Part shown: positions 1 through 64,000 of the stretch, piece after piece
Layout of the letters: each line of letters opens with the position of its first letter
Numbering within the stretch: the first letter of the stretch is position 1
Source: an uncultured euryarchaeote
Lineage (GTDB): Archaea; Thermoplasmatota; Poseidoniia; Poseidoniales; Poseidoniaceae
Length of the DNA: 64,000 nt
Assembly (NCBI GenBank): GCA_937915175.1
Contig: CALDNA010000050.1
Location: 11,581-75,580, forward strand
Direction: 5' to 3'
Position numbers and translations under genes: made by a program
The notes under the pieces: model-generated
The model's input: only the letters and a program-made list of their open reading frames with translations
Database searches by the model: none
Told to the model about the DNA's origin: nothing

Positions 1-651
1 AAGAACGCCCAAGCCGTTGATCATCGTGGTGTGGGAGTCGGTACCGACAAGGGTATCTGCAAGCCAAACGCCGTCTTCTTGACGCGCAACGCTTGCCAAG
101 TATTCGAGGTTGACCTGATGCACAATGCCCCGTGAAGGGGGGACTGCTTGGAAGTTAGCAAGGGATTGCTGGCCCCACTTGAGGAAGGTATAGCGTTCCA
201 TGTTTCGGTGATATTCAATGTCGAGGTTCATCTCTAAGGCTTGGCTGTTTGAGCCGTCGACGTCGACCTGAACTGAATGATCGATGACAAGATCCACAGG
301 CACTTGTGGGTTCACTTTCTCAGGATCCCCGCCCATCTCAACCATGGCATCGCGCAGGGCCGCCAAATCAACCACCGCAGGTACACCGGTGAAATCCTGT
401 AGGATCACACGGGATGGTCGGAAAGGAATTTCTCCCCGCTCGCCGTTTGGGGTCCATGCAGCGATGTTTCGAATGTCTTTTTCGCTGACCAAAAATCCGT
501 CATTGCCTCGCAATGCTCCTTCGAGGAGAATACGGATGGAGTATGGTAATGCACCAGTTGCGATGCCGTTTTCATCAAGACCGTCGAGTGAATAATAGTC
601 GCCGCCGACAGAAAGGGTCCTGCGCGCATTGAAGGGATCCAAGGTCGCCAT
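1..651 (-). CDS. acnA: aconitate hydratase (aconitase A family), N-terminal 217 codons; gene continues past the left edge
   Basis: Absent from the ORF track because it has no stop inside the window. Reverse-strand translation from ATG (651-649) reads [25 protein letters not shown]...[23 protein letters not shown]...[12 protein letters not shown]...[21 protein letters not shown]...[17 protein letters not shown]. These are canonical aconitase domain-1 motifs, in frame to position 1. Confidence 0.9.
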
Positions 652-733
652 GAGAAGACCCAAAAGGCACTAATCTATGAACAAAACCCTTGACAGGGCT
701 CTTATTTTTGCACAAAAGTATTCGTTTGAGGAA

Positions 734-1855
734 TCAGAAAGGCCACCAGCTGGAGGAAGATTCACCGCTGAATGAGGCATCGATGAGCGTCACAGGGTAG
801 GCAGGATCGCTTCCTGATTGGCCGCCGGTCTCAATAGCGTCGATTTTGTCGACGACGTCTTGACCATCAATCACCTTACCAAAAACGGTGTGAACACCGT
901 CAAGGTGCGAAGGCGTTGAGTCTGGCGAGACGATGAAGAATTGTGAGCCGCCTGTATGAGCGTTGTTTGTCTTGGCCATCGAGAGCATGTATGGTTCGTG
1001 CTTCATATCGTTGTCAGCTTCATCCCCAATGGTCCAAGCAGTTTTGAGGCAGTCCGATGGACTGACGCTTGGTTCGCCGTTGCAGTATCCGTCCCAAACG
1101 GCTGCGTGGCCACCGGTGCCGTCGCCGTTGGTGAAGTCGCCGCCTTGCAGCATAAATCCTGCAATTATTCGGTGATAGATGGTGCCGTCATAAGACCCAT
1201 CTCTGACGAGTTCCTTGAAATTTTCGACGTGTGTAGGAGCATCATCGCCGTACAATTCAATGGTGATGGTCCCTTTCTCGAACGAGCCGTCAGGGTTTGT
1301 CCAAGACATTTCGAACTCCACGAGTTCTCCGTCAGCCTGTGGTTGGCCAAGCGCCGCTATGCCAGCAAGCACGAGCAAGAAGGCCGTTCCAAAGGCGAAA
1401 ACCCCAGCAAGGGTTGGTGTACCATCTCGAACCATTCGAGGGAAGACCGTCTCGCTGATCCGTGCGTCCTGCATTTCATTGAGCAGGTTGTTGTACTGAG
1501 TGTTTGTGCGCTTATCGCTGGAATTGCCTTTCATTGAATCCCTGAATAGGCCCGCTGCCTTCCGGTAATCAGAACTCGACCGGGTGTCTTTGGCTTTGGC
1601 CCATGTCGCTTCGGCGGCGATTCGAAGGGTGGTTGGGTGCTGCCCCTCACCGTCGATGGAGCGAAGTGTGTCCAGTGCACCCTCATACTTTCCCTTCAAC
1701 AACGTTTTCTCTGCTTTGTCCCATGCGGCCTTTCGAACTTCTGCTTCGGTGAGTTCCGGCTTGCTCGAGGACTTCTTGACTGAAGATTTCTTTGCTGCGG
1801 TGCTGTCGGCCATGAGCATCCGAGGCCGCTCCCCGTTTTGAGCATCACGCATCAA
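734..1855 (-). CDS. membrane-anchored cyclophilin-type peptidyl-prolyl isomerase (helical N-domain, one TM, C-terminal PPIase domain)
   Basis: The C-terminal ~190 aa carry cyclophilin signatures (ITIELYGDDAPTHVENFKELV, YHRIIAGFMLQGGDFTNGDGTGG, GGSQFFIV, HTVFGKVIDGQDVVDKI). A single hydrophobic helix (TLAGVFAFGTAFLLVLAGIAALG) precedes them. The true start may be M1, M13 or M15. Confidence 0.85.
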   Translation of the reverse strand: MMRDAQNGERPRMLMADSTAAKKSSVKKSSSKPELTEAEVRKAAWDKAEKTLLKGKYEGALDTLRSIDGEGQHPTTLRIAAEATWAKAKDTRSSSDYRKAAGLFRDSMKGNSSDKRTNTQYNNLLNEMQDARISETVFPRMVRDGTPTLAGVFAFGTAFLLVLAGIAALGQPQADGELVEFEMSWTNPDGSFEKGTITIELYGDDAPTHVENFKELVRDGSYDGTIYHRIIAGFMLQGGDFTNGDGTGGHAAVWDGYCNGEPSVSPSDCLKTAWTIGDEADNDMKHEPYMLSMAKTNNAHTGGSQFFIVSPDSTPSHLDGVHTVFGKVIDGQDVVDKIDAIETGGQSGSDPAYPVTLIDASFSGESSSSWWPF

Positions 1856-1991
1856 TAATGAAGCGGCGCAAAGCGTGAAAACAGGGCAAAATATGGGCGG
1901 TGCGCATCAACATGTTCAAAGAGTGCATGCAGAACCCCAATCCCATACAGCCCCTCACTTCGGTGAGTCTGGCCCTCAGGGGACACGAACA

Positions 1992-3779
1992 ATGGAAACC
2001 ATTGCCAACGATTACACAATCAATATCGCAACTGCAAACGGAACAGGGTCCCAATCTGCAAACCTGATCCTTCTCCAAGCCTTGTTCGAAATGGGCGTCC
2101 CCGTTAGCGGAAAAAACATGTTCCCATCCAACATTTCAGGTCTGCCAACCTGGTACATTGTCCGACTTTCAGACCATGGCTACCAAGCGCCCGGCGACCG
2201 AACTCACATTCAAGTTCTTGTCAACCCGGCGACATGGCATGATGATCTTGCCGCCCTCGAACCCGGCAGCGTCGTCATCTGGAACGAGAATGCAAAAATG
2301 GAAATGACCCGCGACGATGTAATTTCCTACCCTGTGCCAATGTCTGGACTCGCCCGAAAAATCAATCCAAAAATTGCAAAACTTGTCACCAACATCATCT
2401 ACGTAGGTATCATTGCAGAGATGCTAGGCATCGATCAAGAAGCGCTCAACAGTGCGGTTGCAAAGCAGTTCAAAGGCAAAACAAGCGCCATTGAACTCAA
2501 CATCACTGCCCTTGGCCTCGGTCGAGATTACTTCAAGGACAACTTCACCAAAGAAGACCCCTATGTGGTGGAATCACGAACGGTCGAAACGCCCAAGTTT
2601 TTCATCGATGGCAACGAAGCAGCAGCGCTTGGTTGCATCTTTGGCGGTGTCCAAATGCTCGCATGGTACCCAATCACACCATCTTCTTCCCTCGCAGAAG
2701 GCATCATCAATTACATCCCTCAACTCAGAGTTGATGAAGAAGGCGACGCAACCTGCGCTGTTATTCAAGCAGAAGATGAACTCGCCGCAGCTGGCATGGT
2801 GCTTGGCGCCGGATGGGCAGGTGGCCGAGGCATGACAGCAACCTCAGGACCTGGTATTTCGCTGATGCAGGAATTCATCGGCCTCGCCTACTTTGCTGAA
2901 ATCCCTTCAGTGTTCTGGGATGTGAACCGTGTTGGTCCATCCACCGGACTTCCAACAAGAACACAGCAATCTGACATCACCATGCTCTACGAAGGCAGCC
3001 ACGGGGACACGCAACACATTGTGCTGATCCCTGGAACCGTCGAAGAATGCTTTGAGTTCGGATGGCGCGCCTTCGACATTACAGAACGGTTCCAAACACC
3101 AGTGTTTGGGCTCAGCGACCTTGATCTTGGCATGAACCGCTGGGCATGTGAAGGCTTCACTTACCCTGATCAACCCATGGACAGAGGAAAGGTTGTTCGC
3201 GACAAAGATGTCTTCGAAGCGTTTGAAGACTTTGGGCGTTACCTCGACGTAGACGGCGATGGCATCCCCTATCGAACCCTCCCGGGCTCCGGAATGGACC
3301 CAATATTGTACCGAGGCACAGGACACAACCCAAAGGGCGTATACTCCGAAAAGCCTGAAGATTACTTCAACCTCATGGAACGCCTCCGGTCAAAGATTGA
3401 CGGAGCACGCGATAAGTTGCCCGCACCTATTCTTCGAGAAGAAGAGGAATGTGAAGTCGGCATCATTTACCTAGGCAGCATGGAAAACACCATTCAAGAA
3501 ATCGACGACATGCTCGAAAGCACAGGCCTCAAAGTCAGCCAGTGCAGGGTCCGGGCCCTTCCGTTCCACAGCGGTGTTCAGGAATTCATTCGACGCCACG
3601 AGACCACAATTGTGTTGGAAATTAACCGCGACGGCCAACTCTATGGCATCTTGAGAAAGGAATTGCCAAACGATTTGATCACCAAGGTTCACTCCGTCGC
3701 CTACAGCGACGGCATGCCACCTCGCGCCCGCATCTACTCTGACCGAATTCTTTCCACCCTTCAGGAGGTGAACCAATGA
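1992..3779 (+). CDS. korA: 2-oxoacid:ferredoxin oxidoreductase, fused gamma/alpha subunit
   Basis: METIANDYTINIATANGTGSQSANLILLQALFEMGVPVSGKNMFPSNISGLPTWY is a gamma-type N-domain. It is followed by alpha-subunit motifs (AAALGCIFGGVQMLAWYPITPSS, GMTATSGPGISLMQE). I trimmed the track ORF (1875) to the first ATG preceding the conserved region. The stop overlaps the korB start by 4 nt (ATGA). Confidence 0.85.
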   Translation: METIANDYTINIATANGTGSQSANLILLQALFEMGVPVSGKNMFPSNISGLPTWYIVRLSDHGYQAPGDRTHIQVLVNPATWHDDLAALEPGSVVIWNENAKMEMTRDDVISYPVPMSGLARKINPKIAKLVTNIIYVGIIAEMLGIDQEALNSAVAKQFKGKTSAIELNITALGLGRDYFKDNFTKEDPYVVESRTVETPKFFIDGNEAAALGCIFGGVQMLAWYPITPSSSLAEGIINYIPQLRVDEEGDATCAVIQAEDELAAAGMVLGAGWAGGRGMTATSGPGISLMQEFIGLAYFAEIPSVFWDVNRVGPSTGLPTRTQQSDITMLYEGSHGDTQHIVLIPGTVEECFEFGWRAFDITERFQTPVFGLSDLDLGMNRWACEGFTYPDQPMDRGKVVRDKDVFEAFEDFGRYLDVDGDGIPYRTLPGSGMDPILYRGTGHNPKGVYSEKPEDYFNLMERLRSKIDGARDKLPAPILREEEECEVGIIYLGSMENTIQEIDDMLESTGLKVSQCRVRALPFHSGVQEFIRRHETTIVLEINRDGQLYGILRKELPNDLITKVHSVAYSDGMPPRARIYSDRILSTLQEVNQ

Positions 3780-4840
3780 GCGACGCACCAGCACGACCAG
3801 CCAAAGCAGCCCGACCCGTTAAACTCAACGTCATCAACGAGCCCAAAGACAGTTACACAGGCGGAAAATCTTCGCTGTGCCCCGGCTGTGGCCACGACCA
3901 AATTTCAAATGTCATCATCGCAGCAGCATGGGAAAACGGCATTGAACCTCACCGAATAGCAAAGATGTCCGGTATTGGTTGCTCATCAAAGACCCCCGCC
4001 TATTACCTCGGCCAGTCCCACGGATTCAACACCGTTCACGGTAGAATGCCATCGGTGACCACCGGCGCCTATGCGGTCAACAAAGACCTCCTTTACCTCG
4101 GAGTTTCCGGCGATGGCGATTCGGCATCGATTGGTATTGGCCAACTGATTCACGCCATTCGAAGAAACATGGACATGGTGTACATCGTCGAAAACAACGG
4201 CGTATACGGCCTGACAAAGGGCCAATACTCTGCAACTGCAGATGTCGGTTCCAAGAAAAAGAAAGGCAAAGTCAACACAACACAGCCCATTGATTTGTGC
4301 GCCCTTGCCATCAACCTTGGTTGCACCTTTGTCGCTCGCTCCTTCTCTGGTTCAAAGAAACAATTGACATCGCTCATCAAGGCAGCAATGTCTCACAAAG
4401 GATTCGCATTTATCGACGTCATCAGCCCCTGTGTGACGTTCAACAACAACGATGAATCAATGCGATCCTACGGGTACGTCAAAGAGAACGAAATCACCCT
4501 GCACATGACCGATTACATCCCTCACTTCAACCCAGTTGAGGAAGTTGAAGTCCCAGAAGGCCATTTCAGAGACATAGAACTTCACGACGGTTCAACCATC
4601 AGGCTCGAAACGATTTCAGAACACCACGATCCGAGCAGTCCTATGGCCGCACTCACCGCGCTTCACGAAGCAGAAACAACGCAGAAGCACGTCACTGGCT
4701 TGCTCTACTTCGACAACACAAAGCCAGCACTAGCCGAAGACCTTGGCATTGTTGACACACCACTGATCGACGTACCTGCAACTTCGTTGCGCCCCTCATC
4801 GGCTCTGCTCGATGAGTTGAATGCGGCATTGCTCGGATAA
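3776..4840 (+). CDS. korB: 2-oxoacid:ferredoxin oxidoreductase, beta (TPP-binding) subunit
   Basis: CPGCGHD, GIGCSS and the TPP-binding block GDGDSASIGIGQLIHAIRRNMDMVYIVENNGVYGLTKGQ. Translationally coupled to korA. Confidence 0.9.
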   Translation: MSDAPARPAKAARPVKLNVINEPKDSYTGGKSSLCPGCGHDQISNVIIAAAWENGIEPHRIAKMSGIGCSSKTPAYYLGQSHGFNTVHGRMPSVTTGAYAVNKDLLYLGVSGDGDSASIGIGQLIHAIRRNMDMVYIVENNGVYGLTKGQYSATADVGSKKKKGKVNTTQPIDLCALAINLGCTFVARSFSGSKKQLTSLIKAAMSHKGFAFIDVISPCVTFNNNDESMRSYGYVKENEITLHMTDYIPHFNPVEEVEVPEGHFRDIELHDGSTIRLETISEHHDPSSPMAALTALHEAETTQKHVTGLLYFDNTKPALAEDLGIVDTPLIDVPATSLRPSSALLDELNAALLG

Positions 4841-4889
4841 ATACGAAGAGAGCAAAACCTGCAATAAGGGGCAGGAGTACAGGATATCA

Positions 4890-5777
4890 ATGGCCGCCAT
4901 AACCACCGTCGCGATTTTCGTCGCCCTCGGTGCAGTTGTCGCCGGAACGGTGGTGCGAATCATCAAACAACGACGATTGAAGGAACTGCGTCTTGCGCGC
5001 AGAAACAAATACGCTCAACGGTCTGAGCAGTCCCCTCAACAAACCACTCAAAACCTCGGGGGCCGTCACACAGAGGACTTGGATGAAGTTGAAGCAGTGG
5101 CGTATGAAAACAGAGAAGTGGCTCGAAATCAAAACATCCAATTTTTGCGGTTACTGGTCGCCGACCTTTTCGAAGAGGACGAATTGGATCCAATCCAAGA
5201 AGAACAGCAGCGTGAGACCCTGCTTGAAGAGCGCCAAGCTTGGATTGAAGAACATCAAGAAAGTTTAGATGAACACGCTGCGTTAGTTGAAGAAGAAGAG
5301 ATTGGCAGCGGCGTTAGCATCATCGAGACCATAGCCCCGGAAGACGATGACATTGAGGAGCGATTACAGCGAGAAGGTGGCAAAAGCGGAACCGTTCAAA
5401 TATCCCTTGCATGGGACGATTACAACGACCTTGACATGCACGTGTTTTGCCCTTCAGGCGAGCGGATATACTTCAACAACAAAAACAGTGAATGCGGCGG
5501 CGAGTTGGACGTTGATATGAACGTCAGGCCCGTCAGTAATAATTCAGTTGAGAACGTAGTATGGACAGAGGATGCTCCGTCTGGCAAGTACAAGATTGGC
5601 GTTCATTTCTACAAGCACCACAAAAAGCGCCGCAGTAAGCCAACAACTACATTCAGATTGCGAGTCATGGTTCGTGGCAAAAGCAGGGATTATGGCGGTA
5701 CCATCACCGCTGGGACCGCGATGCAAATGGTCTCCAGTTTTACGCTAAAACCGAACAACCCTCAAGATGGCCAATAG
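4890..5777 (+). CDS. N-terminally TM-anchored protein with an acidic coiled region and a C-terminal DUF2135/YfaP-like beta-sandwich (tentative)
   Basis: MAAITTVAIFVALGAVVAGTVV is a TM helix followed by RIIKQRRLKELRLARR. Next comes a Glu-rich helical stretch, then VQISLAWDDYNDLDMHVFCPSGERIYFNNKNSECGGELDVDMNV...VENVVWTEDAPSGKYKIGVHFYKHH. The family assignment is from memory of the LxWD..DLDLHV..P.G motif. Start trimmed from 4821 to the ATG before the TM helix. Confidence 0.6.
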   Translation: MAAITTVAIFVALGAVVAGTVVRIIKQRRLKELRLARRNKYAQRSEQSPQQTTQNLGGRHTEDLDEVEAVAYENREVARNQNIQFLRLLVADLFEEDELDPIQEEQQRETLLEERQAWIEEHQESLDEHAALVEEEEIGSGVSIIETIAPEDDDIEERLQREGGKSGTVQISLAWDDYNDLDMHVFCPSGERIYFNNKNSECGGELDVDMNVRPVSNNSVENVVWTEDAPSGKYKIGVHFYKHHKKRRSKPTTTFRLRVMVRGKSRDYGGTITAGTAMQMVSSFTLKPNNPQDGQ

Positions 5778-5789
5778 ATCACGGTTTAA

Positions 5790-6110
5790 TCAAAAGGTTT
5801 GGCCACGCATCATCCGAATGAGTTTGGCTAAAACACTCACCTTCGGACGATCTTCAAGCCCCAGCAACCAATCCAACTCGTTCGCTCTGTCGTAGCGTAG
5901 CACATCATCGAACCCGCCAATCCATTTTTCCCCGATGAAAATTTGAGGGACAGACTTACTTCCCTCGGTACGAACCAGAAACTCACGGTCCATTCGGGCT
6001 GAAGTCCCCAGTTTCTTTTCTTCATAGGCCACGCCCTTTTGATCTAGCAAACGCTTGGCGTTGACACAGGCCGCACAGCCTTTATTGGTGTAGAGTTCAA
6101 CCTTGACCAT
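5790..6110 (-). CDS. glutaredoxin-family thiol-disulfide oxidoreductase
   Basis: VELYTNKGCAACVNAKRLLDQKGVAYEE...SVPQIFIGEKWIGGFDDV shows a thioredoxin-fold Grx layout with a CAAC active site. Confidence 0.85.
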   Translation of the reverse strand: MVKVELYTNKGCAACVNAKRLLDQKGVAYEEKKLGTSARMDREFLVRTEGSKSVPQIFIGEKWIGGFDDVLRYDRANELDWLLGLEDRPKVSVLAKLIRMMRGQTF

Positions 6111-6154
6111 GATCTTGGGAAGAGGAAGTAGCCTTCAATTGCACTGGGAAGCGG

Positions 6155-6230
6155 TGGTAGTCCCTCTCGGATTTGAACCGAGGTCGGAGGAACCAGAATC
6201 CTCCATGATGGACCGCTACACTAAGGGACT
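6155..6230 (-). tRNA. tRNA-Gln: tRNA-Gln (anticodon CUG), genomically encoded CCA
   Basis: The reverse complement is AGTCCCTTAGTGTAGCGGTCCATCATGGAGGATTCTGGTTCCTCCGACCTCGGTTCAAATCCGAGAGGGACTACCA. It folds by hand with a 7-bp acceptor stem (AGTCCCT/AGGGACT), a 5-bp anticodon stem (GAGGA/TCCTC), loop TTCTGGT (anticodon CTG), and T-arm CTCGG-TTCAAAT-CCGAG. The D-stem is weak (one G-U pair, one mismatch). Confidence 0.85.
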
Positions 6231-6297
6231 GTTGTACGGGCCTGCTTCCTTTCCTTCTTCAATTCAGCGGTGCGCCTCATCAGGGCATAATGTTTGA

Positions 6298-6325
6298 TTT
6301 TTATAGAGAATGGAGGTTTAATATA
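6298..6325 (+). promoter_or_regulatory. two TATA-like boxes upstream of the EF-hand surface-protein gene
   Basis: TTTTTATA (6298-6305) is centred ~31 nt before ATG 6333. TTTAATATA (6317-6325) is centred ~27 nt before the in-frame ATG at 6348, which would give a leaderless mRNA starting MNDSASLKMKPGFAF. Spacing argument only. Confidence 0.3.
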
Positions 6326-6332
6326 GCCAAAG

Positions 6333-9300
6333 ATGTCGCGTTGGGTAATGAATGATTCCGCATCACTCAAAATGAAGCCCGGCTTTGCCTTCCTAATGGC
6401 ACTAGCTTTAGTCACGACAACCTTTGCTGGTGTATCGTTTGCAAACCCCACAACAGGCACCGGCCCAAGTAACACGATGGCCTCTATGGACTACGATGAA
6501 CTCGAATTGATTGTCGATTTTGACGCAAATGGAACCGACTACACAAGCTTAACCTCAGAAATCCACGTCTGGGATGACGACAACTTTTCTGCTTGGTTTG
6601 GACCTGAAGACATGATGGAAGAATCTGACAACACCTCGTGGAACACCCACTGGGCTGACATCAGCCTTGTTCTCTTCTTTAACGGAAGCGCAGGCGTCTC
6701 TCCGATGGCTGATGAAGGCACATGGTACTATGTCGACGCATATGTGAACGACTCATACGGTTACACTGTCGGACAGGCATACACCCAAATCTGCATGGAC
6801 AACGGCAGCGTTTGTGAAGATGATCAAAACGGACCTGACATTGAAGATATCTTCAACCAAATCGATGCAAACCAAGACGGAGCAATCACCGCTTCTGAAA
6901 TTATTGATTTCGAAAACATGGAACGCGAATCAAACAACGAATCAAACTTAACCGCTGAAGAAGAGGCAGACATTGCTGATGATGTTGCAGAGTTCGATAC
7001 AGGCTACGATGATGGAATGGGCAACACAGAAGATGCCAACGACAGCATGCTTGAAATTAACGAATTTACCGAGATGTTCCTCGAGAGGAATACTCTGATT
7101 ACCGGTGCAGATGCATACCTCGAAGATGGCGTTGTGAGGATTGAAATTCACGATGACCTCGATGAAGTTGACTATGTTTGGATTCTCATTCATGATGGTG
7201 AAGGAAATGAACTCATCAACGAAACCTACGCAGGGGACGAAAACGGGGATTTCCAAGATTGGACAAGCCCTGACTGCTGCAATGAAGATGGAATGTACTA
7301 CATCACCCTCTACTTCTACGACGAAGATAATATGAGTATTGACTCTGATTCCTTCACACTCGGCGGATATGATAACGACCAAATGATGTTTGACATGTTC
7401 GATACCGACATGAGCGGTAACGTCTCGATCGATGAATACCTGGACGCCATGGACAACGCGAGTGATATAAACGGCGAAGACCCAATGGACAACGCAACCA
7501 GAACTATGATCTCCAACATGTTCATGGATGAAGACACCAACGAAGACGGTGAACTCGACCTTGATGAATTCCTCTCTTTCTGGAACACACTGAACAACAT
7601 GGGCGGCGACGACGACGACACGCGCACAGACGCAGAAATGATGAGGATGATGCTCGATGCAGACCAAGATGGAAACATCACGCTCTCTGAAATGCTCGTC
7701 ATGGTTGAAGAAAACCAATCTGATGCAAGCAAAATGACCACCTTCTATACCAACCTCTTCAACAACGAAGATGTCGATGGCAACGAAATGCTCGACTTTG
7801 GTGAATTCTCCGTCTTTCACGAACGCCTTGACGAACTCATGGGCGACGACTGCTATGACGTCATGGCAGGGGATGCAATCCTAAGCGATGGAACATTCGA
7901 AGACCAAGAAGGGAACGAAACCGAATTGATGGCTGGCGACACCGCACCATCAGACGGCGAGTTCTGCGAATGGGGTGAAATGGACACTGATGTAATCCTC
8001 CTCATGTTGGACACGAACGGTGATGACCAACTCAGCCTTGCTGAAATCCTTGTTGACATGACCTCTGGAGATGAAACTGCAGATGAACTCATGATGCTTG
8101 GGTTCGTGTTTGAATACTATGATGACAACGGCGATGAACTGCTCGACCACAACGAATTCGGATTGTTCTGGACACACATGCAAAGCGGTGAAGAATACAT
8201 CCCAACGAATGCTCAAATCCTCAGCATGTACGATACAGATGGCGATGGCAACCTCAGCCTGTCCGAAGTGCTCGCAGCTGTGAGCAACGGAAATGAATCC
8301 GCAGATGAACTCATGATGTTCGGATGGATCTTTGAATCCCATGATTGGGACATGAGCGGCTCCCTTGATGCCAACGAGTTCTTCTGGTTCATGGACAGCA
8401 TGCAAAGCGGTGAAGAATACACCCCGACCCCTGTTCAGATGATGGACTTGTTTGATACTGACGGTGATGGAAGTGTTTCCCTTGCGGAAACAATCGCTTT
8501 CCTCAACGCAGGTGCTGAAAACCAAGACGAAACTCTCTCAGAAATTGAAGAAGAATACCTCGGTGTTTTGTTTGGTTTCATGGATGCTGACTCGAATGGA
8601 TTGCTAAACGCTTCCGAATTCCCAGAATTCTACTATGCCTTAGACTCTGAAGAAGACCAAGGCGATATGGGCGACGATGACGGACAAGGCCAAGGTCAAG
8701 GAAATGAAACCGACATGGTTTGTTACGACATGGTCAACCATGTGATCCTCCAAAACATTGACAACTCATCCGAATGTGAAGCAGCAGGCTTCATGTGGAC
8801 TGAGAACATCAACTCCGGAGACGGAGAAGGTCAAGATAATGACTCAAATTCTGAAGAACAAGGAATCAACTTTGATTCCATGGACGTTTGGTTTGAACAG
8901 TGGAACGACCAAACAATGCAACTTGTCCTTGTCGAACTCGGTGTCGTTGACAGTCCTGAAGAAATCGAGCGCCTTTCCATGATGGCCGACGGTATGTACG
9001 GGAACAACGACAGCGTTCTCGACGAATCTGAAGTGAACATGCTCATGTCACTTTATGCAATGAGCCTCAATGTTGATGATATTGCTAAAGGTTTGACCCT
9101 CGATGGGCAAAACGGAACTGCTGTTGACTTTTGGGTCGAAATTGACGGATTGCTCGAAGGCGACGATGTCGTATTTGTCCGAATCGGAACCGTGATTGAA
9201 TTCCCAGTGACAAACACCTACGACAACTCCACCAGCCACGCATTTGTCGTGACCAACACCGATGTTGAAGACGACGGCGGTGCAGGAGAAGACTTCACTG

Positions 9301-10007
9301 AGGACGAGATCTGTGAAACCACAGTCCGTGTCCACAACAGCGAGTCTTGGGATATTTCCAGTGTCGTGACTACAGGCGATGAACTTGTGTTCACCTATGA
9401 AGAAACCAACGACATGTGGTTTGCTGAAGACGACAACTGTGATGCAAGCGGCATGGTTACATTCAACCTCGTTAAGGTTGAAGACAGTGCAATGCCTGAA
9501 GAAGAAGAAGAAGATTGGACTTGGGAAGATGAAGAAATGAACCTTCTCCCAATCTGTGACTGGTTCTACACGGTCACCTTGGCCAATGGTACAATGATGT
9601 CCGAGCAAGGCGTCGAGGAAGCATCGGGTGAAGATCGAATCATCACCCTTGTTGACGACGCTGCTTACGAAATCGGAATCTACTGCTGGGACCCTGAGGG
9701 CGGCAACATGACCGTTACGCTCTCGAGCCCACTTGGGAACTCCACCAATACCAGCATGGGATACGCTTGGAGCTGGATGAGCTTCGCCCTCCCTGCCGGT
9801 ACCGGTGGAAACTTCTCAATTGACATCTCATGGACCGATGGCTACCACGCTGAATCCGGAACCCTCACAGTTGTCGCTACTGGCGATGGCAGCACGGGCG
9901 ACATTAGCGACGTAGAAGTCGACAGCGAAGGAATCCCTGGATTCACCGCTGTATTCGGTATCGTTGCTCTTCTTGGAGCAGCAATGCTGTCTGGCCGCCG
10001 TGACTGA
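6333..10007 (+). CDS. giant acidic extracellular multi-EF-hand calcium-binding protein with PGF-CTERM archaeal sorting signal
   Basis: Signal peptide KPGFAFLMALALVTTTFAGVSFA. At least 11 canonical 12-residue EF-hand loops: DANQDGAITASE, DTDMSGNVSIDE, DTNEDGELDLDE, DADQDGNITLSE, DVDGNEMLDFGE, DTNGDDQLSLAE, DDNGDELLDHNE, DTDGDGNLSLSE, DWDMSGSLDANE, DTDGDGSVSLAE, DADSNGLLNASE. The C-terminus GIPGFTAVFGIVALLGAAMLSGRRD matches the PGF-CTERM pattern. About 30 N-x-S/T sequons by eye. Confidence 0.85.
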   Translation: MSRWVMNDSASLKMKPGFAFLMALALVTTTFAGVSFANPTTGTGPSNTMASMDYDELELIVDFDANGTDYTSLTSEIHVWDDDNFSAWFGPEDMMEESDNTSWNTHWADISLVLFFNGSAGVSPMADEGTWYYVDAYVNDSYGYTVGQAYTQICMDNGSVCEDDQNGPDIEDIFNQIDANQDGAITASEIIDFENMERESNNESNLTAEEEADIADDVAEFDTGYDDGMGNTEDANDSMLEINEFTEMFLERNTLITGADAYLEDGVVRIEIHDDLDEVDYVWILIHDGEGNELINETYAGDENGDFQDWTSPDCCNEDGMYYITLYFYDEDNMSIDSDSFTLGGYDNDQMMFDMFDTDMSGNVSIDEYLDAMDNASDINGEDPMDNATRTMISNMFMDEDTNEDGELDLDEFLSFWNTLNNMGGDDDDTRTDAEMMRMMLDADQDGNITLSEMLVMVEENQSDASKMTTFYTNLFNNEDVDGNEMLDFGEFSVFHERLDELMGDDCYDVMAGDAILSDGTFEDQEGNETELMAGDTAPSDGEFCEWGEMDTDVILLMLDTNGDDQLSLAEILVDMTSGDETADELMMLGFVFEYYDDNGDELLDHNEFGLFWTHMQSGEEYIPTNAQILSMYDTDGDGNLSLSEVLAAVSNGNESADELMMFGWIFESHDWDMSGSLDANEFFWFMDSMQSGEEYTPTPVQMMDLFDTDGDGSVSLAETIAFLNAGAENQDETLSEIEEEYLGVLFGFMDADSNGLLNASEFPEFYYALDSEEDQGDMGDDDGQGQGQGNETDMVCYDMVNHVILQNIDNSSECEAAGFMWTENINSGDGEGQDNDSNSEEQGINFDSMDVWFEQWNDQTMQLVLVELGVVDSPEEIERLSMMADGMYGNNDSVLDESEVNMLMSLYAMSLNVDDIAKGLTLDGQNGTAVDFWVEIDGLLEGDDVVFVRIGTVIEFPVTNTYDNSTSHAFVVTNTDVEDDGGAGEDFTEDEICETTVRVHNSESWDISSVVTTGDELVFTYEETNDMWFAEDDNCDASGMVTFNLVKVEDSAMPEEEEEDWTWEDEEMNLLPICDWFYTVTLANGTMMSEQGVEEASGEDRIITLVDDAAYEIGIYCWDPEGGNMTVTLSSPLGNSTNTSMGYAWSWMSFALPAGTGGNFSIDISWTDGYHAESGTLTVVATGDGSTGDISDVEVDSEGIPGFTAVFGIVALLGAAMLSGRRD
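8065..8510 (+). repeat. in-frame tandem duplication (222-nt / 74-aa unit, two full copies plus a degenerate third) inside the EF-hand gene
   Basis: GCAGATGAACTCATGATG recurs at 8079 and 8301. The protein unit is ADELMMxGxxFExxDxxxxGxLDxNEFxxFxxxMQSGEEYxPTxxQxxxxxDTDGDGxxSLxE, one EF-hand pair per unit. Confidence 0.8.
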
Positions 10008-10135
10008 GACCTTCAGTCCGACGATGCAGAAGAGCACCGCAAGGTGCCTAATGCTTTGATCGACAGTGCGCATGCTGCACTGAAACAGAAGGAGACCACC
10101 AAGGATGGCGAGAGCGATGCACTTGTGCTTCGCAT

Positions 10136-10330
10136 TCACACTGTGACGAAACGAAACAGCACTTTGGACACAGCGCTGAGCATGAGGATGATCATGAACG
10201 AACCCAAGGCCCATTTGGCCCAAGGACGTTCTGGTTTGTCGGCAGGCCACGGGTCAATCCCGAGCCGTTCAGCCTCGTCGACGATTTCTGCCAGTTCAGC
10301 AAGGTGCTCCTCAACGGATTGTGCGGCCAT
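10136..10330 (-). CDS. small hypothetical tail-anchored membrane protein (64 aa)
   Basis: MAAQSVEEHLAELAEIVDEAERLGIDPWPADKPERPWAKWALGSFMIILMLSAVSKVLFRFVTV has an amphipathic N-part and one C-terminal hydrophobic helix. I took the internal ATG of the 116-aa track ORF. No homology recognised, so it may be non-coding. Confidence 0.3.
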   Translation of the reverse strand: MAAQSVEEHLAELAEIVDEAERLGIDPWPADKPERPWAKWALGSFMIILMLSAVSKVLFRFVTV

Positions 10331-10415
10331 AAAACCTCCAACGGCTCGAGATACATGACCTTCACGCTTCAACCCACATACAAAGCCTTGAAGCCGGTGG
10401 GTTCGAGCCCACGCC

Positions 10416-11921
10416 ATGAGTGAAGTTCCCCAAGGCGTGGCCATGCCATCCATGGAACGGCGCGCTCCTCGGCCAACGGCTACCATGACGATGACCCGGG
10501 ATGGAGCCGACGGTGTAGAAGTGCTGCTCGGCTTGCGTTCACCAACAATGGCAGCCTTTCCGTCGTACTGGGCCTTTCCAGGCGGTGGCGTGTCACGGGT
10601 TGATGCTGCTGCAGTCGAACAACTCGACGGACTTCAAGGACCACAAGCCAAAACCATTGCATGCATCCTTCGAGAAATGAGCGAAGAGTTGGGCCTCGCT
10701 CCAACCCTGAATGGTCTCATCGCTCTCAATCCTGAGGTTCGCGCTGAAATCATAGAAGACAAAACTCGATACCTCCCCCTTGCTCTTGAAGGGCATGTAC
10801 CCCACGAACGTTCTGAAATCAAGATCCTCTGCCATAGAATCACGCCCCCATTCGGTCCGGTTCAATTTGACAATGCCTTCCTTCACTACCACGCTGGGCC
10901 TGCAAATGCAATGCCCGAAATTGACTTGGAACCGCAAACTGAATTCACAGATTTAATGTGGGATTTACCGGCCAACATTTTGGCCAGGTGGGCTCGCCAT
11001 GAAATCAAAGTTGCACCGCCCGTCGTCACACTCTTGATGGAAATTGAACGGACGCTGAGCCGAGTGGACCGAAGCATGAGCGATGCTGCAAGCGACATTG
11101 CAGACCGATTGCCCGGCCGAAGATCAATTCTGTTTGCGCATGGCGTCGAAGTTGTACCCGTAAAAACGGCAACATTGCCACCGGCCGACCATACCAACGC
11201 TTACCTCCTCGGCGACCCGGAAGGAGATTTCATTTTGGTTGACCCTGCTGCTCACCTGCGGGAAGGGATGGAAGATTTAGCGGCAGCTGTTGAACGCCAC
11301 AAAGGCAACCTTGTCGCCCTCCTGTTCACGCACTCACACGGCGACCATGTGGGTGACATCGGCCTGTTGAGGGAAGCCTTTGATGTGCCAATTTGGGGCA
11401 GCGAATACACGACCAAAACGGTTCACTGTGATCGCATCTTAAGCGACGGCGAGACGCTCACGCTCGGCACCACTGCATGGGAAGTTCTCATCACGCCCGG
11501 TCACCACCCCGGCCACGTATGCTTGCTTGGCGAAGCGGGCTTAATCGCTGGCGACATGGTTGCCGGCATTGGAACAATCCTGATTCCTCCACACACTGGC
11601 GATATGGAAGTCTACATCGAACAACTCGAACGCCTCAAGCAATTGAAACCGCATTTGCTTTTCCCAAGCCATGGTCCTGTAATCGCCCAACCAACTCGTG
11701 TGTTTGACCGCTACATCAAGCATCGCCAAGCAAGGCATCAACGGGTCCTCGAGGCAGTAAGTGGGGCAACCTCACTCACCCAAATTTCGATCGAGGCTTA
11801 TGCAGACACACCGAACGCTCATCCCGGCCTAGCGGAAGATCAAACGCTGTCTCACCTTTTGGTCCACGAGCGCAATGGCTTGGTTCAACAAAGCGAAGAT
11901 GGCTGGAAGCGCATGAATTGA
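10416..11921 (+). CDS. Nudix hydrolase / metallo-beta-lactamase-fold hydrolase fusion protein
   Basis: N-terminal Nudix box: WAFPGGGVSRVD...ILREMSEELGL. The C-terminal MBL fold carries HxHxDH (LLFTHSHGDHVGD), then ITPGHHPGH and a late PSHGP. Confidence 0.8.
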   Translation: MSEVPQGVAMPSMERRAPRPTATMTMTRDGADGVEVLLGLRSPTMAAFPSYWAFPGGGVSRVDAAAVEQLDGLQGPQAKTIACILREMSEELGLAPTLNGLIALNPEVRAEIIEDKTRYLPLALEGHVPHERSEIKILCHRITPPFGPVQFDNAFLHYHAGPANAMPEIDLEPQTEFTDLMWDLPANILARWARHEIKVAPPVVTLLMEIERTLSRVDRSMSDAASDIADRLPGRRSILFAHGVEVVPVKTATLPPADHTNAYLLGDPEGDFILVDPAAHLREGMEDLAAAVERHKGNLVALLFTHSHGDHVGDIGLLREAFDVPIWGSEYTTKTVHCDRILSDGETLTLGTTAWEVLITPGHHPGHVCLLGEAGLIAGDMVAGIGTILIPPHTGDMEVYIEQLERLKQLKPHLLFPSHGPVIAQPTRVFDRYIKHRQARHQRVLEAVSGATSLTQISIEAYADTPNAHPGLAEDQTLSHLLVHERNGLVQQSEDGWKRMN

Positions 11922-11961
11922 ATACGGCAGGGTTGATTTAACCGTTAGAAGTGGAACAAGC

Positions 11962-12981
11962 ATGCCCCGACGTGTTGTGCTCACAAAAGCAGGCTCCCCA
12001 TCCACGCTTGCGGTGCAAGAAATGGAAATGCCAACGCCAAAAGCGGGTGAAATCAGAATTAAAGTGGCGTTTGCTGGTATTAACTTCGCTGATCTTCTCA
12101 TGCGACTTGGGCTCTATCAGCCACGACCGAAGTATCCGTTCACACCCGGCTATGAAATGAGCGGCACCGTCGACGCAATCGGCAACGGTGTCGAGGGGTT
12201 CTCTGTTGGGCAACGGGTTGTTGCCGGAGTGCGAAACGGAGGCCAGTCGAGTCATGTGCTCGTCTCAGCGAACAAGGCCCTTGTTCTACCTGATGGGATT
12301 AGTTTGGAAGTTGCTGCTGCCATTCCAGTCACTTACCTTACCGCTCATCACATGCTTCACCACCTCGGCCACCTCACTCCGGATGAATCTGTTCTGATTC
12401 ATGGCGGTGCGGGTGGCGTTGGCACCGCCGCCTTACAACTGTGCCAATGGGCAGGCGTCACACAAGTCTGGGCGACCGCTTCGGGAGGAAAGGCATCAAC
12501 CATCGAAGGTTTTGGAGGCGTTGCCATTGATCGCCACAACGAAGATTTCGTTCAAGTGGTCAAGCAAGCCACTGACGGCAAAGGCGTGGACCACATTCTC
12601 GACCCAATTGGTGGAGATCACTTGGCTCGGTCCCTCTCGGTGCTCAAAGAAGGTGGTCGATTGTACACCTACGGGATGTCAGCTGCCGCTCCTTCTGCGA
12701 AGCGAAGCTTGCTCCGTTCCTTTTTGGCTTGGAGAAAGACCCCTAAATTTGACCCGCTGCGCTTGATGACGCGAAACCGTGGGGTGTTCGGTGTTCACAT
12801 GGGGACATGGAGCGATGAAGGGGTCATGGTTGAACAACTCAATCGTATTCTTGAAGGCGTCCAAGAAGGCCATTTGGTTCCTGTCATTGATTCAATCTTT
12901 GATGTCGAAGATGTTGCTCAGGCTCATCATCACATCCATGATGGGAAAAACATCGGCAAAGTTCTGCTCCGGTTCAAGTGA
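11962..12981 (+). CDS. zinc-type alcohol dehydrogenase / NADPH:quinone oxidoreductase family (VAT-1-like MDR)
   Basis: GEIRIKVAFAGINFADLLMRLGLYQPRPKYPFTPGYEMSGTV, Rossmann motif IHGGAGGVGTAA, and C-terminal GKNIGKVLL. Confidence 0.85.
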   Translation: MPRRVVLTKAGSPSTLAVQEMEMPTPKAGEIRIKVAFAGINFADLLMRLGLYQPRPKYPFTPGYEMSGTVDAIGNGVEGFSVGQRVVAGVRNGGQSSHVLVSANKALVLPDGISLEVAAAIPVTYLTAHHMLHHLGHLTPDESVLIHGGAGGVGTAALQLCQWAGVTQVWATASGGKASTIEGFGGVAIDRHNEDFVQVVKQATDGKGVDHILDPIGGDHLARSLSVLKEGGRLYTYGMSAAAPSAKRSLLRSFLAWRKTPKFDPLRLMTRNRGVFGVHMGTWSDEGVMVEQLNRILEGVQEGHLVPVIDSIFDVEDVAQAHHHIHDGKNIGKVLLRFK

Positions 12982-13025
12982 GCATTCAAGAAGCGTCGCC
13001 CCACCGTTGAGAATGGGCGACAGCA

Positions 13026-15197
13026 ATGAAAGCGGCAATGTCAGGGTTCGATCTTCGTGCGGTAGCGCAAGAATTGAATGCCTTTTCAGGCGCCTATGTC
13101 AAGAAGGCCTACATGCCTCACTATGAGCAAATCGTCCTTCGTATCAATCCCAAAGATCGAGATCAATTTGATCTGGTATTGGTTCGAGGTGCCCGCATCT
13201 ACACCTCACAACGTGACCGCCCAATGCCAATGACGCCACCTCCTTTTGCTATGGTGCTGCGCAAGCATCTGAAGAACGCCCGAATGACTGGCGTTCGCCA
13301 ATTGGGATTTGACCGAGTTCTCGCTTTCGATTTCGATACCAAACACGGGTCGTACCATTTGTATGTGGAAGTCTTTCGAGATGGAAACATCATCCTCACC
13401 GACCAAGAAGGGGTCATTATACAACCATTGACGCATGCCTCCTATGCTGGTCGCACGCTGAAAAAGGGCGTTGAATACCAACCACCACCGGCAGCGATGG
13501 ACCCTCATGAGTTGGACATCGCAATCCTTTCCGAATTGTTCGATGCATCAGACCGAGATTTGGTGTCGACGCTTGGTGGGAAAGCAAACCTTGGCGGGAC
13601 CCATGCGAACGCTGTGTGTGACCTTGCCGGCATGGAACCAAACATGGCCACTCAAGAGGCTGATGTCGAGAAGATTCATGCGGCTCTACAAACCCTTCTT
13701 GGCCACTTGGCAGAAGATCGACATGGCATTCTGTTGATGAAACCAAGTGAAGAAATGGACCGGCCATCGCTTGAAGCAAAGGCGGAAACGATGGAAGCAA
13801 ATGGCCTTCGAGACCGGTTTTATGAGCAATACGCTGTTGAAGCGACACCAACCTTGTTGCCTTCTCATGCAGCATTAGCTCAATCCATGTTTCCAACCCT
13901 GTGTGAGGCTGTAGACGCATGGAAGGGCGCTCATGATGCGGGCGCACTTGCTCGACGTGAAGCAGAAAGATTGGACATTGCAGCACCAGGCAGAGGCCAC
14001 TCAACGGATGTGGAACGGCTTGAGCGACGCAAGGTACAACAGGAAAAAGCACTTCAAGGATTTTCCAAAAAAATCGAGAAGCAGCAAATGCTTGGTCATG
14101 AAATCCAAAACCATTGGAGCCACATTGAAAGCCTTCTCAAACAAATGGAAGAAGCTGTTGAGGCTCACGGTTGGAAGGAAGTGAAATCGATGGCCAAGAG
14201 CATTCCATGGATCGTGTCTCTCGCCCCTGCTGAGCGCACCTTCATGACGGTACTTCCTGATGAAAACGGTGAACCAAAAGGGCCACAGGCGACCCTTTCG
14301 ATTGACGAGTCGGTGCATCAAAATGCTCAGCGCTACTTTGAATCTGCACGCAAGCAGAAAGACAAGACCAAGGGTGCTGTCGAGGCGCTAGAAGAAACCA
14401 TGCTCTACCTTCAACGAGCGCAGAAGAAGGAAGCCAAGCAAGAAGCCACTGGGAAACTCAATAAAATCAAGCGCAGCAAACGCTTGTGGTTTGAACATCA
14501 TCGATGGTCCATGATCTCAGGAGGCCATCTCTTGGTTGGAGGCAAAGATGCGAAAGGCAACGATGCAGTGGTCAAAAAGCACCTCTCTGGACAAGATCGC
14601 TACCTTCACGCTGATTTACACGGTGCACCAAGTTGCAGCCTTCGCGCTACGCAAGGTTTTGTGATCGATTTGCACAAACCGGCCCACATACCTGCTGATG
14701 TGCCAGCCTACAAAATCGTGGATAAGCTCGGAGATGAGCGTATTACAGATGAAAAATTAATCGAAGCAGCGACGATGGCCTTGTGTTGGAGCCGCGCTTG
14801 GGCTGGTGGCGGTGCGCATGGAACGGTGTATTCCGTCAAACCCGCTCAAGTTTCGAAAACCGCTCAGACCGGAGAGTTCGTTGGCAAGGGATCGTTCATT
14901 GTTCGAGGCCAACGCCAATGGTTCAAAGACCTCGATGTGCAGATAGGCATTGGTATTGTAGCGATAAACGGTGTGCCACTGCTGATGGGTGGACGACCCG
15001 AAACCATCGCTCAAACATGCCAAAGGTATGCAATATTGAGACCTGGATTGACCAAGAAAGAGCAACTCGCCAATCGAATTTACAAGAACACCGGACTTGT
15101 TACGGACGATGTTTTGCCTGTGATTCCAGGTGCATCAGACATTGTAGAAGATTATGGAATCTTTTCTCCACCAGCTGCTATCGCAGAAGAAGAGTAA
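13026..15197 (+). CDS. NFACT-family protein (RqcH/NEMF/FbpA homologue, ribosome quality control)
   Basis: NFACT-N start (MSGFDLRAVAQELNAFSGAYVKKAY...IVLRI), a central coiled coil, and an NFACT-R/DUF814 block (GGKDAKGNDAVVKKHLSGQDRYLHADLHGAPSCSL). Confidence 0.85.
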   Translation: MKAAMSGFDLRAVAQELNAFSGAYVKKAYMPHYEQIVLRINPKDRDQFDLVLVRGARIYTSQRDRPMPMTPPPFAMVLRKHLKNARMTGVRQLGFDRVLAFDFDTKHGSYHLYVEVFRDGNIILTDQEGVIIQPLTHASYAGRTLKKGVEYQPPPAAMDPHELDIAILSELFDASDRDLVSTLGGKANLGGTHANAVCDLAGMEPNMATQEADVEKIHAALQTLLGHLAEDRHGILLMKPSEEMDRPSLEAKAETMEANGLRDRFYEQYAVEATPTLLPSHAALAQSMFPTLCEAVDAWKGAHDAGALARREAERLDIAAPGRGHSTDVERLERRKVQQEKALQGFSKKIEKQQMLGHEIQNHWSHIESLLKQMEEAVEAHGWKEVKSMAKSIPWIVSLAPAERTFMTVLPDENGEPKGPQATLSIDESVHQNAQRYFESARKQKDKTKGAVEALEETMLYLQRAQKKEAKQEATGKLNKIKRSKRLWFEHHRWSMISGGHLLVGGKDAKGNDAVVKKHLSGQDRYLHADLHGAPSCSLRATQGFVIDLHKPAHIPADVPAYKIVDKLGDERITDEKLIEAATMALCWSRAWAGGGAHGTVYSVKPAQVSKTAQTGEFVGKGSFIVRGQRQWFKDLDVQIGIGIVAINGVPLLMGGRPETIAQTCQRYAILRPGLTKKEQLANRIYKNTGLVTDDVLPVIPGASDIVEDYGIFSPPAAIAEEE

Positions 15198-15206
15198 GTC
15201 CTGAAA

Positions 15207-16928
15207 TCAGTTAGAACGTCCGCCTTTGAAGCCGCCTTTTGATGGCTTGTTGCTGCGATTGGCTTGACTCTCGCCAAAGCCTTTGCGAGCGTTGTTCGAA
15301 GGTTTGTAGGATTGACCTCGTGCTTGGCCTCTGTAGCTTTTTGACTGGCCGCTTGAGCCGCCGCTGGAACGGGTGTCTTGGTTTCCGCCTCGGTTCCCAT
15401 CTCTGAAGCCTGATCGAGCACCGCCTCCGCCGTCGTTACCGCCATCGCTGTTTCGACCACCGCCACGGTAACCTCCGCCACCGCCGCCGCCACGACCTCC
15501 GCCGCCACCGCCACGATAGCCTCCGCCACCGCCGCCGCCACGACCTCCGCCGCCACCGCCACGGTAACCTCCGCCACCGCCGCCGCCACGACCTCCGCCG
15601 CCACCGCCACGATAGCCTCCGCCACCGCCGCCGCCACGACCTCCGCCGCCACCGCCACGGTAACCACCGCCGCCGCCACCACGGTAGCCTCCGCCACCGC
15701 CGCCGCCGCCGCTGTATCCACCGCGACCGCCGCCGTTGCGTCCGCCACCGTTGCGTTGACTACGATCGCGAGAACGTCGGTCTGCTGCGATGTAGACCAC
15801 TTCAAATTCTGGAAGCACTGAAAATTCTGGAGGCATAAATTCGACGTGGATGCCGACGTCGCGTTGGATTCGAACGTAAGATTTCTTTTGCGGGCGCTGA
15901 ACGAGAGAAACGACAACGCCAGATTTACCACCGCGAGCGGTTCGACCGCTTCGATGCTTGTACGCCTTACCGTTTTCTGGAGGGTCATAATGAATCACAC
16001 AGTTGACGCCTTCAACGTCAATGCCACGCGCAGCGACATCGGTTGCCACGAGTGCCATGCATTCTCCGTGTTGGAAGCGCTGCATGGCCATGTCACGACC
16101 GCGCTGGCTTAGTCCACCGTGAAGGGTTTCGATTGCAAGGCCCTCATGGGTCAAATCATCGCCAACTCGGTCAACACCAGCTCGAGTTCGACAGAACACA
16201 ATCGTTCGGCCACACTTGCGGATTAGTTCTGCAGTGATATCGGGTTTCTTTGAATTTGGCAGCAGCCAGAAATGGTGAGTCATGCTCTCCATGCTGACTT
16301 CCTTAGGACCGACTTCAATGGTGACTGGATCGGTTTGATAATCACGAACGAGGTCTGCAACTTCATCATCAAGCGTAGCGCTGAAAAGAATGGTTTGGCG
16401 GTCTTTCTTGCACTGGTCGAGGATTTGGCAAACAGGTTCCATGAAACCCATGTCCGCCATTCGGTCTGCTTCGTCGAGCACGACCACTGCAACGTCATCC
16501 AGTGACACGGCGCCGCGATCGAGAAGATCGTTTAGGCGGCCCGGGCAAGCAACGAGCACATCAACACCGCGGTCGAGGGCGCGGAATTGCTTCTGGTAAG
16601 AGACGCCGCCGTAGATGGCATGGACGTAGAGTTGGAGTTCGTAGGCAAGCGGGTCGAGAACTTTGTAGATTTGTTCTGCCAGTTCTCGAGTTGGTGTGAG
16701 GATGAGGGATGTTGGTCGTCGGGGTTCGGCTTCTGCTGTCCTTGACAACAAGGGGAGGCCAAATGCAAGGGTCTTGCCCGAACCTGTTGGAGCACGGCAA
16801 CAAACGTCCTTGCCAAGCATTCCATCTGGGATGGATTCTGTTTGAACTTCAAACGGTTCAACAATGCCTTGTGCCTTGAGCGCTTTGACCAACGCCGGCT
16901 CGATTCCAAGATCACTAAAGGAAACCAT
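15207..16928 (-). CDS. DEAD-box ATP-dependent RNA helicase with a ~190-aa C-terminal Gly/Arg/Tyr-rich (RGG) tail
   Basis: Q-motif region FEVQ, APTGSGKTLAF, PTRELA, VLDEADRM, SAT, HRSGRTARGG. The tail is ...GGGGGGGYRGGGGGGRGG repeated. Confidence 0.95.
   Translation of the reverse strand: MVSFSDLGIEPALVKALKAQGIVEPFEVQTESIPDGMLGKDVCCRAPTGSGKTLAFGLPLLSRTAEAEPRRPTSLILTPTRELAEQIYKVLDPLAYELQLYVHAIYGGVSYQKQFRALDRGVDVLVACPGRLNDLLDRGAVSLDDVAVVVLDEADRMADMGFMEPVCQILDQCKKDRQTILFSATLDDEVADLVRDYQTDPVTIEVGPKEVSMESMTHHFWLLPNSKKPDITAELIRKCGRTIVFCRTRAGVDRVGDDLTHEGLAIETLHGGLSQRGRDMAMQRFQHGECMALVATDVAARGIDVEGVNCVIHYDPPENGKAYKHRSGRTARGGKSGVVVSLVQRPQKKSYVRIQRDVGIHVEFMPPEFSVLPEFEVVYIAADRRSRDRSQRNGGGRNGGGRGGYSGGGGGGGGYRGGGGGGYRGGGGGGRGGGGGGGYRGGGGGGRGGGGGGGYRGGGGGGRGGGGGGGYRGGGGGGRGGGGGGGYRGGGRNSDGGNDGGGGARSGFRDGNRGGNQDTRSSGGSSGQSKSYRGQARGQSYKPSNNARKGFGESQANRSNKPSKGGFKGGRSN
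15463..15715 (-). repeat. tandem 48-nt (16-aa) repeats organised as perfect 96-nt units, encoding the helicase RGG tail
   Basis: CCACGGTAACC occurs at 15463, 15559 and 15655, alternating with CCACGATAGCC at 15511 and 15607. Segments 15463-15558 and 15559-15654 read identical by eye. The two 48-nt subunits differ only at 2 synonymous positions. Confidence 0.85.
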
Positions 16929-16960
16929 ACATCCACCCCGTTCATGCCCGCCGTCCGACC

Positions 16961-16970
16961 CTATTTAGAA
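16961..16970 (-). promoter_or_regulatory. TATA-like box upstream of the helicase gene
   Basis: The minus strand reads TTCTAAATAG, centred ~37 nt upstream of ATG (16928). Spacing argument only. Confidence 0.25.
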
Positions 16971-16980
16971 CCCGCTGTAG

Positions 16981-16987
16981 AAAAAAA
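16981..16987 (-). terminator. oligo-T (T7) tract downstream of the thiolase gene
   Basis: The minus strand reads ...GGACATTTTTTTCTAC, 28-34 nt after the thiolase stop (17015). Oligo-T runs are the usual archaeal termination signal. Confidence 0.3.
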
Positions 16988-17014
16988 TGTCCATTAGGGC
17001 GACTCCGGCAAACT

Positions 17015-18208
17015 TCAAGAGCCCCGAACAAGCATTGCTACGGCGTTTCCTCCGCCGAGGCAAAGGGTGACGATACCGCTTGAGGCCTCAAGCCGACGCA
17101 TGACGCCGAGCATGGTAATCAGGCAACGTGTACCGCTGGAACCAAGTGGATGACCAAGGCTTATTGCCCCTCCGTGAAGGTTGAAACGGTCGTCTGGAAT
17201 ATTGAGTTCCTGAGCCACTGAACACGATGCCGAAGCAAAGGCCTCATTGTGTTCGAACACATCGATGTCCATCACGTTGAGGTCGTTGCGGTTGAGCAAC
17301 ATCTGAACAGCGGTGATCGGTGCGCTCATGACCCTTGCAGGTTCGACGCCGGTTGTGCAGTAATCTTCCACATAACCAAGCACTTCCCAACCCTGTTGTT
17401 GAGCGTAGGCTGCATCAGCGAGCAGAACTGCGCTTGCCCCGTCGTTGAGGGTGCTTGCATTGCCTGCTGTGACTTGGCCGTCTTTCTTGAAAACGGGTCG
17501 CAGTCCAGCAAGCGAGGCTTCTGTGGTGCTTGCACGAACACCTTCATCGTGATTAAAATGAATTGGATCGCCTCTGCGCTGTGCGATTTCAATGGCAAAC
17601 ATTTCCCAATCAAACCAGCCGTTTTCTTGGGCGGCCGCAGCGCGTTGCTGACTTCGAGCAGCGTAAGCATCTGAGGCTTCTCGAGTAATGTTGCACTCTT
17701 GTGCAATGGTTTCACCCGTGGTCCCCATGTGGACGTCGTTGTACCCGTCCCATAGGCCGTCGTGAATCATTGAATCGACAAGCATGGAATCACCCATCTT
17801 CGAACCCTTGCGGTGATTTTGGAGCAAATGTGGAGCGTTTGACATGCTTTCCATGCCACCAGCGATGATCGCTTTGTACTCGCCAGCACGGATGCTGTTT
17901 GCTGCCATCATGGCGGCTTTGAGGGAGCTTCCACAGACCTTGTTGATGGTCACGCATGGCGTGGAATAAGGCAGTCCAGCCCCGAGAGCGACTTGTCGTG
18001 CAGGGTTTTGGCCAGCACCTGCTTGGAGCACCTGTCCGAAAATTACTTCATCAATGATGCCTGATGTGGTTTGAATACCTGCGCGTTGGCATAATTCCTT
18101 GACCGCTAAGACCCCAAGGTCGACTGCTGTGAAGCCTGAAAGGGAGCCCATGAACTTGCCAATTGGCGTCCGAGCGACCGCGCAAATAGCAACCTGAGGT
18201 TGAGGCAT
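17015..18208 (-). CDS. acetyl-CoA C-acetyltransferase (thiolase II)
   Basis: VAICAVARTPIGKF, active-site region INKVCGSSLKA, NEAFA, and C-terminal CLGGGNAVAMLV. Confidence 0.95.
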   Translation of the reverse strand: MPQPQVAICAVARTPIGKFMGSLSGFTAVDLGVLAVKELCQRAGIQTTSGIIDEVIFGQVLQAGAGQNPARQVALGAGLPYSTPCVTINKVCGSSLKAAMMAANSIRAGEYKAIIAGGMESMSNAPHLLQNHRKGSKMGDSMLVDSMIHDGLWDGYNDVHMGTTGETIAQECNITREASDAYAARSQQRAAAAQENGWFDWEMFAIEIAQRRGDPIHFNHDEGVRASTTEASLAGLRPVFKKDGQVTAGNASTLNDGASAVLLADAAYAQQQGWEVLGYVEDYCTTGVEPARVMSAPITAVQMLLNRNDLNVMDIDVFEHNEAFASASCSVAQELNIPDDRFNLHGGAISLGHPLGSSGTRCLITMLGVMRRLEASSGIVTLCLGGGNAVAMLVRGS

Positions 18209-18305
18209 GGAACCCCCAAGGAGAACTTATTCTTCAATGTGCGCGACTCAAAATCAGCCAAAATGATGGGAGAAGCATTGATGATGAGGAGGTGCTGGCC
18301 GGAGT

Positions 18306-19130
18306 ATGGCCAAATTCAAGACCGGATTTAACACCGACCGAGCAGCGAACGAAATGCGAAGCGTCGAAGTTGAAATTGATTTCACTCCAAACGCCCTTGC
18401 ATCAATCCTCTACCGACAGGGCGACACCGTCATTTTGGCCTGTTGCACCAAAGAATCCCGCTTGCCTGGATGGTTCCCCCGTGATTCAACCAAGGGCTGG
18501 GTTCATGCCGAGTATTCCCTTCTCCCAGGATCGACCGACTCAAGATTCCGCCGTGAACGACGTGGAGCAAAAGGACGCACGCAGGAAATCGAGCGCCTCG
18601 TTGCTCGTTCGTTGCGAGCCGCTGTTGATTTGGAAGCCCTTGGACCCGTCGCACTCAACGTCGATTGTGATGTCCTCAACGCAGACGGAGGCACCCGATG
18701 CGCTTCGATTACCGCAGCAAACATCGCTTTGCGCCTTGCAGTTCGCCGCCTTATTGCTCGTGGCGATTGCTTGCCACTCGACATGCGTCCGACTGAAGAC
18801 GAACGACGCAATGGATGGACTGCTCCATCGCTTTCGAAGACCGAACAAACCAACCATGAAAACGCAGTTATTCCTCATGATTTGGCTGCTATCTCTGTCG
18901 GCTTGATCGATGGGAACGTGTGGCTTGACTTGGATTATATTCTCGACTCAAACGCAGATGTTGATATGAACGTGGTGAAAACCGCTGATGGAAAGTACGT
19001 TGAAATCCAAGGAACTGGTGAAGAATCTACCTTTTCTGCGGAAGAACTGGTCGCACTTCTTGCTCAGGCAGACGGTGGATTGGAAGCGCTCTTCGACGCT
19101 CAAGTCGCAATTCTTGACGGCATCGAATGA
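18306..19130 (+). CDS. rph: ribonuclease PH (bacterial type) with a ~36-aa insertion
   Basis: GWVHAEYSLLPGST, RGAKGRTQEIERLVARSLRAAVDLEALG, DCDVLNADGGTRCASITAA, DMNVV. The product is 274 aa versus ~238-245 aa for the E. coli and B. subtilis enzymes as I recall them. The extra segment maps to ~18762-18875. Confidence 0.9.
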   Translation: MAKFKTGFNTDRAANEMRSVEVEIDFTPNALASILYRQGDTVILACCTKESRLPGWFPRDSTKGWVHAEYSLLPGSTDSRFRRERRGAKGRTQEIERLVARSLRAAVDLEALGPVALNVDCDVLNADGGTRCASITAANIALRLAVRRLIARGDCLPLDMRPTEDERRNGWTAPSLSKTEQTNHENAVIPHDLAAISVGLIDGNVWLDLDYILDSNADVDMNVVKTADGKYVEIQGTGEESTFSAEELVALLAQADGGLEALFDAQVAILDGIE

Positions 19131-19185
19131 GGCATGATGCTCAGGCGGAAGCCTTGATATGGCAGGGGTCTTCGCAAAGTTGCAC

Positions 19186-19258
19186 GGGTCAGTAGCTTAG
19201 TTGGGAGAGCGCGGCACTGAAGATGCCGAGGTCGCTGGTTCAAGTCCGGCCTGACCCA
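19186..19258 (+). tRNA. tRNA-Phe: tRNA-Phe (anticodon GAA), CCA not fully encoded
   Basis: GGGTCAGTAGCTTAGTTGGGAGAGCGCGGCACTGAAGATGCCGAGGTCGCTGGTTCAAGTCCGGCCTGACCCA. Acceptor stem GGGTCAG/CTGACCC, D-arm GCTT-AGTTGGGA-GAGC, anticodon stem CGGCA/TGCCG with loop CTGAAGA, T-arm GCTGG-TTCAAGT-CCGGC. Confidence 0.9.
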
Positions 19259-19380
19259 CCTCGTCGCACCTTTTGAGCGCTAGCCTTGTGGCTTTACTGG
19301 GCCGGAAAAGAGCGGTTTGATTCGTATTGAGTTGAGTTGCCAATCGTTGGGTTCATTTGGTTGAACCTCTTCTGAGAAAT

Positions 19381-21489
19381 ATGGGCGGCAGAAGCGATGA
19401 CACCGGCGCCCATGGTGACGGCTCTGACCATGAAGCCCGGAAAGACAAAGTCATCAAAGAACTCGAGGTCATTCGCAACCGACGAAACGGTGGCTCAGGG
19501 CGGAGTTTGCTGGCAAATAAGGAAAATTTCGTCTTGGTTGCTGGTCTTCTCTACACGGTCCTTTACGCCTTGATGATCTTCTCAATGTCGGCTGGCGTGC
19601 TTGGTGAATCAACAGCCCTCGACCATGCCGCATCGAAAACCTTCCTCGACATTGGTGGCGAATGTGAAGAGATCACCGACGAGCCTTGGATTCACATGTT
19701 CCCGAACGAAGAAACGCATGCGTTCTCTCTGTGGGGCCATAACCTTCCCGAAGGGCATGCTTCGCTTACTTACACTCTAGAAACAACGGATGAAGACACT
19801 GCAGCATGGTCAGAAACCAACGCTAGCGTGAAAACGGTGAAAATGAAAGGCACCTCTGGTACAGGCCGAGCCTATTGGGAAGCATCGTACGCAGACTTGA
19901 ACGAAGGCCGCTATGATTTGACATTCGACATTGAGGTGTACAACCAATCCGATATAGCCAACGCAAGCCTTGTTGAAGGCGGCGAACTTATTTCAAAAAC
20001 CATTGAATTTGAAATAGATGTATCGAAACAGACCTTGGCATTTCTCCCCTTTGTCGATGACGAAACCAAGATAGAAGTCCGGGTCACTGAAACTGGAGCC
20101 CGCTCGTGTTGGAGCGTCCAAGACCTTGGCGATTGGGGCTACATTTTGATCGGTGCTGAACTTGGTGGAGGGCGAGAAACTGCAATGCTTTCCGGTGGTT
20201 CTGCTGGAATCCCTGCATGGTGGATGGCGTTCACTTCTCTTTCTCTTTCCGGCATCACACTGCTCGTGCTTTACCCGCTGATGTACAAGATCTACCACCA
20301 GGACAGCGACGACATTCTTTCACGCTCCCACATCAACCGACTGGTTGAAGATATTCTTTCACGGACCGCAACGAGGCTAAACATCAACGTCGATTGGGAA
20401 CTCTACAAGATCGAACCAAGAGAACTGTCAATCGACATCATGGTCCCCTACAAGAATACGGAATCGACCCTCATTGACAGCAAGGATGTCCGCGCCGAAG
20501 TGCTTCGTGAAATTCTTGATGAATTTGCTCTCTTCCGTGTGTTCAAGCCCGTGCAGCTCACCGTTCGTACCATCGGTGTCAATCAAGGCATTGACTTCGA
20601 TTCGGGCGTTGGCATCGGGACATCAGCCGAAGAAGAAACAGAAGAAACTCAAAATTATTCTTCATTCTTTTCCGAACTTCACACCCTCTCAAGGGTCGAA
20701 GATGAGGTTCGAGAAAGCCTCGAACTGTTCTTTGCTCGACGCAACGACGTGGCGATGGAGGGTGCAGTGGTCACCAGCGATGACCGTGTTATCTTCGTTT
20801 CAGTCATCTACCGCCCGACCCAGCGCTTTGCTTTCTTCCGGTTCAAGAAAACCCGCGACGAAGTGCAAACTGAACTTCACCGGTTTATCTCCGAGCGAAA
20901 CTCAGAACTCCTCGGTTCTCAGGACCTTATCGTCAAAGGCCGAAATCAAGTTTCGACGCTCGCCGATCGCTCTGGAGCGGGACGAGTTGAGCGAGCCGCA
21001 AACAGCGACGAGCGAATTGTTGCCGTTGCTAAGCAGGACGGTCTGGGAGGCAAAATGCTTCAGACGAAACTCCTTGGAAACACGCTCTCCACCGTTGAGT
21101 ACATGGCCAACGAGAAGCGTGAAATGATCAACAAGTGGGGCTTTTGGGGCCTTATTGTCTTCGTTTGGATTCCATTCATGGCATCCGGAGTGTTGGTTGG
21201 TGCCATGCTTGGTCTTCTTTCCAGAATGAACTTCATGCGTGTGTTGTCTGCAACCTTCATCGGAGGTTCCATCGCTTCCATCACTTGGGCCTACACCGCT
21301 GAAGGTATTGTGAAATTCATGCACCAGTACAAGCTCGAAGCCGTGATTCCACTCATCATCATCGTGTTCGTTGCCGCCGCTTTCCTGCACATTCGTTCGA
21401 CAAAAATGCGACGACAGACCGAACTGTTTGAAGACACGCTATTGGACAATTTCCACGCCAACATCCAAGCCAAATACGGCGAACAGTGA
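19381..21489 (+). CDS. multi-domain integral membrane protein; the C-terminal ~130 aa resemble the small multidrug-export (Sm_multidrug_ex) family, the rest is orphan
   Basis: N-terminal TM helix FVLVAGLLYTVLYALMIFSMSAGVL, a ~200-aa external domain, a second TM helix, a ~300-aa soluble region, then INKWGFWGLIVFVWIPFMASGVLVGAMLGLL...ATFIGGSIASITWAYTAEG. Family call from memory and tentative. First ATG used; the track ORF starts at TTG 19357. Confidence 0.6.
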   Translation: MGGRSDDTGAHGDGSDHEARKDKVIKELEVIRNRRNGGSGRSLLANKENFVLVAGLLYTVLYALMIFSMSAGVLGESTALDHAASKTFLDIGGECEEITDEPWIHMFPNEETHAFSLWGHNLPEGHASLTYTLETTDEDTAAWSETNASVKTVKMKGTSGTGRAYWEASYADLNEGRYDLTFDIEVYNQSDIANASLVEGGELISKTIEFEIDVSKQTLAFLPFVDDETKIEVRVTETGARSCWSVQDLGDWGYILIGAELGGGRETAMLSGGSAGIPAWWMAFTSLSLSGITLLVLYPLMYKIYHQDSDDILSRSHINRLVEDILSRTATRLNINVDWELYKIEPRELSIDIMVPYKNTESTLIDSKDVRAEVLREILDEFALFRVFKPVQLTVRTIGVNQGIDFDSGVGIGTSAEEETEETQNYSSFFSELHTLSRVEDEVRESLELFFARRNDVAMEGAVVTSDDRVIFVSVIYRPTQRFAFFRFKKTRDEVQTELHRFISERNSELLGSQDLIVKGRNQVSTLADRSGAGRVERAANSDERIVAVAKQDGLGGKMLQTKLLGNTLSTVEYMANEKREMINKWGFWGLIVFVWIPFMASGVLVGAMLGLLSRMNFMRVLSATFIGGSIASITWAYTAEGIVKFMHQYKLEAVIPLIIIVFVAAAFLHIRSTKMRRQTELFEDTLLDNFHANIQAKYGEQ

Positions 21490-21502
21490 TGAGGGATCGT
21501 TC

Positions 21503-22087
21503 ATGCAAACGACAACAGAAACCACAGCCAAGGATGGCCATGTGGGTGAGAAAGCAAAAATCGGCATCGTGACGGTCAGTGACCGAGCGAGCCAAGGCGC
21601 TTACGAAGACGAAGGCGGTCCTGCCATTCTCGCCTTCATCGAGCAAGCCATAGCAAGCCCGTGCACCGTGCATTACCGTTGCGTGGCGGATGACCGCCAA
21701 ACCATTGCCTCGACGCTGATTGAATTGGTTGATGAGTTAGGTTGCGATGTTGTGGTGACAACAGGTGGAACTGGGCCTGCGGAAAGGGACGTAACACCAG
21801 AAGCAACCGAAGAGGTTCTCGACCGAATCCTCCCCGGCTTTGGCGAGCAAATGAGAGCCATTTCGCTCAAGTTTGTACCAACAGCAATCCTCTCTCGCCA
21901 AATTGGTGGGACCCGGGGGCGATGCTTGGTGTTCAACCTACCAGGTCGACCAAAATCAATCAGGGAAACAATCGACGAATTGTGGCGTGCAGTCCCGTAT
22001 TGCGTCGATCTGCTCGGCGGCCCTTACATCGACACGGTCGATGAGGTCTGCAATGCGTTCCGCCCTGCCTCTGCACGACGGCGGTAA
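21503..22087 (+). CDS. mog: molybdopterin adenylyltransferase MogA/MoaB family
   Basis: KIGIVTVSDRASQGAYEDEGGP, VVTTGGTGPAERDVTPEAT, LPGFGEQMR, FNLPGRPKSIRE. A GAGGGA element lies 9 nt upstream of this ATG. The track ORF (21371) is an upstream extension overlapping the previous gene. Confidence 0.85.
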   Translation: MQTTTETTAKDGHVGEKAKIGIVTVSDRASQGAYEDEGGPAILAFIEQAIASPCTVHYRCVADDRQTIASTLIELVDELGCDVVVTTGGTGPAERDVTPEATEEVLDRILPGFGEQMRAISLKFVPTAILSRQIGGTRGRCLVFNLPGRPKSIRETIDELWRAVPYCVDLLGGPYIDTVDEVCNAFRPASARRR

Positions 22088-22140
22088 TGCCAATCCTTTG
22101 AGAGAAAGGGTTCATGGAGTAGGTTCTCCGACATCGCCTC

Positions 22141-23559
22141 ATGGAAAATGAAAATCGCGGTAACCTCCTCATTGTAAACGCAACAATGGTGCTTCCTGAG
22201 GACACTGTTATCGGGGATTTGCGGGTAGAAAACGGTACGATCACCAGCATTGTTGCCGGAGGAGGCCTCGAAGCACTGGATGGCGAACACGTCATCGATG
22301 GAACAGGCATGCATCTCTTGCCGGGAGCCATCGATCCACAGGTTCACTTTAGAGAACCTGGTCAGCCAGACAAAGAAGACTTGGGAAGCGGGTCTGCTGC
22401 TGCTGTGAGCGGCGGTGTAACCTCGTTTTTGGACATGCCAAACAACAACCCTGCAATCACTGACTTGAAGGGTATGCAGATGAAACTCGACAGCGCCAGT
22501 GCTACATGCGTCAACAATTATGGATTCTTCATTGGAGCAACCCCCACAAACATCGCTGAACTTCAAGAAGCAGTCGGTACGCCCGATGCACCGGTGACCA
22601 TACCTGGTATTTGTGGAACAAAGGTGTTCATGGGATCTTCCACAGGAACTTTACTCGTCAATGAGAGGGAGGCGCTCAATACCATTTTCGCATCCATTGG
22701 CGGCCTCATCGCCGTTCACGCTGAAGATGAAGACCGATTGAATGAACGCTACCCCGCCTACAAAGACCGAACCGACATGGCAGCCCATGCTGAATGGAGG
22801 GACGATGAAACGGCCTTGCTGGCAACTAAATTAGCCGTGGAACTTGCTGAAACTCATAATCACAGGCTGCACGTTCTCCACCTCACCTCTGGACTGGAAG
22901 CCGACTGGTTGGTCGGCCGAACGACAATGCCAAGCGAAGCAAAAGGCCAAACCATCATCACGACGGAGATTTTGCCTCAGCACCTGACGTTCAACGAAGT
23001 GGACGTGGAAAACGAAGGTGTTCGATTGAAAATGAACCCTCCAATTCGATATCAAGAGGATTTAGAAATCCTCTGGCGTCGACTTCATGATGGCACGGTG
23101 CAATGCATCGCAACCGATCATGCCCCTCACACATTAGAAGCGAAGGCGAAAGGCTTCCCCGCCGCCCCAAGCGGTATGCCAGGCGTTGAGACTTCCCTGC
23201 CGGTCATGCTCACCCATGCAAAGGAAGGCCGATGCACCATCGAAGATGTGGTTCGTTGGATGTCGACCAATGTAGCAGATTGTTACAACATGATCGGCAA
23301 AGGCCAATTGATAGCGGGCTACGATGGTGATTTGGTGCTCGTGGACATGGAGCAAGAAGCGGTGGTTGAAGACCAGCACGCTTGGACTCGTGTTGGGTGG
23401 AATCCCTTCCGTGGCAAGAGCTTGGTTGGCTGGCCAATGGTGACCGTTGTTGGCGGTGTTCCAGTGTTTGAGCGAACTGAAAAAACGGGCGTTAAAGGCC
23501 AATTATTGGTGCTTCCTGGTGAAACAGGAGGTCCCATTGAGATGGGACCTTGGAATTAA
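22141..23559 (+). CDS. pyrC: dihydroorotase-like cyclic amidohydrolase
   Basis: LLPGAIDPQVHFREPG, GGVTSFLDMPNNNP, KVFMGSSTGTLLV, IATDHAPH. At 472 aa I cannot fully exclude allantoinase or dihydropyrimidinase. Confidence 0.7.
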   Translation: MENENRGNLLIVNATMVLPEDTVIGDLRVENGTITSIVAGGGLEALDGEHVIDGTGMHLLPGAIDPQVHFREPGQPDKEDLGSGSAAAVSGGVTSFLDMPNNNPAITDLKGMQMKLDSASATCVNNYGFFIGATPTNIAELQEAVGTPDAPVTIPGICGTKVFMGSSTGTLLVNEREALNTIFASIGGLIAVHAEDEDRLNERYPAYKDRTDMAAHAEWRDDETALLATKLAVELAETHNHRLHVLHLTSGLEADWLVGRTTMPSEAKGQTIITTEILPQHLTFNEVDVENEGVRLKMNPPIRYQEDLEILWRRLHDGTVQCIATDHAPHTLEAKAKGFPAAPSGMPGVETSLPVMLTHAKEGRCTIEDVVRWMSTNVADCYNMIGKGQLIAGYDGDLVLVDMEQEAVVEDQHAWTRVGWNPFRGKSLVGWPMVTVVGGVPVFERTEKTGVKGQLLVLPGETGGPIEMGPWN

Positions 23560-23592
23560 TCATCAATTCTTGATTAAAATCGAGCATCGCGA

Positions 23593-23604
23593 GATAATAT
23601 TAAG
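23593..23604 (+). promoter_or_regulatory. TATA-like box (GATAATATTAAG) upstream of a small membrane-protein gene
   Basis: Centred ~43 nt before ATG 23641. A GAGGA element lies 8 nt before that ATG. Confidence 0.25.
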
Positions 23605-23640
23605 TGCAAACGCACTCTATTGCGGTTTGAGGAATCATAC

Positions 23641-23925
23641 ATGGGCTGGATTGAAGAAAATATTGGAGAAGGGTATCAACAAGTGATTATCGGCGTACTG
23701 CTGTTCATTGCTGGTGCCGCTATGGGATGGCTGGAAGCCGCTGACGATGTCATGACGGCTGCTGATGTCTACATCCCATCTTTGTTGATGCTGTCTGGCG
23801 GAATGGTGACCCTTCTCGGGATCTCCTTTGGAACGGACCATGAAGACGACCGAACCAATGATTTGATGGACGCCATCAATGAATTAACCACACGGATGAA
23901 CTCCATGCTCGGCGAAGAAGAGTGA
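23641..23925 (+). CDS. small hypothetical membrane protein (2 TM, acidic C-tail)
   Basis: MGWIEENIGEGYQQVIIGVLLFIAGAAMGWL...YIPSLLMLSGGMVTLLGISFG. No homology recognised. Confidence 0.45.
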   Translation: MGWIEENIGEGYQQVIIGVLLFIAGAAMGWLEAADDVMTAADVYIPSLLMLSGGMVTLLGISFGTDHEDDRTNDLMDAINELTTRMNSMLGEEE

Positions 23926-23930
23926 ACCAC

Positions 23931-25427
23931 TCACAAGCCGTACAACTGGCCATACTTGGCCTCCACATAACGCAAAAACGGTTCCGGGCTTGGCGCTGAA
24001 CCTGTCGCTTGCTCAATCAATTCGGACGGTGACCACTTGCTTCCTTGAGCGTGGATTCGTGGTCGAAGCCAATCCAGCAAAGGCGACCAATCACCTGTTT
24101 CTACCAATTCGTCGATGTCACCGAGTTCTTCTGCCATTGACTCAAGGAGTTGTGCAGCATACAGGTTTCCAAGAGTGTAGGTTGGGAAGTACCCAAAAGC
24201 ACCCATGGACCAGTGAATGTCTTGGAGGCACCCAAGACGATCGTTTGGAACTTCGACACCAAACCACTCTTGGAACATGGTGTTCCAAGCGTTTGGAAGG
24301 TCTTTGACGGCTAAATCGCCGTTGAACAACTGCTTCTCAATCTCATAGCGAAGCATGACGTGAAGGTTGTAAGTGACTTCGTCGGCCTCAACGCGAACAA
24401 ACCCAGTGGAAACCTTGTTCGCCATTCGGTTGAGGGTCTCAGGATCCCACGATGGGGCATCGGGGAAGTGTTTGGTGTACCACGGGAGGGCCACCTTCCA
24501 AAAGGCAGGCGTTCGGCCGATTTGGTTTTCCCAGAACCGACTTTGAGATTCATGAACGCCCAAAGAGACAGCGGCGCCGCGAGGCGTGTAAGCGTGTTCT
24601 GAAGCCAGCCCTTGTTCGTAGAGAGCGTGCCCTGTTTCGTGCATGACGCCGTACAGGCATGAAAACGGCTCACTTCGATCGTACCGAGTTGTGAATCGGG
24701 TGTCCCCAGGCCAAAGGCCGGCGGAAAACGGGTGAGTGGATGCATCCATGCGGCCTGCTTTGAAGTCGAATCCCATTGCTTCTGAGACCTCGGTGCAAAA
24801 AGCGGTCTGATCCGCAACGGGGAAAACTAGACCTTCCGGCCATGGTGGATCGGGTGTGGTGGCTTTAGCCGCCATAATTTTGTCCAACAATGGCACAAGA
24901 CGTTGGCGCAGGCCAGCAAACAAGGGATCGTAATCTTCCACCTTCATGCCAACTTCAAACTCATCGAGCAGGGCGTCATAGGGTGTACCTTCGACTTGAA
25001 GGTAAGCGATTTTTTCCTTTGTCATCGATATGAGGCGTTCCAAATGGGGTTCGAAAGCGGAAAAATCTGAGGCTGCACGGGCATCTTGCCATGCCATCAT
25101 CGCTTCGGATTTGCTCCGAGCATAATCAGCCACAAATTGTTCTGGAAGTTTGATGGCTTTTTCATACGAACGTCGCATTTCGCGGACGTTAGCCTGCTGG
25201 TCGACATTGAGATTTCCTTCAGCTTCCAACGCATCAAGCATAACGCCAAGTCTTGGACTGATGAGACGAGCATGGGCCTCTTTGGCAAGCCAAGAAAGCA
25301 TGTCGGCCCTTGCTGCTGCCCCTTTTTCAGGCATGATGGTTTCTCTGTCCCATCCAAGGTGGCCTTGCAATGCCTGAAGTCGGTGGATGTCCTTGACGGC
25401 AGCGATGAACTCATCGTAAGTGCTCAT
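23931..25427 (-). CDS. carboxypeptidase Taq-type metallopeptidase (family M32)
   Basis: HETGHALYEQG (HExxH), HESQSRFWEN, IHWSMGAFGYFPTYTLGN. Confidence 0.92.
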   Translation of the reverse strand: MSTYDEFIAAVKDIHRLQALQGHLGWDRETIMPEKGAAARADMLSWLAKEAHARLISPRLGVMLDALEAEGNLNVDQQANVREMRRSYEKAIKLPEQFVADYARSKSEAMMAWQDARAASDFSAFEPHLERLISMTKEKIAYLQVEGTPYDALLDEFEVGMKVEDYDPLFAGLRQRLVPLLDKIMAAKATTPDPPWPEGLVFPVADQTAFCTEVSEAMGFDFKAGRMDASTHPFSAGLWPGDTRFTTRYDRSEPFSCLYGVMHETGHALYEQGLASEHAYTPRGAAVSLGVHESQSRFWENQIGRTPAFWKVALPWYTKHFPDAPSWDPETLNRMANKVSTGFVRVEADEVTYNLHVMLRYEIEKQLFNGDLAVKDLPNAWNTMFQEWFGVEVPNDRLGCLQDIHWSMGAFGYFPTYTLGNLYAAQLLESMAEELGDIDELVETGDWSPLLDWLRPRIHAQGSKWSPSELIEQATGSAPSPEPFLRYVEAKYGQLYGL

Positions 25428-25544
25428 GGACCTACCAACATCTCATTGCTCATGAACGCTCGTATCCTCAAAAATCCACGCTTGACAAGGATTGTTCCGA
25501 AAATCCTGCCACACCTTCAAGATGAGAGACGCATTGGTATCGTC

Positions 25545-26717
25545 ATGGCCAAGACATCCCCTGAGAACGGTGATGACAATGCCATCAATGAAGATGAAGA
25601 AATCAATCAAGCCGTCGCCGAACTTGAAGGCATTCATCCGATCGCTGAGGCCAACGCCAAAGCGGCCCCAACAAAGGCAATCGACCCGATTGATGAGGAC
25701 CCATTTGATGAACTCACAACTGAGGAAATGACTGAACAACTTCAGCGCAGCGGTCGGATGGTTATCGATACGTGCATGGACATTCGGCGCGGTGAAAACG
25801 TACTGATTGTGTGCGACCCTACAACCGGAGACATTGGTCAAGCCTTGCACGAAGCAGCAAACAGGCGCTCCGACCGAGTTCTCCTGATTGTCATGCCGAA
25901 AGCGCGCCATCACGGGGAGGAACCACCCGCACCGGTGGCGAACTTGATGAGGCAACAGCAAGTTGTGATTGCCCCCACCCGTTACTCGCTCACTCACACC
26001 CGAGCCGTCCGCCAAGCGTTGAAAGATCGCGCCCGGGTTGCAACGATGCCTGGAATGACCAATGAAATGTTCAGCAGAGGCGGTATGTCGGCGGATTTTA
26101 CTGATGTCAAGCGACGAATTGGGAACCTACAGCCTCATCTGCGGCGACGACGCATTCTCAATGTCAAGTCCGAACAGGGCACTGACGTCACGTTTGAAGT
26201 CAATTGGCGTGAATGGAAACTTGATGATAACGGAATTTGCAACCGCCCGAAAATGCTGACGAATTTACCCGCTGGGAAGGCGTTCATTATGCCCCGTGAA
26301 GGCACCATGAACGGCAAGGTTGTCATCGACGGTTCATGGGAATCAAATCTTGTCGACGAACCGGTAACCCTCACGATCGAAAACGGATTGGTCGTTGACG
26401 TCACAGGCGGAACAATCGCTGCCGCTATCCGCCAAGAATTTGGAGAAGCAGCAGGGCGTCTTCGGGTAAAGGACAGAGAAAACGTCTGGACCGTCGCTGA
26501 ATTTGGCATCGGAATGAACCCACAGGCTCGACTTTCAGGAAACGTATTGGAAGACGAAAAGAGACTCGGCACGTGCTATTTTGCTGTCGGTGATAACACC
26601 GCGCTGGGTGGCACATCATCCGTTGGAATTCACATTCCGGGCGTTCTCAAGGAACCAAGCCTCTGGTTTGACGACACCCAAGTGCTTGACAAGGGCGAAT
26701 TATTGTTGTCACTGTGA
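25545..26717 (+). CDS. aminopeptidase, AmpS/aminopeptidase-T-like (family M29), tentative
   Basis: GENVLIVCDPTTGDIGQALHEAA, NLPAGKAFIMPREGTMNGKVVIDG, EFGIGMNPQARLSGNVLEDEKRLGTCYFAVGDN...GIHIPGV. Start trimmed from 25086, because that extension overlaps the M32 gene on the opposite strand. Confidence 0.6.
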   Translation: MAKTSPENGDDNAINEDEEINQAVAELEGIHPIAEANAKAAPTKAIDPIDEDPFDELTTEEMTEQLQRSGRMVIDTCMDIRRGENVLIVCDPTTGDIGQALHEAANRRSDRVLLIVMPKARHHGEEPPAPVANLMRQQQVVIAPTRYSLTHTRAVRQALKDRARVATMPGMTNEMFSRGGMSADFTDVKRRIGNLQPHLRRRRILNVKSEQGTDVTFEVNWREWKLDDNGICNRPKMLTNLPAGKAFIMPREGTMNGKVVIDGSWESNLVDEPVTLTIENGLVVDVTGGTIAAAIRQEFGEAAGRLRVKDRENVWTVAEFGIGMNPQARLSGNVLEDEKRLGTCYFAVGDNTALGGTSSVGIHIPGVLKEPSLWFDDTQVLDKGELLLSL

Positions 26718-28352
26718 CCCTTGTGGAGCGTTCTGTGTTCCACAAATCGGACAGAACCTCCAGAACGGATCAAGACCGATGCCACAGCCTCGGCACATGA
26801 CACCAGATCGGATGGTTGGTTGAACCGAGGGCATGGTTGGATGCGGTTGATTCCACTGATGGTTTGACTGTTGTTGCTGATTCCAGCCTTGCTGTTGTTG
26901 TGCGGGTTGTTGTTGTTGATTCCACGCCTGTTGCTGTTGTTGTTGTTGATTCCATGCCTGTTGTTGCTGAGCGGCTTGTTGTTGAGCAGCTTGTTGCTGT
27001 TGATTCCAGTCCTGTTGCTGTTGTTGATCTGGTTGTGGCGTTGGTTCCTGAACGGGCTGTTCTTGCTGTGCAGGTTGATTCAATGGTTTTCGAATTGGTG
27101 CAACGGGCCGCGGGAGAGCAGCTGCTTTGTCCGCTGAAGAGGAAGCCATGAATTCAGAAAGCGAAACGCTCCCGTCCCCGTCTGTATCTGCTTCGGCGTG
27201 GAGCGCTGTGGCCTCTTCGACCGAAGTTCCTGTTGCAATCGCCAACTCTTCAATCGACAATTGCTCGCTGCCGTCGGTGTCAGCAGCGATGAAGTGTTCA
27301 GCAGCACTTGTGAACAATTCTTCTTCTGAAATCGGCATTTCAAGAGGGGTCAGTTCGGGTTGTGCCACGGGTGTTGGTTGTGGTTCTGGAACTGGTTCAA
27401 TCGCGGGTTCAGGAACCAGGACTTCCTCAACAACCGGTTCAGCCACTGGTTCAGCCACCGGAGCGGCTGCTTCTGCCTCTTCTTCTCCCATTCCAAGATC
27501 GAAGGCTCCTGCAAAAGCGTCTTGCGTGGCTTTGGCCACTTGCTTTTCGTTGGTTGTGTCAACCGTTGCTTCAACGGGTGTTAGGTTTGAGACAGGAGGC
27601 AGTTCCACCTTCGGTTGGGCGGGTTCTGCTTGGTTTGGAAGCGGAACTGGTGCTTCGGAGGGGAGCGGAACGCTCGGGGCAGCCTTGGTTGGCTTTTCTG
27701 AAACTGGCGCAGATTTGGCGGCCGTTGCAGAAGGTTTTGGCGGTAGAGCGACGCTTGAAGAAGCCGCTGTTCCACTCGCTAGCGTTGGCACAGGCAGGGC
27801 GTGGCCTGCAACGTCGAGCGCTGCTTCAAGTTCGTCGGCAATTGCTAACAGCGAATCGTGGTTTGATTCTGGTTGGGCCAAAAAGGATTCAAGACCTTGC
27901 AAATACCGGGTAACTTCACCCTTGCCTCCTGTAGCAAAAGCCACAGCGAGGAGTTTTAGAATCTTCATCGGGTCTGCAAAAGCAGTGAGTTTCGCCAGAT
28001 CATCAGCACTCATTGAATTCGATGCTCCCGAAAGACTGCCTGAGGAATCTGGCAAGCCAATGTAGTTCAGCAAAGGGTCCGGCATGGACATAATACCAAG
28101 ATGGCCTGCAACGAGATAGTAAATCTCGCCGCCTTCACATTGAATGCGTTCGCTTGCAGCGGTGAAATCAAATTCTCCGGGCAAAAGGACCACATCGGAG
28201 AGCACTTCGAAGAATTTCTCCATTGCTTCAGTGCGGTCCATGTCCATAAGCGTGTGAACCATATCCGAGGATTCAGTTACACCAAAGTAAGCCGCAGCAT
28301 CATCCACTTCAATGCCATCTGGCATTGATTCTCCGGGCAATTCATCGACCAT
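26709..28352 (-). CDS. cytosolic protein: novel N-domain, Pro/Glu/Val-rich linker, one EF-hand pair, Q/N-rich tract, C-terminal zinc ribbon
   Basis: No signal peptide or TM helix. EF-hand loops DTDGSEQLSIEE and DTDGDGSVSLSE. Q-rich tract QQQQQDWNQQQQAAQQQAAQQQQAWNQQQQQQQAWNQQQQPAQQQQGWNQQQQSNHQWNQ. Terminal CRGCGIGLDPFWRFCPICG. Confidence 0.8.
   Translation of the reverse strand: MVDELPGESMPDGIEVDDAAAYFGVTESSDMVHTLMDMDRTEAMEKFFEVLSDVVLLPGEFDFTAASERIQCEGGEIYYLVAGHLGIMSMPDPLLNYIGLPDSSGSLSGASNSMSADDLAKLTAFADPMKILKLLAVAFATGGKGEVTRYLQGLESFLAQPESNHDSLLAIADELEAALDVAGHALPVPTLASGTAASSSVALPPKPSATAAKSAPVSEKPTKAAPSVPLPSEAPVPLPNQAEPAQPKVELPPVSNLTPVEATVDTTNEKQVAKATQDAFAGAFDLGMGEEEAEAAAPVAEPVAEPVVEEVLVPEPAIEPVPEPQPTPVAQPELTPLEMPISEEELFTSAAEHFIAADTDGSEQLSIEELAIATGTSVEEATALHAEADTDGDGSVSLSEFMASSSADKAAALPRPVAPIRKPLNQPAQQEQPVQEPTPQPDQQQQQDWNQQQQAAQQQAAQQQQAWNQQQQQQQAWNQQQQPAQQQQGWNQQQQSNHQWNQPHPTMPSVQPTIRSGVMCRGCGIGLDPFWRFCPICGTQNAPQGSQ
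26845..27080 (-). repeat. CAA/CAG-rich low-complexity region with a recurring WNQ(Q)n unit
   Basis: The plus strand shows TTGATTCCA five times, embedded in (TTG/CTG)n runs. It encodes a ~77-aa Q-rich tract. Confidence 0.8.
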
Positions 28353-28434
28353 GATTCAACCCCTTACGCCTTGGCCACTTGTGCACTGTTTTTGAGGATG
28401 ATGCCACAGAGTGTTCGTGAAAAGCCCATTCTAA

Positions 28435-31400
28435 TCAGCGACTCCTTCCAAGATCAAAAATGGCTCGCGATTGAGGAGCAGACCAGCCTGTTTCTTGCAA
28501 TTGCATCATGATTGTGCGTTCAAGATCCCCATCATCGAGGGCTGTTCGAACCCAATCGGCTGCGGATTCTCGGTCCTCTGTTTGCCAGTCTTCAAAGATA
28601 CTCAAATCAATCTTGATGCGTGCTTTGCGAACTTTTGCTGAACCGTCATCCTCAGGTTCTTCTTCGGTTTGCACATCAGGGATTTTAGCAGCCGTTGTGC
28701 GCCCTCGCGGAGGCCCGGAAGGTGCCTTCGATTGCGGAGGTCCAGAAGATGGACTGCGCCCTGGAGGCCCGCTCTTTGCTGGACCTGCCCGACTTGGAAG
28801 AGAACGCCCTGAAGGCCCTGCTGCAGGTTTCGGGGTCGAGCGAGGTTGGGTGCGTTGTGGGGTCGCACGGGTCGAAGGGAAAGAAGAGGCGAAGCTCCCC
28901 TCGTCTTCATCTTCATCCCAGTCCTCGTCTTCATCGTCGTCATCATAATCGAAATCGTCGCTGCGCAATAGGCGCAAGAGAAGCATGACGAGAAGACCTA
29001 CGCCGAGCAAACCGCCTACGCCGGCGAGAATGGTCATTATTGGAGAGGAACCAAACAGACCACTGGAGGATTCATCATCGCTGGTTGCCTTTATTGGGCA
29101 TCCATCGCCGTAACCACCGTCAGACCCTGCGGGTTCATCTGGACAGTTGTCAAAGTAATCGGCCGTCCCATCGTTGTCTGAATCACTTTGAGTTGGGTCG
29201 CAACCTGTTGAATCAACATAGGTCTTGTAGGCAGGTTCTGTATCAGGGCATAAGTCTGGATCCTCACCTGATGCATTGTCACCGTAGCCGTCGCGGTCCC
29301 GGTCTTCCCACTGAGTTGGATTCCCAGCCATGCCTACGGGTTCAAAGAGGTCCCGATAGCCATCGCCGTCATCGAAGCATCCAAGGAAATCAATGTATGA
29401 AGTTCCATTTTCCAGCGGGCACTGATCTGCGTTGTTTCCTTCAAGGTTATCGCCGTAGCCATCGCCATCTTGATCGAACCATTGAGTTCCATCGGTTGGG
29501 AATGCATCCCCTTGTTGGTTGTCACGAAGCCCATTTGTTGCGTTGAGAACATAGGTGTAAGCACCCTTGAAGCCGTCTCCATCGAGATCATCTTCGAGGG
29601 CAGTTTCATCGGTGCAGCCTACATCATCGACCGGGAAACCGGTGGGCGTATCTGGGCAGTCGTCTTCCGCATCCAGAACACCGTCCCCATCGGTGTCAAT
29701 TTGGTTTGAAGCGCAACCGTTAGCGTCAACGTCTGTACCCGATGTAAACGGGCAGATGTCCTGTGGGTCGAACACACCGTCGCCATCGCTGTCGGCCACT
29801 CTTTGGGCCTCGCTGCATCCGGTTTCATCAACAATATCTTGATACTCAGTCTGGTCGCATTGATCCATATCGTTCATGATGCCATCCTGATCGTCGTCCA
29901 GTTGATTGTCGGCGCATCCAGCAGCGTTGACGGTCAAGCCTGAATCTGTGTTGGGGCACGTGTCTTCTTCATTGGAAACAAAGTCGCCATCGTCATCGCT
30001 ATCGTCGATGAAACGGCAACCAATGCCTGTTTCACCGTTGAGTGGAACTGTTCCGTTGAGAACACCGACTGTTGTTTTGCACTCGTCAGCCTGATAGCCA
30101 TCTGAGTTGTCACCAAACCCATCCTGATCGAAATCCAACCACTGGGTTGGTTCGAGTGGGAAGGCGTCGACCGAATCATCCCATCCATCGCCGTCGATGT
30201 CAGGGCACCCGTGAACTGGATTTGTCGAGTTGCCCCAAACGCCAGGGCATCCATCAAGCATCAGACCTGCACCGTTGTTGGTTTGGTCTTCATCTGATAG
30301 GTCATAGAATGCGGTCCAACTGTCAGGATAACCATCGCTGTCGTTGTCAACTGCTGCTGCAATGTTATCGGGGAACTTGTCCGGGTTTGTGGCCTCGTTG
30401 GAACTGTTATCTCCATAGCCGTCGCCGTCTGAATCCGCCCATTGCGTCGGGTCATTTGCCCACATGTCAGCGCCGGAACTTGTGTTCCACTCTAAGAATT
30501 CTCCAAGGTCCGAAGGGTCAGAAGACCCGTCGTTGTCGGTGTCAAGGCACCCGTTTCGGTCTCGCCATGAGGCGCCCCAATTCCACGGGCAAGCATCACC
30601 TGTCACAGAGTCGCTGTCGTTATCGCCCCAGCCGTCGCCATCATAATCGGAGTATTGTAAAGGGTTGAACGGGAACAAATCACCTGCTGGACTGTTTGGG
30701 TCAAGAGGGGTTGCGCAACAATCTGGACCGGAGTTGTCGCCATAGCCGTCACCGTCTGAATCCTTGGCCTGCTTCCAATTGAGGATAAACTCATCACCGC
30801 CAAAGTACGTTGCATCGTTATCCGACCAGCCATCTTGGTCGTAGTCCAGACAACCGAGGCGACCAAGCCAAGAACTGCCCGGACCATCCTGGCATCCATC
30901 AATGGTGTCCGCATAGCCATCTGCGTCATAGTCAGAGCAGCCATGAACATAGAACGAAGACGATGCTGCTGCGTTAGGGCATTCGTCACCAAACGGCCCG
31001 TTGGCGTTATCGCCGTAGTTGTCACCATCGCTGTCGGCCCATTGATTGCCAAGCAACGGCAAGTCATCGACGAGGTCGAAAATTAGATCCCGATCGGTAT
31101 CGACATAGATTCGAAGAACACCGACGTCATCGAGGATGTCATCCCAATAAGCAAGGTGAATGGTTCCATTTCCATCAGTTTGTGCCCCTGTTTGACTTCC
31201 AACAGTACGGTAACCAAAGGCGAGGCTCGACCAGGTGCTGTTGGATTGATTCGCTCGATGCTTCGAAATTGTGTTCCAAGTGAGTTCGTTGTTTGAGCCG
31301 CTGCTCGTCATGAGCAAATAGTGGTCGTCCATCACCACAAGGTCCCAAGCGCCCTCGAGGTTTGAAGCAGGCTGTGGGGCATTAAGCGGCGACCACACCG

Positions 31401-34400
31401 TGCTGTTCACGCGGCTGTGCAAAGAGGGGAGGAGGCTTGAATCACTGTGGACTGCCATCATTGGCTGCTGACCACCAATAAGATCGAGGTTGAATTGATT
31501 GGTGCTTCCGGGAAGTTGCGCCGTGTAACTTGTCCAATTGCTTGCGTTTGGGCTTAATTCATGGACCGATAGGGTTCCCGTTGTGGTCAAAACCGCAGCC
31601 ATGATTGTTCCGTTTGGCCCAAGAGCAAGTCGCAGGTCAGAAGAGAAGTCGGAAAGGGGAGCAATCGAATGAACATCAACGGCGCTCCCATTCATCACCC
31701 ACAACGAAAGGTTGGAGGTGGTTTCATCGCTTGTCACCAAGAGGATTGCGAGTGAGCCATCAGCGAGGTAGGCGGCTGATTGTTGATTGGAAACGACCGA
31801 TCCGGATGAAGAGAGGTTATCGAAGCTCCAAGCGCTTGATGCCGCTGGTTGACGGGCGATTTCTAACACGTTATTTGATGCATCTCGATAGATCAAAACG
31901 GTTTCATTGTTGGTTGAGGCCAAGCCCTGGGTCATGACTGAAACAGGTCCATCAAGGCTGATTGAAGAGCGTACCATCGAGGTCGTCCATCCATTTTCAG
32001 TTTCAATAGAGGTGAACAGTTGGTTTGTACCTGCCGAGGCGTAAGCGAGCCTTTGTTGGCCCAACACATCGAGGTTGGAGCCAAGGTGTTCGCCAAATTG
32101 GCCGGTGCTGACGAGCGTCTGCTCCACAGCAGTGTGGCCAAGTATGGAACGAAGAATCAAGCCGTTTTGAGCATCTGCTTCAAGGATGATTGGGCGCCCA
32201 GACTCTGTAACGCTGAAGGCATAGCGTTGGGATTGATTGCTGCTCTCAACGACGGTGGTTTCTTTCCAAACTCCCGCAGGCGTTCCGTCGTTGACGTGTT
32301 CGCTGTACAAGGAAGCGTTGTTGTCAAAGGTAAGGAACATGCTGGTTTCACCGCGCTTGGAGGTGCTGAGGTCCAATTGGGTAAGGTTTCCGTCATGCAA
32401 GAAGGAAGTGGCTTCCCAATCCCGTTCGGAGTGGATTTGATACACCAAAGTTGTCGGATTTGTGGACAAATCATGGCGGCTGAGAATAATTTCGCTGAGC
32501 CCGTCGCCGTCGATGTCCCCCTGCGTTGCCGCAAGAAGTCCGATGTTCTCACCAGTTTGACCCGTTGCCAAAAGTTCCCAGTCTGAACGCAAACCAATCG
32601 AAGAGCCGAGAATTAATTCCACCTTACCGCTGTCGCCAGGGTTGGCTTGCATGATTAAAACATCATCATAGCCATCTTCGTTCACGTCACCAGCAGGCTC
32701 TATTGTACGTCCAATCAAGGCGTTACTTTGGCCCGACTCGAGGGAATAATCTGGAGCCGAAGAAGCAATCCCTGATCCTGTACCATAGTAGGCCCATATC
32801 TTTCCGCTCCGATACGCTGTACCATTGAATGGCTCGTTGAACATGAAATCATCATACCCGTCCGAATTGACATCGCCAAGGTAGTTAATCGTCGATCCCA
32901 TTAATTGCCCTTGAATATTGGACACAATGCTTTGATCGAGGGTTCCATTGTATCCGTTCTGGCTGCCAAAGAAGATTTCAATTGATGAATAACCAAGTGG
33001 ATTATCAAAATCGCCGGTGTTTGAGACCAGTAAATCGCTCATCCCGTCCCCATTCAAATCCCCATTGGAGGCAAAAGATTGACCAAACATTGGCCCAGAT
33101 CTGCTTTGAGTGATGTTGCGCAGGTGGTCAAGGCCACTTGCGCTTCCGTTGAAAATTAGAATTTTCCCGTGGTTTGTCTTTACGTCGGTCACCTGCTCGA
33201 CGTACCCTCGAGCTGAGGCGACAAGGTCTGCCATTGAATCGCCGTTCATGGTGACTGAGGCGCTGAGCTTCCACCCAAGTTGTTCGGCATCATTACCCGA
33301 GGTGTTCCACCAAGCGTTTGACTCGAGACCGCTGCTGTTGCCAAGGTAAACCTGAATTCGACCTGGCGCACCGGTAAAGTTCTCGCTCGTATCGTTCCAA
33401 CCCGGGGCACCAATCGCAACATCGTGGTAGCCATCGCCGTTAAAATCTCCAACTGCAACACCGTGGGCGAACAATTCATGTTCCATTTCGCCTTGAAGAA
33501 TCAAGTCTGGTTGTTGTGCGGAGCCATCGCCTAAAGCAGATGCAACGCCCGTGGTTGAACCGTAGCGGACGAGCACTCGCCCCGTATCCGAAGCATTTCC
33601 GTCATGATAGGGTTCAGCGATGAGAACATCATCGAATCCATCGCCGTTGAAATCGCCCATTACAACAGATCCTTGGCCCGATTCCTGCCCACCAGTGAGG
33701 TTGAGGCTCGGAGTTGGGTTGATCCGCCCGGTTTCTTGACCAGAGAGGCTGCGCAGCAAGGACACTTCGACTTGATTCAGAGCGGGACTGGTCGTTGTTA
33801 CAATTTGCTCGAGCGCATTTGCATCAAGCCCCATTCCGATGTGTGACCGTAGGTCATCGCTGCGTGCCAATACACGATGATCGTAAGATGAACCATCTAC
33901 GCGGATCAATCGAACTTCGCCCGCTTCAGGCGCGACATAAGCAAGGTGAGCAACCATGTTGTGATCGATAGCGAGTTCGATGTCTTCGCCCACGGGGCCG
34001 ATGTCAAGAAGAGCATGCGACCAGCGTGTGCCGCTGAAATTTAATTGCCACAGGGATTCGTTTGAATCCCTGAACACGCCCCATTCGAGTTCATTTTCTC
34101 GAAGGTTGAGTCTGAAATCTGTTGGGTTGACGTCTTCGAGGATGGTTCGGGTGAGCCATGTGGTTTCTAAGTAGACTTGGCCAGCGTAGGCGACACGGGC
34201 CACCTTGATGTCTTGACCATCGGCATACATGATGTATGGACGGCCGTTTTCACTGATGGCCAGTGCGCAATCGACGAGCGTTTCTTCGGTGCTTGGTGCT
34301 ACGTTATCAACAACAGCATCGGTCCAAGATCCTGTAAAGGTCCGGCTTGCATAATGCACTTCACCTTCGACCGTGCTCCAGCAGAAGTTCATTTTCTCAC

Positions 34401-34722
34401 GCCCAGTAATCACAACATCGGGGGTTCCAGGCGTTATGTTCTCAAACTGATGAAGGGTTGATTGCGTCCATGCGTCCAGTCCAGACTCTTGGCGAACTTC
34501 GGCTGATTCAAGTCCGTCAAAGGAGATGAACTCACCAGCAAAGTCGTGACCATAGCCACTTGAAAAGGGAACATGTGCGCTCGTTGGCATCGCTTTGATC
34601 TCTTCCTGCAAGGCATCGACCGGAGTTGAATGCGAGACAAGCGGTGCGAAGGATTGAATCAAAAAAAGTACGGTGAGTGCGAGAGCGAGAGTAGGAAAAG
34701 ATACACTACGCTCAACGGCCAT
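28435..34722 (-). CDS. giant type-I surface protein: signal peptide, 7x FG-GAP (integrin-alpha-like) repeats, unassigned beta-rich region, ~18 thrombospondin-type-3-like Ca-binding repeats, TM helix, 176-aa cytoplasmic tail
   Basis: Start set at MAVERSVSFPTLALALTVLFLIQSFAPLVS (34722). FG-GAP loops: GDFNGDGFDDVLIAEP, GDFNGDGYHDVAIGAP, MNGDSMADLVASA, GDLNGDGMSDLLVSN, GDVNSDGYDDFMFNEP, GDVNEDGYDDVLIMQ, GDIDGDGLSEIILS. TSP3-like loops include DSDGDNYGDN, DYDQDGWSDND, DSDGDGYGDNS, DTDGDGVLDAED. TM helix IMTILAGVGGLLGVGLLVMLLLRLL. Confidence 0.9.
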   Translation of the reverse strand: MAVERSVSFPTLALALTVLFLIQSFAPLVSHSTPVDALQEEIKAMPTSAHVPFSSGYGHDFAGEFISFDGLESAEVRQESGLDAWTQSTLHQFENITPGTPDVVITGREKMNFCWSTVEGEVHYASRTFTGSWTDAVVDNVAPSTEETLVDCALAISENGRPYIMYADGQDIKVARVAYAGQVYLETTWLTRTILEDVNPTDFRLNLRENELEWGVFRDSNESLWQLNFSGTRWSHALLDIGPVGEDIELAIDHNMVAHLAYVAPEAGEVRLIRVDGSSYDHRVLARSDDLRSHIGMGLDANALEQIVTTTSPALNQVEVSLLRSLSGQETGRINPTPSLNLTGGQESGQGSVVMGDFNGDGFDDVLIAEPYHDGNASDTGRVLVRYGSTTGVASALGDGSAQQPDLILQGEMEHELFAHGVAVGDFNGDGYHDVAIGAPGWNDTSENFTGAPGRIQVYLGNSSGLESNAWWNTSGNDAEQLGWKLSASVTMNGDSMADLVASARGYVEQVTDVKTNHGKILIFNGSASGLDHLRNITQSRSGPMFGQSFASNGDLNGDGMSDLLVSNTGDFDNPLGYSSIEIFFGSQNGYNGTLDQSIVSNIQGQLMGSTINYLGDVNSDGYDDFMFNEPFNGTAYRSGKIWAYYGTGSGIASSAPDYSLESGQSNALIGRTIEPAGDVNEDGYDDVLIMQANPGDSGKVELILGSSIGLRSDWELLATGQTGENIGLLAATQGDIDGDGLSEIILSRHDLSTNPTTLVYQIHSERDWEATSFLHDGNLTQLDLSTSKRGETSMFLTFDNNASLYSEHVNDGTPAGVWKETTVVESSNQSQRYAFSVTESGRPIILEADAQNGLILRSILGHTAVEQTLVSTGQFGEHLGSNLDVLGQQRLAYASAGTNQLFTSIETENGWTTSMVRSSISLDGPVSVMTQGLASTNNETVLIYRDASNNVLEIARQPAASSAWSFDNLSSSGSVVSNQQSAAYLADGSLAILLVTSDETTSNLSLWVMNGSAVDVHSIAPLSDFSSDLRLALGPNGTIMAAVLTTTGTLSVHELSPNASNWTSYTAQLPGSTNQFNLDLIGGQQPMMAVHSDSSLLPSLHSRVNSTVWSPLNAPQPASNLEGAWDLVVMDDHYLLMTSSGSNNELTWNTISKHRANQSNSTWSSLAFGYRTVGSQTGAQTDGNGTIHLAYWDDILDDVGVLRIYVDTDRDLIFDLVDDLPLLGNQWADSDGDNYGDNANGPFGDECPNAAASSSFYVHGCSDYDADGYADTIDGCQDGPGSSWLGRLGCLDYDQDGWSDNDATYFGGDEFILNWKQAKDSDGDGYGDNSGPDCCATPLDPNSPAGDLFPFNPLQYSDYDGDGWGDNDSDSVTGDACPWNWGASWRDRNGCLDTDNDGSSDPSDLGEFLEWNTSSGADMWANDPTQWADSDGDGYGDNSSNEATNPDKFPDNIAAAVDNDSDGYPDSWTAFYDLSDEDQTNNGAGLMLDGCPGVWGNSTNPVHGCPDIDGDGWDDSVDAFPLEPTQWLDFDQDGFGDNSDGYQADECKTTVGVLNGTVPLNGETGIGCRFIDDSDDDGDFVSNEEDTCPNTDSGLTVNAAGCADNQLDDDQDGIMNDMDQCDQTEYQDIVDETGCSEAQRVADSDGDGVFDPQDICPFTSGTDVDANGCASNQIDTDGDGVLDAEDDCPDTPTGFPVDDVGCTDETALEDDLDGDGFKGAYTYVLNATNGLRDNQQGDAFPTDGTQWFDQDGDGYGDNLEGNNADQCPLENGTSYIDFLGCFDDGDGYRDLFEPVGMAGNPTQWEDRDRDGYGDNASGEDPDLCPDTEPAYKTYVDSTGCDPTQSDSDNDGTADYFDNCPDEPAGSDGGYGDGCPIKATSDDESSSGLFGSSPIMTILAGVGGLLGVGLLVMLLLRLLRSDDFDYDDDDEDEDWDEDEDEGSFASSFPSTRATPQRTQPRSTPKPAAGPSGRSLPSRAGPAKSGPPGRSPSSGPPQSKAPSGPPRGRTTAAKIPDVQTEEEPEDDGSAKVRKARIKIDLSIFEDWQTEDRESAADWVRTALDDGDLERTIMMQLQETGWSAPQSRAIFDLGRSR

Positions 34723-34865
34723 GAAGCCCTGTGACCCCCCCTCATTGAAAACGCTTGTCGAAAAATGCCCATCATGACCCCCGTAGGGGGTCAGGTGAAC
34801 AACCGCCAACATCGACCAAAAAACGCAGGGGAGAAGTTGACAAAAGAGGAACTTCTCGTGAGGTC

Positions 34866-35516
34866 ATGAACGGCAAGCGTTGGCTCATTTGTGCCGATGG
34901 CGTGTGGCCTTCAGAGCAAGTTTGGCGGCCGCTCAAAGAACGAGCTGACGTAATCCTAGCATGCGACGGTGCCCTTCATCAATGCATTGAGCGGGGCTTT
35001 GAACCGAATGTTGTGATTGGTGACATGGACAGTGTTGGTGAAGAAGCCATGAAAAAAACGCAGAAAACCATCGAATGGCTGAACGTAGAACACCAAGATT
35101 CCAGTGATCTAGCCAAAGCAATTGATCATGCCAGCCAACACGCCCCGCTGAAAATTGACATCATCGGCGTGGAAGGCGGGGCAATGGGCCATCAACTCGC
35201 CCCTTATTTCGCCCTGATGGAAGCGCCTCCAAACACCACAATTTATTCGGCTGAAGCTCGCATTGTGTGCGTGAAAGATTCAATGATAGAACTCCACTCT
35301 ATAGAAAAAGGTAGCCGCGTTTCCTTGTTTGCTTTTGGTGCTGCCAATGGGGTCACATTGGCGGGGTGCGAATGGGTGCTTGAAAACGAAACGCTCGACA
35401 CGGGCACAAGGGGTCTCAACAACAAATCTCTCGCCTCGAAAATCAGACTCGTCGTTGAACAAGGAGCCGTTCTTTTGTGCGTTGAACCGGATCAAAGCGG
35501 ACCTTTCGGAAGATAA
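34866..35516 (+). CDS. thiamine pyrophosphokinase
   Basis: ILACDGAL...VVIGDMDSV (GDxDS), HQDSSDLAKAI (DQDxTDxxKA-like), IIGVEGGAMGHQLA (GGRxDH-like). Start trimmed to ATG 34866. The 3' end overlaps the convergent gene by 25 nt. Confidence 0.8.
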   Translation: MNGKRWLICADGVWPSEQVWRPLKERADVILACDGALHQCIERGFEPNVVIGDMDSVGEEAMKKTQKTIEWLNVEHQDSSDLAKAIDHASQHAPLKIDIIGVEGGAMGHQLAPYFALMEAPPNTTIYSAEARIVCVKDSMIELHSIEKGSRVSLFAFGAANGVTLAGCEWVLENETLDTGTRGLNNKSLASKIRLVVEQGAVLLCVEPDQSGPFGR

Positions 35517-36355
35517 TCACGAAGCATCTCTGAAAACGATCCTTCGCCATCCCATTTTGAAGCATGTTCGTCAACCCGTGCATGCTCCATGGTCGATTCA
35601 AAGCCGCCCCAATCTTCGATCAATCCAAGGTTGTACGCTGCCTTTGGGGTGTATCCTGGCAAAAAGTTCCGCCAGGTGAACGGAACCCGACCGGGCGTGA
35701 TGAGGTTCACCATGCCAACGATGGAGGTGTTGCATGTGGTTAGGAAGGAGTGATACCATTCCCCTTTTTCAGCAAGGCGATTGACTTTTTGGGTCAACGC
35801 CAACAGCAACGCTTTTTCCTTGCCCGGGGGCGTTATTGCACGGAACATGTAATCCTTATTTCCCCGCCCGTTGGTGCGCAGTCCAAGGACATCCCGTTCA
35901 AAACCGACTAACAAATACAGTTCGAAGTGCCGCCAGAAACCTGGCCAAGGGTGGTACCGTTGCCCCTTTCTGCGCCGTGCCTCAAAAGAGAATGACAAGC
36001 ATGTGCCATCATTGAATTCGAAGGTGAGGAAGGTGTGAGCCATACCGTGCAGGCTGTGAAAGTGATCGACGACGAACCAGACGTCCTTGATCTCATCAGC
36101 GTTCACTTCTACCGTATCAGCCCAGTCTTCATCTCGATCCCGAGTGGTTCGCCAGAAAAAATCACGGATGTTGGAGTAACGAATCACTGACCCTTCTATT
36201 TCTGCAGTGGTTGTTTTTTCACAATCTGAATTCCAATTGGCATCCAGCTGGGGCACGCGAGGACGCACCCGCACCATCCATATCAGAACGCAGAGACCGA
36301 TGACAGTAATTTTGAAAGCCACCACATAGGCGAAGATCATCAACCATTGCGCCAT
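35492..36355 (-). CDS. N-terminally anchored DUF4105-like protein (tentative)
   Basis: TM helix MAQWLMIFAYVVAFKITVIGLCVLIWMV, then HGMAHTFLTFEF...SFSFEARR...FELYLLVGFERD...WYHSFLTTCNTSIV. This resembles my recollection of the DUF4105 core with its ..N-C-T motif. Confidence 0.5.
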   Translation of the reverse strand: MAQWLMIFAYVVAFKITVIGLCVLIWMVRVRPRVPQLDANWNSDCEKTTTAEIEGSVIRYSNIRDFFWRTTRDRDEDWADTVEVNADEIKDVWFVVDHFHSLHGMAHTFLTFEFNDGTCLSFSFEARRRKGQRYHPWPGFWRHFELYLLVGFERDVLGLRTNGRGNKDYMFRAITPPGKEKALLLALTQKVNRLAEKGEWYHSFLTTCNTSIVGMVNLITPGRVPFTWRNFLPGYTPKAAYNLGLIEDWGGFESTMEHARVDEHASKWDGEGSFSEMLRDYLPKGPL

Positions 36356-36361
36356 CTTACC

Positions 36362-37681
36362 TCACCACTTGTGCCAAATACGCAAATCCTGATCCCACCA
36401 ATCCATTGCCCCATCCGGTTGTTGGCGCCAAAGGGTACCACTGTCGTCGGTTGTGGTCGGCATGCCTTGCGGGTCGGGTGAACCATCGGGCAGAATTGTT
36501 GGTGTTGGGCCGAGGGAACGTAGAGCCGGTTGTTCACCCTCTTCCTTGACCCGTACAAGCATGAAAAAGACGATGAAGGCGACGATCAAACCAAGCGCCC
36601 CGATTGAATACCAGCCAACTGATTCCGTATCTGTTTCTTCACCGAATGAACGGCTTGGAAGGGCTGCAGATTCATCGGCTGTGAGGTTGGCACCGGGTGA
36701 CCGAACGAGGTTAAGGCCGTGGATTGTACGGATTTGTTCATTGTTGATCACTTCGAGGCTGATCAGATGGACCCCTGCAGGCAACACTGAGCAGTCATAC
36801 GTCTCGCTGGAAGTGCCAGGTTGTTGCTTGCCTTGAACAGCCCAAATCTTGTCAAACGTGGTGAAGTCGACACCCGCCATATTCGGGACCAAGGTGATCA
36901 GGCACGGTGTGTCAGTTGAGTTGCCTCCGCCGCGAACATCGAGCGAAAAGGCGGGTGCAGGTCGATTGTGAATGGTGATGTTAAGCCAAGATTCAGTCGT
37001 CTGACCAAGGTCGTTACGATAGGCTTCCTTCAGCATGTATTCGCCGGCTGGCCAGCGAGAGCAATTGAGGGCTGTTTGGTTGTCGAGCACGGTGAAGGGA
37101 GCGCCGGTAAACGTTCGAACACCTTCCGCCGCATACCGAGGGCCTGTTTCATCAGCAAACACACGGTCAATCATGCATGCATCGCCTGTTTCAATCCAAG
37201 CAGGTGCATCCAGATCAAGGGTGATTTGAGGGGTTTTCAACGCTGGGCGAAGCACATAAGTCGGCAATTGAACCGTGGTGATTGTTTCACCGTCTTGGTT
37301 GACGATCTCAAGGCGTAATGCATGCTCACCCTGTGCCCATGCATCATACACCAGGCTGGCGTTTGATTGGCCAGAAAAGGACATGCTGCGGCTGTCGTGA
37401 ACTTCACGATCTTTGTGAACACCATACAAACGAAGTTCGATGTTGGTGAAGTCGTTGGTTGTGTTCATGATGACCACAACTCGAATGGCGTCAGGTTCCC
37501 CGTCTTGATTCAAATCCAAAGTATCGTTTCGAAGTGCAATGAGGTTCAATCCTTCCGCTTCAAGCGCGTCATCAACGGCAGAGGGTTCGGCCGAGGCCGT
37601 GAGGCTCAACCCGAGTGGTGCCACCATGCTGCAGGTGAGAATCAACAACATCAGCACGCTTCGCCTCTGAAGTTCAAACAT
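36362..37681 (-). CDS. type-I membrane protein with ~3 Ig-like/beta-sandwich ectodomains and a Trp-rich cytoplasmic tail
   Basis: Signal peptide SVLMLLILTCSMVAPLGLSLTASA, TM helix WYSIGALGLIVAFIVFFMLV, tail ...GTLWRQQPDGAMDWWDQDLRIWHKW. The start overlaps the upstream gene's stop by 8 nt (ATGTTTGA). Confidence 0.7.
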   Translation of the reverse strand: MFELQRRSVLMLLILTCSMVAPLGLSLTASAEPSAVDDALEAEGLNLIALRNDTLDLNQDGEPDAIRVVVIMNTTNDFTNIELRLYGVHKDREVHDSRSMSFSGQSNASLVYDAWAQGEHALRLEIVNQDGETITTVQLPTYVLRPALKTPQITLDLDAPAWIETGDACMIDRVFADETGPRYAAEGVRTFTGAPFTVLDNQTALNCSRWPAGEYMLKEAYRNDLGQTTESWLNITIHNRPAPAFSLDVRGGGNSTDTPCLITLVPNMAGVDFTTFDKIWAVQGKQQPGTSSETYDCSVLPAGVHLISLEVINNEQIRTIHGLNLVRSPGANLTADESAALPSRSFGEETDTESVGWYSIGALGLIVAFIVFFMLVRVKEEGEQPALRSLGPTPTILPDGSPDPQGMPTTTDDSGTLWRQQPDGAMDWWDQDLRIWHKW

Positions 37682-40220
37682 CTTCGTTCACCTCCATGGC
37701 TCCTGCTGGCATCGGCAAAGGAGGAAGGTCCTGCAACGCAATCATTCCGGGAAGCGGAAGCTCTTGGCCCATTTCTTCAAGGGTGCGGGATTGTTTTTCT
37801 TCAAACAAAGCGTCTTCGAGATCTGCATCATCCTTGCCTGAGCGAACAAAGAGCGCTGCTCCTGCCCCTGCGATGAATCCTAAGCCGATAACGAGGTATG
37901 TGAGCCAAGAGGCTTCTGGGCTTTCACCAAGAATGGCAACCGCTGCAGCAAACTCGCCATATTCATCCGACCAGCCATCGTTGTTCGAGTCAACGCACCC
38001 TTGAATGTCACGTTTCGAACTACCAGCCTGCTCTGGACAATCATCCCTGAACGCACCAAGAGGAACGTCACCGAAACCATCACCATCAAGGTCGCGCCAT
38101 TGCAGTGCCTCGGTAGGGAATGCGTCTGCTGTGCCTGCGGGATGGGCCGCCCAAGAAGCGGTTGGGTCTGACCAACCATCGCCATCGGTGTCCCTGCACC
38201 CAAGTCGGTCGAGCATGGAAGTGCCTCGGACTTCAGGGCAAGCATCGCCTTGGTTACCGTCTTCATTGTCGCCGTAGCCGTCGCCATCTGAGTCGCGCCA
38301 TTGAGTCGGTTCGTGGATGAAAGCATCGCCTAGATCCGACCAGCCATCGCCGTCTGTATCAGCACAACCCCAACGGTCTCCACCTGAAGAAGGCCCAACT
38401 GAAGTGCCGGCCTGATCGGGGCACACGTCGGCGGTTGTACCGCGTGGATTGTCGCCGCGGCCATCGCCATCGATGTCATGCCATTGAGTTGGATCCATGG
38501 GCCAAGCATCGCCGCGCCCTCCAGGGCTTGCAAGCCATGCGCTTGTTGGGTCGGACCAGCCGTCTTGATCGCTGTCGGGGCAGCCCCATCGATCAAACGT
38601 GGAGGAACCTTCTGTGGTTTTGCATCCATCGCCGCGATAAGCATCTCGGAAGGTTTGGCCGTCGAAGTACTCCGTGTTGTCCCCATAGCCGTCGTCATCG
38701 GTGTCGTACCACTGGCTCGAGTCTTCGGGGAAGGCGTCAGAAAAGCCTGCTGGATGAGCAATCCAATCGTCTGTTGGGTTTGAAAATCCATCCTTATCGG
38801 TGTCTCGGCAACCCAAGCGGTCGGCGTAGGAAATCCAACTGGATTCAACTTCTTCAGGGGAAGAGAATACGCATACATCGCCCTCGTATCCTTCGAGATT
38901 ATCGCCATAACCGTCGCCGTCGGTGTCCCTGTACTGAGAAGGGACGAATGGGAAATCGTCGACTTGAGAGGCGCCGTAGGTTCGATTGTCACCCCAGCCG
39001 TCTTCATCTGTGTCCAACCACTGTGTAGGGTTATCTGGGAAATCATCGACGAGGTTTGCGCCCTCGGTTTGGTTGTCGCCCCAACCATCAAAGTCGCGGT
39101 CGCGCCATTGTGAATCTTCGAGAGGGAAGGCGTCTGAACCGTTGCTGATGGTCCAATTGACATCACCATCGGAGTATGAATCGCCGTCAGTATCGGTGCA
39201 ACCGTAGCGATCACCGCTTGATGATCCTGTGATGAACGGGCAAGCATCCGGCATGGTTGCGTTGTAGACATGGATGCCAATTCCCCATGCTTCACGGGTT
39301 ACATTCCAGTCGTCGTCTGCCCAATTATCGCCATAACCATCAGCGTCGGTGTCGTTCCACTGGGTGCTGTCAAGCGGGAAAGCATCGCCCATGCCAGTTG
39401 GATGAGCGTACCAGGCCGTTACGCCATCAAGACCACCTGGGTCTTCATCAGAAAATCCATCGCCGTCCGAGTCAAGGCATCCGAATCTGTCCATGGTCGA
39501 GTAACCCCGTCGATACGGGCAATGATCGCCCTGATAGCCGTCAAGATTGTCACCGTAATTGTCGTTATCGCTGTCGAGCCATTGAGTTGGTTCGAGATAG
39601 AATGCGTCCGCACCGTTTTGTGCCAACCAACTGGTGTCTGGGTCGGACCAACCGTCGCCATCCGTATCGATGCAACCCTTTCGGTCGTTCGAGGAAGAGC
39701 CAACGGTGTCGTCGCAGTCGTCATCGATGTCGACAAATCCGTCTTCATCGCTGTCTCGATTGGTTTTGTCAATGGACGGTGTGATGGTGTAATCATAGCC
39801 ATCGTTGCACCACGAATCGTCAGCCTGGATTTTGACATAGACATAACTCTGAGTGGAAACGGTGGTCGACAGCGTCTTCGATGCGGCGTTGTCATCCACG
39901 TAGGCATCGACGATGGTTCCGCCCTGAGGGTTGAGCAAAGAAATACGCCCCATCCAGCCGTCGCCCGGGCACCACCAAGCCGGCCCGTTCATGGTGCCGG
40001 AAAATGAGATTTGCACGATGTCGCCTTTCTTCGCCTCGACCTTCCAATAGTCGGCCTGATCGTTGCCAGCATCGCAATCCGGATCGCAGACATAACCGCT
40101 GGACGTCACTCCATCCGTGAGGGGTGTTGCGCTTTGAATATCGTTGTCCGCTTGGACCGGTGGCAAGGTGCACAGCAACAGCGCGGCGAGCCAGAGGGCA
40201 AGCACACGCTTCGCGAGCAT
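37674..40220 (-). CDS. type-I surface protein: PPC-like N-domain plus ~18 thrombospondin-type-3-like Ca-binding repeats, TM helix, acidic tail
   Basis: Signal peptide MLAKRVLALWLAALLLCTLPPVQA. N-domain DQADYWKVEAKKGDIVQISF is PPC-like (tentative). Alternating units follow: GC.DTDGDGWSDP...DAFP.E.TQW.D.DGDGYGDN. TM helix LTYLVIGLGFIAGAGAALFV. Confidence 0.85.
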   Translation of the reverse strand: MLAKRVLALWLAALLLCTLPPVQADNDIQSATPLTDGVTSSGYVCDPDCDAGNDQADYWKVEAKKGDIVQISFSGTMNGPAWWCPGDGWMGRISLLNPQGGTIVDAYVDDNAASKTLSTTVSTQSYVYVKIQADDSWCNDGYDYTITPSIDKTNRDSDEDGFVDIDDDCDDTVGSSSNDRKGCIDTDGDGWSDPDTSWLAQNGADAFYLEPTQWLDSDNDNYGDNLDGYQGDHCPYRRGYSTMDRFGCLDSDGDGFSDEDPGGLDGVTAWYAHPTGMGDAFPLDSTQWNDTDADGYGDNWADDDWNVTREAWGIGIHVYNATMPDACPFITGSSSGDRYGCTDTDGDSYSDGDVNWTISNGSDAFPLEDSQWRDRDFDGWGDNQTEGANLVDDFPDNPTQWLDTDEDGWGDNRTYGASQVDDFPFVPSQYRDTDGDGYGDNLEGYEGDVCVFSSPEEVESSWISYADRLGCRDTDKDGFSNPTDDWIAHPAGFSDAFPEDSSQWYDTDDDGYGDNTEYFDGQTFRDAYRGDGCKTTEGSSTFDRWGCPDSDQDGWSDPTSAWLASPGGRGDAWPMDPTQWHDIDGDGRGDNPRGTTADVCPDQAGTSVGPSSGGDRWGCADTDGDGWSDLGDAFIHEPTQWRDSDGDGYGDNEDGNQGDACPEVRGTSMLDRLGCRDTDGDGWSDPTASWAAHPAGTADAFPTEALQWRDLDGDGFGDVPLGAFRDDCPEQAGSSKRDIQGCVDSNNDGWSDEYGEFAAAVAILGESPEASWLTYLVIGLGFIAGAGAALFVRSGKDDADLEDALFEEKQSRTLEEMGQELPLPGMIALQDLPPLPMPAGAMEVNEDV

Positions 40221-40298
40221 GGTTGCCCAAGTGGTGATGTGCTAATGAACACTACCCGTCGGAAAGAACACCCTACGGGTGACTTGAGAATCCTCTTC

Positions 40299-42086
40299 TC
40301 AAGACTGATATCGCGCTGCGAGAATCAACTCGTCTGCGGAAAAGAACGGCATGCTCAACCCGCTTTCGGAGCTGCTGTTGACCACGCTGTGAGCTGTGGC
40401 GATGTCGCCACGAACGAACTTGATGTACCGTTGTTCTTCATTTTCTTCGAACGGGTGAAGCCCGACGTTTTCTTGATAGGCAATACCAATCCAAGAACCA
40501 TCTGGCGATGTGACGGTCTCAAAGAAATCATGCAAAGCGTGCGTATCGCCGCTGCTTTCTTCGTAATCAGTAACGGTGTGAAGGGGGGTCGGATCAACGA
40601 TTTTGAAATCCCAAACATCCCCTTCCATTGGGTGGTGAAGGGCGCCTGCATACAGGTACCAATCCTTGCCAGCAACATAGCCATCTTCAGAGTTATTTTG
40701 ATCATAATCTAAACCATAAAACGCTAGGCTGACCACCTGATCTTCAGAGATTGAAACAAAGGGATACATCTGAATTCCACGATCGAACGCCGTTGCATTC
40801 CAACTTGACCAAGCGCTGCCGTTGTCGTATGAAACTGCAACCCTCAACTCCCAAGCGCCTGTGTTTCCATTTGGACAATCCGCCCAAGCCACGACGACCA
40901 TGCCACCTTCGTTGTTGTTGACAACGGGGTAACCCTCTGGACAATTGCCTTCTCGTGGTCCAACTTCAACGGGGCTTTGCCAAGTGCCTTCGCCAGGCCC
41001 CGGGCCTGTTCCTCGACCGTAGTCCGCACTGACGCGCACTTGCACGTGCCCGCTTGCTGAGTCTGCATCTTCTTGAGCCACGAACACATACGGGCCGTCG
41101 TTTTGAGCGGAGATGGTTGACCAACCTCCGGGCATAGCGTAGCATTGTGAATAGGGGGCTCTTCCGGTTTCGGAATGATAGTACCAGTATCGCCCTGAAT
41201 CACCAGTGCATTCAGGAGGACTTGCTCCCGAATTGCCGAGGTAGTGAATGATGCCATCGCCTTGTGCTGCAACCCACGGCCTGTCATCCGCAGCCATGGT
41301 TTGCATGCGTTCGCAAACGGTTGGTGAAATGTAGGTGTTCCCACCGTCTTCAAACATGTGCCACCAGTTGTCTTCCAATGTGGTATCAAGGAAGTAAACG
41401 ACGTCGTTGCCATCGACGGCAATATCGCCTTCGTCTCCGAGGCATTCGGAACCGGAACCAGCAACGGATCCAAGAATGGAATTGGTCATTGGGCCAGGGG
41501 TTGGTTCGAAGTTATCGCCATGGCCCCATGTTTCGCCACCATCGTTAGAAATCCAGAACCATGAGGCCCAATAATCCCAAGATGTCATTTCTCCATCTTC
41601 GCATGCGTACCACTGATCTAGATCTCCGCCGATGACGGGAGCGAACGGGTTGCCTTCTCCTCCCCAACGCAAATCCTTGTGAGCGGTCACGAAGAGGTTG
41701 CCTTGCTTGTCGATTGAAAGGCTTGGCTCATAGCCAATGCCATAGCCTTCATAGCCTGCATCCTGCCCGTTATCAGGGTCGATGCATTCGTCGTGACGAG
41801 GCATGTATTCTGGTTCGCCCCAAGAGAAATAGACCTGATCGCCGACTAAATTTTCTTGTGCTTCGGCTGGATTCAGACCGTTGGCGATTGATGTGCCCCA
41901 AAGGGCTGAAAGAAGCAAGGCGATGAGGGCAACTGCAATGGTGGCGCCAATCGCCATGTTGAGTTCCTTAGCCGCACTCGAACCCGCTGACGGAGCCTCT
42001 GTTTGAGGGGATTGAACAAGAATCGCATCCTCTGCCATGAAGGTCGGTACCTTCGCTTCTCTTTGGAGGTTCCCACTCAGCGTCAA
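40299..42086 (-). CDS. N-terminally anchored extracellular BNR/Asp-box (sialidase-like) beta-propeller protein
   Basis: TM helix MAIGATIAVALIALLLSALWG. Asp-box motifs SNDGGETWG, SYDNGSAWS and SADYGRG. Rich in W/Y/G. The start may be M1, M17 or M44. Confidence 0.8.
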   Translation of the reverse strand: MTLSGNLQREAKVPTFMAEDAILVQSPQTEAPSAGSSAAKELNMAIGATIAVALIALLLSALWGTSIANGLNPAEAQENLVGDQVYFSWGEPEYMPRHDECIDPDNGQDAGYEGYGIGYEPSLSIDKQGNLFVTAHKDLRWGGEGNPFAPVIGGDLDQWYACEDGEMTSWDYWASWFWISNDGGETWGHGDNFEPTPGPMTNSILGSVAGSGSECLGDEGDIAVDGNDVVYFLDTTLEDNWWHMFEDGGNTYISPTVCERMQTMAADDRPWVAAQGDGIIHYLGNSGASPPECTGDSGRYWYYHSETGRAPYSQCYAMPGGWSTISAQNDGPYVFVAQEDADSASGHVQVRVSADYGRGTGPGPGEGTWQSPVEVGPREGNCPEGYPVVNNNEGGMVVVAWADCPNGNTGAWELRVAVSYDNGSAWSSWNATAFDRGIQMYPFVSISEDQVVSLAFYGLDYDQNNSEDGYVAGKDWYLYAGALHHPMEGDVWDFKIVDPTPLHTVTDYEESSGDTHALHDFFETVTSPDGSWIGIAYQENVGLHPFEENEEQRYIKFVRGDIATAHSVVNSSSESGLSMPFFSADELILAARYQS

Positions 42087-42094
42087 TGAAGGGC

Positions 42095-43360
42095 TTATTG
42101 TGCAACCAAAGAAGCGTAAATTGCCTCATATGCTTCTGCGTTGTGTTCGTAGGTGTACATCGAGAGGACACGCTCCCTGCCGCGTTCAGCCTGTTCAACA
42201 CGCCCGTCAGGATCGTTAAGCGACCGGCAAACGGCCTTCGCCAAGTCGCTTGAGTCGCCGGTTGTAAACAGTTCACCAACGGTTTTGTCAATCATTTCTG
42301 TGAGCGGGGCTTGGTTCACCGTAACAACGGGTGTACCGCTGGCTAAGGCTTCCAAAGGAATGAGCCCTTGACCCTCATAATAGGAAGGGTAGACCACCAA
42401 ATCCGCTGAACGGAAATGCTGTGCTAATTCTTCAAAGGGCATGCCTGGTTGGATAAACACCGCATGACCAACGCCCAATTGCTTTGCTTGCTTCAACAAG
42501 GTCTTCGCCATGTGGCCGCGTCCAACGATGCACAGCCTTGTGCCTGGATGCTGTTCAAGAATTTCCGGCATTGCCCGCAACAAAGTTCGGTGACCTTTTC
42601 GAGCCACAAGCCTGCCGACGGCCAACAGGAGAGGCGTGGATTTGGATGGTCGGCCACACAGGGCATCTTCATCAGCAGCGTCGTACTTTTTCCTCAACGC
42701 TTCATGAGCCAATTGTTCATCTTCATCGTCGGTGTTGCTTGGTCGGAACACAAGGTGATCAACACCGTACAAAATTGTCTCACATCGCCAATCTTCGGGA
42801 GGAGCGTACCAACGCTTGAACTCCTCTTTTGTTGATTCACTGATCGCTACACTGACCGAAGAGCCGTCGATCCCGGCCTGCTCGTAACGAGCGTACCAGC
42901 CACCTGTCGTCAGAATGGCCAAATCGTTCGGATTCTTCCATGTCGCAGATTCGCGATGCTTGGCTGCCAGCTTCATGCCTTCTCGCTCGCCGATCCAACT
43001 GCCATTGAGGGCAGAGACAACTGGAGCGATGTTGGCTTCAATCCATTCGAATTCCTTTCGCTTCCAACTCACGAGGGGCAACAAGGTGTGAACCACGTCA
43101 ATAGGGGCGCTGAGATGCAGTTGTTTCAAGGCGCGCAAAGCATGTTTCCCGTATGAACGAGTGAAGGCCATTGGCGCTTTCAACCAGGGAACTTCAATCA
43201 CAGTCACACCTTGTTGGGCAGGTGCACGGCCCTTGTGGGCACGGGTGATGATGGTGATGCTGTGGCCGCGCGCTGCCAAATGACCAGCCAAATGGAACAC
43301 AACGGAACCGATTCCCCCCCACCGTGGAGGGTATTCACCGGACACCATTGCGATGTGCAT
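42095..43360 (-). CDS. glycosyltransferase family 4 (GT-B, group 1)
   Basis: MHIAMVSGEYPPRWGGIGSVVFHLAGHLAARGHSITIITR, and C-terminal VVYPSYYEGQGLIPLEALASGTPVV (EX7E region). Start trimmed from 43585 to the ATG preceding the conserved N-terminus. Confidence 0.85.
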   Translation of the reverse strand: MHIAMVSGEYPPRWGGIGSVVFHLAGHLAARGHSITIITRAHKGRAPAQQGVTVIEVPWLKAPMAFTRSYGKHALRALKQLHLSAPIDVVHTLLPLVSWKRKEFEWIEANIAPVVSALNGSWIGEREGMKLAAKHRESATWKNPNDLAILTTGGWYARYEQAGIDGSSVSVAISESTKEEFKRWYAPPEDWRCETILYGVDHLVFRPSNTDDEDEQLAHEALRKKYDAADEDALCGRPSKSTPLLLAVGRLVARKGHRTLLRAMPEILEQHPGTRLCIVGRGHMAKTLLKQAKQLGVGHAVFIQPGMPFEELAQHFRSADLVVYPSYYEGQGLIPLEALASGTPVVTVNQAPLTEMIDKTVGELFTTGDSSDLAKAVCRSLNDPDGRVEQAERGRERVLSMYTYEHNAEAYEAIYASLVAQ

Positions 43361-43466
43361 GGAGGTGCGAATGTGTGCTTCGGTTTCAATGTCACCGAAT
43401 GAAGACCCCTCAGATTCAAATTCTCGCTCCAATGCTTTCAAGGGGGTTGCGTTTGTGGCAAGGTAC

Positions 43467-44240
43467 ATGGGCGAAAAACTCCCTGTCACCGTTACGGTGA
43501 TACTTCCAACTCGAAACGAAGAGGAAGCCTTGGCACCAACGATTGATGCAATCCCGCGTGGATGGTGTAAAAACCTCGAAATCATGATTGTGGACGGAAA
43601 CTCAAGCGACCGAACTCGAGAGATTGCTTTGGAGAAGAAAATCCGAGTTCACCTTGAGGACCGAAAAGGATACGGCCGAGCCTACCGAACTGGATTTGAT
43701 GTGGCTAAGAACGACATCATTGTCACCATGGACGCGGACTGCACCTACCCTGCAGAACTCGTTCCAACGCTGGTCAAGCGCCTGCTTGATGACGATCTTG
43801 ATTTCATCACCTGTGACCGTCTATCGCTTGCTGAAGAAGGCTCAATGCCAGGTATTCACGGGTTTGGAAACTGGGCGCTGTCCTTCACCGCACGCATTCT
43901 GTTTGGCTATGGCATCAAAGATTCTCAGTCCGGCATGTGGGTGTTTAGAAAATCCATCTTTGACAACGAAGCAATGAGGCCGACCAACGATGGTATGCCG
44001 CTTTCAGAAGAAATGAAGATCCTTGCTCGTCGCGTGCTTGGGAAGAACAAGGCCGTCGAAATCTCTGTGCCGTACAGGCCACGGGTTGGCGAGGCTGAAA
44101 TTCACACATGGGGCGACGGTTGGAAGAACTTCAAATTCCTCTTCGCTCGCCGAGTAGGCCTTCACCGAACTCGAACCCCGTGGGGCAGCAGGGATTCAAA
44201 CCCCGATTCAACAAACGGCGACTTACCCGAGCAAGCTTGA
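43467..44240 (+). CDS. glycosyltransferase family 2 (dolichyl-phosphate sugar synthase-like, AglD/AglJ-like)
   Basis: VTVILPTRNEEEALAPTIDAI, IVDGNSSDRT, VTMDADCTYP (DxD). Divergent from the GT4 gene. Start trimmed from 43353. Confidence 0.85.
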   Translation: MGEKLPVTVTVILPTRNEEEALAPTIDAIPRGWCKNLEIMIVDGNSSDRTREIALEKKIRVHLEDRKGYGRAYRTGFDVAKNDIIVTMDADCTYPAELVPTLVKRLLDDDLDFITCDRLSLAEEGSMPGIHGFGNWALSFTARILFGYGIKDSQSGMWVFRKSIFDNEAMRPTNDGMPLSEEMKILARRVLGKNKAVEISVPYRPRVGEAEIHTWGDGWKNFKFLFARRVGLHRTRTPWGSRDSNPDSTNGDLPEQA

Positions 44241-44251
44241 GTTGAGCGAGC

Positions 44252-44887
44252 ATGACGTTTTGGCATCAACGCTGGGATGACAATCAAACCGGTTGGCACC
44301 GCGATGTTGTCAATGATTTATTGATCAAGCATTGGCCAAGCCTCAACCTCGAACAGGGCACCAACGTGCTTGTGCCGTTGTGTGGCAAAAGCATCGACAT
44401 GCATTGGTTGGTGCAACAAGGGCACAGCGTTACGGGCATTGAACTCGTAGAAACGGCGGTTGAAGCTTTCTTCAACGAAGCCAAAAAGACACCAACCATA
44501 GAATCACTTGGAGAAATTAAGCGATACAAGGAGGGCAAAACAACACTGCTTCAAGGCGATGTTTTGGCGATACAACCTTCGATGGTTTCCAGCGATGCCT
44601 GGTACGATCGAGCGGCGCTCGTCGCTCTCCCTTCAGCCATGAGGCCTGCCTATGTCGATCAAATACGGGCACTTTGTCAACCAGGTTCAACAGGGCTGAT
44701 GATTACTTTTTCTTACCCGCAAAACGAAATGCAAGGACCGCCATTTTCACTTCCAGACGAAGAAGTTCTCAGATTGTTTGAACCAGAGTTTGAGGTGGAA
44801 TTGTTAGAACGCATTGCGCTTGAAGATGAGAAGCAACGGGGTTTAACGAGCGTTCATTCAGCAGTCTACAAATTGACTCGAACGTAA
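44252..44887 (+). CDS. tpm: thiopurine S-methyltransferase family (Tpm; includes Se/Te and halide methyltransferases)
   Basis: FWHQRWDDNQTGWHRDVVNDLLIKHWPSL...VLVPLCGKSIDMHWLVQQGHSVTGIEL...WYDRAALVALP tracks bacterial Tpm along the whole length. Confidence 0.9.
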   Translation: MTFWHQRWDDNQTGWHRDVVNDLLIKHWPSLNLEQGTNVLVPLCGKSIDMHWLVQQGHSVTGIELVETAVEAFFNEAKKTPTIESLGEIKRYKEGKTTLLQGDVLAIQPSMVSSDAWYDRAALVALPSAMRPAYVDQIRALCQPGSTGLMITFSYPQNEMQGPPFSLPDEEVLRLFEPEFEVELLERIALEDEKQRGLTSVHSAVYKLTRT

Positions 44888-47800
44888 TCAAACGTTGTCC
44901 CAATCAAGGTCAGTGCCTTTCAGTGGTTGGGGTTCTTCTTGCTTACCTTCTTGCTCCGCTTGTACTTCCGAAGCCCCATCGACCACGCCACCTTCAAGCG
45001 AAACAACCGCATTCTCATCGGCGGGTTCTGGGGCTTTGATTGTTCCAAACGCATCCCAAGATTCGATGAGGTCAATTTCAGCAAGCCGTGTTCGACGGCG
45101 AGCAGCGAGCAAAGCGATTCCAGTGAGGATTCCAATAAACGCAACAACGCCCGCAACCAGAATCATTGGACGGTTATCGCTGGCTGGTTCTTCGATTTTG
45201 AGGGTGACGCTGAGCACCTCAACGGTGGCGTCGTCGCCCGTTCCATCGGTTGCAATCACCTTCATGCTTGGGCGTCCAGCAGCCTCGGGTTGGAGTTCCA
45301 GCATGCCGGTCCACACGTTCTCATCTGCGCTTTGTGTCAGGTTCATCTCCCAAACTTGAAGGTTAAACTTGACCGTCACTCGCACATCATTGGTCGTTCC
45401 ATCAGCGTCTTCCATGGTGACCGATACCGTGAGTTGGTTGACTTCACCAGCGATCAACGTCGAAGGGGAGTAGAGTAAGTTGGAGAGACGCGGCAGGCTT
45501 GACTGGACCGTTAGGTTGGCAAAGACCTCATCAACACCACCTCGGCTGTCTTCGATGAAGAGTGATATTTTGTGTTCGCCTGGTAGGAATTTTACTTCAT
45601 CAAGGCTTTTTGTTGAAAGGATAACATAGGTGCCATCTGGTGCCCATTGACGCCATTCACGGGTAACCATGTCATCGTCTGCATCGGTTGATTCCTCGCT
45701 CAGATAGATCGTTCCTCCGGCTTCAATCGAGTCTCTATTTGTGGGGGTTAACATCACAGCAACTGGATCTGATTGGCCAACGGTGAGTGTGATGAACTGG
45801 CTGGAAGTAAGCCCCGTTTCATCTTCAAGGGTGATTTCCATGTTGTGGGTGCCAGCAGGGAGCATGCTGATGTGTGTTATTTCTGGCGAAACTGCAGAGA
45901 GCAGAGGTTCTGTCAACAAGTCGCTTCTCACGGTCATGGTGAAGTTGTCTCCATCGTAATCTGTCGAAGGGACTGCGTTCCAAAAGATCGAGTCCGAGGA
46001 ACGGAAGATTTGCCCATCTGCTGGTTCCACCAAGGCCAATTCGGGAGCGGATGGAGACACTTCGATGGTTCGCGTGACCACCACTGGGTCATGGATGCCG
46101 TCATCCAAACTCAAGGAGATGATGTGGGTTCCCGAGGAGAGTCGAGTGTCAAAGATCAGCCAATCCTCGCCAACAGGCGTCAGTCGCCCATCCAAGTCAC
46201 TCGACCAAACGACAATGAGGTATTCAGAGCCGGCAAATGGCTCCTGCTCAGCGCAATGCCAACTCCCATTCACGGGGAAGGTGGAGCATGCGGCGTCATA
46301 GTCGCCTGAACCGTTTGCAGAGAACCATATCAACTCTGAAGATGAATACGTTAAGGTTTCACTTGGGGTCGAGATGTCTGCTTGAGGGAACGAGTTTTCG
46401 ACAGGAACTAGCGTAGAGGAAGTCTTGGTGGCGTTAATGTGTTCAGGCCGGTCATCAACCACCCGCATCTCAATGCTATGGACGCCACGAGAAAGGTGAC
46501 CTGTCCAGACGTTTGCCCCTTCTTGGTTTGACCATCCGAGTTGCCCATCGAGGCTTGACCACCATTCAACCTCAAGGGTGTCACCTTCCGGATCGATCGT
46601 AGTGGATCCGTCAAAGGTGACCGTTTCTTGACTTTCATTCCCGTTGCGCTGAACTTCGAACACTGGTGTTGGAACTTCATTGTAAATTTCCACAGGAATG
46701 GTGTATGTTGAAGGAGCATTGATGCCATCGGAGGCATAGAGGGTCAAATCGAAGGTTGAAGGTACGGTCTCTTCCATCGTTAAATTCATCCAAATTTCAC
46801 TTGGGCAGGATGCAGATGTGGTTTCGGATTCGATGTAGGACCTCTCAATCCAGCAGGTCAATGCATCACCTTCGGGATCTGAGATTCCGCTGATGTTGAA
46901 ATGAACACTCTGTGTCCTTGGAATGATTAGTTCTGACCATGGCGTCATTGCAGGTGTGACATCAAAGACAATTGTAGGTGGTTGATTGACAAGTTCAATG
47001 GTTCTGGTTTCTGAGACACAATGCCCTGCATCGTCACACACTTCCAACGTGATGACATGAATACCATCAGATAATTGACATCCCATATTCAGATAATTTG
47101 TATTTACCGTGAATGGAACCCCATTGGTCATATCTTGTTGAGTAATTCCCTGCCCATTGCCCACTCCCTGTCCGTTACATGACGCCACAATATCACCATC
47201 GAGGTCACTTGTCCATGTGAACGAGAGTTGATCATCATCAAGGTCCCAAGAATCAGAGGCATTGAATTCCACAGGTCCTTGCGAAATGAACACTCCCGAA
47301 TCAACTGGAGTAGACCACATCACGAATGGTGGTTGGTTGGCAAGAGGCAAAATACAATTGACAAAACGGTCTTGGTCGAGCACCAATGATGTCGTGTTTG
47401 AAACACTGTCATAACCACATGAAACGCTGATGCTGTTGTCAGAAGAAGCCCCTGTGTTGGTCCATCGTTGACCGATGAAGTCAGGCAGTTGCACGTAACC
47501 AAGGTCGTTTGTCGACTCCTCAACCGAGGGTTCGAATTGTGCAAAAGAGGTGTTGACATTGGCGTTTGGAATACCGTTGGTGAAGTTGTTTACCACCCAC
47601 ACTGTGATGTCCCAAGCCACATCGATGGTGGCTGAACCAGCGATGCTTGCCAACGTCAAATCCACGTTCACTGGTTGGTGCAGGTGCAAGTCTGAGGTGC
47701 TATCGAGTTGGATTTGGTGTGCGCCCGTTGTATCGGTGAAGCCAGACCAATTGACTTGGCTGTTCTGTAAGACGATGGAACCACTGCATGCAGCGGTCAC

Positions 47801-49747
47801 GCTGTTGCCCGTTCCAGAAAGGGATATGTGATCAATGAGGGTCAAACAAGCCGTTCCTGTAAACTCAGTTCGACTGATCGAGGAAGGGAAGTTTCCATTG
47901 TTGTTGGCATCCCATTCAATGCCGCTGTGGTTGCCTGTCATTATGATTTGATCAAGGTTAGCCGCTGCATGGTTGAGGGATATCGCAGGGACATCAGGCC
48001 CTTCCAAGTCGATTGTGGCGCCGTGGAGTTGGACCCGCCCGCCTTGTTGACCAAGGGTGAGCCCTTGGTTGTCGACAAGGAGCGGTGAACGCGCTGGGTT
48101 GTTATCTGAAAGGTTGAGCCCGTACAACCACAAGTCAACTGAATTAAGCGCATAGAGGCCAGAACCGGAAGAACCGGTCACGGAACAGTTGCGGCATGTG
48201 ACGTTGCCCGAAGAGGATTCAATGTCGTTTGATTTTTCATAGAACAAACCGGCTTGATCGCCCAGAGGTGCTGTTGCAGGATCCCCGCCGTTGTCGGTTG
48301 CTGTCAGGTTTTGCAAGGTCACGTACCTCGCATCGTACACATGAGCGCCAGATTGGCCGTTTGAGGCGAGGTGCAAGCCTTCGACAATCACAGTGGCTTT
48401 GTCGATGAACAATCCGTCTCGTGTGTTGTTGTGAAGGTGCCAAGTAGAGCCTTGCATGGCTCCACCAGAAGTTGAAGAAACCCCCGGGCCGACTGAACCC
48501 GCCACGGTGAGTCCGTCGAAGTGAGGCGCAAAGAACGACGAGCGTACGGCAACACCAGCTTCATGGGGACCTTGTCCAGGATCGCCTGAATTCAGCACCG
48601 TCAGATTGCGGAAGGTCGTCGAACTGTCGACGAAATACAGCCGAACGCCAACGGTTGTTGAATCTTCAACCAGCGTGTTCTCAAACCATGCTCCGGTGGC
48701 GTTCACATCGATTGCTGCGAAACCAATGTTGGCTGTTGTAGCGCCTGGGCCGCCCGTTCCACGAACGGTGAGGTTGGTGAAATCTGCTGTTTCATAGTTG
48801 GTGTAATTGGTGTGATTCAACTTGTCGACATAGACGCCTCGGTACATGGAATTGGTCACGGTTGCGTCCTTGACCACCGCCCGAGTGTAGCCGCCATCAT
48901 CGACGTGTCGAATGACGATCCCAGTGTCTGATTTATCGATGGAGATGTTGGTCAACAGCGGTTGGCTGTCTTCGACCCAAACGCCTGCTGCCATGGCCCA
49001 AGATGAGCCACTGATGTTGTCCATGACGATGTTACGAAGCAAGCCACCAGAGCCGCCCCATATGTTGATCGCACGCGTCAAGTGATCGGTGAAGTACGCA
49101 CCATCGACGATGGGGGTTGACCCTGCTCCAATGGAGAGTCCAAGCCCGTAGCGCCAATCGTTTTGAATTGGAACCATTCGCCCTGCTTGGTCGATGTACA
49201 AATCCCGAATCACTGGGGATGAACTGCTGAACAAATCAAGTCCGACTCGGTCCGGATTGATGATGGTGAGGTTGGTGAACAAGGGGTTGCTTCCAAACAT
49301 TGTCACCCCGTAAATCCCATCTTCGATGGTGAGGTTGTGAATCACCGAGCCGCGCCCGTTGGAACTGCTGTTGAATTGGATGCCCTCATGGTCCGAAGAG
49401 GCAAACGAATACATCACAACTGGGCAACTGCTCGTTCCTTCAACCGTCAAACGCCCCTCGACGAAAATCCGTGCACCTGCACCGAGTTCAATCTGGGTGC
49501 AAGCGCTTACAATGAGTTCATCGAACACTGCAACGGTGTATGAAGTGGTGACCGTGACGGTGCCTGACCAAGTGGTTTGGGCCCTTGCTGCGGTGTAATC
49601 TATGGGTGATTCTTCCGACTCAAGCGCATCAAGTGGATTCGTCGTCATGCCCGCAAGAGGCGTGAAAAGCAACAAACAAACCAAGACAAATGCCGACCAG
49701 TGGCGATGTGTCTTGGTGTCCATGAAGTGAGGTCCATGCAAACGCAC
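44888..49747 (-). CDS. giant type-I surface protein: right-handed parallel beta-helix region plus multiple PKD/Ig-like domains, TM helix, acidic tail
   Basis: Signal peptide WSAFVLVCLLLFTPLAG. The N-terminal ~650 aa have periodic N/G/T/V-rich rungs (e.g. HNLTIEDGIYGVTMFGSNPLFTNLTIIN). Later repeated modules look like ...F.AS.S.D.DDD.L.F.W.S.LDG.... TM helix PMILVAGVVAFIGILTGIALLAA. Tail ends LKGTDLDWDNV. More than 20 N-x-S/T sequons by eye. Confidence 0.85.
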   Translation of the reverse strand: MRLHGPHFMDTKTHRHWSAFVLVCLLLFTPLAGMTTNPLDALESEESPIDYTAARAQTTWSGTVTVTTSYTVAVFDELIVSACTQIELGAGARIFVEGRLTVEGTSSCPVVMYSFASSDHEGIQFNSSSNGRGSVIHNLTIEDGIYGVTMFGSNPLFTNLTIINPDRVGLDLFSSSSPVIRDLYIDQAGRMVPIQNDWRYGLGLSIGAGSTPIVDGAYFTDHLTRAINIWGGSGGLLRNIVMDNISGSSWAMAAGVWVEDSQPLLTNISIDKSDTGIVIRHVDDGGYTRAVVKDATVTNSMYRGVYVDKLNHTNYTNYETADFTNLTVRGTGGPGATTANIGFAAIDVNATGAWFENTLVEDSTTVGVRLYFVDSSTTFRNLTVLNSGDPGQGPHEAGVAVRSSFFAPHFDGLTVAGSVGPGVSSTSGGAMQGSTWHLHNNTRDGLFIDKATVIVEGLHLASNGQSGAHVYDARYVTLQNLTATDNGGDPATAPLGDQAGLFYEKSNDIESSSGNVTCRNCSVTGSSGSGLYALNSVDLWLYGLNLSDNNPARSPLLVDNQGLTLGQQGGRVQLHGATIDLEGPDVPAISLNHAAANLDQIIMTGNHSGIEWDANNNGNFPSSISRTEFTGTACLTLIDHISLSGTGNSVTAACSGSIVLQNSQVNWSGFTDTTGAHQIQLDSTSDLHLHQPVNVDLTLASIAGSATIDVAWDITVWVVNNFTNGIPNANVNTSFAQFEPSVEESTNDLGYVQLPDFIGQRWTNTGASSDNSISVSCGYDSVSNTTSLVLDQDRFVNCILPLANQPPFVMWSTPVDSGVFISQGPVEFNASDSWDLDDDQLSFTWTSDLDGDIVASCNGQGVGNGQGITQQDMTNGVPFTVNTNYLNMGCQLSDGIHVITLEVCDDAGHCVSETRTIELVNQPPTIVFDVTPAMTPWSELIIPRTQSVHFNISGISDPEGDALTCWIERSYIESETTSASCPSEIWMNLTMEETVPSTFDLTLYASDGINAPSTYTIPVEIYNEVPTPVFEVQRNGNESQETVTFDGSTTIDPEGDTLEVEWWSSLDGQLGWSNQEGANVWTGHLSRGVHSIEMRVVDDRPEHINATKTSSTLVPVENSFPQADISTPSETLTYSSSELIWFSANGSGDYDAACSTFPVNGSWHCAEQEPFAGSEYLIVVWSSDLDGRLTPVGEDWLIFDTRLSSGTHIISLSLDDGIHDPVVVTRTIEVSPSAPELALVEPADGQIFRSSDSIFWNAVPSTDYDGDNFTMTVRSDLLTEPLLSAVSPEITHISMLPAGTHNMEITLEDETGLTSSQFITLTVGQSDPVAVMLTPTNRDSIEAGGTIYLSEESTDADDDMVTREWRQWAPDGTYVILSTKSLDEVKFLPGEHKISLFIEDSRGGVDEVFANLTVQSSLPRLSNLLYSPSTLIAGEVNQLTVSVTMEDADGTTNDVRVTVKFNLQVWEMNLTQSADENVWTGMLELQPEAAGRPSMKVIATDGTGDDATVEVLSVTLKIEEPASDNRPMILVAGVVAFIGILTGIALLAARRRTRLAEIDLIESWDAFGTIKAPEPADENAVVSLEGGVVDGASEVQAEQEGKQEEPQPLKGTDLDWDNV

Positions 49748-49840
49748 TTCAAGGATTCGGCTTCGTGTGCTTCATTCTAGCACTCGACGTACAAGACCTT
49801 GATTCGCAACCAATAAGGCGGGACCGTTGCTGGACGGAGC

Positions 49841-50074
49841 ATGCCTGAGGCGTTTGTGTTGTTCAAAACCCTACCTTCTCACGAGCGAGAGGTGTACCTT
49901 GCGCTCAGCGAACACGCATCAATTGCTGAAGTCCATGCTCTGTATGGGGAGTTTGATCTCCTTGTCCGCGTCAGTTCGGAAAACGCAGGAGAACTGACTT
50001 CTCTGTTGATGCGAGAATTTCGCCAAATCTCTGGCGTGAAGGAAACTCAAACGCTTATTGCGGTCGAATACTGA
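49841..50074 (+). CDS. stand-alone RAM domain protein (Lrp/AsnC ligand-binding domain only), copy 1
   Basis: 77 aa: AFVLFKTLPSHEREVYLALSEHASIAEVHALYGEFDLLVRVSSEN...ISGVKETQTLIAVE. This is the beta-alpha-beta-beta-alpha-beta RAM pattern with no HTH. Confidence 0.8.
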   Translation: MPEAFVLFKTLPSHEREVYLALSEHASIAEVHALYGEFDLLVRVSSENAGELTSLLMREFRQISGVKETQTLIAVEY

Positions 50075-50083
50075 GGTGAAGTT

Positions 50084-50317
50084 ATGGCAATTGGATTTGT
50101 TTTGATTACAACACAACCGGGACGAGAACACGATGTTCGTGCAAAACTTGACAGCATCGAGTACGTGACAGATCGTTGGATGTTGTTTGGTGAATACGAT
50201 TTGATCGCTCGGGTGCAAGCGGATGATGAGTACACCCTCACACGGTGCATCGTCGAAGACATTCGAGTCATCGAAGGCATTGCCGACACCAAGACACTCA
50301 TTGGCGCCGAACTTTGA
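50084..50317 (+). CDS. stand-alone RAM domain protein, copy 2 (tandem paralogue)
   Basis: 77 aa: GFVLITTQPGREHDVRAKLDSIEYVTDRWMLFGEYDLIARVQADD...IEGIADTKTLIGAE. Starts 9 nt after copy 1. Confidence 0.8.
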   Translation: MAIGFVLITTQPGREHDVRAKLDSIEYVTDRWMLFGEYDLIARVQADDEYTLTRCIVEDIRVIEGIADTKTLIGAEL

Positions 50318-52579
50318 TCACAGCAGCAAATGAAGCTGTGATTCCAGAGACTTTGCGGCGCGCGGGCAACCTGCTGCTCGATGCAGAGTAATCGCTTCGC
50401 GCAATGCAATGCGTCGCATGTTTGGCTCTAACTTTGATTTGCAGGTCCACCAGCGAGCATGAAGGCGATGGAGGGTGGCGCTGTTGGAAGAGGCCGTTGG
50501 CTCAGCCGTTGCTGAAAATGCGTTTTTTGCTTTTTCCACATCCGTTTCGCTCAAGAACTCGACGAGTGAGAGGCGCAGCCCATCCGCTCGAACCGAATTG
50601 GTCTGTCCTTCGATTGCGTCTTGCATTTCTTGAACCGCTTTCGCCCGCTCGTTGGCAGTTTGAGCGGAAAGCAGGTGGGCTTTTGCTTCCATGCCCTGCA
50701 ACAGAGGTTGGGCGAGCCCTCCAATTCCAGCAAGGGAAGTTCTGAGGCGTTGAGCCTTTTCGAAATCGCCCCCTCGCAAGGCTAGAGCATGTTGAATCAT
50801 GGACATGGCCACAATCGTCACTGAACGCTCATCCGAAGCCTGTTCGGAAATGTCGACTATGGACAAGTAGTGCTTGATGTCCTTTGACAGCGATGCATCT
50901 TCCTGTCCAAACACGCAATCATCGAGCCGACGAGCGGCGGCGGCGAGGGCCATACGGTTGGCTTCACTCGGGGCATCGGAAGTCAGACCGGCTTCAATGA
51001 GTTCCTCCGCATCGGAAACCCTGCCTTCCAGCATCGCCAAGCCAAGGGCGACTTGACGTGACTTCGCCGCATCTTCAATCCCCTCAAGGTGTCGACGAAC
51101 GTGGTCTGGTTCGCACCGCTCAATGGCCACCTTACCAGCAAGGTAGTGCAAATGTGAAGGCGCTGAAGACACTTTGATCGCCTGTTCGAGCAGAACTGAA
51201 AATGCACCAGAGTGCGTCTCCAACAATGGCGCCATTTCTGAATCAAGTTGGGCATCGATCCCTTCTTCAAGGCTGGCGATTCGATGATAGAGCAAGATGA
51301 CATGGTCGTCGGCGGTTTCTGCTAACGCCTTCCAATGTTCGACTGCTGCCTTATGCAATTGCCGTTTTGCATCTTCGTCGAGGGCAGAACGGCGCACATT
51401 TCGCACCAAATGTTGGATTTCCATTTTTTCAAGGTTTGAAGTCCAACGCAAAAAGGCATAATCATCCAAGGTACCAACAACTTCGCTGTCAAACGCCTTT
51501 TTGGCTTCAATGGGCATTGGCACCATGACGATGTGATCAAGGCCCGAACGGGTGGATTCGTCGAGGGTGGAAAGAACAACATCCTCCACATAAGATTGGA
51601 CATCCGCTCCAGCCTCTGGCAGCGGCGCCCCGTCTTCATGAAGTAAAATGGCCAGTGGGTGACCACCAAGGCTCTCTGCGACATGGAGCCGTTCGCCTTC
51701 CTCGAGTGATTCGCCCAACAGCAGTGCTGCGTCTTTGACTTCGAGTGCTGGAACGGTGATGCGGGGCAGTTGGTCCGCAAAGGAAAATGGCTCCCTGCCA
51801 ATCAACAGCATGTGAGCGGCTTGAGCGCTGTCAAGAAGACCGCAGAAGGAACTGATGGAATCGCTGTGGCGTTCCGGAATCAGGTGTGCGTCATCAATGA
51901 CCAAGACTTCTCCCTTGCATTTGAGGGCGGCAAATTCAGCAAGCGCTTCGTGGTTTTTCGGAAGTGGATCCTTGAATCCCCATTGTTGGCACAGGGCGTG
52001 GAGATCTGTAAAGTCGTCAACTGAGGCCCATCGGACGTTTGTTCCCGAGGCAAGGAGTTCCTCACTCACAAGACCGCCGAGGGTTGTTTTCCCAATGCCT
52101 GGAAGGCCACTGAGGACCAAACAATGCTGTTCTTGAATGTTCTTGATCACTTTTTCTGCAAGGTGAAGACGTCCGTGGATTTCTCCGAGGTGAGGGAGAT
52201 TTCCGAATGATTTCCCGCGAGAGGTTTTCTTCGTTTTCTTTTCATCACCCAGTTGCTCAAACGCTTTTCGGCCTGATTCGGTGAGATGATACACATGCCT
52301 TCGCCTTGAACCGCCACCGATGACGTGAGCCTTTCGCTTGAAAACAAGCCCGTTGTCTTCGAGGCTATTGAGCGGGGAGTTCAACGCACTGCGCACCACA
52401 CCCAGTGCTTCGCTGATTCCGGGAAGCGATAGGTGTCGAGTCACGTCCCATGCCTTTTCCATGGTTGGTGAAAAACCACCAAGCCAGCGTAATATACGCT
52501 CCTGTGGTGCTGAAATGGAATCAACCATGGCACTTCCCATGAACGAGCCGCTTTCTAACCACCGCTTTCCATGCATCAA
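50318..52579 (-). CDS. STAND NTPase of the NB-ARC/AP-ATPase type with an N-terminal winged-helix DNA-binding domain and a C-terminal helical-repeat (TPR-like) sensor region
   Basis: wHTH: LSLPGISEALGVVRSALNSPLNSLEDNGLVFKRKAHVIGGGSRRRHVYHLTESGRKAF. Walker A VLSGLPGIGKTTLG, Walker B EVLVIDDAH, and GxP motif SLGGHPLAILL. About 400 aa of Ala/Leu-rich helical repeats follow. Confidence 0.8.
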   Translation of the reverse strand: MMHGKRWLESGSFMGSAMVDSISAPQERILRWLGGFSPTMEKAWDVTRHLSLPGISEALGVVRSALNSPLNSLEDNGLVFKRKAHVIGGGSRRRHVYHLTESGRKAFEQLGDEKKTKKTSRGKSFGNLPHLGEIHGRLHLAEKVIKNIQEQHCLVLSGLPGIGKTTLGGLVSEELLASGTNVRWASVDDFTDLHALCQQWGFKDPLPKNHEALAEFAALKCKGEVLVIDDAHLIPERHSDSISSFCGLLDSAQAAHMLLIGREPFSFADQLPRITVPALEVKDAALLLGESLEEGERLHVAESLGGHPLAILLHEDGAPLPEAGADVQSYVEDVVLSTLDESTRSGLDHIVMVPMPIEAKKAFDSEVVGTLDDYAFLRWTSNLEKMEIQHLVRNVRRSALDEDAKRQLHKAAVEHWKALAETADDHVILLYHRIASLEEGIDAQLDSEMAPLLETHSGAFSVLLEQAIKVSSAPSHLHYLAGKVAIERCEPDHVRRHLEGIEDAAKSRQVALGLAMLEGRVSDAEELIEAGLTSDAPSEANRMALAAAARRLDDCVFGQEDASLSKDIKHYLSIVDISEQASDERSVTIVAMSMIQHALALRGGDFEKAQRLRTSLAGIGGLAQPLLQGMEAKAHLLSAQTANERAKAVQEMQDAIEGQTNSVRADGLRLSLVEFLSETDVEKAKNAFSATAEPTASSNSATLHRLHARWWTCKSKLEPNMRRIALREAITLHRAAGCPRAAKSLESQLHLLL

Positions 52580-52631
52580 TCAAAGTGACTCAAGGGGTTT
52601 CCTTTTTTGGGGGCGGCGACGAGCAGAACGC

Positions 52632-54359
52632 ATGCCTGTCACCCTCGCTTCGGTGGATTTCCCCAAGCGCCCGGGTGTTTATTTGTTCAAAACCAACCAA
52701 GGGCGCGTCCTCTATGTTGGGAAGGCAACGAAACTGAATGAACGAATTCGCTCCTATTTTGCTCAAACTCCAGACCGGCAAATGATCCCCGAACTTGTCA
52801 AGCGTTCCGATGACATTGAGTGCATCGTCACCAATTCGCCAGAAGAGGCCTTGATCCTTGAGCGCCAACTGATTCGCCAGCATAAACCGCGGTATAATTC
52901 AATGCTCAAGGATGACAAATCATACCCCTATTTGGTGTTAACAAAGGAAGAGATTCCGAGAATCATGTACACCAGGCACCCCCCAAAAGCAAGCCTGAGA
53001 TGGGGGCCGTTCCCAAACGCTGGTGCTGCAAAACAAGTCATGCAATTGCTGCGGAGGCAATTTGGAATTCGAGATTGCAAGGAATTGCTTCCCCAAGGAT
53101 GCTTGTCAATGCACATTGGATTGTGCGCTGGACCTTGCATTGATGCAACGGGATACACTCAGCGCGTGAACACCGCTCGTCGAATCTTAAACGGTGACGC
53201 TGTTGCTTTGCTGGAAGAATTAGCTCAAGAGATGGATGAGGCTTCTGAATCAATGGAATTCGAGCAAGCAGCGGCTCATAGAGACACCATACGAGCGGTC
53301 CGTGCAACAACAGGCCAACACGTTGTATCGAGCAAAGTCTACCGTGATTGCGATGCGATTGGTATTGTAGCACAAGGAGAAATGGCTGCCGTGGTGGTCA
53401 TGCATGCCGATCAAGGTGTGGTCAAGGGTCAAGAGGTGTGGCCGATGGTGCATCGAGGTGACCTTGGAGAAACTGTGGCCAACTTTGTGGCGGAGCATTA
53501 CGCCAACAGACGCCCTCCAAGGTTGCTCTTGACTCCAACTCCACTGTTGAACGGGGTCGAAGAATGGTTGTGCACGCGACGGGACGCTAAGGTCGAAGTT
53601 CGTACGCCCCTCCGTGGCGATTTAGTGACCTTGCTCACCCTCGCTCGACAGAACGCTGACATCCAAATGACCCGATTAGCAAACGCAACCAGCGGATCGT
53701 TAGAACAACGCGCAGCCAACGACGGAGCCGCTGTGCTAGGAATGGATCAATTGAATCATATCGTTTGCTTCGACATGTCTCAACTGCTGGGCGATGAACG
53801 GGTTGGTGGAAGCGTGACCTTTCGCAATGGAAGGCCCACGAAGAAAGAGTACCGGACCTACATTGTCAAGAGCGACGCAATGGATGACCTGCGCATGATG
53901 CGAGAAGTGGTTGAACGATGGCTGAAGCGCCAAGACTCCTGGCCAGATTTGCTTCTCCTCGACGGTGGTGAAACTCATTTGTCCACAATCACCGCCTTGC
54001 TCAAGGAGCATGAGGTGCTCGATCAATTTGCACTCGCCGCTTTGGCAAAGCGTGAGGAAACAATTTACAGGAATGGCCAAGAACCTATCATCTTGGATCG
54101 AAAAGGCAGAGTCATGGTCCATGCCCGTGATGAAGCGCATCGCTTTGTCAACACCTATCACCGAAAACGACGTGGGCGAAGCAGGCTTTCTGATCCGTTA
54201 GAACAAGTGGAAGGTTTGGGCGCTAAGAAGATGCAAAATCTGCTTCGGCATTTTGGTGGGAGGCAAGGCATTCAACATGCATCGGCTGACAACTTGATGA
54301 CCGTCCCCGGGATTGGACCAGCGCTTGCTAAGCGGATTTATGACGCCCTTCACGGATGA
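52632..54359 (+). CDS. uvrC: excinuclease ABC subunit C
   Basis: GIY-YIG (PGVYLFKTNQGRVLYVGKATKLNERIRSYF), UVR domain (MEFEQAAAHRDTIRAV), endonuclease region, and C-terminal HhH (LMTVPGIGPALAKRIYDAL). Start trimmed from 52338. Confidence 0.9.
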   Translation: MPVTLASVDFPKRPGVYLFKTNQGRVLYVGKATKLNERIRSYFAQTPDRQMIPELVKRSDDIECIVTNSPEEALILERQLIRQHKPRYNSMLKDDKSYPYLVLTKEEIPRIMYTRHPPKASLRWGPFPNAGAAKQVMQLLRRQFGIRDCKELLPQGCLSMHIGLCAGPCIDATGYTQRVNTARRILNGDAVALLEELAQEMDEASESMEFEQAAAHRDTIRAVRATTGQHVVSSKVYRDCDAIGIVAQGEMAAVVVMHADQGVVKGQEVWPMVHRGDLGETVANFVAEHYANRRPPRLLLTPTPLLNGVEEWLCTRRDAKVEVRTPLRGDLVTLLTLARQNADIQMTRLANATSGSLEQRAANDGAAVLGMDQLNHIVCFDMSQLLGDERVGGSVTFRNGRPTKKEYRTYIVKSDAMDDLRMMREVVERWLKRQDSWPDLLLLDGGETHLSTITALLKEHEVLDQFALAALAKREETIYRNGQEPIILDRKGRVMVHARDEAHRFVNTYHRKRRGRSRLSDPLEQVEGLGAKKMQNLLRHFGGRQGIQHASADNLMTVPGIGPALAKRIYDALHG

Positions 54360-57300
54360 TCAATCAAAGAGCACATCGCCAAGATCTTCATCGGCTGCAT
54401 CCGTCACATCAAACGAAACCTCGTCAAACGGGGATTTTTTCAGGCCTTCCGAGCTCACGGCCTCTTCAATCGAAACGACGCTCGATAGGGCCGAAGTGGC
54501 AACGGCGGAAGGGGGCGCTTGAGGAAGAGGTGGAACAGAAGGGGCGTTGGGGGTCACTTGCAATTGTTCAAGGTCCCCATGCAGTGCTTCGCTATGGAAT
54601 CCGGAAAGATCTGCGAACTCGGCGTTGCCCAATTTAGGCTTGGAGGCAGATGCGGATCTAGCCCTGCGAATCTTTCTTATTCGCTTCTTCTTTCTGCGAC
54701 GACGAACGTAAAGCAAGAGCAAAATGAGGATAATAGCGGGGTACTTCCAAAATTGCACCAAGAAGTACAACCAGGTGAGGTGGAGTTGGAACGTGATGGT
54801 GTCTTCAACATCACCAGCAGGCAACGTGTATGTGATTTGTTGGCGCCCATCAACCATCACGTCTTCGATGTTGCCTTCAGCGGATTCGAGGTTTTTCAGA
54901 GTAATCCCTCTTGGAAGGGTCACAGTGAATGGCCCGTTCACTGCCACTTCGAATTCCTTTTGCAGTTCATGTGGCATGGTGTTGAAGTTTAATGGAACAG
55001 AAATGGTACCGTCTGAGTCCTCATCAGGAAGGGTTACGCCATCCCATTGGACAATGCTGTTCGTCAGCATACCGGTAACCCCTTGCATAAGCATGGCCAT
55101 TGGTTCGATGAACATCGAACGGATTGCATCCGCTACGAGACTCAATTGAATGCCGGAGGTGTCTCCGTCGCGAAGTTTACCTAAATCGCCTCCAATGCTG
55201 AGTTCAAATTGGACCTTTGGGATTTTGAGTGTCAGACTCAGTGGCTCTTCATCGCTGACAATAAGGTCAGGGGCACCAACGCCCTTGAGCCGCGTTTGAA
55301 TCTCAAAAGCACTGATGTCGATTTCTTTAAAATTGATGTGTTTGTTATCCATCAACAACTGAGAATATTCGTGGAGGAAAAGCGTGAACAACTCTCCTGT
55401 TCGTTTTACAAAGGTTGCAAGTCCTTCGGCTGTAAATTCAAACGTAAGGCTTTCGTTGCAAATGCTAAGTCCAGGCCGGCAAAGGAGTTCACCGATTTCA
55501 AAAGTACGGTTCATTGGATTGTCCACCCTGCTCGCAATTTCAAGTCCGAGTCGAATTAAATCAGAAGGCAACGCCTCGAGCATCACGCTGTGTTCGTCGA
55601 CTTGTGGAATGCGATCGGTCGGAATGCCAATTCGATACACAGATACATCTGCATCCAAGCCAAATTCAAACTCGACGGATTGAGTCCATTCGTTCAGATT
55701 GAATGACATTGCGTCCATTTCTACAGCGGTTGTGACGCAAGTTTTGTTGGTGCTGGGGCAAAGAACATTTTGATTGGCGTCTCGGATGACATGCCGCCAA
55801 TCGTATGGGTTTGTACCAGCAAAGGAAATACGGTTGGTATCATTGCCGGCAAGGGTGTCTTTGAGCACCAAGCGGTCACCGCCAGCAGCGGTCCGGACCC
55901 ATGTTGGCAAGATGATTTCAAGCGTCAGTTCAGAAGGCGGGAGATTTTCAGGAACAATCGCTGAGAGGTAACTGCTGTCAAGTACCGTTTCAAGGGTTAA
56001 TCCAGAGTTCAGCACGCGTTCGAAGTCCGCTTCCTCCAGTTCGTCGATGATCACTGCGAGTTCCTCGTTTTCGTTATTTTCTGCCAAAATGTCGATCAAG
56101 CGCATCGAAAAGGGTTGGCTGGTAGTTTGGAGATAGACTGGGTGTTCAACACCCATTGCCTCTGCGCCGAGTGTACAATAATGCAGATCAACCCCCGCAG
56201 GCGCTACCTCAGTGCAGCCGGTTGAATGGGAATAGTTGAGCCCTCCCGAAGGCATTGAGCCAACAGCAGACCTCGAAGAAATCCATGACATGTTGTTCAT
56301 CTCAATGGTGTCGATTCCCGCTACAGTGGAGGATACGCCTTCCGCAATTACATCGATCGGGAATTGAGAAGTGAAGTTTGACAAGTCGACAAGTCCGTTA
56401 TGATACGCTAGGCGAATGCCGTCTGCGGTCACCAGCGGAACTGTGGCTTGGTCTGCCACCTCCATCAGAGAGATACCCCAGTCTTGCATTGTTTTGTCAT
56501 CCAGATAGTACATACCCGCAACAAAATCCAACGTTGCTGCTGATTCATCGCGCAGGTCTAATGTGATCTGCAGATCAAGAGCCTTGCTTCCTTCAGGCAC
56601 TTCCACAGTTGTTGTGTCAGTGCGATTTCGGTGGCTGATTAACAATTCAACACTTTGGCTCAAGTTTGAGTCAAAGTTTGTTGCTGCCCGATGGTCGATG
56701 ACCCATGAGCCTGAGTTGTAGTTGGGCGTGCCCGCACGCAAGAGGAGTTGGCCTTGGGCGTCAACAGCGTCAATGGTTGCGTAACTTGGAGGGTTGAATA
56801 TGTACGATGCAAGATGGCCTCGTTGAGCGACGAAGTCGAAGGAGGAGGTGATTTCTGTCCCCATAACGAGAAGCCCCTGATAGGCCCGTTCGAGTTTTAG
56901 ATCTGGGTTGGAACCGAGGTTGAACGACGATTGGTCAACTTGGATAATGGCCGATGTCGACAAGCAAATTGGGGGGTAGAAGGCATTGTTTTCTGAAGCG
57001 CCCTCTTCGGCGGAATCGGTTGCTGGATCACTGGAACAAGGTGTCGTGACGGCACCGTTTGTGTATTGGTTGGCAAAATTGGTCGAGACGACAACCTCGC
57101 CCATGCTGGTAAGAGAAGATTCGATGGCTCCACTGATTTCACTTTTGAGTTTATCTTCAACTGTAGCAGAACCCGCACCATCAGTTTCTTGATCAAAGAA
57201 ATTCCGAATCAAGTCGGCTGGGGCTCCGTCGTCTGCTTCCAAACCGTCGTTCGCTAAGTAGGCGTCAAGGTATACATTTGAAAGTCCAAGCAATTCGCGA

Positions 57301-57584
57301 TCGAATTCATAAATGGCCCAAGTCAATTCCAATTCTATCTGCTCGGTGCTCACCATGCTGAACTCATAGGTTCCTTCAATCCAGTCTTGAAAGTCAGGGG
57401 TTCCATCGTCTGCTTCATCGTATGAATCACAAATTCCATCAACCCCAGCACCCGGGTCTTTATCGCAGGATGTCATGCCTGCAGCGGCCGCATAAGGAAC
57501 AAAAATCGAGAGCATCATCACAAAGACGAGCGCGTTGGCAAGAGCTTGCTGGCGGAAGTTTGTCCCGCGTGGCGCATGGCTCAT
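54360..57584 (-). CDS. orphan 1074-aa type-I membrane protein (large non-repetitive ectodomain, TM helix, polybasic stop-transfer, acidic tail)
   Basis: N-terminal helix ALANALVFVMMLSIFVPYAAAAG, C-terminal TM helix YPAIILILLLLYV followed by RRRRKKKRIRKIRRARS, tail ending DEVSFDVTDAADEDLGDVLFD. No family recognised. Confidence 0.8.
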   Translation of the reverse strand: MSHAPRGTNFRQQALANALVFVMMLSIFVPYAAAAGMTSCDKDPGAGVDGICDSYDEADDGTPDFQDWIEGTYEFSMVSTEQIELELTWAIYEFDRELLGLSNVYLDAYLANDGLEADDGAPADLIRNFFDQETDGAGSATVEDKLKSEISGAIESSLTSMGEVVVSTNFANQYTNGAVTTPCSSDPATDSAEEGASENNAFYPPICLSTSAIIQVDQSSFNLGSNPDLKLERAYQGLLVMGTEITSSFDFVAQRGHLASYIFNPPSYATIDAVDAQGQLLLRAGTPNYNSGSWVIDHRAATNFDSNLSQSVELLISHRNRTDTTTVEVPEGSKALDLQITLDLRDESAATLDFVAGMYYLDDKTMQDWGISLMEVADQATVPLVTADGIRLAYHNGLVDLSNFTSQFPIDVIAEGVSSTVAGIDTIEMNNMSWISSRSAVGSMPSGGLNYSHSTGCTEVAPAGVDLHYCTLGAEAMGVEHPVYLQTTSQPFSMRLIDILAENNENEELAVIIDELEEADFERVLNSGLTLETVLDSSYLSAIVPENLPPSELTLEIILPTWVRTAAGGDRLVLKDTLAGNDTNRISFAGTNPYDWRHVIRDANQNVLCPSTNKTCVTTAVEMDAMSFNLNEWTQSVEFEFGLDADVSVYRIGIPTDRIPQVDEHSVMLEALPSDLIRLGLEIASRVDNPMNRTFEIGELLCRPGLSICNESLTFEFTAEGLATFVKRTGELFTLFLHEYSQLLMDNKHINFKEIDISAFEIQTRLKGVGAPDLIVSDEEPLSLTLKIPKVQFELSIGGDLGKLRDGDTSGIQLSLVADAIRSMFIEPMAMLMQGVTGMLTNSIVQWDGVTLPDEDSDGTISVPLNFNTMPHELQKEFEVAVNGPFTVTLPRGITLKNLESAEGNIEDVMVDGRQQITYTLPAGDVEDTITFQLHLTWLYFLVQFWKYPAIILILLLLYVRRRRKKKRIRKIRRARSASASKPKLGNAEFADLSGFHSEALHGDLEQLQVTPNAPSVPPLPQAPPSAVATSALSSVVSIEEAVSSEGLKKSPFDEVSFDVTDAADEDLGDVLFD

Positions 57585-57635
57585 GTTTTTGGCTTACCAC
57601 GCCACATTCATAGGCGTTGCCCCCTTCAGTTAATC

Positions 57636-58817
57636 ATGGAACTTGGTATGGGAAACACCCACCAAGGGTTGGTTGTCTGGACTGCTAAACCGCACGGTGC
57701 TCAACTTCATAGCGCGCTCAAATCGCTTCTGTGGTTAAACTCGCAGGCCCGCTGTGAGCCGATTTCCGAGCATGAAGTTGGATTCCCTTGCCACCAAGTG
57801 AGCGATTTAACCGGAAAGCAAAAGCAGGCATTAGCCTCAATGTTTCCACACCACTATGGACACGCTGTTCGCTTAATCATAGCCCAGGGAGCATCGGTGA
57901 ATCCTCACGAGAGGTTGTTCCGAGCAGTGCACGTTTGGATGGCAGAACGCGGGATCCCCTTTAGCAAAAGTCATGAAGCTGGACTGCCTCAAAAATGGGA
58001 ACGGCTTGGCGACCTTGTCGTCATCAACAAAGCCTCGTTTTCGAATGATGCTTGGCAAAAAACGCTGCACTCCGAAGTGGGCCACAGCAGTAACCTCTGG
58101 GAGAGAGTAGCACGAGCACTCGGGGGAGAACGACTCGCTCAACAGGCGCACATTATGGACAATGCATTACGAAGCCCACAACTAAAATTGCTTCACGGCG
58201 CTGCCACATGGGTGGAATTTTTAGATCATGGCGTTCATTTTGGATTTGACGCCGCTCAAGTGATGTTCTCTTCAGGCAACATCACCGAACGTCACCGAAT
58301 TGGTTCCATCTCCATGGAAGGAGAAACCGTGGTTGATGCCTATGCCGGTGCTGGCTATTACACGCTCCCGATGCTGGTGAGAAGCGATGCTGCGCTCGTG
58401 CACGCATGCGAGATGAACCCTGCATCGATTGAAGCATTGAACTGGGCCGCACGCAAGAATGACGTTGGCTCAAGATTGTTGATCCATCCAGGTGACAACC
58501 AAACAACCCTGCCAATGTTGACAGGGGTTGCTGATCGATGCCACCTTGGCCTCTTGCCATCCTCAGAAGGCGTTTGGCAGCATGCTCTTGCGTGCTTGAA
58601 ACCAACGGGCGGGCGGTTGCATGTTCACATGAACGTACCCAAAGCAGAGATTGAGTCTTGGAAATCACAAACGCTGAACCGTTTGAGCGATTTAGCTAAG
58701 AAAATAGGCAGGCAGTGGGACATCGAAGCCGAACACCTCGAACGGGTGAAGTCGTATTCACCTGGTGTGATTCACGTGGTTCTTGATGTCAAGTGCACGG
58801 CTGCCTCAGCAGCATGA
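57636..58817 (+). CDS. Met-10+ family tRNA modification enzyme (Taw2/TYW2 or Trm5-like)
   Basis: WERLGDLVVIN, QVMFSSGNITERHR, GETVVDAYAGAGYYTLPML, ADRCHLGLLPSSEGVWQHAL, GGRLHVHMNV. Closest to my recollection of TYW2/Taw2. Start trimmed from 57546. Confidence 0.75.
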   Translation: MELGMGNTHQGLVVWTAKPHGAQLHSALKSLLWLNSQARCEPISEHEVGFPCHQVSDLTGKQKQALASMFPHHYGHAVRLIIAQGASVNPHERLFRAVHVWMAERGIPFSKSHEAGLPQKWERLGDLVVINKASFSNDAWQKTLHSEVGHSSNLWERVARALGGERLAQQAHIMDNALRSPQLKLLHGAATWVEFLDHGVHFGFDAAQVMFSSGNITERHRIGSISMEGETVVDAYAGAGYYTLPMLVRSDAALVHACEMNPASIEALNWAARKNDVGSRLLIHPGDNQTTLPMLTGVADRCHLGLLPSSEGVWQHALACLKPTGGRLHVHMNVPKAEIESWKSQTLNRLSDLAKKIGRQWDIEAEHLERVKSYSPGVIHVVLDVKCTAASAA

Positions 58818-58826
58818 CATGCCAAC

Positions 58827-59831
58827 TCATGTTGTGTCTTCAAGCAGAACAGCGTCGTAAGTTGGAGGCGATGTGGAACGTTCGATCCCAAGAGGTGGGT
58901 CGATGCGGCCAACATAAAACACAAGGAAACCAACGATGGCCAGCGTCCCCATTGCCCCCAGACTCAACCCAACAACGCCAAAGGCACCAGTCAAACTCGA
59001 GAACCAAGTTGTTGTGTCCTCCTCCATGGTTCCACCAAATCGAAGCGTACCGTCAGGGTCAGAAACGCCAACCATACGGACTGAAACTATTTCGGTTTCA
59101 TAAGTCGGACGGCCTGCAGAAGATGCTGGATTTTGAATTTGCTCGTCGCCGGTTGGATCGTCTGAGGTCGGCGTCAAAGCAATCGCTCGAACATGGCTCA
59201 TGCCGCTTCGAACGATACCAAATGTTGCGTAGCCTTCATCCTCTCGATTTTCGGGATCTAAATTATGCGCTTCAGTTTCTGCAATGTACCACTGAGCATC
59301 GGCTGAATCAGGATCTTGGCTGCGAGCCATTCCAATCGCACCATCAACATGAGTGAGGTTTGGATTGAGTTCGAGGGGGATCGTGTCGCCGGTGCCGCCG
59401 CTTCCACACTGTGGGCTTGTCAGCGGGTAAAGGCCAACCGTCGAGCAGGTCGGATCGCCGCCTTGGATGACGAAGTCGTCAATCACACGGTGGAAGAAAA
59501 TGCCGTCATAAATCCCATTCTCCACGTTCAAAATCATGTTGTCTGTCGTGATAGGAGCCCATTGTTCAAACAACTCAAGCGTGATGACCCCGAAGGACCT
59601 CGAAGAGAAGTGAGCAGGGACATAAGACACCTCAATCTCCACAATTGCGTTGCCTTGGTAGGTAAACTGCATGGGTGAATCTTCAGGTTCGGGGCCGTCG
59701 GTCCACGAATCTGGATCAACGCCCACATTTCGCCAGCCGCTGTTGCCGGTGTCAGCCGCTGCGAATGGCAGAGCAAGGGCAGTCGTGCACAAAAGGTTCA
59801 GGACGAGCAAGCAGGCCAGTCGTCCATTCAT
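58827..59831 (-). CDS. secreted, C-terminally TM-anchored cyclophilin-type peptidyl-prolyl isomerase
   Basis: Signal peptide MNGRLACLLVLNLLCTTALALPFAAA. Cyclophilin core ITLELFEQWAPITTDNMILNVENGIYDGIFFHRVIDDFVIQGGDP. C-terminal TM helix GAFGVVGLSLGAMGTLAIVGFLVFYV. Start trimmed from 59933. Confidence 0.85.
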   Translation of the reverse strand: MNGRLACLLVLNLLCTTALALPFAAADTGNSGWRNVGVDPDSWTDGPEPEDSPMQFTYQGNAIVEIEVSYVPAHFSSRSFGVITLELFEQWAPITTDNMILNVENGIYDGIFFHRVIDDFVIQGGDPTCSTVGLYPLTSPQCGSGGTGDTIPLELNPNLTHVDGAIGMARSQDPDSADAQWYIAETEAHNLDPENREDEGYATFGIVRSGMSHVRAIALTPTSDDPTGDEQIQNPASSAGRPTYETEIVSVRMVGVSDPDGTLRFGGTMEEDTTTWFSSLTGAFGVVGLSLGAMGTLAIVGFLVFYVGRIDPPLGIERSTSPPTYDAVLLEDTT

Positions 59832-59921
59832 GGTTAGGCGAAGCGGTTCCCCCCCATGAATCGTGCGGAACGAGTTCATCCCAACCCATAGACCAAAAAG
59901 GGGAGACCTTGCCCTCAATTT

Positions 59922-60305
59922 ATGGAACAGCAAGCCAACTTTATGCCAAACTTAACGCTCGGTTACGGAACCTTCCTCCTTCTTTGGGGCGTGGCAATCT
60001 CCGTTCTCTCAGGTTCGGATTCGATCACCTCTTACTTTCCAAGTTTTCTTGGCGTTCCTTTGATGCTTTCTGGCTTTATGACACTACGGATGCCTGAAAA
60101 GCGAAAATTATGGATGCATGTGGCGGCCACATTTGGACTGCTGTGCGCCATTGGGGGTACCCGATTCTTCATGGTCATGAGCGATGGAATCAACTATGCA
60201 TCAGGCTCGATGCTGATGTTGCTCGTGACTGGGACTGCTTACACCGTTGTTTGTGTGCGCTCCTTTATCGCTGCCCGCAAGGCTCGTGAAGCTGCCCAAG
60301 TTTGA
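59922..60305 (+). CDS. small hypothetical membrane protein (about 4 TM)
   Basis: LGYGTFLLLWGVAISVL, FPSFLGVPLMLSGFMTL, HVAATFGLLCAIGG, GSMLMLLVTGTAYTVV. No homology recognised. Confidence 0.5.
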   Translation: MEQQANFMPNLTLGYGTFLLLWGVAISVLSGSDSITSYFPSFLGVPLMLSGFMTLRMPEKRKLWMHVAATFGLLCAIGGTRFFMVMSDGINYASGSMLMLLVTGTAYTVVCVRSFIAARKAREAAQV

Positions 60306-60360
60306 ATCACAAGAAACGGCAAAGCGTCATGCTCTTGAGCAAAGAGGGGTTGGACGAATC

Positions 60361-62262
60361 ATGGCTGATGCGACAGGACCCGTTGACGCCGAGGTCAACG
60401 ATGCGGTGTTGATTGGTGAAATGATGCAGCCAAGCAATGCAAGGCGCCAATTGAATCTTTCAGCCGTCAGCACGATTGCGGTTGCAGTCGTATTCCTTCT
60501 TCTTGCTATGACCTTTGGAGAATCCCTCATTGCCTCGACCAGCGATGAGGATTTTGAAGGAGATTGGTGGGACACACCGTTGCACCTTCGCCATCAAATG
60601 GATTTGCCGATGGACACACTGCGGGCGCAACTTCCGGTCAATGGCACCTATGAGGCGCTCCCTTACACCGAACATTTCATCGAAGTTGAACTTCCAGCAA
60701 GCGAACAGGATGCCGGATTCCCTGGTCCGGCGTTGATGCACGTAGCGCTTTGGTTGCCTAATGTTCCAGAGGGCACACAAGTTCCAGTGATCATGACCAT
60801 TCATCCGTACTATGATTTCGGAGGCGAAGGCATGCCAGGCGTTGGCGAAGATTCCTCTCCAAACACCGTACCTGACGGCGGGGTTGGAAAATGGGTCTAC
60901 GATACCTTCCTGCCTCACGGGTATGCATTCGCACAGGCCTCGACCTTTGGCACAGGACAATCCACTCACTGCCAAGATGTCAAGGGCCTCGGAGAACAAA
61001 CTGGAATCCAAGCCGTTACCGATTGGCTCGGACAACAAAATTGGTCAAACGGAAACGTTGGCTTGATGGGTAAATCATACGCTGGAACTACAAATTGGGA
61101 AGCAGCCCAGAATCCAAGCGAACACCTGAAGACAATCGTTCCAATTTCAGGCTCGATTGGTGTTCAAGAAATGTTCTACCGAAACGGTTCCTCAGAAGCT
61201 CGTGCCATGGGCTATGATGCAGCCTACCAAGCCGCCACCACTGACTTGACAACCGATGACATGCGCGTGTGCGCAGACGATGCGATTGGCCCACTCAACC
61301 CGTTTTCCACATGGGGATGGGCCGAATTTGGAGGAGCGGATTGGAACGATTATTGGGACGAACGACGCCACCTGCCTGATGTGTTGGAAAATTACCGAGG
61401 CAGTGTTTACATCGTTTGGGGCATGCAGGACTGGAACGTCGATCCTTACCACGCGTTCCCGACCTACCAAATGCTGATCGATGCTGGTATCAACGCTCGA
61501 GCCATCTCAGGACAATGGGCGCACAACTACCCAGATCAACCCGACCGCCACAGTGAATTGGACAGCGGATACGGCCAAGAAGCCTATCCAAACATGAGTC
61601 GAATGGACTGGGCTGTGGAACTCTATGGATGGTTCAACTACTACCTCAAGGGCATTGGTGATGAACCAGAGCCAATGGTACAGATGCAAACAAACGACGG
61701 GCGTTGGCACGTTGAGGGCACATGGCCACCTGCCGATGTCATGTGGGACATGCACACCATTGATTCATCGTGGGGCAATCTTGCTACCGTCACTGGCCTC
61801 GGGGGTTCAGCCACCCTGGTGAGTCCCGCATTTGAAAATGAAACGCATATCTCTGGCTTACCAACCTTGCATCTTGATGTCACGACGCAAGCCTGCAACG
61901 GCGGTCAAATCTTTGCCACGCTGTACGATGATACGAACAACCTGCGGTTGGGTCATGCGACCATGGACGTTCGTTACCGAGACGGGGGCCATGAGGCTAA
62001 GCCAGCCCTTCCATTCTCACAATACACGATGTTGATGGAATTCAATCCTCTTGATGTGGTTCTGCCAGCCGGCCATGCCCTGCGATTAGAATTGACTGAA
62101 CAAGGAGAGGATTACCTGCCAGGGCCTTGCGCCACGAACCCGCTGGGCGGGCTCAGCATCAACGGCGGTACCTTTGGACTCCCGCTCATCGATCGCCCTC
62201 CTATGCATGAAGCATGGTTTGAAGCACCTCATTGGTGGGACCAGCAACCAATACCAGCGTGA
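60361..62262 (+). CDS. X-Pro dipeptidyl-peptidase (S15) / CocE-NonD family serine hydrolase, membrane-anchored
   Basis: N-terminal TM helix LSAVSTIAVAVVFLLLAMTF. Nucleophile elbow VGLMGKSYAGTT. C-terminal beta-sandwich region (LHLDVTTQACNGGQIFATLYDD). Start trimmed from 60247. Confidence 0.8.
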   Translation: MADATGPVDAEVNDAVLIGEMMQPSNARRQLNLSAVSTIAVAVVFLLLAMTFGESLIASTSDEDFEGDWWDTPLHLRHQMDLPMDTLRAQLPVNGTYEALPYTEHFIEVELPASEQDAGFPGPALMHVALWLPNVPEGTQVPVIMTIHPYYDFGGEGMPGVGEDSSPNTVPDGGVGKWVYDTFLPHGYAFAQASTFGTGQSTHCQDVKGLGEQTGIQAVTDWLGQQNWSNGNVGLMGKSYAGTTNWEAAQNPSEHLKTIVPISGSIGVQEMFYRNGSSEARAMGYDAAYQAATTDLTTDDMRVCADDAIGPLNPFSTWGWAEFGGADWNDYWDERRHLPDVLENYRGSVYIVWGMQDWNVDPYHAFPTYQMLIDAGINARAISGQWAHNYPDQPDRHSELDSGYGQEAYPNMSRMDWAVELYGWFNYYLKGIGDEPEPMVQMQTNDGRWHVEGTWPPADVMWDMHTIDSSWGNLATVTGLGGSATLVSPAFENETHISGLPTLHLDVTTQACNGGQIFATLYDDTNNLRLGHATMDVRYRDGGHEAKPALPFSQYTMLMEFNPLDVVLPAGHALRLELTEQGEDYLPGPCATNPLGGLSINGGTFGLPLIDRPPMHEAWFEAPHWWDQQPIPA

Positions 62263-62272
62263 GGCATGCCCC

Positions 62273-62635
62273 ATGCGCGTGCTTGTTTTCGAGGACTCAT
62301 ACGATGTTGAAGCCATGCTTCAATCTGCAGGCGTCAACCTCAGCAATACTGTTCTTCTCCAGAGATGGTCGTCAGAAGATGCAATCCAACACATCGAAGC
62401 GTTTCAGCCGCAGGTGGTCATGCTGGATTTCTTTATGCCCCCCCACACAGGTTTGGAAGTTCTTTCGATGCTGAATCGAGCCGTTCGAGAAGGAGCGGTG
62501 GTTCGCCCGGACTTGGTGATTGGAATCTCAAGCGAGAACGAAGCGAATGCCATGATGCTCCACGAGGGTGCTGATCAGGTCATCATCAAATTTGACCTCC
62601 ATGCGTTGAGCATTTGGAACGGGGTTTTGAGTTAA
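62273..62635 (+). CDS. stand-alone CheY-like receiver domain protein
   Basis: MRVLVFEDS (acidic pair), VVMLDFFMPPHTGLEV (phospho-acceptor Asp), VIGISSE (Ser/Thr), VIIKF (Lys). Starts 10 nt after the S15 peptidase stop. Confidence 0.65.
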   Translation: MRVLVFEDSYDVEAMLQSAGVNLSNTVLLQRWSSEDAIQHIEAFQPQVVMLDFFMPPHTGLEVLSMLNRAVREGAVVRPDLVIGISSENEANAMMLHEGADQVIIKFDLHALSIWNGVLS

Positions 62636-62678
62636 TTTCAGGCGATGAGGCTAAATTGCGCCCCCCGTTGAGCGGTGC

Positions 62679-63416
62679 ATGGTTGACATTGACATGCCCA
62701 ATGTGAGCTCGCCGCTCATGCAGCAGTTGGAAGCACTTGGCCCCCTTTTCGGGATTGTGTTGATCCTTGCTGGCGTGTTCCTGATGATTCGGGGCCATGA
62801 GCGCCTGCAGTACATTGCAGCCGCCGTCGGCGCAGGCGTGGGTTACGTTGGCGCACCGTTGGTCTACGAGCTTATTCCTGATGGAACCATCGAGGAACTT
62901 TACATCATGATCATATTGATGCTCGTCACGGCAGGAATTCTATTGATGACCGTTCAACTTACCATCTATTTGGGTGCATCAATGGGGATCTATTTGGGAT
63001 TTAGTTGGGGGTTCCGGTGGCTGGATGCAAGAGGTTATGAGTTTGCAAGCAACCAATTTTTTACCAATGTAATGGCTGTCATAGCCTTCTTTTCAGTCCT
63101 TTACATACGCAAAAAGTTGCCAATTTTTGTTTCTGCATTGCTCGGCAGTTTGGCATTGCTTTCAGGCATGTTGGTGCTCAGTGGTGAGCCACTTTCATCG
63201 CTTGACCCGGGGAACTCCTCCACCATCGTCATTGTACTGATGCTTTCCACACTGAGCGTTAGCGTTCAGATGAGAGCAATAAAGCGAAAATGGGAAGCGG
63301 AACTTCCACCTGAAGAAAGGGGTCTAAGTCGGAAAGATCGGCGCAAGAAAATGGCTGCGGAAGACCCTCGAATTTATCGAGCACCCTCTGAGCATGACTT
63401 GCCCGATTTGCGCTAA
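62679..63416 (+). CDS. hypothetical polytopic membrane protein with a basic C-tail
   Basis: About 6 hydrophobic helices (e.g. LGPLFGIVLILAGVFLMI, IMIILMLVTAGILLMTVQLTIYLGA). C-terminal KRKWEAELPPEERGLSRKDRRKK. Confidence 0.6.
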   Translation: MVDIDMPNVSSPLMQQLEALGPLFGIVLILAGVFLMIRGHERLQYIAAAVGAGVGYVGAPLVYELIPDGTIEELYIMIILMLVTAGILLMTVQLTIYLGASMGIYLGFSWGFRWLDARGYEFASNQFFTNVMAVIAFFSVLYIRKKLPIFVSALLGSLALLSGMLVLSGEPLSSLDPGNSSTIVIVLMLSTLSVSVQMRAIKRKWEAELPPEERGLSRKDRRKKMAAEDPRIYRAPSEHDLPDLR

Positions 63417-63460
63417 ATGTGCAAACGAAACTTCAAAACCTTCCCTTTGGACAATAAACC

Positions 63461-64000
63461 ATGCCCGAGGACTTGGTCTACGGTAAGAGCGCCACTGACC
63501 GTTGGACTTTCTTAGCAACCGCAATTGTGGCTGTGGCCCTTGCTCTTGCCTTTGCCAAGGTGAGCCTCAAGCCATTGTGGCAAGAAAGCGCACAGTCGTT
63601 CATAGCCCCCTGGGCGCCGATTGCGCTCGTGATGCTCACCAGGTTCATCGCTCTGGCCTGCGGAATCTGGGCCATCATCAGCATGTTCCGGGTTGGTCCA
63701 GGCAACATGCAAGTGCTCCTTCATGAGCAGCGAACAATGAAATTACTGCACCCAGTAAACTTTGAGAAATTCGTCACCTTCAGTTCTTGGACGCTGCTGT
63801 GTAATATCCTTTATTTTGGCAGCGTTAGTGTTGCTTCAGTCATGACGCTCAATGGAAATCAAGTCCCTCTTTGGCTTGAGAGGTTCGAAGTCAGTATGTT
63901 TGCAATCGCTTGCAGTTCAGCATTTTTGACAGCAACAATCGTTCGCCACATTCTTCTTCCAGACCTGATGAAATCAGATCGAGATCCCAATTTCCTCTTC
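63461..64000 (+). CDS. hypothetical membrane protein, N-terminal 180 codons; runs off the right edge
   Basis: Absent from the track because it has no stop. Hand translation from ATG 63461 is open to position 64000: MPEDLVYGKSATDRWTFLATAIVAVALALAFAK...IALVMLTRFIALACGIWAIISMF..., with several TM helices. Confidence 0.5.
   Translation, partial: MPEDLVYGKSATDRWTFLATAIVAVALALAFAKVSLKPLWQESAQSFIAPWAPIALVMLTRFIALACGIWAIISMFRVGPGNMQVLLHEQRTMKLLHPVNFEKFVTFSSWTLLCNILYFGSVSVASVMTLNGNQVPLWLERFEVSMFAIACSSAFLTATIVRHILLPDLMKSDRDPNFLF

What the first reader, a model, noticed from the sequence alone, without database searches (positions are those of the whole stretch)
6333..10007. Extracellular protein with at least 11 canonical EF-hands, anchored by PGF-CTERM
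Seen: an N-terminal signal peptide, at least 11 loops obeying the 12-residue EF-hand rule (D-x-[DN]-x-[DNS]-G-x-[ILV]-x-x-x-E), extreme acidity (long D/E/N runs, almost no K/R), about 30 N-x-S/T sequons, and a C-terminus (GIPGFTAVFGIVALLGAAMLSGRRD) that fits the PGF-CTERM/archaeosortase-A pattern. EF-hands are classically cytosolic sensors. A kilodalton-scale array of them displayed on an archaeal surface, presumably lipid-anchored after ArtA processing, is unusual. It is the only protein in the window with PGF-CTERM; the other giants use a TM helix plus tail. Inference: a surface Ca2+ buffer or Ca-dependent matrix or S-layer-associated protein. With the TSP3 and FG-GAP proteins, it points to a calcium-centred surface proteome.
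Basis: partly seen in the sequence, partly recalled or inferred. Interest (0 to 1): 0.7.

Follow-up and report, generated by a model that had tools for sequence, protein, structure and literature searches.

The report
Calcium-binding surface protein of marine archaea
This gene encodes a large, very acidic, sugar-coated cell-surface protein of the abundant ocean archaea called Marine Group IIa, built largely from calmodulin-type calcium-binding units and tethered to the membrane by a known archaeal anchoring signal; it is a real and previously undescribed combination and a candidate for these uncultured cells' main outer coat protein.

Summary
ORF 6333-10007(+) is real, though the start is probably ATG 6348. 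It has a conserved Sec signal peptide. D+E is 24% and K+R 1.6%. It has 32 N-x-S/T sequons against about 12 expected. Its PGF-CTERM tail scores above both curated cut-offs. AlphaFold models show the loops as helix-loop-helix lobes that superpose on calcineurin B and calmodulin.

The gene is a single-copy, syntenic orthologue found only in Candidatus Poseidoniaceae (MGIIa) genomes. It diverges much faster than its housekeeping neighbours. Its conserved C-terminal ~350-residue base, made of three beta domains, is extremely rare (27 representatives in 1.84 billion proteins). Other Poseidoniales PGF-CTERM proteins share this base but carry LDLa modules or plain beta repeats instead of EF-hands.

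Best reading: a lipid-anchored, N-glycosylated envelope (S-layer-like) glycoprotein whose distal EF-hand stalk is permanently Ca-loaded in seawater, so calcium is structural rather than a signal. A Ca "buffer" role is implausible. No archaeosortase gene lies in the window, but published tables list one in Poseidoniales genomes. I rate it a new variant of a known kind, of moderate interest.

The parts
6318..6325 (+). Conserved TATA-like box TTAATATA, about 26 nt upstream of ATG 6348
   Evidence: This is the only conserved block in the upstream alignment of 7 orthologous loci. The spacing implies a near-leaderless transcript.
6348..6443 (+). Probable true start (Met6, MNDSAS...) and Sec signal peptide, with predicted cleavage after Ala37 (VSFA|NP)
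   Evidence: Orthologues start at the equivalent Met, with in-frame stops just upstream in L004, L009, L010 and L011. The signal-peptide region is 79% identical across 18 orthologues.
6474..6827 (+). N-terminal beta-sandwich A (residues 48-165), with the conserved Cys154/Cys161 pair and an NGS sequon
   Evidence: AF2 model with pLDDT in the 80s and all-beta DSSP. Invariant C154, G158, C161. No Pfam family.
6840..7091 (+). EF-hand pair 1 (residues 170-253): canonical loop at 178 plus a degenerate, extended partner loop (TEDANDSMLEINE)
   Evidence: Pfam EF-hand_6/5 best stretch at 169-192. Helix-loop-helix in the model. Loop table.
7101..7361 (+). Beta-sandwich B (residues 257-343), the most variable domain (35% mean identity)
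7374..7838 (+). EF-hand pairs 2 and 3 (residues 348-502; loops 357, 401, 442, 480), with 11.6% Met
   Evidence: Pfam EF-hand_7 at 350-416. Loop positions 1 and 12 are invariant in 19 sequences. Model and Foldseek match to calcineurin B and calmodulin. Met content.
7845..7973 (+). Small two-Cys beta-hairpin module (residues 505-547; invariant C507 and C545)
7986..8648 (+). EF-hand pairs 4-6 (residues 552-772; loops 560, 597, 634, 671, 708, 751), containing a duplicated 74-residue two-EF unit
   Evidence: Units 575-650 and 651-725 are 50% identical. Pair 5 is present in only 2 of 18 orthologues. Best stretch of the NCBIfam XopAW hit, 625-763 (91.3 bits, below the 120 cut-off). Model.
8649..8870 (+). 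Acidic Gly/Asp/Gln linker and a small Cys-containing module (residues 773-846)
   Evidence: Low pLDDT and variable length in orthologues
8871..9257 (+). Conserved base domain 1 (residues 847-975): a beta-sandwich with a helix-loop-helix insert carrying the invariant EF-like loop AD..YGNND....E
   Evidence: 72% mean identity. Invariant residues. DSSP. The same loop is kept in EF-less relatives.
9258..9881 (+). Conserved base domains 2 and 3 (residues 976-1183), both beta-rich, separated by an acidic EEEEEDWTWEDEE linker
   Evidence: Foldseek gives only generic Ig-like/FnIII matches.
9924..10004 (+). PGF-CTERM sorting signal (residues 1198-1224: EGIPGFTAVFGIVALLGAAMLSGRRD)
   Evidence: TIGR04126 28.9 bits > 24.5; PF18204 23.5 bits > 18.8. 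TIGR04126 hits 19 of 19 family members at E <= 0.1. PGFT, LGAA and GRR are invariant.

Best explanation
This is the Poseidoniaceae (MGIIa) version of a lineage-specific, PGF-CTERM-anchored envelope glycoprotein. It is most likely the main, S-layer-type surface protein of the cell.

Proposed mechanism:
1. The roughly 130 kDa precursor is exported by Sec, and the signal peptide is cut after Ala37.
2. It is N-glycosylated at many of its 32 sequons.
3. An archaeosortase removes the C-terminal helix at the PGF motif and attaches a prenyl-type lipid, as shown for the Haloferax volcanii S-layer glycoprotein.
4. The conserved three-domain beta base (residues 847-1183) sits next to the membrane.
5. The faster-evolving distal part (two beta-sandwiches plus six EF-hand pairs) points outward.
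6. Seawater holds about 10 mM Ca2+, so the EF-hands are permanently loaded. Calcium is a structural cofactor that folds and stiffens an otherwise extremely acidic, self-repelling chain. It is not a signal.

Shown here: the gene, the topology signals, the EF-hand fold, lineage restriction, synteny, and the pattern of a conserved base with a variable distal part.

Inferred, not shown: processing, lipidation, glycosylation, Ca occupancy, and abundance or lattice formation.
For: - Signal peptide and PGF-CTERM are both present and conserved.
- There are 11 canonical EF loops, with positions 1 and 12 invariant across orthologues of 46-92% identity.
- The AF2 model (mean pLDDT 76) shows paired helix-loop-helix units. 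Foldseek matches calcineurin B (TM 0.56-0.62, rmsd about 4.4 A) and calmodulin at probability 1.0. A PDB sequence search finds the same proteins.
- Sequons are enriched about 2.7-fold.
- There is one locus per genome in 14 Poseidoniales species representatives. Thirteen lie in the same housekeeping synteny; L014 has a different context. The gene is 41-62% identical where its neighbours are 72-92%.
- Base domains are 66-72% identical, against 35-51% for the distal domains.
- EF copy number varies from 6 to 16 between orthologues, through gain and loss of a 74-residue two-EF unit.
- The base module has only 27 representatives in 1.84 billion proteins. All 13 distant members inspected (all 12 full-length or near-full-length ones plus one fragment) are acidic and end in PGF-CTERM, but carry LDLa or beta-repeat ectodomains.
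- Acidity is specific to this protein and is not a proteome-wide trait.
- Codon usage (Nc 47.5) is among the most biased in the window and resembles POR (weak evidence).
- A conserved TATA box lies upstream.
- An EpsH/archaeosortase-family gene (COG4083/arCOG04471) is listed in a Poseidoniales MAG, with an orthologue, MG2_1093, in the reference MGII genome.
Against: - There is no expression, proteomic or imaging evidence that the protein is abundant or forms a lattice.
- There is no sequence or fold similarity to any known S-layer protein. Foldseek places the Haloferax Csg structure 7ptp at rank 48 with probability 0.11.
- The C-terminal model is only moderately confident (pLDDT 64.5).
- No archaeosortase gene was found in the 64-kb window or in the related loci held.
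- ArtA processing has been shown experimentally only in haloarchaea (from my own knowledge).
- A flexible beads-on-a-string EF array is not an obvious lattice former, and variable EF copy number would fit a spacer or capture role equally well.
Confidence: 0.45

Rival explanations
1. It is a Ca2+-locked capture or adhesion protein rather than a coat protein. The outward-facing EF lobes are held open by seawater calcium, as in Ca-calmodulin. They expose Met-rich hydrophobic pockets that bind amphipathic peptides, proteins, lipids or particle surfaces. This would feed the cell's extracellular peptidases or mediate particle attachment.
For: Met is 6.05% of the protein, against 2.64 +/- 0.74% in 25 other window ORFs. 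The enrichment is conserved in homologues (mean 6.6%) and concentrated in the helices entering the EF loops (15.9%), as in calmodulin. The fold matches calmodulin and calcineurin B. The window and its relatives encode several peptidases (M32, S15, M14). Published work describes MGIIa as protein degraders with adhesion traits. Variable EF copy number suits an avidity or reach function.
Against: No binding partner is identified. The Met enrichment also extends, more weakly, into non-EF parts (4-6%) and into EF-less relatives (3.4-5.8%), so it may be partly compositional. A single-copy, syntenic gene that is universal within the family looks more like a core envelope component than an accessory adhesin. 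The two roles are not mutually exclusive.
Confidence: 0.3
2. It is a surface calcium buffer or extracellular calcium sensor.
For: There are many canonical EF loops with Glu at position 12. The protein is extremely acidic.
Against: Seawater Ca2+ (about 10 mM, essentially constant) is far above typical EF-hand dissociation constants. The sites would be saturated, so they could neither buffer nor report changes (established chemistry; this is inference). There is no signalling output domain and no cytoplasmic part after PGF-CTERM processing. EF copy number is not conserved.
Confidence: 0.05
3. It scavenges metals other than Ca (lanthanides or trace metals), in the manner of lanmodulin-type EF-hand proteins.
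For: There are weak NCBIfam LanM hits in 4 of 19 family members (best E 8.3e-05; 12.2 bits against a 135 cut-off for this protein). It is an extracellular multi-EF protein.
Against: None of the 12 loops has the Pro at loop position 2 that characterises lanmodulin (the feature is recalled from the literature). The LanM score is far below its cut-off. No lanthanide-dependent enzyme was noticed in the window.
Confidence: 0.05
4. The ORF or its features are artefacts: chance motifs in a low-complexity acidic ORF, or a mis-assembled gene.
For: The sequence is compositionally biased. A long antisense ORF also overlaps it (6948-7820).
Against: There are 50 or more full-length homologues from independent metagenomes, with conserved ends and domain order. 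Synteny is conserved. Strict motif counts in shuffles are 0.012, against 8 observed. The structure models are confident.
Confidence: 0.01

Closest known systems
Haloferax volcanii S-layer glycoprotein Csg and other PGF-CTERM/ArtA substrates (TIGR04126)
   Same: It has an N-terminal Sec signal, a very acidic and heavily N-glycosylatable ectodomain with beta-sandwich domains near the membrane, a short linker, and then a PGF motif + TM helix + basic tail at the extreme C-terminus. The HMM scores above its cut-off.
   Different: There is no sequence or fold homology of the ectodomain. The host is a non-halophilic marine Thermoplasmatota archaeon. Half of the ectodomain is EF-hands instead of Ig-like domains only. 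Processing and lattice formation are untested.
Calmodulin / calcineurin B / Entamoeba CaBP1 (canonical cytosolic four-EF-hand proteins)
   Same: It has 12-residue loops with ligands at positions 1, 3, 5 and 12, paired helix-loop-helix lobes and Met-rich helices. These are the best sequence and structural matches.
   Different: Here the units are extracellular, there are twelve in one chain, and they are interleaved with beta-sandwiches and fused to a membrane anchor. They are presumably always Ca-saturated, so they act as structural elements rather than switches.
Secreted or periplasmic bacterial multi-EF-hand proteins (Rhizobium calsymin, Xanthomonas XopAW, Methylobacterium lanmodulin) and animal SPARC/BM-40
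   Same: They are EF-hands that function outside the cytoplasm. The XopAW model is the best NCBIfam hit (91 bits; it matches 19 of 19 members). There is a weak SPARC_Ca_bdg hit.
   Different: All scores are below the curated cut-offs (XopAW 91 < 120; LanM 12 < 135; SPARC 16 < 22). Those proteins are small (about 100-300 aa), soluble and not anchored. Calsymin and SPARC are recalled from the literature and were not tested here.
Ca2+-dependent bacterial S-layers (e.g. Caulobacter RsaA) and Ca-stabilised adhesin stalks (RTX, cadherin-like, TSP3, LDLa modules)
   Same: The logic is the same: abundant extracellular Ca2+ rigidifies acidic repeat modules in a surface protein. Relatives with the same base use LDLa modules, and one orthologue carries a TSP3 insert.
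   Different: The Ca-binding fold is different (EF-hand). This comparison rests on general knowledge and was not tested here.

Membership tests
EF-hand superfamily (Pfam PF00036/PF13499) | 12-residue loop with Asp at position 1, Asp/Asn/Ser at 3 and 5, a hydrophobic residue at 8 and Glu at 12 | tested here: met
   11 loops: 8 also have Gly6 and fit the strict rule, and 7 fit PROSITE PS00018. Shuffles give 0.01-0.05.
EF-hand superfamily (Pfam PF00036/PF13499) | Profile HMM score above the curated cut-off | tested here: met
   EF-hand_1 88.6 bits (cut-off 25.4), EF-hand_7 88.6 (30), EF-hand_6 84.7 (25), EF-hand_5 65 (25.9). All 19 family members hit.
EF-hand superfamily (Pfam PF00036/PF13499) | Helix-loop-helix units paired into four-helix lobes | tested here: met
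   AF2 DSSP shows 12 helix-loop-helix units in 6 pairs with short beta-bridges in the loops. Foldseek matches calcineurin B at TM 0.56-0.62 and calmodulin at probability 1.0. This is a prediction, not an experiment.
EF-hand superfamily (Pfam PF00036/PF13499) | Actual Ca2+ binding | not testable with these tools
   Needs ITC, 45Ca overlay or a structure.
PGF-CTERM / archaeosortase A substrates (TIGR04126, PF18204) | PGF motif, then a hydrophobic helix, then a basic cluster at the extreme C-terminus, with the HMM above its cut-off | tested here: met
   The tail is IPGFTAVFGIVALLGAAMLSGRRD. TIGR04126 scores 28.9 > 24.5 and PF18204 scores 23.5 > 18.8. 19 of 19 members hit TIGR04126 at E <= 0.1.
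PGF-CTERM / archaeosortase A substrates (TIGR04126, PF18204) | N-terminal signal peptide, so that the protein is exported | tested here: met
   A conserved n/h/c-region is seen by inspection and hydropathy. No SignalP-type tool was available.
PGF-CTERM / archaeosortase A substrates (TIGR04126, PF18204) | Archaeosortase A encoded in the same genome | tested here: inconclusive
   There is none among the window ORFs of 200 aa or more, or among the multi-TM ORFs of the related loci. A published annotation table lists an 'Exosortase EpsH-related protein' (COG4083/arCOG04471) in a Poseidoniales MAG, with best orthologue MG2_1093 in the reference MGII genome. The source genome itself could not be searched.
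PGF-CTERM / archaeosortase A substrates (TIGR04126, PF18204) | C-terminal cleavage and lipid attachment | not testable with these tools
   Needs mass spectrometry or expression in H. volcanii with and without artA.
Archaeal S-layer glycoproteins (functional class) | Dominant envelope protein forming a 2-D lattice | not testable with these tools
   No expression, proteome or imaging data were found. Codon bias is only a weak hint.
Archaeal S-layer glycoproteins (functional class) | Homology to a described S-layer protein family | tested here: not met
   No Pfam or NCBIfam S-layer model hits. Haloferax Csg (7ptp) is at Foldseek rank 48 with probability 0.11.
Lanmodulin (NF053806) | HMM above its cut-off, and Pro at EF-loop position 2 | tested here: not met
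   12.2 bits against a 135 cut-off. No loop has Pro at position 2.
XopAW type III effector family (NF041410) | HMM above its cut-off | tested here: not met
   91.3 bits against a 120 cut-off. The host is an archaeon.

The most novel reading that the evidence does not exclude
This is the long-unknown main envelope (S-layer-type) protein of Marine Group IIa archaea. Its outer face is built from Ca2+-loaded, calmodulin-like, Met-rich EF-hand lobes. That would be an S-layer architecture with no described precedent. It would also make seawater calcium a structural requirement of the cell envelope and give the cell a 'sticky' ligand-capturing surface.
Probability: 0.25. Interest if true: 0.75.

Novelty: new variant of a known kind. 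Interest (0 to 1): 0.55.

Why it matters
Marine Group II archaea are among the most abundant archaea in the surface ocean, and none has been cultured. The MGII papers I could search say nothing about what their cell envelope is made of.

This family would be useful in several ways:
- It is a conserved, single-copy, lineage-specific surface glycoprotein with a recognisable anchor. That makes it a concrete candidate for the envelope protein, a likely virus receptor, and a target for antibodies or affinity capture to enrich and image these cells.
- It would extend archaeosortase/PGF-CTERM sorting to a major non-halophilic, non-methanogenic lineage.
- It would give a clear case of EF-hands used as permanent extracellular building blocks rather than cytosolic switches. 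The one paper that noticed Ca-binding families specific to MGIIa read them as intracellular signalling proteins. The topology found here argues against that reading for this family.

Tried and rejected
1. Exact-sequence look-up of the 1224-aa product found nothing. The database gene call starts at Met6, which later proved the likelier start.
2. Archaeosortase hunt: Pfam scans of the 35 main ORFs of the window (essentially every non-shadow ORF of 200 aa or more) and of multi-TM ORFs in related loci found no Exosortase_EpsH. Only literature evidence was obtained.
3. Foldseek on the C-terminal base returned only generic Ig-like/FnIII/RhoGDI/RbmA matches with TM <= 0.3, so no specific relative emerged.
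4. Tandem Repeats Finder saw no DNA-level repeat in the EF array. The duplication is visible only at the protein level.
5. I tried to read expression of the EF-less MGIIb relative from the Damashek supplementary table through its uppS neighbour. The synteny is not kept in that MAG, so this gave no answer.
6. Positional orthology of the LDLa-type relatives could not be tested, because their contigs are only 4-5 kb long.
7. No relatives were found on viral contigs.
8. Literature searches combining EF-hand or PGF-CTERM or archaeosortase or S-layer with MGII or Poseidoniales found no description of this protein.
9. The lanmodulin, XopAW, SPARC and dockerin readings were rejected on sub-threshold scores.
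10. The precomputed Pfam list names PF23564 for homologues. My own scans did not reproduce it, and this remains unresolved.

Full report
OBSERVATION.
- Composition: the product is 13.4% Asp and 10.2% Glu, with only 19 Lys+Arg.
PROSITE PS00018 matches 7.
- Near-canonical loops: loops 480, 560 and 597 deviate only at Gly6, which gives 11 loops with canonical ligand positions and Glu12.
- Sequons: there are 32 N-x-S/T sequons, against 11.7 +/- 3.2 expected.
- EF-hand HMMs: Pfam EF-hand_1/5/6/7 score 65-89 bits, against cut-offs of 25-30.
- PGF-CTERM HMMs: the tail scores above both curated cut-offs, PF18204 at 23.5 vs 18.8 and TIGR04126 at 28.9 vs 24.5.
- Other surface proteins: this is the only ORF in the window with a PGF tail. 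The other large surface proteins carry a TM helix 100-200 residues before their C-terminus.
- Acidity: it is specific to this protein, with D+E 24% and K+R 2% against about 13% and 10% in the neighbours. This is not a halophile proteome.

GENE MODEL. I aligned the upstream regions of seven orthologous loci.
- One conserved block, TTAATATA (6318-6325), lies about 26 nt before the conserved ATG at 6348.
- Several orthologues have an in-frame stop just upstream of that Met.
- The database copy that is 100% identical also starts there (P0001, 1219 aa).

So the real start is probably 6348, on a near-leaderless transcript. The signal peptide (K13/K15, hydrophobic 16-36, S-F-A|N) lies downstream of either start. 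It is the best conserved segment of the protein, at 79% identity.

ANATOMY. I made two AlphaFold2 models from family alignments. The N-terminal part, residues 38-800, has mean pLDDT 76. The C-terminal part, residues 790-1224, has mean pLDDT 64.5. Together they give this order:
1. Signal peptide.
2. Beta-sandwich A (48-165, with a conserved Cys pair).
3. EF pair 1 (170-253; its second loop is degenerate and extended).
4. Beta-sandwich B (257-343).
5. EF pairs 2 and 3 (348-502).
6. A two-Cys beta-hairpin (505-547).
7. EF pairs 4-6 (552-772).
8. An acidic linker and a small Cys module (773-846).
9. Three beta-rich base domains (847-975, 996-1048, 1074-1183).
10. A short linker.
11. PGF-CTERM (1198-1224).

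The EF region superposes on calcineurin B (TM 0.56-0.62 normalised to the target, rmsd 4.3-4.5 A over about 158 columns) and on calmodulin, at Foldseek probability 1.0. A profile search of PDB sequences finds the same proteins. So the loops do model as canonical paired lobes.

The base returns only generic Ig-like/FnIII-type matches. The Haloferax S-layer protein 7ptp is at rank 48 with probability 0.11. No Pfam family covers the non-EF parts.

Base domain 1 contains a helix-loop-helix insert with an invariant EF-like loop (AD..YGNND....E) that lacks the position-1 Asp.

FAMILY AND HOST. Fifty full-length homologues (39-100% identity) come from marine metagenomes. Their source names are 'EF-hand domain-containing protein [Euryarchaeota archaeon]', 'Ca2+-binding EF-hand superfamily protein' and 'PGF-CTERM protein'.
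- All but one (P0041, whose C-terminus diverges) keep both the signal peptide and the PGF tail. TIGR04126 hits 19 of 19.
- In one-genome-per-species GTDB data, the family occurs in 14 assemblies. All are Candidatus Poseidoniaceae or Poseidoniales, with one locus each. L001, at 92% identity, is a Poseidoniaceae MAG.
- Wherever the contig is long enough, thirteen of the 14 loci share the order cyclophilin - POR alpha/beta - DUF2135 - glutaredoxin - tRNA-Gln - [this gene] - Nudix/MBL - ADH - NFACT - DEAD helicase - thiolase - RNase PH. L014 lies in a different context (see below).
- The neighbours are 72-92% identical where this gene is 41-62%.
- Within the protein, the base domains are 66-72% conserved. 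The distal beta-sandwich B is 35%, and the EF regions are 46-52% where they are shared.
- EF loop positions 1 and 12 are nevertheless invariant. This argues that metal binding is under selection.
- EF number varies from 6 to 12 among close homologues and reaches 16 in P0052. EF pair 5 exists in only 2 of 18 aligned orthologues. The 74-residue two-EF units 575-650 and 651-725 are 50% identical. The array therefore grows and shrinks by unit duplication.

A WIDER BASE-MODULE FAMILY. I searched residues 848-1201 against 1.84 billion representative proteins. This gave only 27 hits.
- The 13 distant ones inspected (27-44% identity) are all acidic, and all end in PGF-CTERM. They have 0-2 EF motifs.
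- P0055, P0056 and P0058 carry Cys/Asp-rich modules instead. In P0055 these score as LDL-receptor class A domains above the Pfam cut-off (29.7 vs 24.1).
- P0063, P0065 and the L014 protein carry beta-rich repeats.
- The L014/L017 type has its own conserved context, next to a cis-prenyltransferase.

The picture is a conserved membrane-proximal base plus anchor, with a swappable and mostly Ca-binding distal ectodomain. That is the pattern expected for an exposed envelope protein.

ARCHAEOSORTASE. No EpsH/archaeosortase domain occurs in the window or in the related loci I hold. I could not search the source genome.

The supplementary annotation table of Damashek et al. 2021 (PMC9723583) lists an 'Exosortase EpsH-related protein' (COG4083/arCOG04471) in a Poseidoniales MAG. 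Its best eggNOG orthologue is MG2_1093, taxid 274854, an uncultured Poseidoniales genome. So the enzyme family exists in the order.

The invariance of PGFT, LGAA and GRR in a fast-evolving protein is indirect evidence that something recognises the tail.

MECHANISM. Shown: export and anchor signals, extracellular topology of everything between them, EF-hand fold, sequon enrichment, lineage restriction, and the gradient from a conserved base to a variable tip.

Inferred from what is established for PGF-CTERM proteins in Haloferax volcanii (from my own knowledge): archaeosortase cleavage at PGF and attachment of a lipid. That would leave an ectodomain of about 129 kDa tethered by its C-terminus.

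Inferred from seawater chemistry (about 10 mM Ca2+): the EF-hands are constitutively occupied, so calcium neutralises and rigidifies a chain with about 24% acidic residues.

I therefore read the protein as a Ca-stiffened, glycosylated envelope glycoprotein, most likely the principal S-layer-type coat protein of MGIIa (confidence 0.45). Weak extra hints are codon bias comparable to POR (Nc 47.5) and the conserved TATA box.

RIVALS.
- Capture or adhesion protein (0.30). Met is 6.05%, against 2.64 +/- 0.74% in other window ORFs. The enrichment is conserved in homologues and reaches 15.9% in the helices entering the loops, which is reminiscent of calmodulin's target-binding pockets. This may coexist with a coat role.
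- Ca buffer or sensor (0.05). Implausible at constant millimolar Ca, and there is no output domain.
- Lanthanide or trace-metal scavenger (0.05). The LanM score is far below its cut-off, and no loop has Pro at position 2.
- Artefact (0.01). Excluded.

COMPARISON AND NOVELTY. By every testable criterion the protein is a member of both the EF-hand superfamily and the PGF-CTERM class. By score it is not a member of the XopAW, lanmodulin, SPARC or any S-layer sequence family.

Full-text searches found no paper that combines PGF-CTERM with EF-hand, or archaeosortase or S-layer proteins with MGII. Two major MGII comparative-genomics papers (Tully 2019; Rinke 2019) do not mention calcium, S-layer or sortase. 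Meheust et al. 2022 noted MGIIa-specific families with calcium-binding domains and suggested intracellular signalling. The topology shown here contradicts that reading for this family.

Automated annotation already labels the two domains, so the parts are known. The combination is new: a giant anchored extracellular EF-hand array on a lineage-specific base. I rate it a new variant of a known kind, with interest 0.55.

The 'calcium-centred surface proteome' remark is borne out.
- The 2125-aa FG-GAP protein has 18 DxDxDG loops, 4 with the full TSP3 signature.
- The 848-aa protein at 37674-40220 has 15 such loops.
- One orthologue of the focal protein has a TSP3 insert.
- Base-module relatives use LDLa domains.

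Noticed in passing
window 26709-28352 (-): A 547-aa protein with low K+R (4%). It has one EF-hand pair (residues 349-403; EF-hand_7 scores 28.6 bits, just under the cut-off of 30) and a C-terminal CxxC...CxxC zinc-ribbon-like tail. It has no signal peptide, so it may be a cytoplasmic EF-hand protein.
   Followed up: no
window 28435-34812 (-): A 2125-aa FG-GAP surface protein with 18 DxDxDG loops, 4 of which carry the full thrombospondin type-3 signature. It has a signal-like N-terminus and a TM helix about 200 residues before the C-terminus, so its anchor type differs from that of the focal protein.
   Followed up: partly
window 37674-40220 (-): An 848-aa acidic protein (D+E 21%) with no Pfam family. 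It has 15 DxDxDG loops, an N-terminal signal and a C-terminal TM helix, so it is probably another Ca-binding surface protein.
   Followed up: partly
window 734-1855 (-) and 58827-59933 (-): Two cyclophilin-type prolyl isomerases with predicted TM segments. The first belongs to the conserved synteny block around the focal gene. They may be extracytoplasmic foldases for surface proteins.
   Followed up: no
window 15152-15988 (-): A 278-aa ORF with seven hydrophobic segments overlaps, in another frame, the low-complexity tail of the DEAD-box helicase gene. Equivalent ORFs exist in L004, L005 and L010. It has no Pfam hit and is probably a reading-frame artefact of a Gly/Arg-rich tail.
   Followed up: partly
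window 10008-10415: A gap of about 400 bp with no convincing gene lies downstream of the focal gene. Relatives have a similar gap of 340-490 bp. There is no Rfam hit and its function is unknown.
   Followed up: no
P0055 (locus L016 494-3469); also P0056 (L015), P0058: LDL-receptor class A domains (PF00057, 29.7 bits, above the cut-off) occur in archaeal PGF-CTERM proteins that share the focal protein's base module and signal peptide. This is an unusual domain for archaea.
   Followed up: partly
L014 1345-4818 and L017 10001-13564: EF-less relatives of the focal protein (1157 and 1187 aa) sit divergently next to a cis-prenyltransferase (UppS-type, which synthesises the glycan carrier lipid) in both loci. 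This may link them to N-glycosylation.
   Followed up: no
window 6155-6230 (-): tRNA-Gln(CTG) lies immediately upstream and divergent from the focal gene. The arrangement is conserved in L004 and L009-L012.
   Followed up: partly
window 6333-10007, whole protein: Methionine is strongly enriched (6.05% against 2.64% background). The enrichment is concentrated in the helices entering the EF loops and is conserved across homologues. It is unexplained but reminiscent of calmodulin.
   Followed up: partly

Follow-up and report, generated by a model that had tools for sequence, protein, structure and literature searches.

In LINKIN (ITFG1), one polypeptide combines seven atypical FG-GAP repeats with a transmembrane (TM) helix and an intracellular domain that has cytoplasmic interactors (Kato et al., 2014, PMC4275582). 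Bacterial integrin-type seven-blade FG-GAP proteins carry one Ca motif per blade (Chouhan et al., 2011, PMC3192720; VCBS superfamily, PMC8023676), and the bacterial propeller proteins retrieved by Chouhan et al. (2011, PMC3192720) are devoid of a TM segment. For MGII archaea, the passages on surface genes in Rinke et al. (2019, PMC6461757) and Orsi et al. (2015, PMC4511931, citing Iverson et al., 2012) report 'thrombospondin' genes and genes with Ca-dependent adhesion domains. Here we describe, in a window of 64,000 nucleotides (the whole stretch of DNA that was analysed), a gene for a giant type-I surface protein with an integrin-alpha-type FG-GAP region outside the cell and a conserved domain inside it; downstream lies the gene of an acidic cytosolic protein with an EF-hand pair. 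Each element of both proteins is kept in 50-80 other species and so does not arise by chance; the anatomy of the locus is genuine and previously undescribed.

In the surface ocean, Poseidoniales dominate among archaea. The MGII archaea have no cultured members, are abundant worldwide and are believed to live in part attached to particles and phytoplankton; work on their attachment has yielded lists of 'adhesion domains', and the locus represents one concrete, order-wide candidate for it. The giant protein gene and its parts, from N- to C-terminus, are:

28435..34722, minus strand: gene of the giant type-I surface protein, 2095 aa from M31 (the long open reading frame reaches 34812)
34627..34722, minus strand: signal-peptide-like N-terminus, aa 1-32, hydropathy peak at aa 3-32
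33703..34626, minus strand: N-terminal beta-repeat region, aa 33-340, no Pfam match at E<=5
32353..33702, minus strand: predicted seven-blade integrin-alpha-type FG-GAP region, aa 341-790, six canonical Ca loops and one degenerate
31033..32352, minus strand: middle beta-repeat region, aa 791-1230, internal ~60-aa periodicity
29068..31032, minus strand: TSP3-like Ca-loop stalk, aa 1231-1885, ~15-20 DxDxDGxxD loops, 26 Cys
28966..29040, minus strand: single TM helix, aa ~1895-1919, hydropathy maximum 2.59
28888..28965, minus strand: juxtamembrane poly-acidic/aromatic block (RSDDFDYDDDDEDEDWDEDEDE...), net charge -16
28633..28887, minus strand: basic P/S/G/R repeat-like linker, net charge +11, variable in sequence (identity 0.33)
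28438..28632, minus strand: terminal cytoplasmic module, a conserved extended segment and a three-helix bundle (AF2, conservation)

The residues upstream of M31 are unconserved and half gapped in an alignment of 50 orthologues and most public gene calls give a length of 2095 aa, so the true start lies at 34722, as the first-pass annotation had assumed; both open reading frames are found where it had placed them. Public names of the protein are 'FG-GAP-like repeat-containing protein' or 'hypothetical protein'. Hydropathy analysis identifies just two hydrophobic stretches, the signal-like N-terminus and aa ~1895-1919, in line with the proposed signal peptide and with a topology that places propeller and Ca repeats outside and a long tail inside. 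The protein contains 36 N-glycosylation sequons versus 19.2+-4 in shuffles, 26 of the 28 ectodomain Cys fall within the TSP3-like region and the tail has 0 sequons and 0 Cys. Sequon excess, confinement of Cys to the stalk and a tail with neither thus predict an extracellular ectodomain. The gene is single-copy and nearly indel-free (gap fraction 0.01-0.03 in 50 species), unlike typical variable adhesins; 'adhesin' is an inferred label for this core gene.

Pfam searches recover FG-GAP (4.6e-15) and FG-GAP_3 (5.5e-8), and the PDB sequence matches of aa 341-790 are all integrin-alpha propellers, with alpha-IIb as the best (1.2e-13). Together with the repeat units aligned across orthologues, these matches point to seven FG-GAP repeats, the number characteristic of integrin alpha, and homology supports seven blades. 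Canonical Ca loops are present at aa 357, 426, 555, 617, 679 and 736 while the third blade is degenerate (NGDSMADL); orthologues possess 5-7 canonical loops, some with one in blade 3. The earlier count of exactly seven Ca loops consequently stands for repeats and blades, and for loops it becomes six. Seawater contains a constant ~10 mM Ca2+, and the extracellular loops facing it are probably structural rather than regulatory.

The N-terminal beta-repeat region is related to the middle region (hhalign E 7e-5, probability 63%). The middle region aligns with a shifted copy of itself (E 2.6e-5), contains 13 sequons versus 6.8 expected and returns nothing from Pfam at E<=5. The stalk is the best-conserved part of the ectodomain (identity 0.63). 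Of its loops, 15 fit D.[DN].[DN]G..[DN] besides a few degenerate ones, close to the ~18 paired-Cys TSP3-like loops first proposed, whereas the score of Pfam TSP_3 (PF02412), 17 bits, falls short of the cut-off at 25. The TSP3-bearing OmpA-family structure 5wtl, matched by sequence (2.4e-6), and weak NCBIfam matches to TraB/PA1041 support a repeat of bacterial TSP3-like type.

All parts of the 176-aa tail described in the first-pass annotation, namely the acidic block, the P/S/G/R linker and the terminal module, are present behind the TM helix. The acidic/aromatic block also occurs in the divergent loci L003, L005, L006 and L087. Tail length ranges from 162 to 211 aa across orthologues, and other type-I proteins in the window have tails of 53-114 aa, so a long tail as such is not unique. 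No segment of the giant protein is better conserved than the terminal module (identity 0.71 versus 0.44-0.63 in the ectodomain), which AF2 models as three helices with a pLDDT of 86.5. Among 1.84 billion representatives the module is confined to the C-terminus of this protein family, full-length carriers being 2006-2134 aa long with the module at the extreme end. High conservation and restriction to one family argue for a specific cytoplasmic function. The module has no PDB match by Foldseek and no Pfam match. An MIT domain was considered and rejected, as a profile comparison gave spastin MIT at just E 0.27 and Foldseek no MIT at E<=10.

The neighbouring partner gene (public name 'hypothetical protein', HII10481.1) comprises the following features:

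26709..28352, minus strand: partner gene, 547-aa acidic cytosolic protein
28263..28352, minus strand: N-terminal motif, aa 1-30, with GIEVDDAAAYFGVTESSD nearly invariant
27798..28262, minus strand: all-alpha domain, aa 31-185, AF2 pLDDT mostly >90
27318..27797, minus strand: acidic linker rich in P, E and V, in which SVPLP (twice) and KQVAKATQDAFAGAFDLG form conserved islands
27138..27317, minus strand: EF-hand pair, aa 346-405, both loops canonical
26838..27137, minus strand: conserved LPRPVAPIRKPL segment, then a tract rich in Q in which Trp recurs at intervals (GWNQQQQ repeats)
26712..26837, minus strand: putative C-terminal zinc ribbon (CRGCGIGLDPFWRFCPICG)

No TM helix or signal-peptide-like stretch is apparent from hydropathy (highest 19-residue value 1.41), in agreement with the cytosolic 547-aa protein first proposed. 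Conservation is uneven, with identities of 0.72 for the N-terminal motif, 0.75 for the EF-hand pair and 0.67 for the zinc ribbon, while the linkers drift. Residues 1-26 are modelled without a fold (pLDDT <50) and the N-terminal motif may represent a linear binding motif; over residues 1-195 the mean pLDDT is 83.7. The novelty ascribed earlier to the N-terminal domain holds, since the all-alpha domain has no Pfam match and no PDB fold match (best Foldseek E 0.27, TM <=0.25). Two helix-loop-helix units with canonical 12-residue loops, DTDGSEQLSIEE and DTDGDGSVSLSE, carry the D1, D3, D/S5 and E12 pattern of an EF-hand pair. Pfam EF-hand_1 scores 27.9 bits on the partner fragment, above its cut-off of 25.4, and EF-hand_7 scores 28.6, just below 30; two EF loops are found in 48/48 orthologues scored, so this element too was correctly recognised. 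The Q-rich tract and the terminal CxxC...CxxC motif are likewise present. Across orthologues the tract has a mean Q fraction of 0.32 (range 0.16-0.46) and a median of four Trp. The CRGC...CPIC motif is conserved, with Pfam Zn_Ribbon_1 and DZR at 17 bits, below their cut-offs. Both the zinc ribbon and an AAAF/AFAGAF motif of the linker are kept in L003, L087 and L090. Pfam and NCBIfam profile searches reveal no recognisable output domain (kinase, HTH or other), and the partner is a better candidate for a scaffold than for a signal transducer.

Synteny was counted over 80 GTDB species loci and divergent MGIIb-like loci. The pair is adjacent in all of them that include enough DNA, as expected from the first-pass annotation, and pair and architectures are kept in every locus examined, MGIIa and MGIIb, including each sufficiently long divergent locus (L003, L087, L089, L090). 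In these loci 20-119 nt (median 81) separate the partner gene from the end of a ~2100-aa open reading frame upstream that carries the tail module, and all 77 gaps measured are short, on the same strand and free of an oligo-T run. The Iverson MG-II genome (CM001443.1) encodes a partner 82% identical to that of the window, with the giant gene in place. All named matches of both proteins belong to Poseidoniales, Thalassarchaeaceae included, and neither was found outside the order among these matches; the two-gene module is restricted to Poseidoniales among the matches found. The two families add two new protein domains with no relatives in Pfam or PDB.

The region between the two genes contains:

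28353..28434, minus strand: intergenic gap, 82 nt
28389..28396, minus strand: conserved promoter-like box, with CTCAAAAA as its sequence and YWYAARWR as the pattern of the family, 44 nt before the partner ATG
28359..28365, minus strand: Shine-Dalgarno-like AAGGGGT, 7-13 nt before the partner ATG

Gap length and AAGGGGT element are as first annotated, and a Shine-Dalgarno-like motif lies <=18 nt from the partner ATG in 57/77 loci. The promoter-like box, preceded by a conserved CATCAT, is found at -40 to -47 in 69/77 loci versus 2.9+-1.7 in shuffles, by a pattern that was derived post hoc. A T5 run occurs in 0/77 orthologous gaps and no consensus RNA structure was found in them. The conserved box means that the pair need not form one transcript and suggests separate transcription of the partner from its own promoter-like element.

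Our preferred reading, held tentatively and at a little short of an even chance, is a receptor-plus-scaffold module for anchoring or clustering, in which the tail docks onto the partner; we favour it over a signalling cascade because the partner lacks an output domain. The three-helix bundle would be the docking site and the protein encoded next door its most likely ligand, perhaps bound by means of the N-terminal motif conserved in the partner or by way of an electrostatic contact between partner and basic linker. The N-terminal domain of the partner and the tail module are both acidic, so a simple electrostatic fit holds for the basic linker only. Self-association of the partner via its Q/W-rich tract and zinc ribbon could cluster or anchor the surface protein from inside, and its EF-hands could make this sensitive to cytosolic Ca2+, while the extracellular Ca loops would be permanently loaded in seawater and structural. 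This hypothesis on tail module-partner binding and the effect of Ca2+ is testable without culture.

It is possible, if rather unlikely, that the two genes are neighbours by inheritance alone, the giant protein being a core cell-envelope or glycocalyx component and the partner an unrelated cytosolic Ca/Zn-binding protein; the tail module would then act in the biogenesis, membrane retention or lateral packing of the giant protein itself. TPK-giant-partner-NicX form a block that stays collinear throughout Poseidoniales, and the unrelated housekeeping genes TPK and NicX are syntenic to the same degree, so adjacency alone is weak evidence. A single-copy, nearly indel-free giant gene fits a structural core better than a variable adhesin, and the promoter-like box in the gap is also consistent with independent genes. 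In a mirror-tree analysis, distance-matrix correlations follow phylogeny and partial correlations between tail module and partner domains (0.25-0.35) do not exceed the control of TSP3 region versus N-domain (0.40); the comparison shows no specific co-variation and does not discriminate. Two lineage-specific orphans nevertheless share distribution, strand and a short terminator-free gap at every locus, and a cytoplasmic domain with so confident a predicted fold and the highest conservation in its protein requires a ligand, for which there is no nearer candidate. Another surface protein in the window (6333..10007) is anchored by PGF-CTERM, so keeping a 162-211-aa tail is not the organism's sole option. 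The receptor-plus-scaffold reading can be taken further, to a dedicated adhesion receptor whose three-helix domain binds an adjacent Ca2+-sensing, self-associating scaffold as an independently evolved prokaryotic counterpart of integrin and adaptor. We regard this extended form as unlikely; if true, it would couple particle or cell attachment to the Poseidoniales cell interior.

Integrin-style outside-in signalling, with ligand or Ca2+ binding altering the tail and the EF-hand partner reading and relaying the change, was the proposal of the first-pass annotation and appears quite improbable. In its favour are the predicted propeller of integrin-alpha type, the TM helix with a conserved domain in the tail behind it, and the cytosolic Ca-binding protein encoded next door; topology and synteny are as proposed. 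However, the partner has no recognisable output domain, and a scan of 20 ORFs of the window shows no vWA/betaI or integrin-beta domain. The leg domains of integrin alpha (thigh, calf-1, calf-2) are absent, Pfam giving only FG-GAP on the whole giant protein, as is a GFFKR-type membrane-proximal motif, the tail beginning LLRLLRSDDFDYDDDD. A variable disordered linker of ~85 residues separates TM helix and tail module, which makes conformational transmission through one helix implausible, and the Ca2+ of seawater does not vary.

A last reading, that the terminal module is a separate ~80-aa gene and the long tail a false fusion, draws on 42 database matches of 56-149 aa, some flagged 'complete', and can be dismissed, since the frame in every such contig either runs on upstream into linker and acidic block or is broken by nothing but N-runs of the scaffold, and the module forms the C-terminus of ~2000-2400-aa ORFs in 50 species loci with complete genes, as it does in the full-length representatives. 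Assemblies break or carry N-gaps in the repeat-like tail linker, which explains these many spurious 'genes' as a recurrent annotation artefact.

Among known systems, PGF-CTERM/archaeosortase-anchored proteins are similarly large Ca-binding archaeal surface glycoproteins, but in these the C-terminal helix is lost and a cytoplasmic tail is missing, whereas the giant protein keeps its conserved 176-aa tail. It was excluded as such a substrate on the grounds of these 176 residues after the TM helix and the lack of a match to the PGF-CTERM model, which does detect the 6333..10007 protein. The yeast Wsc/Mid cell-wall stress sensors, 'integrins in disguise', combine a rigid, glycosylated ectodomain and a single TM helix with a tail that recruits a cytosolic adaptor, Rom2, whose output is defined. 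Their resemblance to the giant protein would be a functional analogy with no sequence or domain relationship, and the partner here has no visible output. Metazoan integrin alpha subunits share seven FG-GAP repeats with Ca loops and a type-I topology, with a tail in the cytoplasm to which an adaptor could bind. The giant protein differs in a far longer tail holding its own folded domain, in a TSP3-like stalk that replaces the legs and in Ca loops in nearly all blades, like bacterial propellers (PMC3192720). The MGII thrombospondin and adhesion-domain genes reported before probably belong to the giant-protein family; the pertinent passages of Rinke et al. (2019, PMC6461757) and Orsi et al. (2015, PMC4511931) record domain presence and leave tail, module and cytosolic neighbour undescribed. 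Bacterial FG-GAP proteins likewise represent prokaryotic seven-repeat propellers, from which the giant protein differs by its TM helix and by a conserved domain in the cytoplasm. In overall logic LINKIN/ITFG1 comes closest, by a likeness that is architectural only; it is a much smaller metazoan protein that has no TSP3-like stalk and whose interactors are RUVBL1/2 and tubulin.

The window stems from an archaeon of Candidatus Poseidoniaceae (Marine Group II-a). The giant type-I surface protein is followed on the same strand, after 82 nt, by the 547-aa protein referred to here as the partner. An ORF scan gave the following reading frames.

28435..34812, minus strand: long ORF of the giant protein
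26709..28352, minus strand: ORF of the partner

In the orthologue alignment the part of the giant ORF upstream of M31 is unconserved and half gapped, and most public gene calls give a length of 2095 aa. The gene start is therefore placed at 34722, as in the first-pass annotation, and residues of the giant protein are counted from M31. MDB9834458.1, labeled 'FG-GAP-like repeat-containing protein', clusters with the giant protein. Hydropathy analysis finds only two hydrophobic segments, an N-terminal signal-like stretch and residues ~1895-1919. Residues 341-790 score with the Pfam models FG-GAP (4.6e-15) and FG-GAP_3 (5.5e-8), as expected for the proposed repeats, and match integrin-alpha propellers only when compared with all PDB sequences, alpha-IIb being the top match (1.2e-13). 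Homology thus supports the seven blades initially proposed; the accompanying count of seven Ca loops is reduced to six canonical ones, the third blade being degenerate. Orthologues carry 5-7 canonical FG-GAP loops and blade 3 is canonical in some of them. The two regions flanking the propeller, residues 33-340 and 791-1230 (33703..34626 and 31033..32352, minus strand), have no Pfam match. An hhalign comparison relates one to the other (E 7e-5, probability 63%). Both are built from ~60-residue repeats, with an internal periodicity of that length in residues 791-1230 (E 2.6e-5), and they may form a second beta-propeller-like domain into which the FG-GAP propeller is inserted. Residues 1231-1885 contain 15 strict DxDxDG loops and a small number of degenerate ones; of the 28 cysteines in the ectodomain, 26 lie here. 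This region is matched by the TSP3-bearing OmpA structure 5wtl (2.4e-6) and weakly by the NCBIfam models TraB and PA1041. 'TSP3-like' is a fair label for it: the loops and cysteines of the original thrombospondin-type-3 assignment are present, and the Pfam TSP_3 score of 17 bits stays below the cut-off of 25 that Pfam membership would require. The ectodomain carries 36 N-glycosylation sequons compared with 19.2 ± 4 in shuffled sequences, the tail none. In a 50-species alignment the giant gene is core-type and nearly indel-free, and its product, rather than being an adhesin of the classical variable kind, may belong to the envelope constitutively.

The cytoplasmic tail has three parts. An acidic/aromatic block with a net charge of -16 precedes a P/S/G/R linker that is basic (+11), and at the end lies a module for which AF2, run on a 43-sequence alignment, predicts three helices behind a short extended stretch (pLDDT 86.5). 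Across the 50 species no other segment of the giant protein is as well conserved as this module, which has an identity to the window sequence of 0.71 compared with 0.44-0.63 for ectodomain parts, 0.35 for the TM helix and 0.33 for the linker. The invariant residues of the tail are F/E/Q/D/R/W...MQLQETGW..QSRAI. A Foldseek comparison with PDB folds gave nothing significant (best E 4). PDB profile searches gave only a match of the module to spastin MIT (E 0.27) and a repeat-driven TAL-effector match in which no stretch passed, both dismissed as chance or composition. When 1.84 billion representative proteins were searched with a profile of the module, 56 matches were returned; every full-length match is 2006-2134 aa long with the module at its extreme C-terminus, and the domain is therefore confined to the giant-protein family. 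Public catalogues list many 'genes' of 56-149 aa that correspond to the module. A stand-alone 79-aa module gene was ruled out, and these entries are artefacts, because upstream of them the reading frame runs on into the linker and acidic block or is interrupted only by scaffold N-runs. Short-read assemblies break or gain N-gaps in the linker (28633..28887, minus strand), as also seen in the related contigs L005 (875-926), L006 (5583-5592) and L091-L100, which has led to dozens of spurious 'complete genes' of this size in public protein catalogues.

Four other type-I surface proteins with a signal peptide and a C-terminal TM helix are encoded in the window.

36362..37681, minus strand: type-I surface protein
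37674..40220, minus strand: type-I surface protein
44888..49747, minus strand: type-I surface protein
54360..57584, minus strand: type-I surface protein

Their cytoplasmic tails of 53-114 aa indicate that such tails are common in this organism. The tails have acidic/aromatic ends (...DWWDQDLRIWHKW, ...MEVNEDV, ...DLDWDNV and ...DLGDVLFD) that resemble the juxtamembrane block of the giant protein and may represent a shared tail signal. The giant's tail is the longest seen in the window and, as the sole tail modeled, the only one with an identified folded domain. The window also encodes a 1224-aa protein (6333..10007, plus strand) that has a signal peptide, numerous EF-hand domains (EF-hand_1 5e-26) and an anchor of the PGF-CTERM type, features that mark it as an extracellular, EF-hand-rich and archaeosortase-dependent surface protein.

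The partner, an exact match of HII10481.1 ('hypothetical protein'), is strongly acidic (N-domain -25, linker -18, EF region -13) and has neither a TM helix nor a signal-like stretch (hydropathy maximum 1.41), in agreement with its initial description. Residues 1-195 are predicted to be all-alpha with ~10 helices (AF2, 62 sequences, mean pLDDT 83.7). This N-domain has no match in Pfam and no significant one among PDB folds (Foldseek, best E 0.27, TM <=0.25). Residues 1-26 have pLDDT values below 50, and residues 13-30 (GIEVDDAAAYFGVTESSD), nearly invariant among orthologues despite this low model confidence, are a candidate linear binding motif. IEVDDAAAYFG counts among the invariant residues of the partner. 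The linker drifts in sequence around the conserved islands SVPLP, present twice, and QDAFAGAF. The remaining features described in the first-pass annotation were recovered as well. Both EF loops are canonical, the EF-hand_1 model passes its cut-off on the fragment, and two loops are found in 48/48 orthologues scored. The Q-rich tract is kept in composition, not sequence (mean Q fraction 0.32 with 3-5 spaced Trp in orthologues), and the terminal CxxC...CxxC ribbon is conserved (0.67 identity). In the Illumina-assembled MGIIb-like contig L090, an in-frame TAA (~1197-1199) in the EP-rich linker splits the partner into ORFs of 291 and 187 aa in the same frame, which may reflect a genuine split, an error in sequencing or read-through.

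Relatives of the partner N-domain were found by genome scan in 225 species genomes, all Poseidoniales among the matches listed, including the Iverson MG-II genome (CM001443.1). Candidatus Thalassarchaeaceae is among the named matches. Wherever a locus extends far enough upstream, a ~2100-aa ORF with the tail module ends just upstream of a partner of ~500-560 aa that has the N-domain, the EF pair and the zinc ribbon, bearing out the anticipated conservation of the two genes as neighbors. Pair and tail layout are kept even in the divergent loci L003 (41% identity), L087 (37%), L089 (45%) and L090 (40%). A conserved envelope-type block lies upstream of the pair.

35492..43585, minus strand: Lnb_N-domain protein, type-I membrane proteins of 439 and 848 aa, 595-aa membrane protein and GT4 glycosyltransferase

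In the related loci L001, L002 and L088, the Lnb_N, 439-aa and 848-aa genes again lie in place beside TPK and the giant gene.

Across 77 loci the gap between giant and partner genes has a median of 81 nt (range 20-119 nt) and contains no oligo-T run (0/77). A YWYAARWR box with a conserved CATCAT ahead of it occurs 40-47 nt before the partner ATG in 69/77 of these gaps (L007-L086) compared with 2.9 ± 1.7 in shuffles, for a pattern defined post hoc and loci that are related.

28389..28396, minus strand: YWYAARWR box CTCAAAAA, ~44 nt before the partner start codon

No consensus RNA structure was found across orthologous gaps. The box is probably a BRE/TATA-like promoter followed by a short leader with a Shine-Dalgarno-like motif, and the partner probably has its own promoter, which neither proves nor rules out read-through from the giant gene.

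The anatomy of both proteins is solid and a functional link between them plausible. That they are neighbors only is a rather unlikely alternative with evidence on both sides. Synteny alone fails to single out the partner because the flanking housekeeping genes TPK (upstream) and NicX (downstream) are retained in the same loci. Over 50 species, distance partial correlations of the tail module with partner domains (0.25-0.35) do not exceed that of the control pair of TSP3 region and N-domain (0.40), all distances tracking phylogeny. A homotypic interaction of tail module and N-domain was rejected, as the two lack homology (hhalign E 0.72). What singles out the partner is the shared strand, the short oligo-T-free gap and the fact that both proteins are orphans with an identical phyletic range. 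Strict integrin-style outside-in signaling, to which the first-pass annotation drew a formal analogy, is improbable because no enzymatic or DNA-binding output domain was detected in the partner, the TM helix and the tail module are set ~85 residues apart by a variable disordered linker, and the external Ca sites are bathed in ~10 mM Ca2+. We tentatively favor a receptor-plus-scaffold module, at slightly under an even chance. The tail module would dock the partner, which would cluster or anchor the receptor via its low-complexity tract and zinc ribbon, and cytosolic Ca2+ would modulate this clustering or anchoring through the partner's EF-hands.

In our literature search we came across no account of the tail module, of the partner or of the two as a pair, and there was nothing relevant on an MGII S-layer or on an integrin-like tail/adaptor pair in archaea. 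For MGII, genes for 'thrombospondin' and Ca-dependent adhesion domains are on record as domain-level observations (PMC6461757; PMC4511931). Seven-blade integrin-type propellers are known from bacteria, the examples retrieved in the study that describes them being devoid of TM segments (PMC3192720). The nearest architectural analogue of the giant protein is LINKIN (PMC4275582).

Follow-up and report, generated by a model that had tools for sequence, protein, structure and literature searches.

A syntenic envelope-related gene block of Poseidoniaceae with a putative organisation into three transcription units

Layout of the locus and the glycosyltransferase pair

The gene block considered in the current analysis comes from Poseidoniaceae (MGIIa, Marine Group II a), abundant marine planktonic archaea, and lies in a window of 64,000 nucleotides, the whole stretch of DNA that was analysed. 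Five minus-strand open reading frames (35492-36355, 36362-37681, 37674-40220, 40299-42086 and 42095-43585) and a divergent GT2 gene, described earlier in a first-pass annotation, are present in the sequence. In the direction of transcription the five genes encode a GT4 glycosyltransferase, a BNR/Asp-box propeller protein, a TSP3-like protein, an Ig-like protein and a DUF4105/Lnb-like protein. The gap of 6 nt between the Ig-like and Lnb-like genes (36356-36361), the overlap of 8 nt between the TSP3-like and Ig-like genes (37674-37681, minus strand; ATGTTTGA) and the gap of 78 nt between the BNR and TSP3-like genes (40221-40298) agree with that description. The 8 nt reported between the GT4 and BNR genes relied on a TTG start at 42086 and has to be corrected to 56 nt, the BNR start being the ATG at 42038 in all the 12 aligned homologues and in the gene callers. 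A run of five genes with such spacing is not unusual for this window, which is 92% coding, has other same-strand runs of 7, 4 and 3 genes and shows two classes of same-strand gaps, of <=13 nt and of 40-86 nt.

The GT2 glycosyltransferase (257 aa, 43467-44240, plus strand; Pfam Glycos_transf_2, E 2e-26) is divergent from the GT-B enzyme GT4 (421 aa, 42095-43360, minus strand; Glycos_transf_1, E 1e-35, and Glyco_transf_4, E 3e-14), all three matches being above threshold. GT4 has no NCBIfam equivalog at cutoff and no TM segment, and its K+R content of 11.2% is typical of a cytoplasmic composition. The pair resembles those of archaeal agl clusters in the adjacency of a GT4 gene to GT2, for which AglJ and the haloarchaeal Dol-P-hexose transferase are the top NCBIfam hits. 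It differs from them in that GT2 scores only ~100 bits, far under the equivalog cutoffs of 325 and 375, and in that the two genes act as one independent segment that can be inverted. Neither aglB nor a flippase nor any other agl gene turned up in the window. The idea of a glycan-linked block put forward earlier has adjacency to these two generic glycosyltransferases as its sole basis. A TPMT gene follows GT2 after 11 nt in this genome, and the identity of GT2 across syntenic loci is 79-100%.

Domains and topology of the surface and membrane proteins

The BNR/Asp-box beta-propeller protein (579 aa, 40299-42038, minus strand) has an N-terminal signal anchor, recovered by hydropathy as had been proposed, followed by an extracellular propeller with 8 invariant Cys. 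The propeller assignment is borne out by an AF2 model (pTM 0.71) that matches sialidase-type propellers in Foldseek (1wcq, NanA/B/C and 2w38; E ~1e-8). This fold and three Asp-box-like motifs are shared with the GH33 sialidases and the BNR superfamily. Unlike the GH33 enzymes, to which it has ~10-13% identity and TM-scores of 0.3-0.4, the protein has no identified RIP/Arg-triad/Tyr-Glu catalytic set. The Pfam BNR_2 match is sub-threshold (E 0.019) and the PDB yielded no match in a profile search; distant relatives have BNR/BNR_2 hits, and one of them is named exo-alpha-sialidase by PGAP. Very many residues of the protein are invariant, His, Asp and Glu among them. The family is a small one: in a set of 1.84 billion proteins it accounts for 176 clusters (50% identity). 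Its members appear to be mostly archaeal and are represented in the Poseidoniales genomes of both families recovered here.

The TSP3-like protein (848 aa, 37674-40220, minus strand) is comprised of a signal peptide, a PPC-like N-domain, ~8 Cys-containing double repeats, a TM segment (772-795) and an acidic tail, and its signal peptide and C-terminal TM by hydropathy confirm the proposed type-I topology. The ~18 Ca-binding loops claimed before were recounted as 15 strict and 3 degenerate DxDxDG loops. The TSP3 label is sustained by this count and by a phmmer match to the bacterial OmpA-family structure 5wtl in the PDB (E 3.5e-4), with which the protein shares tandem DxDxDGxxD loops between Cys pairs (GC.DTDGDG...D.CP...G); it is not sustained by Pfam, where TSP_3 and TSP3_bac give no hit even at E<=10. 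The PPC label holds only at sub-threshold level (E 6e-4, 21 bits against a cutoff of 25.9, in 3/10 homologues). In contrast to 5wtl and to the known TSP3 repeats, the repeat here is a double unit of 56-130 aa in which a Trp-flanked second loop (TQW.D.DGDGYGDN) alternates with the Cys-bracketed loop, and its carrier is an archaeal membrane protein of type I that has a PPC-like head, not an OmpA-anchored or secreted protein. The presence of 'thrombospondin' genes in Poseidoniales has been reported to be widespread and has been tied to adhesion (Rinke et al., PMC6461757). Ca-loop surface proteins are common in the present genome.

The Ig-like protein (439 aa, 36362-37681, minus strand) is likewise a type-I membrane protein by its signal peptide and C-terminal TM in hydropathy (~357-375). 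The earlier reading of three Ig-like domains and a Trp-rich tail is confirmed by an AF2 model (pLDDT 74) with three beta-sandwiches, a TM helix and the tail. The beta-sandwiches match SiiE BIg triples, Sap and FN3 triples in Foldseek (E 1e-7 to 1e-6), a likeness to the tandem Ig-like (BIg/FN3) adhesins and S-layer proteins. The protein differs from the SiiE and Sap type in having three domains only, in its TM-helix anchor and in the highly conserved Trp-rich cytoplasmic module at residues 388-439 (LPT.vD..G..WR...DG..DWWD....W..W), which is without a Pfam match.

The last gene (35492-36355, minus strand) encodes a DUF4105/Lnb_N (permuted NlpC/P60) protein of 287 aa with one N-terminal TM. The Pfam match (PF13387, E 1e-20, above threshold) covers model positions 3-174 of 175, which together with the permuted His...Cys order relates the protein to Lnb and the permuted NlpC/P60 clade (LRAT/TseH/Tox-Act1). 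H107, E125 and C208 are invariant in the homologue alignment, and their spacing (+18, +101) matches the triads of TseH and Lnb. LRAT/PLAAT enzymes have a domain that faces the cytoplasm. An Arg/Lys cluster lies C-terminal of the TM in 99% of 119 Lnb-like homologues (3.26 vs 0.19), and the K+R content of the domain is 11-16%, compared with 3.6% in the BNR ectodomain of this genome and a range of 2.8-4.7% for BNR ectodomains. By the positive-inside rule and this composition, the catalytic domain probably faces the cytoplasm. Hence three exported proteins (BNR, TSP3-like and Ig-like) are retained out of the four claimed at first; these have 4-8 N-glycosylation sequons. Background on the Lnb/DUF4105 family is given in bioRxiv 10.1101/2024.05.31.596883 and PMC12994826. 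In Bacteroides, Lnb is a lipoprotein N-acyltransferase with a periplasmic domain. The archaeal protein differs from it in the predicted orientation, in its single N-terminal TM as against five, without a C-terminal TM bundle, and in that lipobox substrates are not encoded beside its gene.

Promoter-like boxes, Shine-Dalgarno motifs and gene order across species

Among 591 Poseidoniales genes preceded by a gap of >=40 nt, the starts of a TT[C/G]A box peak at -31..-28 from the ATG (summed frequency 0.28, against ~0.01 per background position) and Shine-Dalgarno (SD) motifs are absent. The peak itself is at -29 in these genes with real intergenic space, and leaderless mRNAs are therefore implied. 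In the 177 genes whose gap is <25 nt, the maximum of the SD motifs falls at -13..-9.

The same grammar is seen in the block. The divergent spacer of 106 nt (43361-43466), whose length is upheld with the annotated starts (GT4 ATG 43360, GT2 ATG 43467), has two promoter-like boxes that match the lineage-wide peak: CATTGAAACC for GT4 (~43382-43391, minus strand) at -29 and CTTTCAAGGG for GT2 (~43435-43444, plus strand) at -30, and these distances back both the starts. Similar boxes precede the BNR gene (CTCCAAAGAG, 42059-42068, minus strand), with TCCA starting at -29 from ATG 42038, and the TSP3-like gene (TGTTCATTAG, 40242-40251, minus strand), with TTCA at -29. No SD was found at the GT4, BNR or TSP3-like gene in the scan of the window. 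Across divergent species conserved footprints occur before the BNR and TSP3-like genes at the same distance as the boxes: the motif aacctccaaag is kept at a constant distance from the BNR ATG in close relatives, all other BNR contexts have related boxes at -25..-35, and the TSP3-like gene has the footprint gtgttcataggcacacc (cttgaaaacc in other clades).

The BNR box is the variant TCCA and not TT[CG]A, a departure that counts against a reading in three units.

The Ig-like and Lnb-like genes have SD motifs only, GGAGGTGA at -14 and GGTGAGGT at -11, and no promoter box. The first (37688-37695, minus strand) lies within the 3' end of the TSP3-like coding sequence, and it occurs with a ATGNNTGA start/stop overlap at this junction in 31/32 species, regardless of reading frame. 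The second (36359-36366, minus strand) covers the last Trp codon of the Ig-like gene together with its TGA stop, and an SD-like element is found at the junction in 28/31 species. A small hairpin, CACCC-GTA-GGGTG (40269-40281, minus strand), lies a short way 3' of the BNR stop codon; its stem is kept in relatives and its loop varies (GTA/TAC/TTC). A recognisable terminator was not found between the genes of the block, and oligo-T terminators are undetectable anywhere in the lineage, convergent 3' ends included.

Many Poseidoniaceae retain the gene order, as had been expected. In the 73 species with >=3 kb downstream of BNR, TSP3-Ig(-Lnb) follows BNR directly in 33, and both Ig and Lnb are also kept in 30 of the 32 TSP3-linked species with enough flank. 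The remaining 40 have BNR in at least 6 unrelated contexts, with neighbours including MMPL, AIM24, peptidase S15 and biotin carrier genes, and an obligate link of BNR to the rest of the block is thus not supported. GT4 is directly upstream of BNR in 23/27 TSP3-linked species with enough upstream flank, and in three of the four exceptions the GT pair has the opposite orientation. Inversion of the pair is seen in L020, L021 and L035 and apparently in the truncated locus L054. Some clades have the pair inverted as a whole or lack it, and in five species of one clade an AhpC/TSA peroxiredoxin gene separates BNR from TSP3, which tells against an obligate GT link as well. Between BNR and TSP3 the distance is 37-87 nt in every case, or ~560 nt with the inserted gene. 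The gaps from TSP3 to Ig and from Ig to Lnb are ~zero throughout; the Lnb-like gene is not adjacent to TSP3-Ig in L027 and L053. The BNR-TSP3-Ig adjacency occurs in several deep BNR clades of an NJ tree, which fits some selective linkage of BNR with the genes that follow. In Poseidonia-like genomes a different Ca-loop repeat protein is encoded directly upstream of BNR. The synteny does not count as evidence of function, since it extends to unrelated neighbours to the same degree, namely thiamine diphosphokinase (TPK) and two giant surface proteins (FG-GAP and beta-helix).

Transcription units and proposed function

The first-pass annotation proposed a single operon of all five genes, read from the GT4 promoter, that specifies a dedicated glycan-linked surface complex in fixed stoichiometry. 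The common strand, the gaps of at most 78 nt, the GT4-BNR-TSP3-Ig-Lnb order in most TSP3-linked species and the lack of a recognisable terminator between the genes agree with this model. It is nevertheless unlikely, as the GT4, BNR and TSP3-like genes each have a box at -29, with footprints at that position, and are without the SD that true internal genes of this lineage have. Separate starts are in this way indicated, by computation, for a part of the genes. The short GT4-BNR gap was an artefact of the TTG start, GT4 cannot drive BNR where the GT pair is inverted, the peroxiredoxin gene intervenes in one clade, BNR stands apart in 40/73 species, and TPK and the two giants (FG-GAP and beta-helix), though unrelated, show as much synteny. 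Fixed stoichiometry remains a fitting description for the TSP3-like, Ig-like and Lnb-like genes with their SD and ATGNNTGA overlap, and not for all five.

The genes could also be transcribed separately and yet work jointly, BNR as an ecto-glycosidase or lectin capturing and processing algal glycans together with TSP3-Ig, and the GTs glycosylating these proteins. The sialidase-type fold of BNR, its many invariant His, Asp, Glu and other residues, the sequons on the exported proteins, the second Ca-loop neighbour in Poseidonia-like genomes and a BNR-TSP3-Ig adjacency that outlasts GT inversion, peroxiredoxin insertion and Lnb loss and that recurs in several deep clades would suit such a role. 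We regard it as doubtful, given the sub-threshold Pfam hits, the failure to match solved structures by sequence, the low TM-scores, the unidentified sialidase catalytic residues, the unrelated genes beside BNR in 40/73 species and the equally syntenic housekeeping TPK; with Ca-loop surface proteins so common in the genome, the adjacency to BNR could be due to chance. Quite improbable is an outward-facing DUF4105 protein that lipidates or matures both surface proteins as an N-acyltransferase, an archaeal counterpart of bacterial lipoprotein N-acylation. The whole-model Lnb_N match, the conserved Cys/His/Glu triad, the translational coupling to both surface-protein genes and the activity of the periplasmic Bacteroides domain are in its favour. 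On the other side, a conserved lipobox Cys is absent from both partners (homologues of the TSP3-like protein differ at its signal-peptide Cys, and the Ig-like consensus has no Cys there), the protein has 1 TM where Lnb has 5, the Arg/Lys cluster and cytoplasm-like composition point to an inward-facing domain, and L027 and L053 keep TSP3-Ig without an adjacent Lnb-like gene.

The reading that we prefer, with a probability of roughly 0.55, is that the region is an inherited envelope-related block of three tandem units, GT4, BNR and TSP3-Ig-Lnb, whose transcript boundaries we infer from the boxes and SD motifs. Unit 1 would be GT4, sharing a bidirectional spacer with the Dol-P-hexose-synthase-like GT2 as a generic cytoplasmic glycosylation pair. 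A monocistronic leaderless BNR gene would form unit 2, its product being a membrane-anchored extracellular sialidase-fold propeller independent of the neighbours. Unit 3 would be the sole true operon, which begins with the leaderless TSP3-like gene and continues with the Ig-like and Lnb-like genes, both SD-driven and start/stop-coupled. The ~18 Ca2+ loops may form a stiff stalk in the TSP3-like protein, with the PPC-like domain as its head, and this protein and the Ig-like protein, made in a fixed ratio, could build a Ca2+-dependent type-I surface assembly serving as adhesion or envelope scaffold. The Lnb-like product is a putative membrane-tethered Cys-His enzyme of LRAT/Lnb type, active at the cytoplasmic face, whose substrate may be a membrane lipid or the conserved cytoplasmic tails of the TSP3-like and Ig-like partners. 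The products, mostly cell-surface proteins, match no named pathway, as noted before. We regard the block as a lineage-specific surface module rather than as an established glycan-linked complex.

Gene starts and predicted transcription units

The archaeon that carries the gene block is a member of Candidatus Poseidoniaceae (Marine Group II a). The MAG contig CASICQ010000004 shares 98% identity with the window at the locus of BNR, the propeller gene, and the exact Lnb-like (DUF4105/Lnb_N) protein is encoded in 18 marine metagenome contigs, some of them from Tara Oceans. All five minus-strand genes and the divergent glycosyltransferase gene GT2 have been found where the first-pass annotation had placed them. 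The minus-strand reading frames are those of the Lnb-like protein (35492-36355), the Ig-like protein (36362-37681), the TSP3-like protein (37674-40220), BNR (40299-42086 when opened by a TTG) and the glycosyltransferase GT4 (42095-43585), and GT2 occupies 43353-44240 of the plus strand. The spacing reported for the block is exact for the 6-nt gap between the Ig-like and Lnb-like genes, the 8-nt ATGTTTGA overlap of the TSP3-like and Ig-like genes and the 78-nt gap behind BNR. The exception is an 8-nt gap between GT4 and BNR, which rests on the TTG at 42086. In each of 12 homologues aligned (62-87% identity), as in the public gene calls, BNR starts at the ATG at 42038, 16 codons after this TTG; that start is therefore used here and the real gap is 56 nt. 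The starts proposed earlier for GT4 (43360) and GT2 (43467) are backed by the promoter boxes described below; the public calls of GT4 (457 aa) and GT2 (236 aa) conflict with the resulting grammar.

This grammar of promoter boxes and Shine-Dalgarno (SD) motifs has been derived from 830 ORFs of the window and 79 other Poseidoniales loci (L008-L086). Among genes with an upstream spacer of at least 40 nt (n=591), TT[C/G]A starts cluster sharply at -31 to -28 from the ATG (summed frequency 0.28, against about 0.01 per background position), and SD motifs are not enriched. A TATA-like box near -30 without an SD indicates leaderless mRNAs. Genes with a spacer below 25 nt (n=177) have GGAGGTGA-type SD motifs at -13 to -9 and little box signal. 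Oligo-T terminators are not enriched in the lineage, even at the 3' ends of convergent genes.

Boxes are identified before GT2 (CTTTCAAGGG, at -30 from the ATG), GT4 (CATTGAAACC, -29), BNR (the variant CTCCAAAGAG, -29) and the TSP3-like gene (TGTTCATTAG, -29), none of which is preceded by an SD in the window. The Ig-like and Lnb-like genes are preceded by SDs (GGAGGTGA at -14 and GGTGAGGT at -11, respectively) and by no box. Those before BNR and before the TSP3-like gene stand out as phylogenetic footprints: a related box is found at equal distance, amid variable flanks, in each of the BNR contexts and also in divergent TSP3 loci. At the TSP3/Ig junction GGAGGTGA is followed by the ATGNNTGA overlap in 31 of 32 species, in whichever frame of the upstream gene it falls, and 28 of 31 have an SD-like element between the Ig-like and Lnb-like genes. 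Across the species with the linked arrangement the TSP3-to-Ig and Ig-to-Lnb gaps are near zero, and BNR and the TSP3-like gene are 37-87 nt apart, or about 560 nt where a gene is inserted.

The close packing of the five genes had been read as a single operon co-translated in fixed stoichiometry. The predicted boxes before GT4, BNR and the TSP3-like gene and the confinement of SDs to the two distal genes argue against this reading. Neighbouring genes of one strand are separated in the window either by at most 13 nt or by 40-86 nt, and the 56- and 78-nt gaps on either side of BNR belong to the second class, which holds promoters. Other same-strand runs in the window comprise 7, 4 and 3 genes, so that a run of five is not unusual. 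The most economical reading of these sequence signals is that of three predicted units, namely GT4, BNR and TSP3-Ig-Lnb, between which read-through may occur. For the last of these the overlap and near-zero gaps, the SDs and the lack of boxes before the distal genes argue firmly for a conserved tricistronic operon, predicted to encode a Cys-His enzyme tethered to the membrane and two surface proteins of type I. The gene of an ecto-propeller, predicted to be expressed independently, and a generic pair of glycosyltransferase genes adjoin this operon.

Two other lines have been considered in this connection. A motif TTCATT upstream of GT4, BNR and the TSP3-like gene was rejected as a shared box, as its BNR and GT4 copies, at -52/-43, are not conserved and the TSP3 copy alone is real; the idea has been superseded by the position-specific TT[CG]A analysis. 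Short Logan contigs, taken as putative transcripts, have their ends away from gene starts (81 and 109 nt upstream).

A hairpin, CACCC-NNN-GGGTG, lies directly past the BNR stop codon (40269-40281, minus strand). Close relatives keep the stem with a different loop (GTA, TAC or TTC), and a role of the hairpin as a signal for the 3' end or for processing is possible. The genes of a thiamine diphosphokinase (TPK; ATG 34866, plus strand) and of a 2125-aa FG-GAP giant protein (ATG 34812, minus strand) diverge over 53 nt (34813-34865), which contain a near-palindromic box, AGTTGACAAAAG / CTTTTGTCAACT, apparently common to both, at about -29 from the TPK ATG and about -33 to -24 from the FG-GAP ATG. 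One promoter element may here serve both directions.

Encoded proteins

In a Pfam search at E<=0.01 no whole-protein match is obtained for the BNR, TSP3-like or Ig-like proteins, and at E<=10 only weak sub-threshold matches appear. The Asp-box families thus remain below cutoff in BNR (BNR_2, E 0.019, 14.8 bits against a cutoff of 31.4; BNR, E 0.56), and three Asp-box-like motifs are recognised at the motif level. A search of the PDB with the BNR profile gave no significant match. The AF2 model of BNR (pLDDT 66, pTM 0.71) has sialidases as its top Foldseek matches in the PDB, with E-values of 1.5e-8 to 1e-6, low TM-scores of 0.3-0.4 and 10-13% identity. Exo-alpha-sialidases of family GH33 are characterised by a catalytic Arg triad including the RIP motif, a nucleophilic Tyr/Glu pair and an acid/base Asp. 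The alignment of 12 BNR homologues has all 8 cysteines, a YMPRH motif and Arg, Tyr and Glu positions invariant. More distant relatives of 430-490 aa match BNR/BNR_2 at 25-39 bits, one of them being named exo-alpha-sialidase by PGAP. The family is small, with only 176 clusters at 50% identity in an exhaustive profile search of 1.84 billion proteins. On the strength of the model the sialidase-type propeller fold predicted for BNR holds, and a sialidase activity is only putative.

The TSP3-like protein (848 aa) comprises a signal peptide, an N-terminal domain of about 130 residues, about 8 Cys-bracketed double repeats, a trans-membrane helix and an acidic tail. Its label as a PPC/TSP3 calcium-binding protein stands in part. 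The approximately 18 predicted calcium loops are there, as 15 strict and 3 degenerate DxDxDG motifs, and tandem DxDxDGxxD loops with flanking cysteines are those of TSP3 repeats at the motif level. Neither the whole protein nor an isolated double repeat matches TSP_3 or TSP3_bac of Pfam at E<=10, and the sole database support for TSP3 is a phmmer match to the bacterial TSP3-repeat structure 5wtl (E 3.5e-4, with GC.DTDGDG...CP...G aligned). The PPC assignment is sub-threshold: the N-terminal domain matches PF04151 with an E-value of 6.4e-4 (21.0 bits against a cutoff of 25.9, model positions 2-69 of 70) and 3 of 10 homologues match at E<=0.01. PPC is found neither with the full-length protein in Pfam nor with the profile of the N-terminal domain in the PDB, where this profile, like that of the Lnb-like protein, has nothing significant.

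The description of the Ig-like protein (439 aa) as a three-domain protein with a Trp-rich tail agrees with both its AF2 model and Foldseek. The model (pLDDT 73.6) has tandem all-β domains at residues 45-144, 152-238 and 245-328, followed by a trans-membrane helix and a β-rich, Trp-rich tail. Foldseek matches include the BIg domains of SiiE, Sap, FN3x3 and CD22, and no Pfam family matches the sequence. The tail carries the motif LPT.vD..G..WR...DG..DWWD....W..W (residues 380-439; window 36362-36541), which is also found in L008-L063 and has no Pfam match. This cytoplasmic module is the most conserved part of the protein and is retained where the identity of the ectodomain is only 35-40%. The greater conservation of the tail points to an intracellular partner, for which the co-translated Lnb-like enzyme is one candidate. 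No motif is common to the C-terminal tails of the four large surface proteins. A lipobox in the signal peptides of the TSP3-like and Ig-like proteins was rejected, as the Cys is not conserved.

The last gene was correctly described as DUF4105-like, with a nearly full-length match to PF13387 (74.1 bits against a cutoff of 22.2, E 1e-20, model positions 3-174 of 175). An alignment of 12 sequences with identities down to 43% has H98, H100, H107, E125 and C208 conserved throughout. [quoted passage not shown]

The Lnb-like protein had been counted among four extracellular proteins, which two independent indicators contradict. A Lys/Arg cluster lies C-terminal to the trans-membrane segment in 99% of 119 homologues (mean 3.26 after the segment against 0.19 before it), and an N-out/C-in orientation is therefore predicted by the positive-inside rule. 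Exported proteins of this genome have a K+R content of 1.6-6.9% and a pI of about 4.1-4.5, and cytoplasmic enzymes a K+R content of 7-14%; the Lnb-like domain has 12.1% (11-16% in homologues) against 2.8-4.7% in BNR ectodomains. Taken together, the conserved triad, the clade and the predicted inward topology make it probable that the protein is a catalytically active thiol enzyme on the inner side of the membrane. Its architecture is not that of a lipoprotein N-acyltransferase of the Bacteroides type. Bacteroides Lnb has five trans-membrane segments, a periplasmic DUF4105 domain and lipobox lipoprotein substrates, whereas the Lnb-like protein has one segment, inward-type signals, a predicted cytoplasmic domain and co-encoded proteins without a conserved lipobox.

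Both glycosyltransferase labels are solid by Pfam, GT4 matching PF00534 (122.9 bits, cutoff 26.4) and PF13439 (53.7 bits, cutoff 28.5) and GT2 matching PF00535 (93 bits), a generic assignment. GT2 resembles AglJ and dolichyl-phosphate hexose synthases, though its NCBIfam scores are far under the equivalog cutoffs (TIGR04182, 101.7 against 325 bits; NF041391, 100.4 against 375 bits). A 'GT4-conflict' Pfam match, which would make GT4 a defence-system gene, was dismissed as cross-family similarity. The 'glycan-linked' element of the earlier proposal had adjacency to these genes as its sole basis, and neither aglB nor other agl genes are found in the window.

A thiopurine/Se-Te S-methyltransferase gene of the TPMT type (44252-44887, plus strand), scoring above its NCBIfam equivalog cutoff, begins 11 nt past GT2. 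No relatives other than the three closest (L007-L009) have it there, and it therefore looks like a recent insertion.

Gene neighbourhoods in Poseidoniales

Conservation of gene order has been analysed in 80 species-representative loci anchored on BNR, with 10-kb flanks. The BNR ecto-propeller is found in both families of Poseidoniales. The TSP3-like gene lies directly behind it in 33 of the 73 loci that extend 3 kb or more downstream, and 30 of 32 TSP3-linked loci with enough flank also encode the Ig-like and Lnb-like proteins, L027 and L053 being without the Lnb-like gene. GT4 is directly upstream of BNR in 23 of 27. A β-helix giant protein, GT2, the convergent TPK and the FG-GAP giant are kept just as faithfully around the block. 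The conserved block thus exceeds five genes, and synteny alone is no sign of shared function.

L020, L021 and L035 have GT2 and GT4 inverted together, as apparently does the upstream-truncated L054. A gene for an AhpC/TSA peroxiredoxin separates BNR from the TSP3-like gene (e.g. L021:6679-7161) in the same four loci and in L062, which begins inside BNR and so shows nothing of the genes upstream. In the other 40 species, mostly Thalassarchaeaceae and also Poseidonia-like genomes, BNR occurs in at least six unrelated contexts, with neighbours that include MMPL, AIM24, peptidase S15 and biotin carrier genes. In the neighbour-joining tree of BNR the TSP3-linked arrangement is scattered over several deep clades, between which unlinked ones are nested; this suggests an old BNR-TSP3 adjacency that was lost several times.

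Poseidonia-like genomes (L030-L033; e.g. L031:7664-9868) encode, directly upstream of BNR, a Cys-free protein of about 700 aa with a type-I trans-membrane segment and DSDNDGVGDN.DAFPNDP calcium-loop repeats, which differs from the TSP3-like protein. The position of BNR beside calcium-repeat proteins may be due to chance or to a recurring association. In one lineage (L022:9860-14325) BNR overlaps by 4 nt a downstream gene for a transporter of the MMPL/RND type (922 aa), a possible different functional partner.

The block is contained in a 'surface-protein island' of about 23 kb (26709-49747). Its surface members, an EF-hand protein (547 aa), the FG-GAP giant, the TSP3-like, Ig-like and BNR proteins and the β-helix giant (1611 aa), are all encoded on the minus strand with K+R of at most 6.9%, and are interrupted by cytoplasmic genes only (TPK, Lnb-like, GT4, GT2 and TPMT). 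A further such protein, without a Pfam match, is encoded at 54360-57584. A candidate archaeosortase substrate or S-layer-type glycoprotein is encoded at 6333-10007 (plus strand); this protein of 1224 aa is extremely acidic (K+R 1.6%, D+E 23.6%) and has a PGF-CTERM motif besides numerous EF-hand motifs.

Possible role of the TSP3-Ig-Lnb operon

A dedicated surface complex of the five gene products is not supported in the form proposed. TSP3-Ig-Lnb is a surface-protein operon with an accessory enzyme, and the block as a whole is so far a set of hypothetical surface proteins with putative functions. The TSP3-like and Ig-like proteins would be produced in a fixed ratio and may form a Ca2+-dependent surface assembly serving adhesion or as an envelope scaffold. 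This proposal fits an earlier one by which 'thrombospondin' genes of Poseidoniales have a role in adhesion (PMC6461757). MGII archaea have been proposed, on the basis of PlsC and fatty-acid synthesis genes, to make ester-linked acyl lipids (PMC6962369), which would offer the Lnb-like enzyme a substrate.

A bolder and improbable reading takes the two proteins as a Ca2+-dependent trans-membrane receptor pair, and the Lnb-like protein as a cytoplasm-facing thiol acyltransferase of the LRAT/Lnb type that would acylate the conserved cytoplasmic tails of the receptors or remodel the surrounding ester-linked acyl lipids.

Each protein adds a member to a fold or domain class already known; the TSP3-Ig-Lnb combination and an archaeal DUF4105 enzyme predicted to face inward are undescribed in the literature found. 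Our literature search returned no paper on a Poseidoniales sialidase or BNR protein or on leaderless transcripts or promoters of Marine Group II, and the papers retrieved for a Marine Group II S-layer looked unrelated by title and abstract. We know of no description of the Poseidoniales envelope.

The Poseidoniales are the most abundant planktonic archaea of surface oceans (PMC6461757) and are uncultured. For this order the block offers a conserved ecto-propeller, a tightly coupled three-gene surface operon and a usable promoter/SD grammar that aids the calling of start codons and operons. Were the receptor-acyltransferase reading true, it would give the first functional role of a DUF4105/Lnb-family enzyme in Archaea and indirect evidence for real use of fatty-acyl lipids by Marine Group II (cf. 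PMC6962369). Should acyl lipids or protein tails on the cytoplasmic side of the membrane prove to be substrates of the Lnb-like enzyme, this enzyme would bear on the question of mixed bacterial/archaeal membranes.
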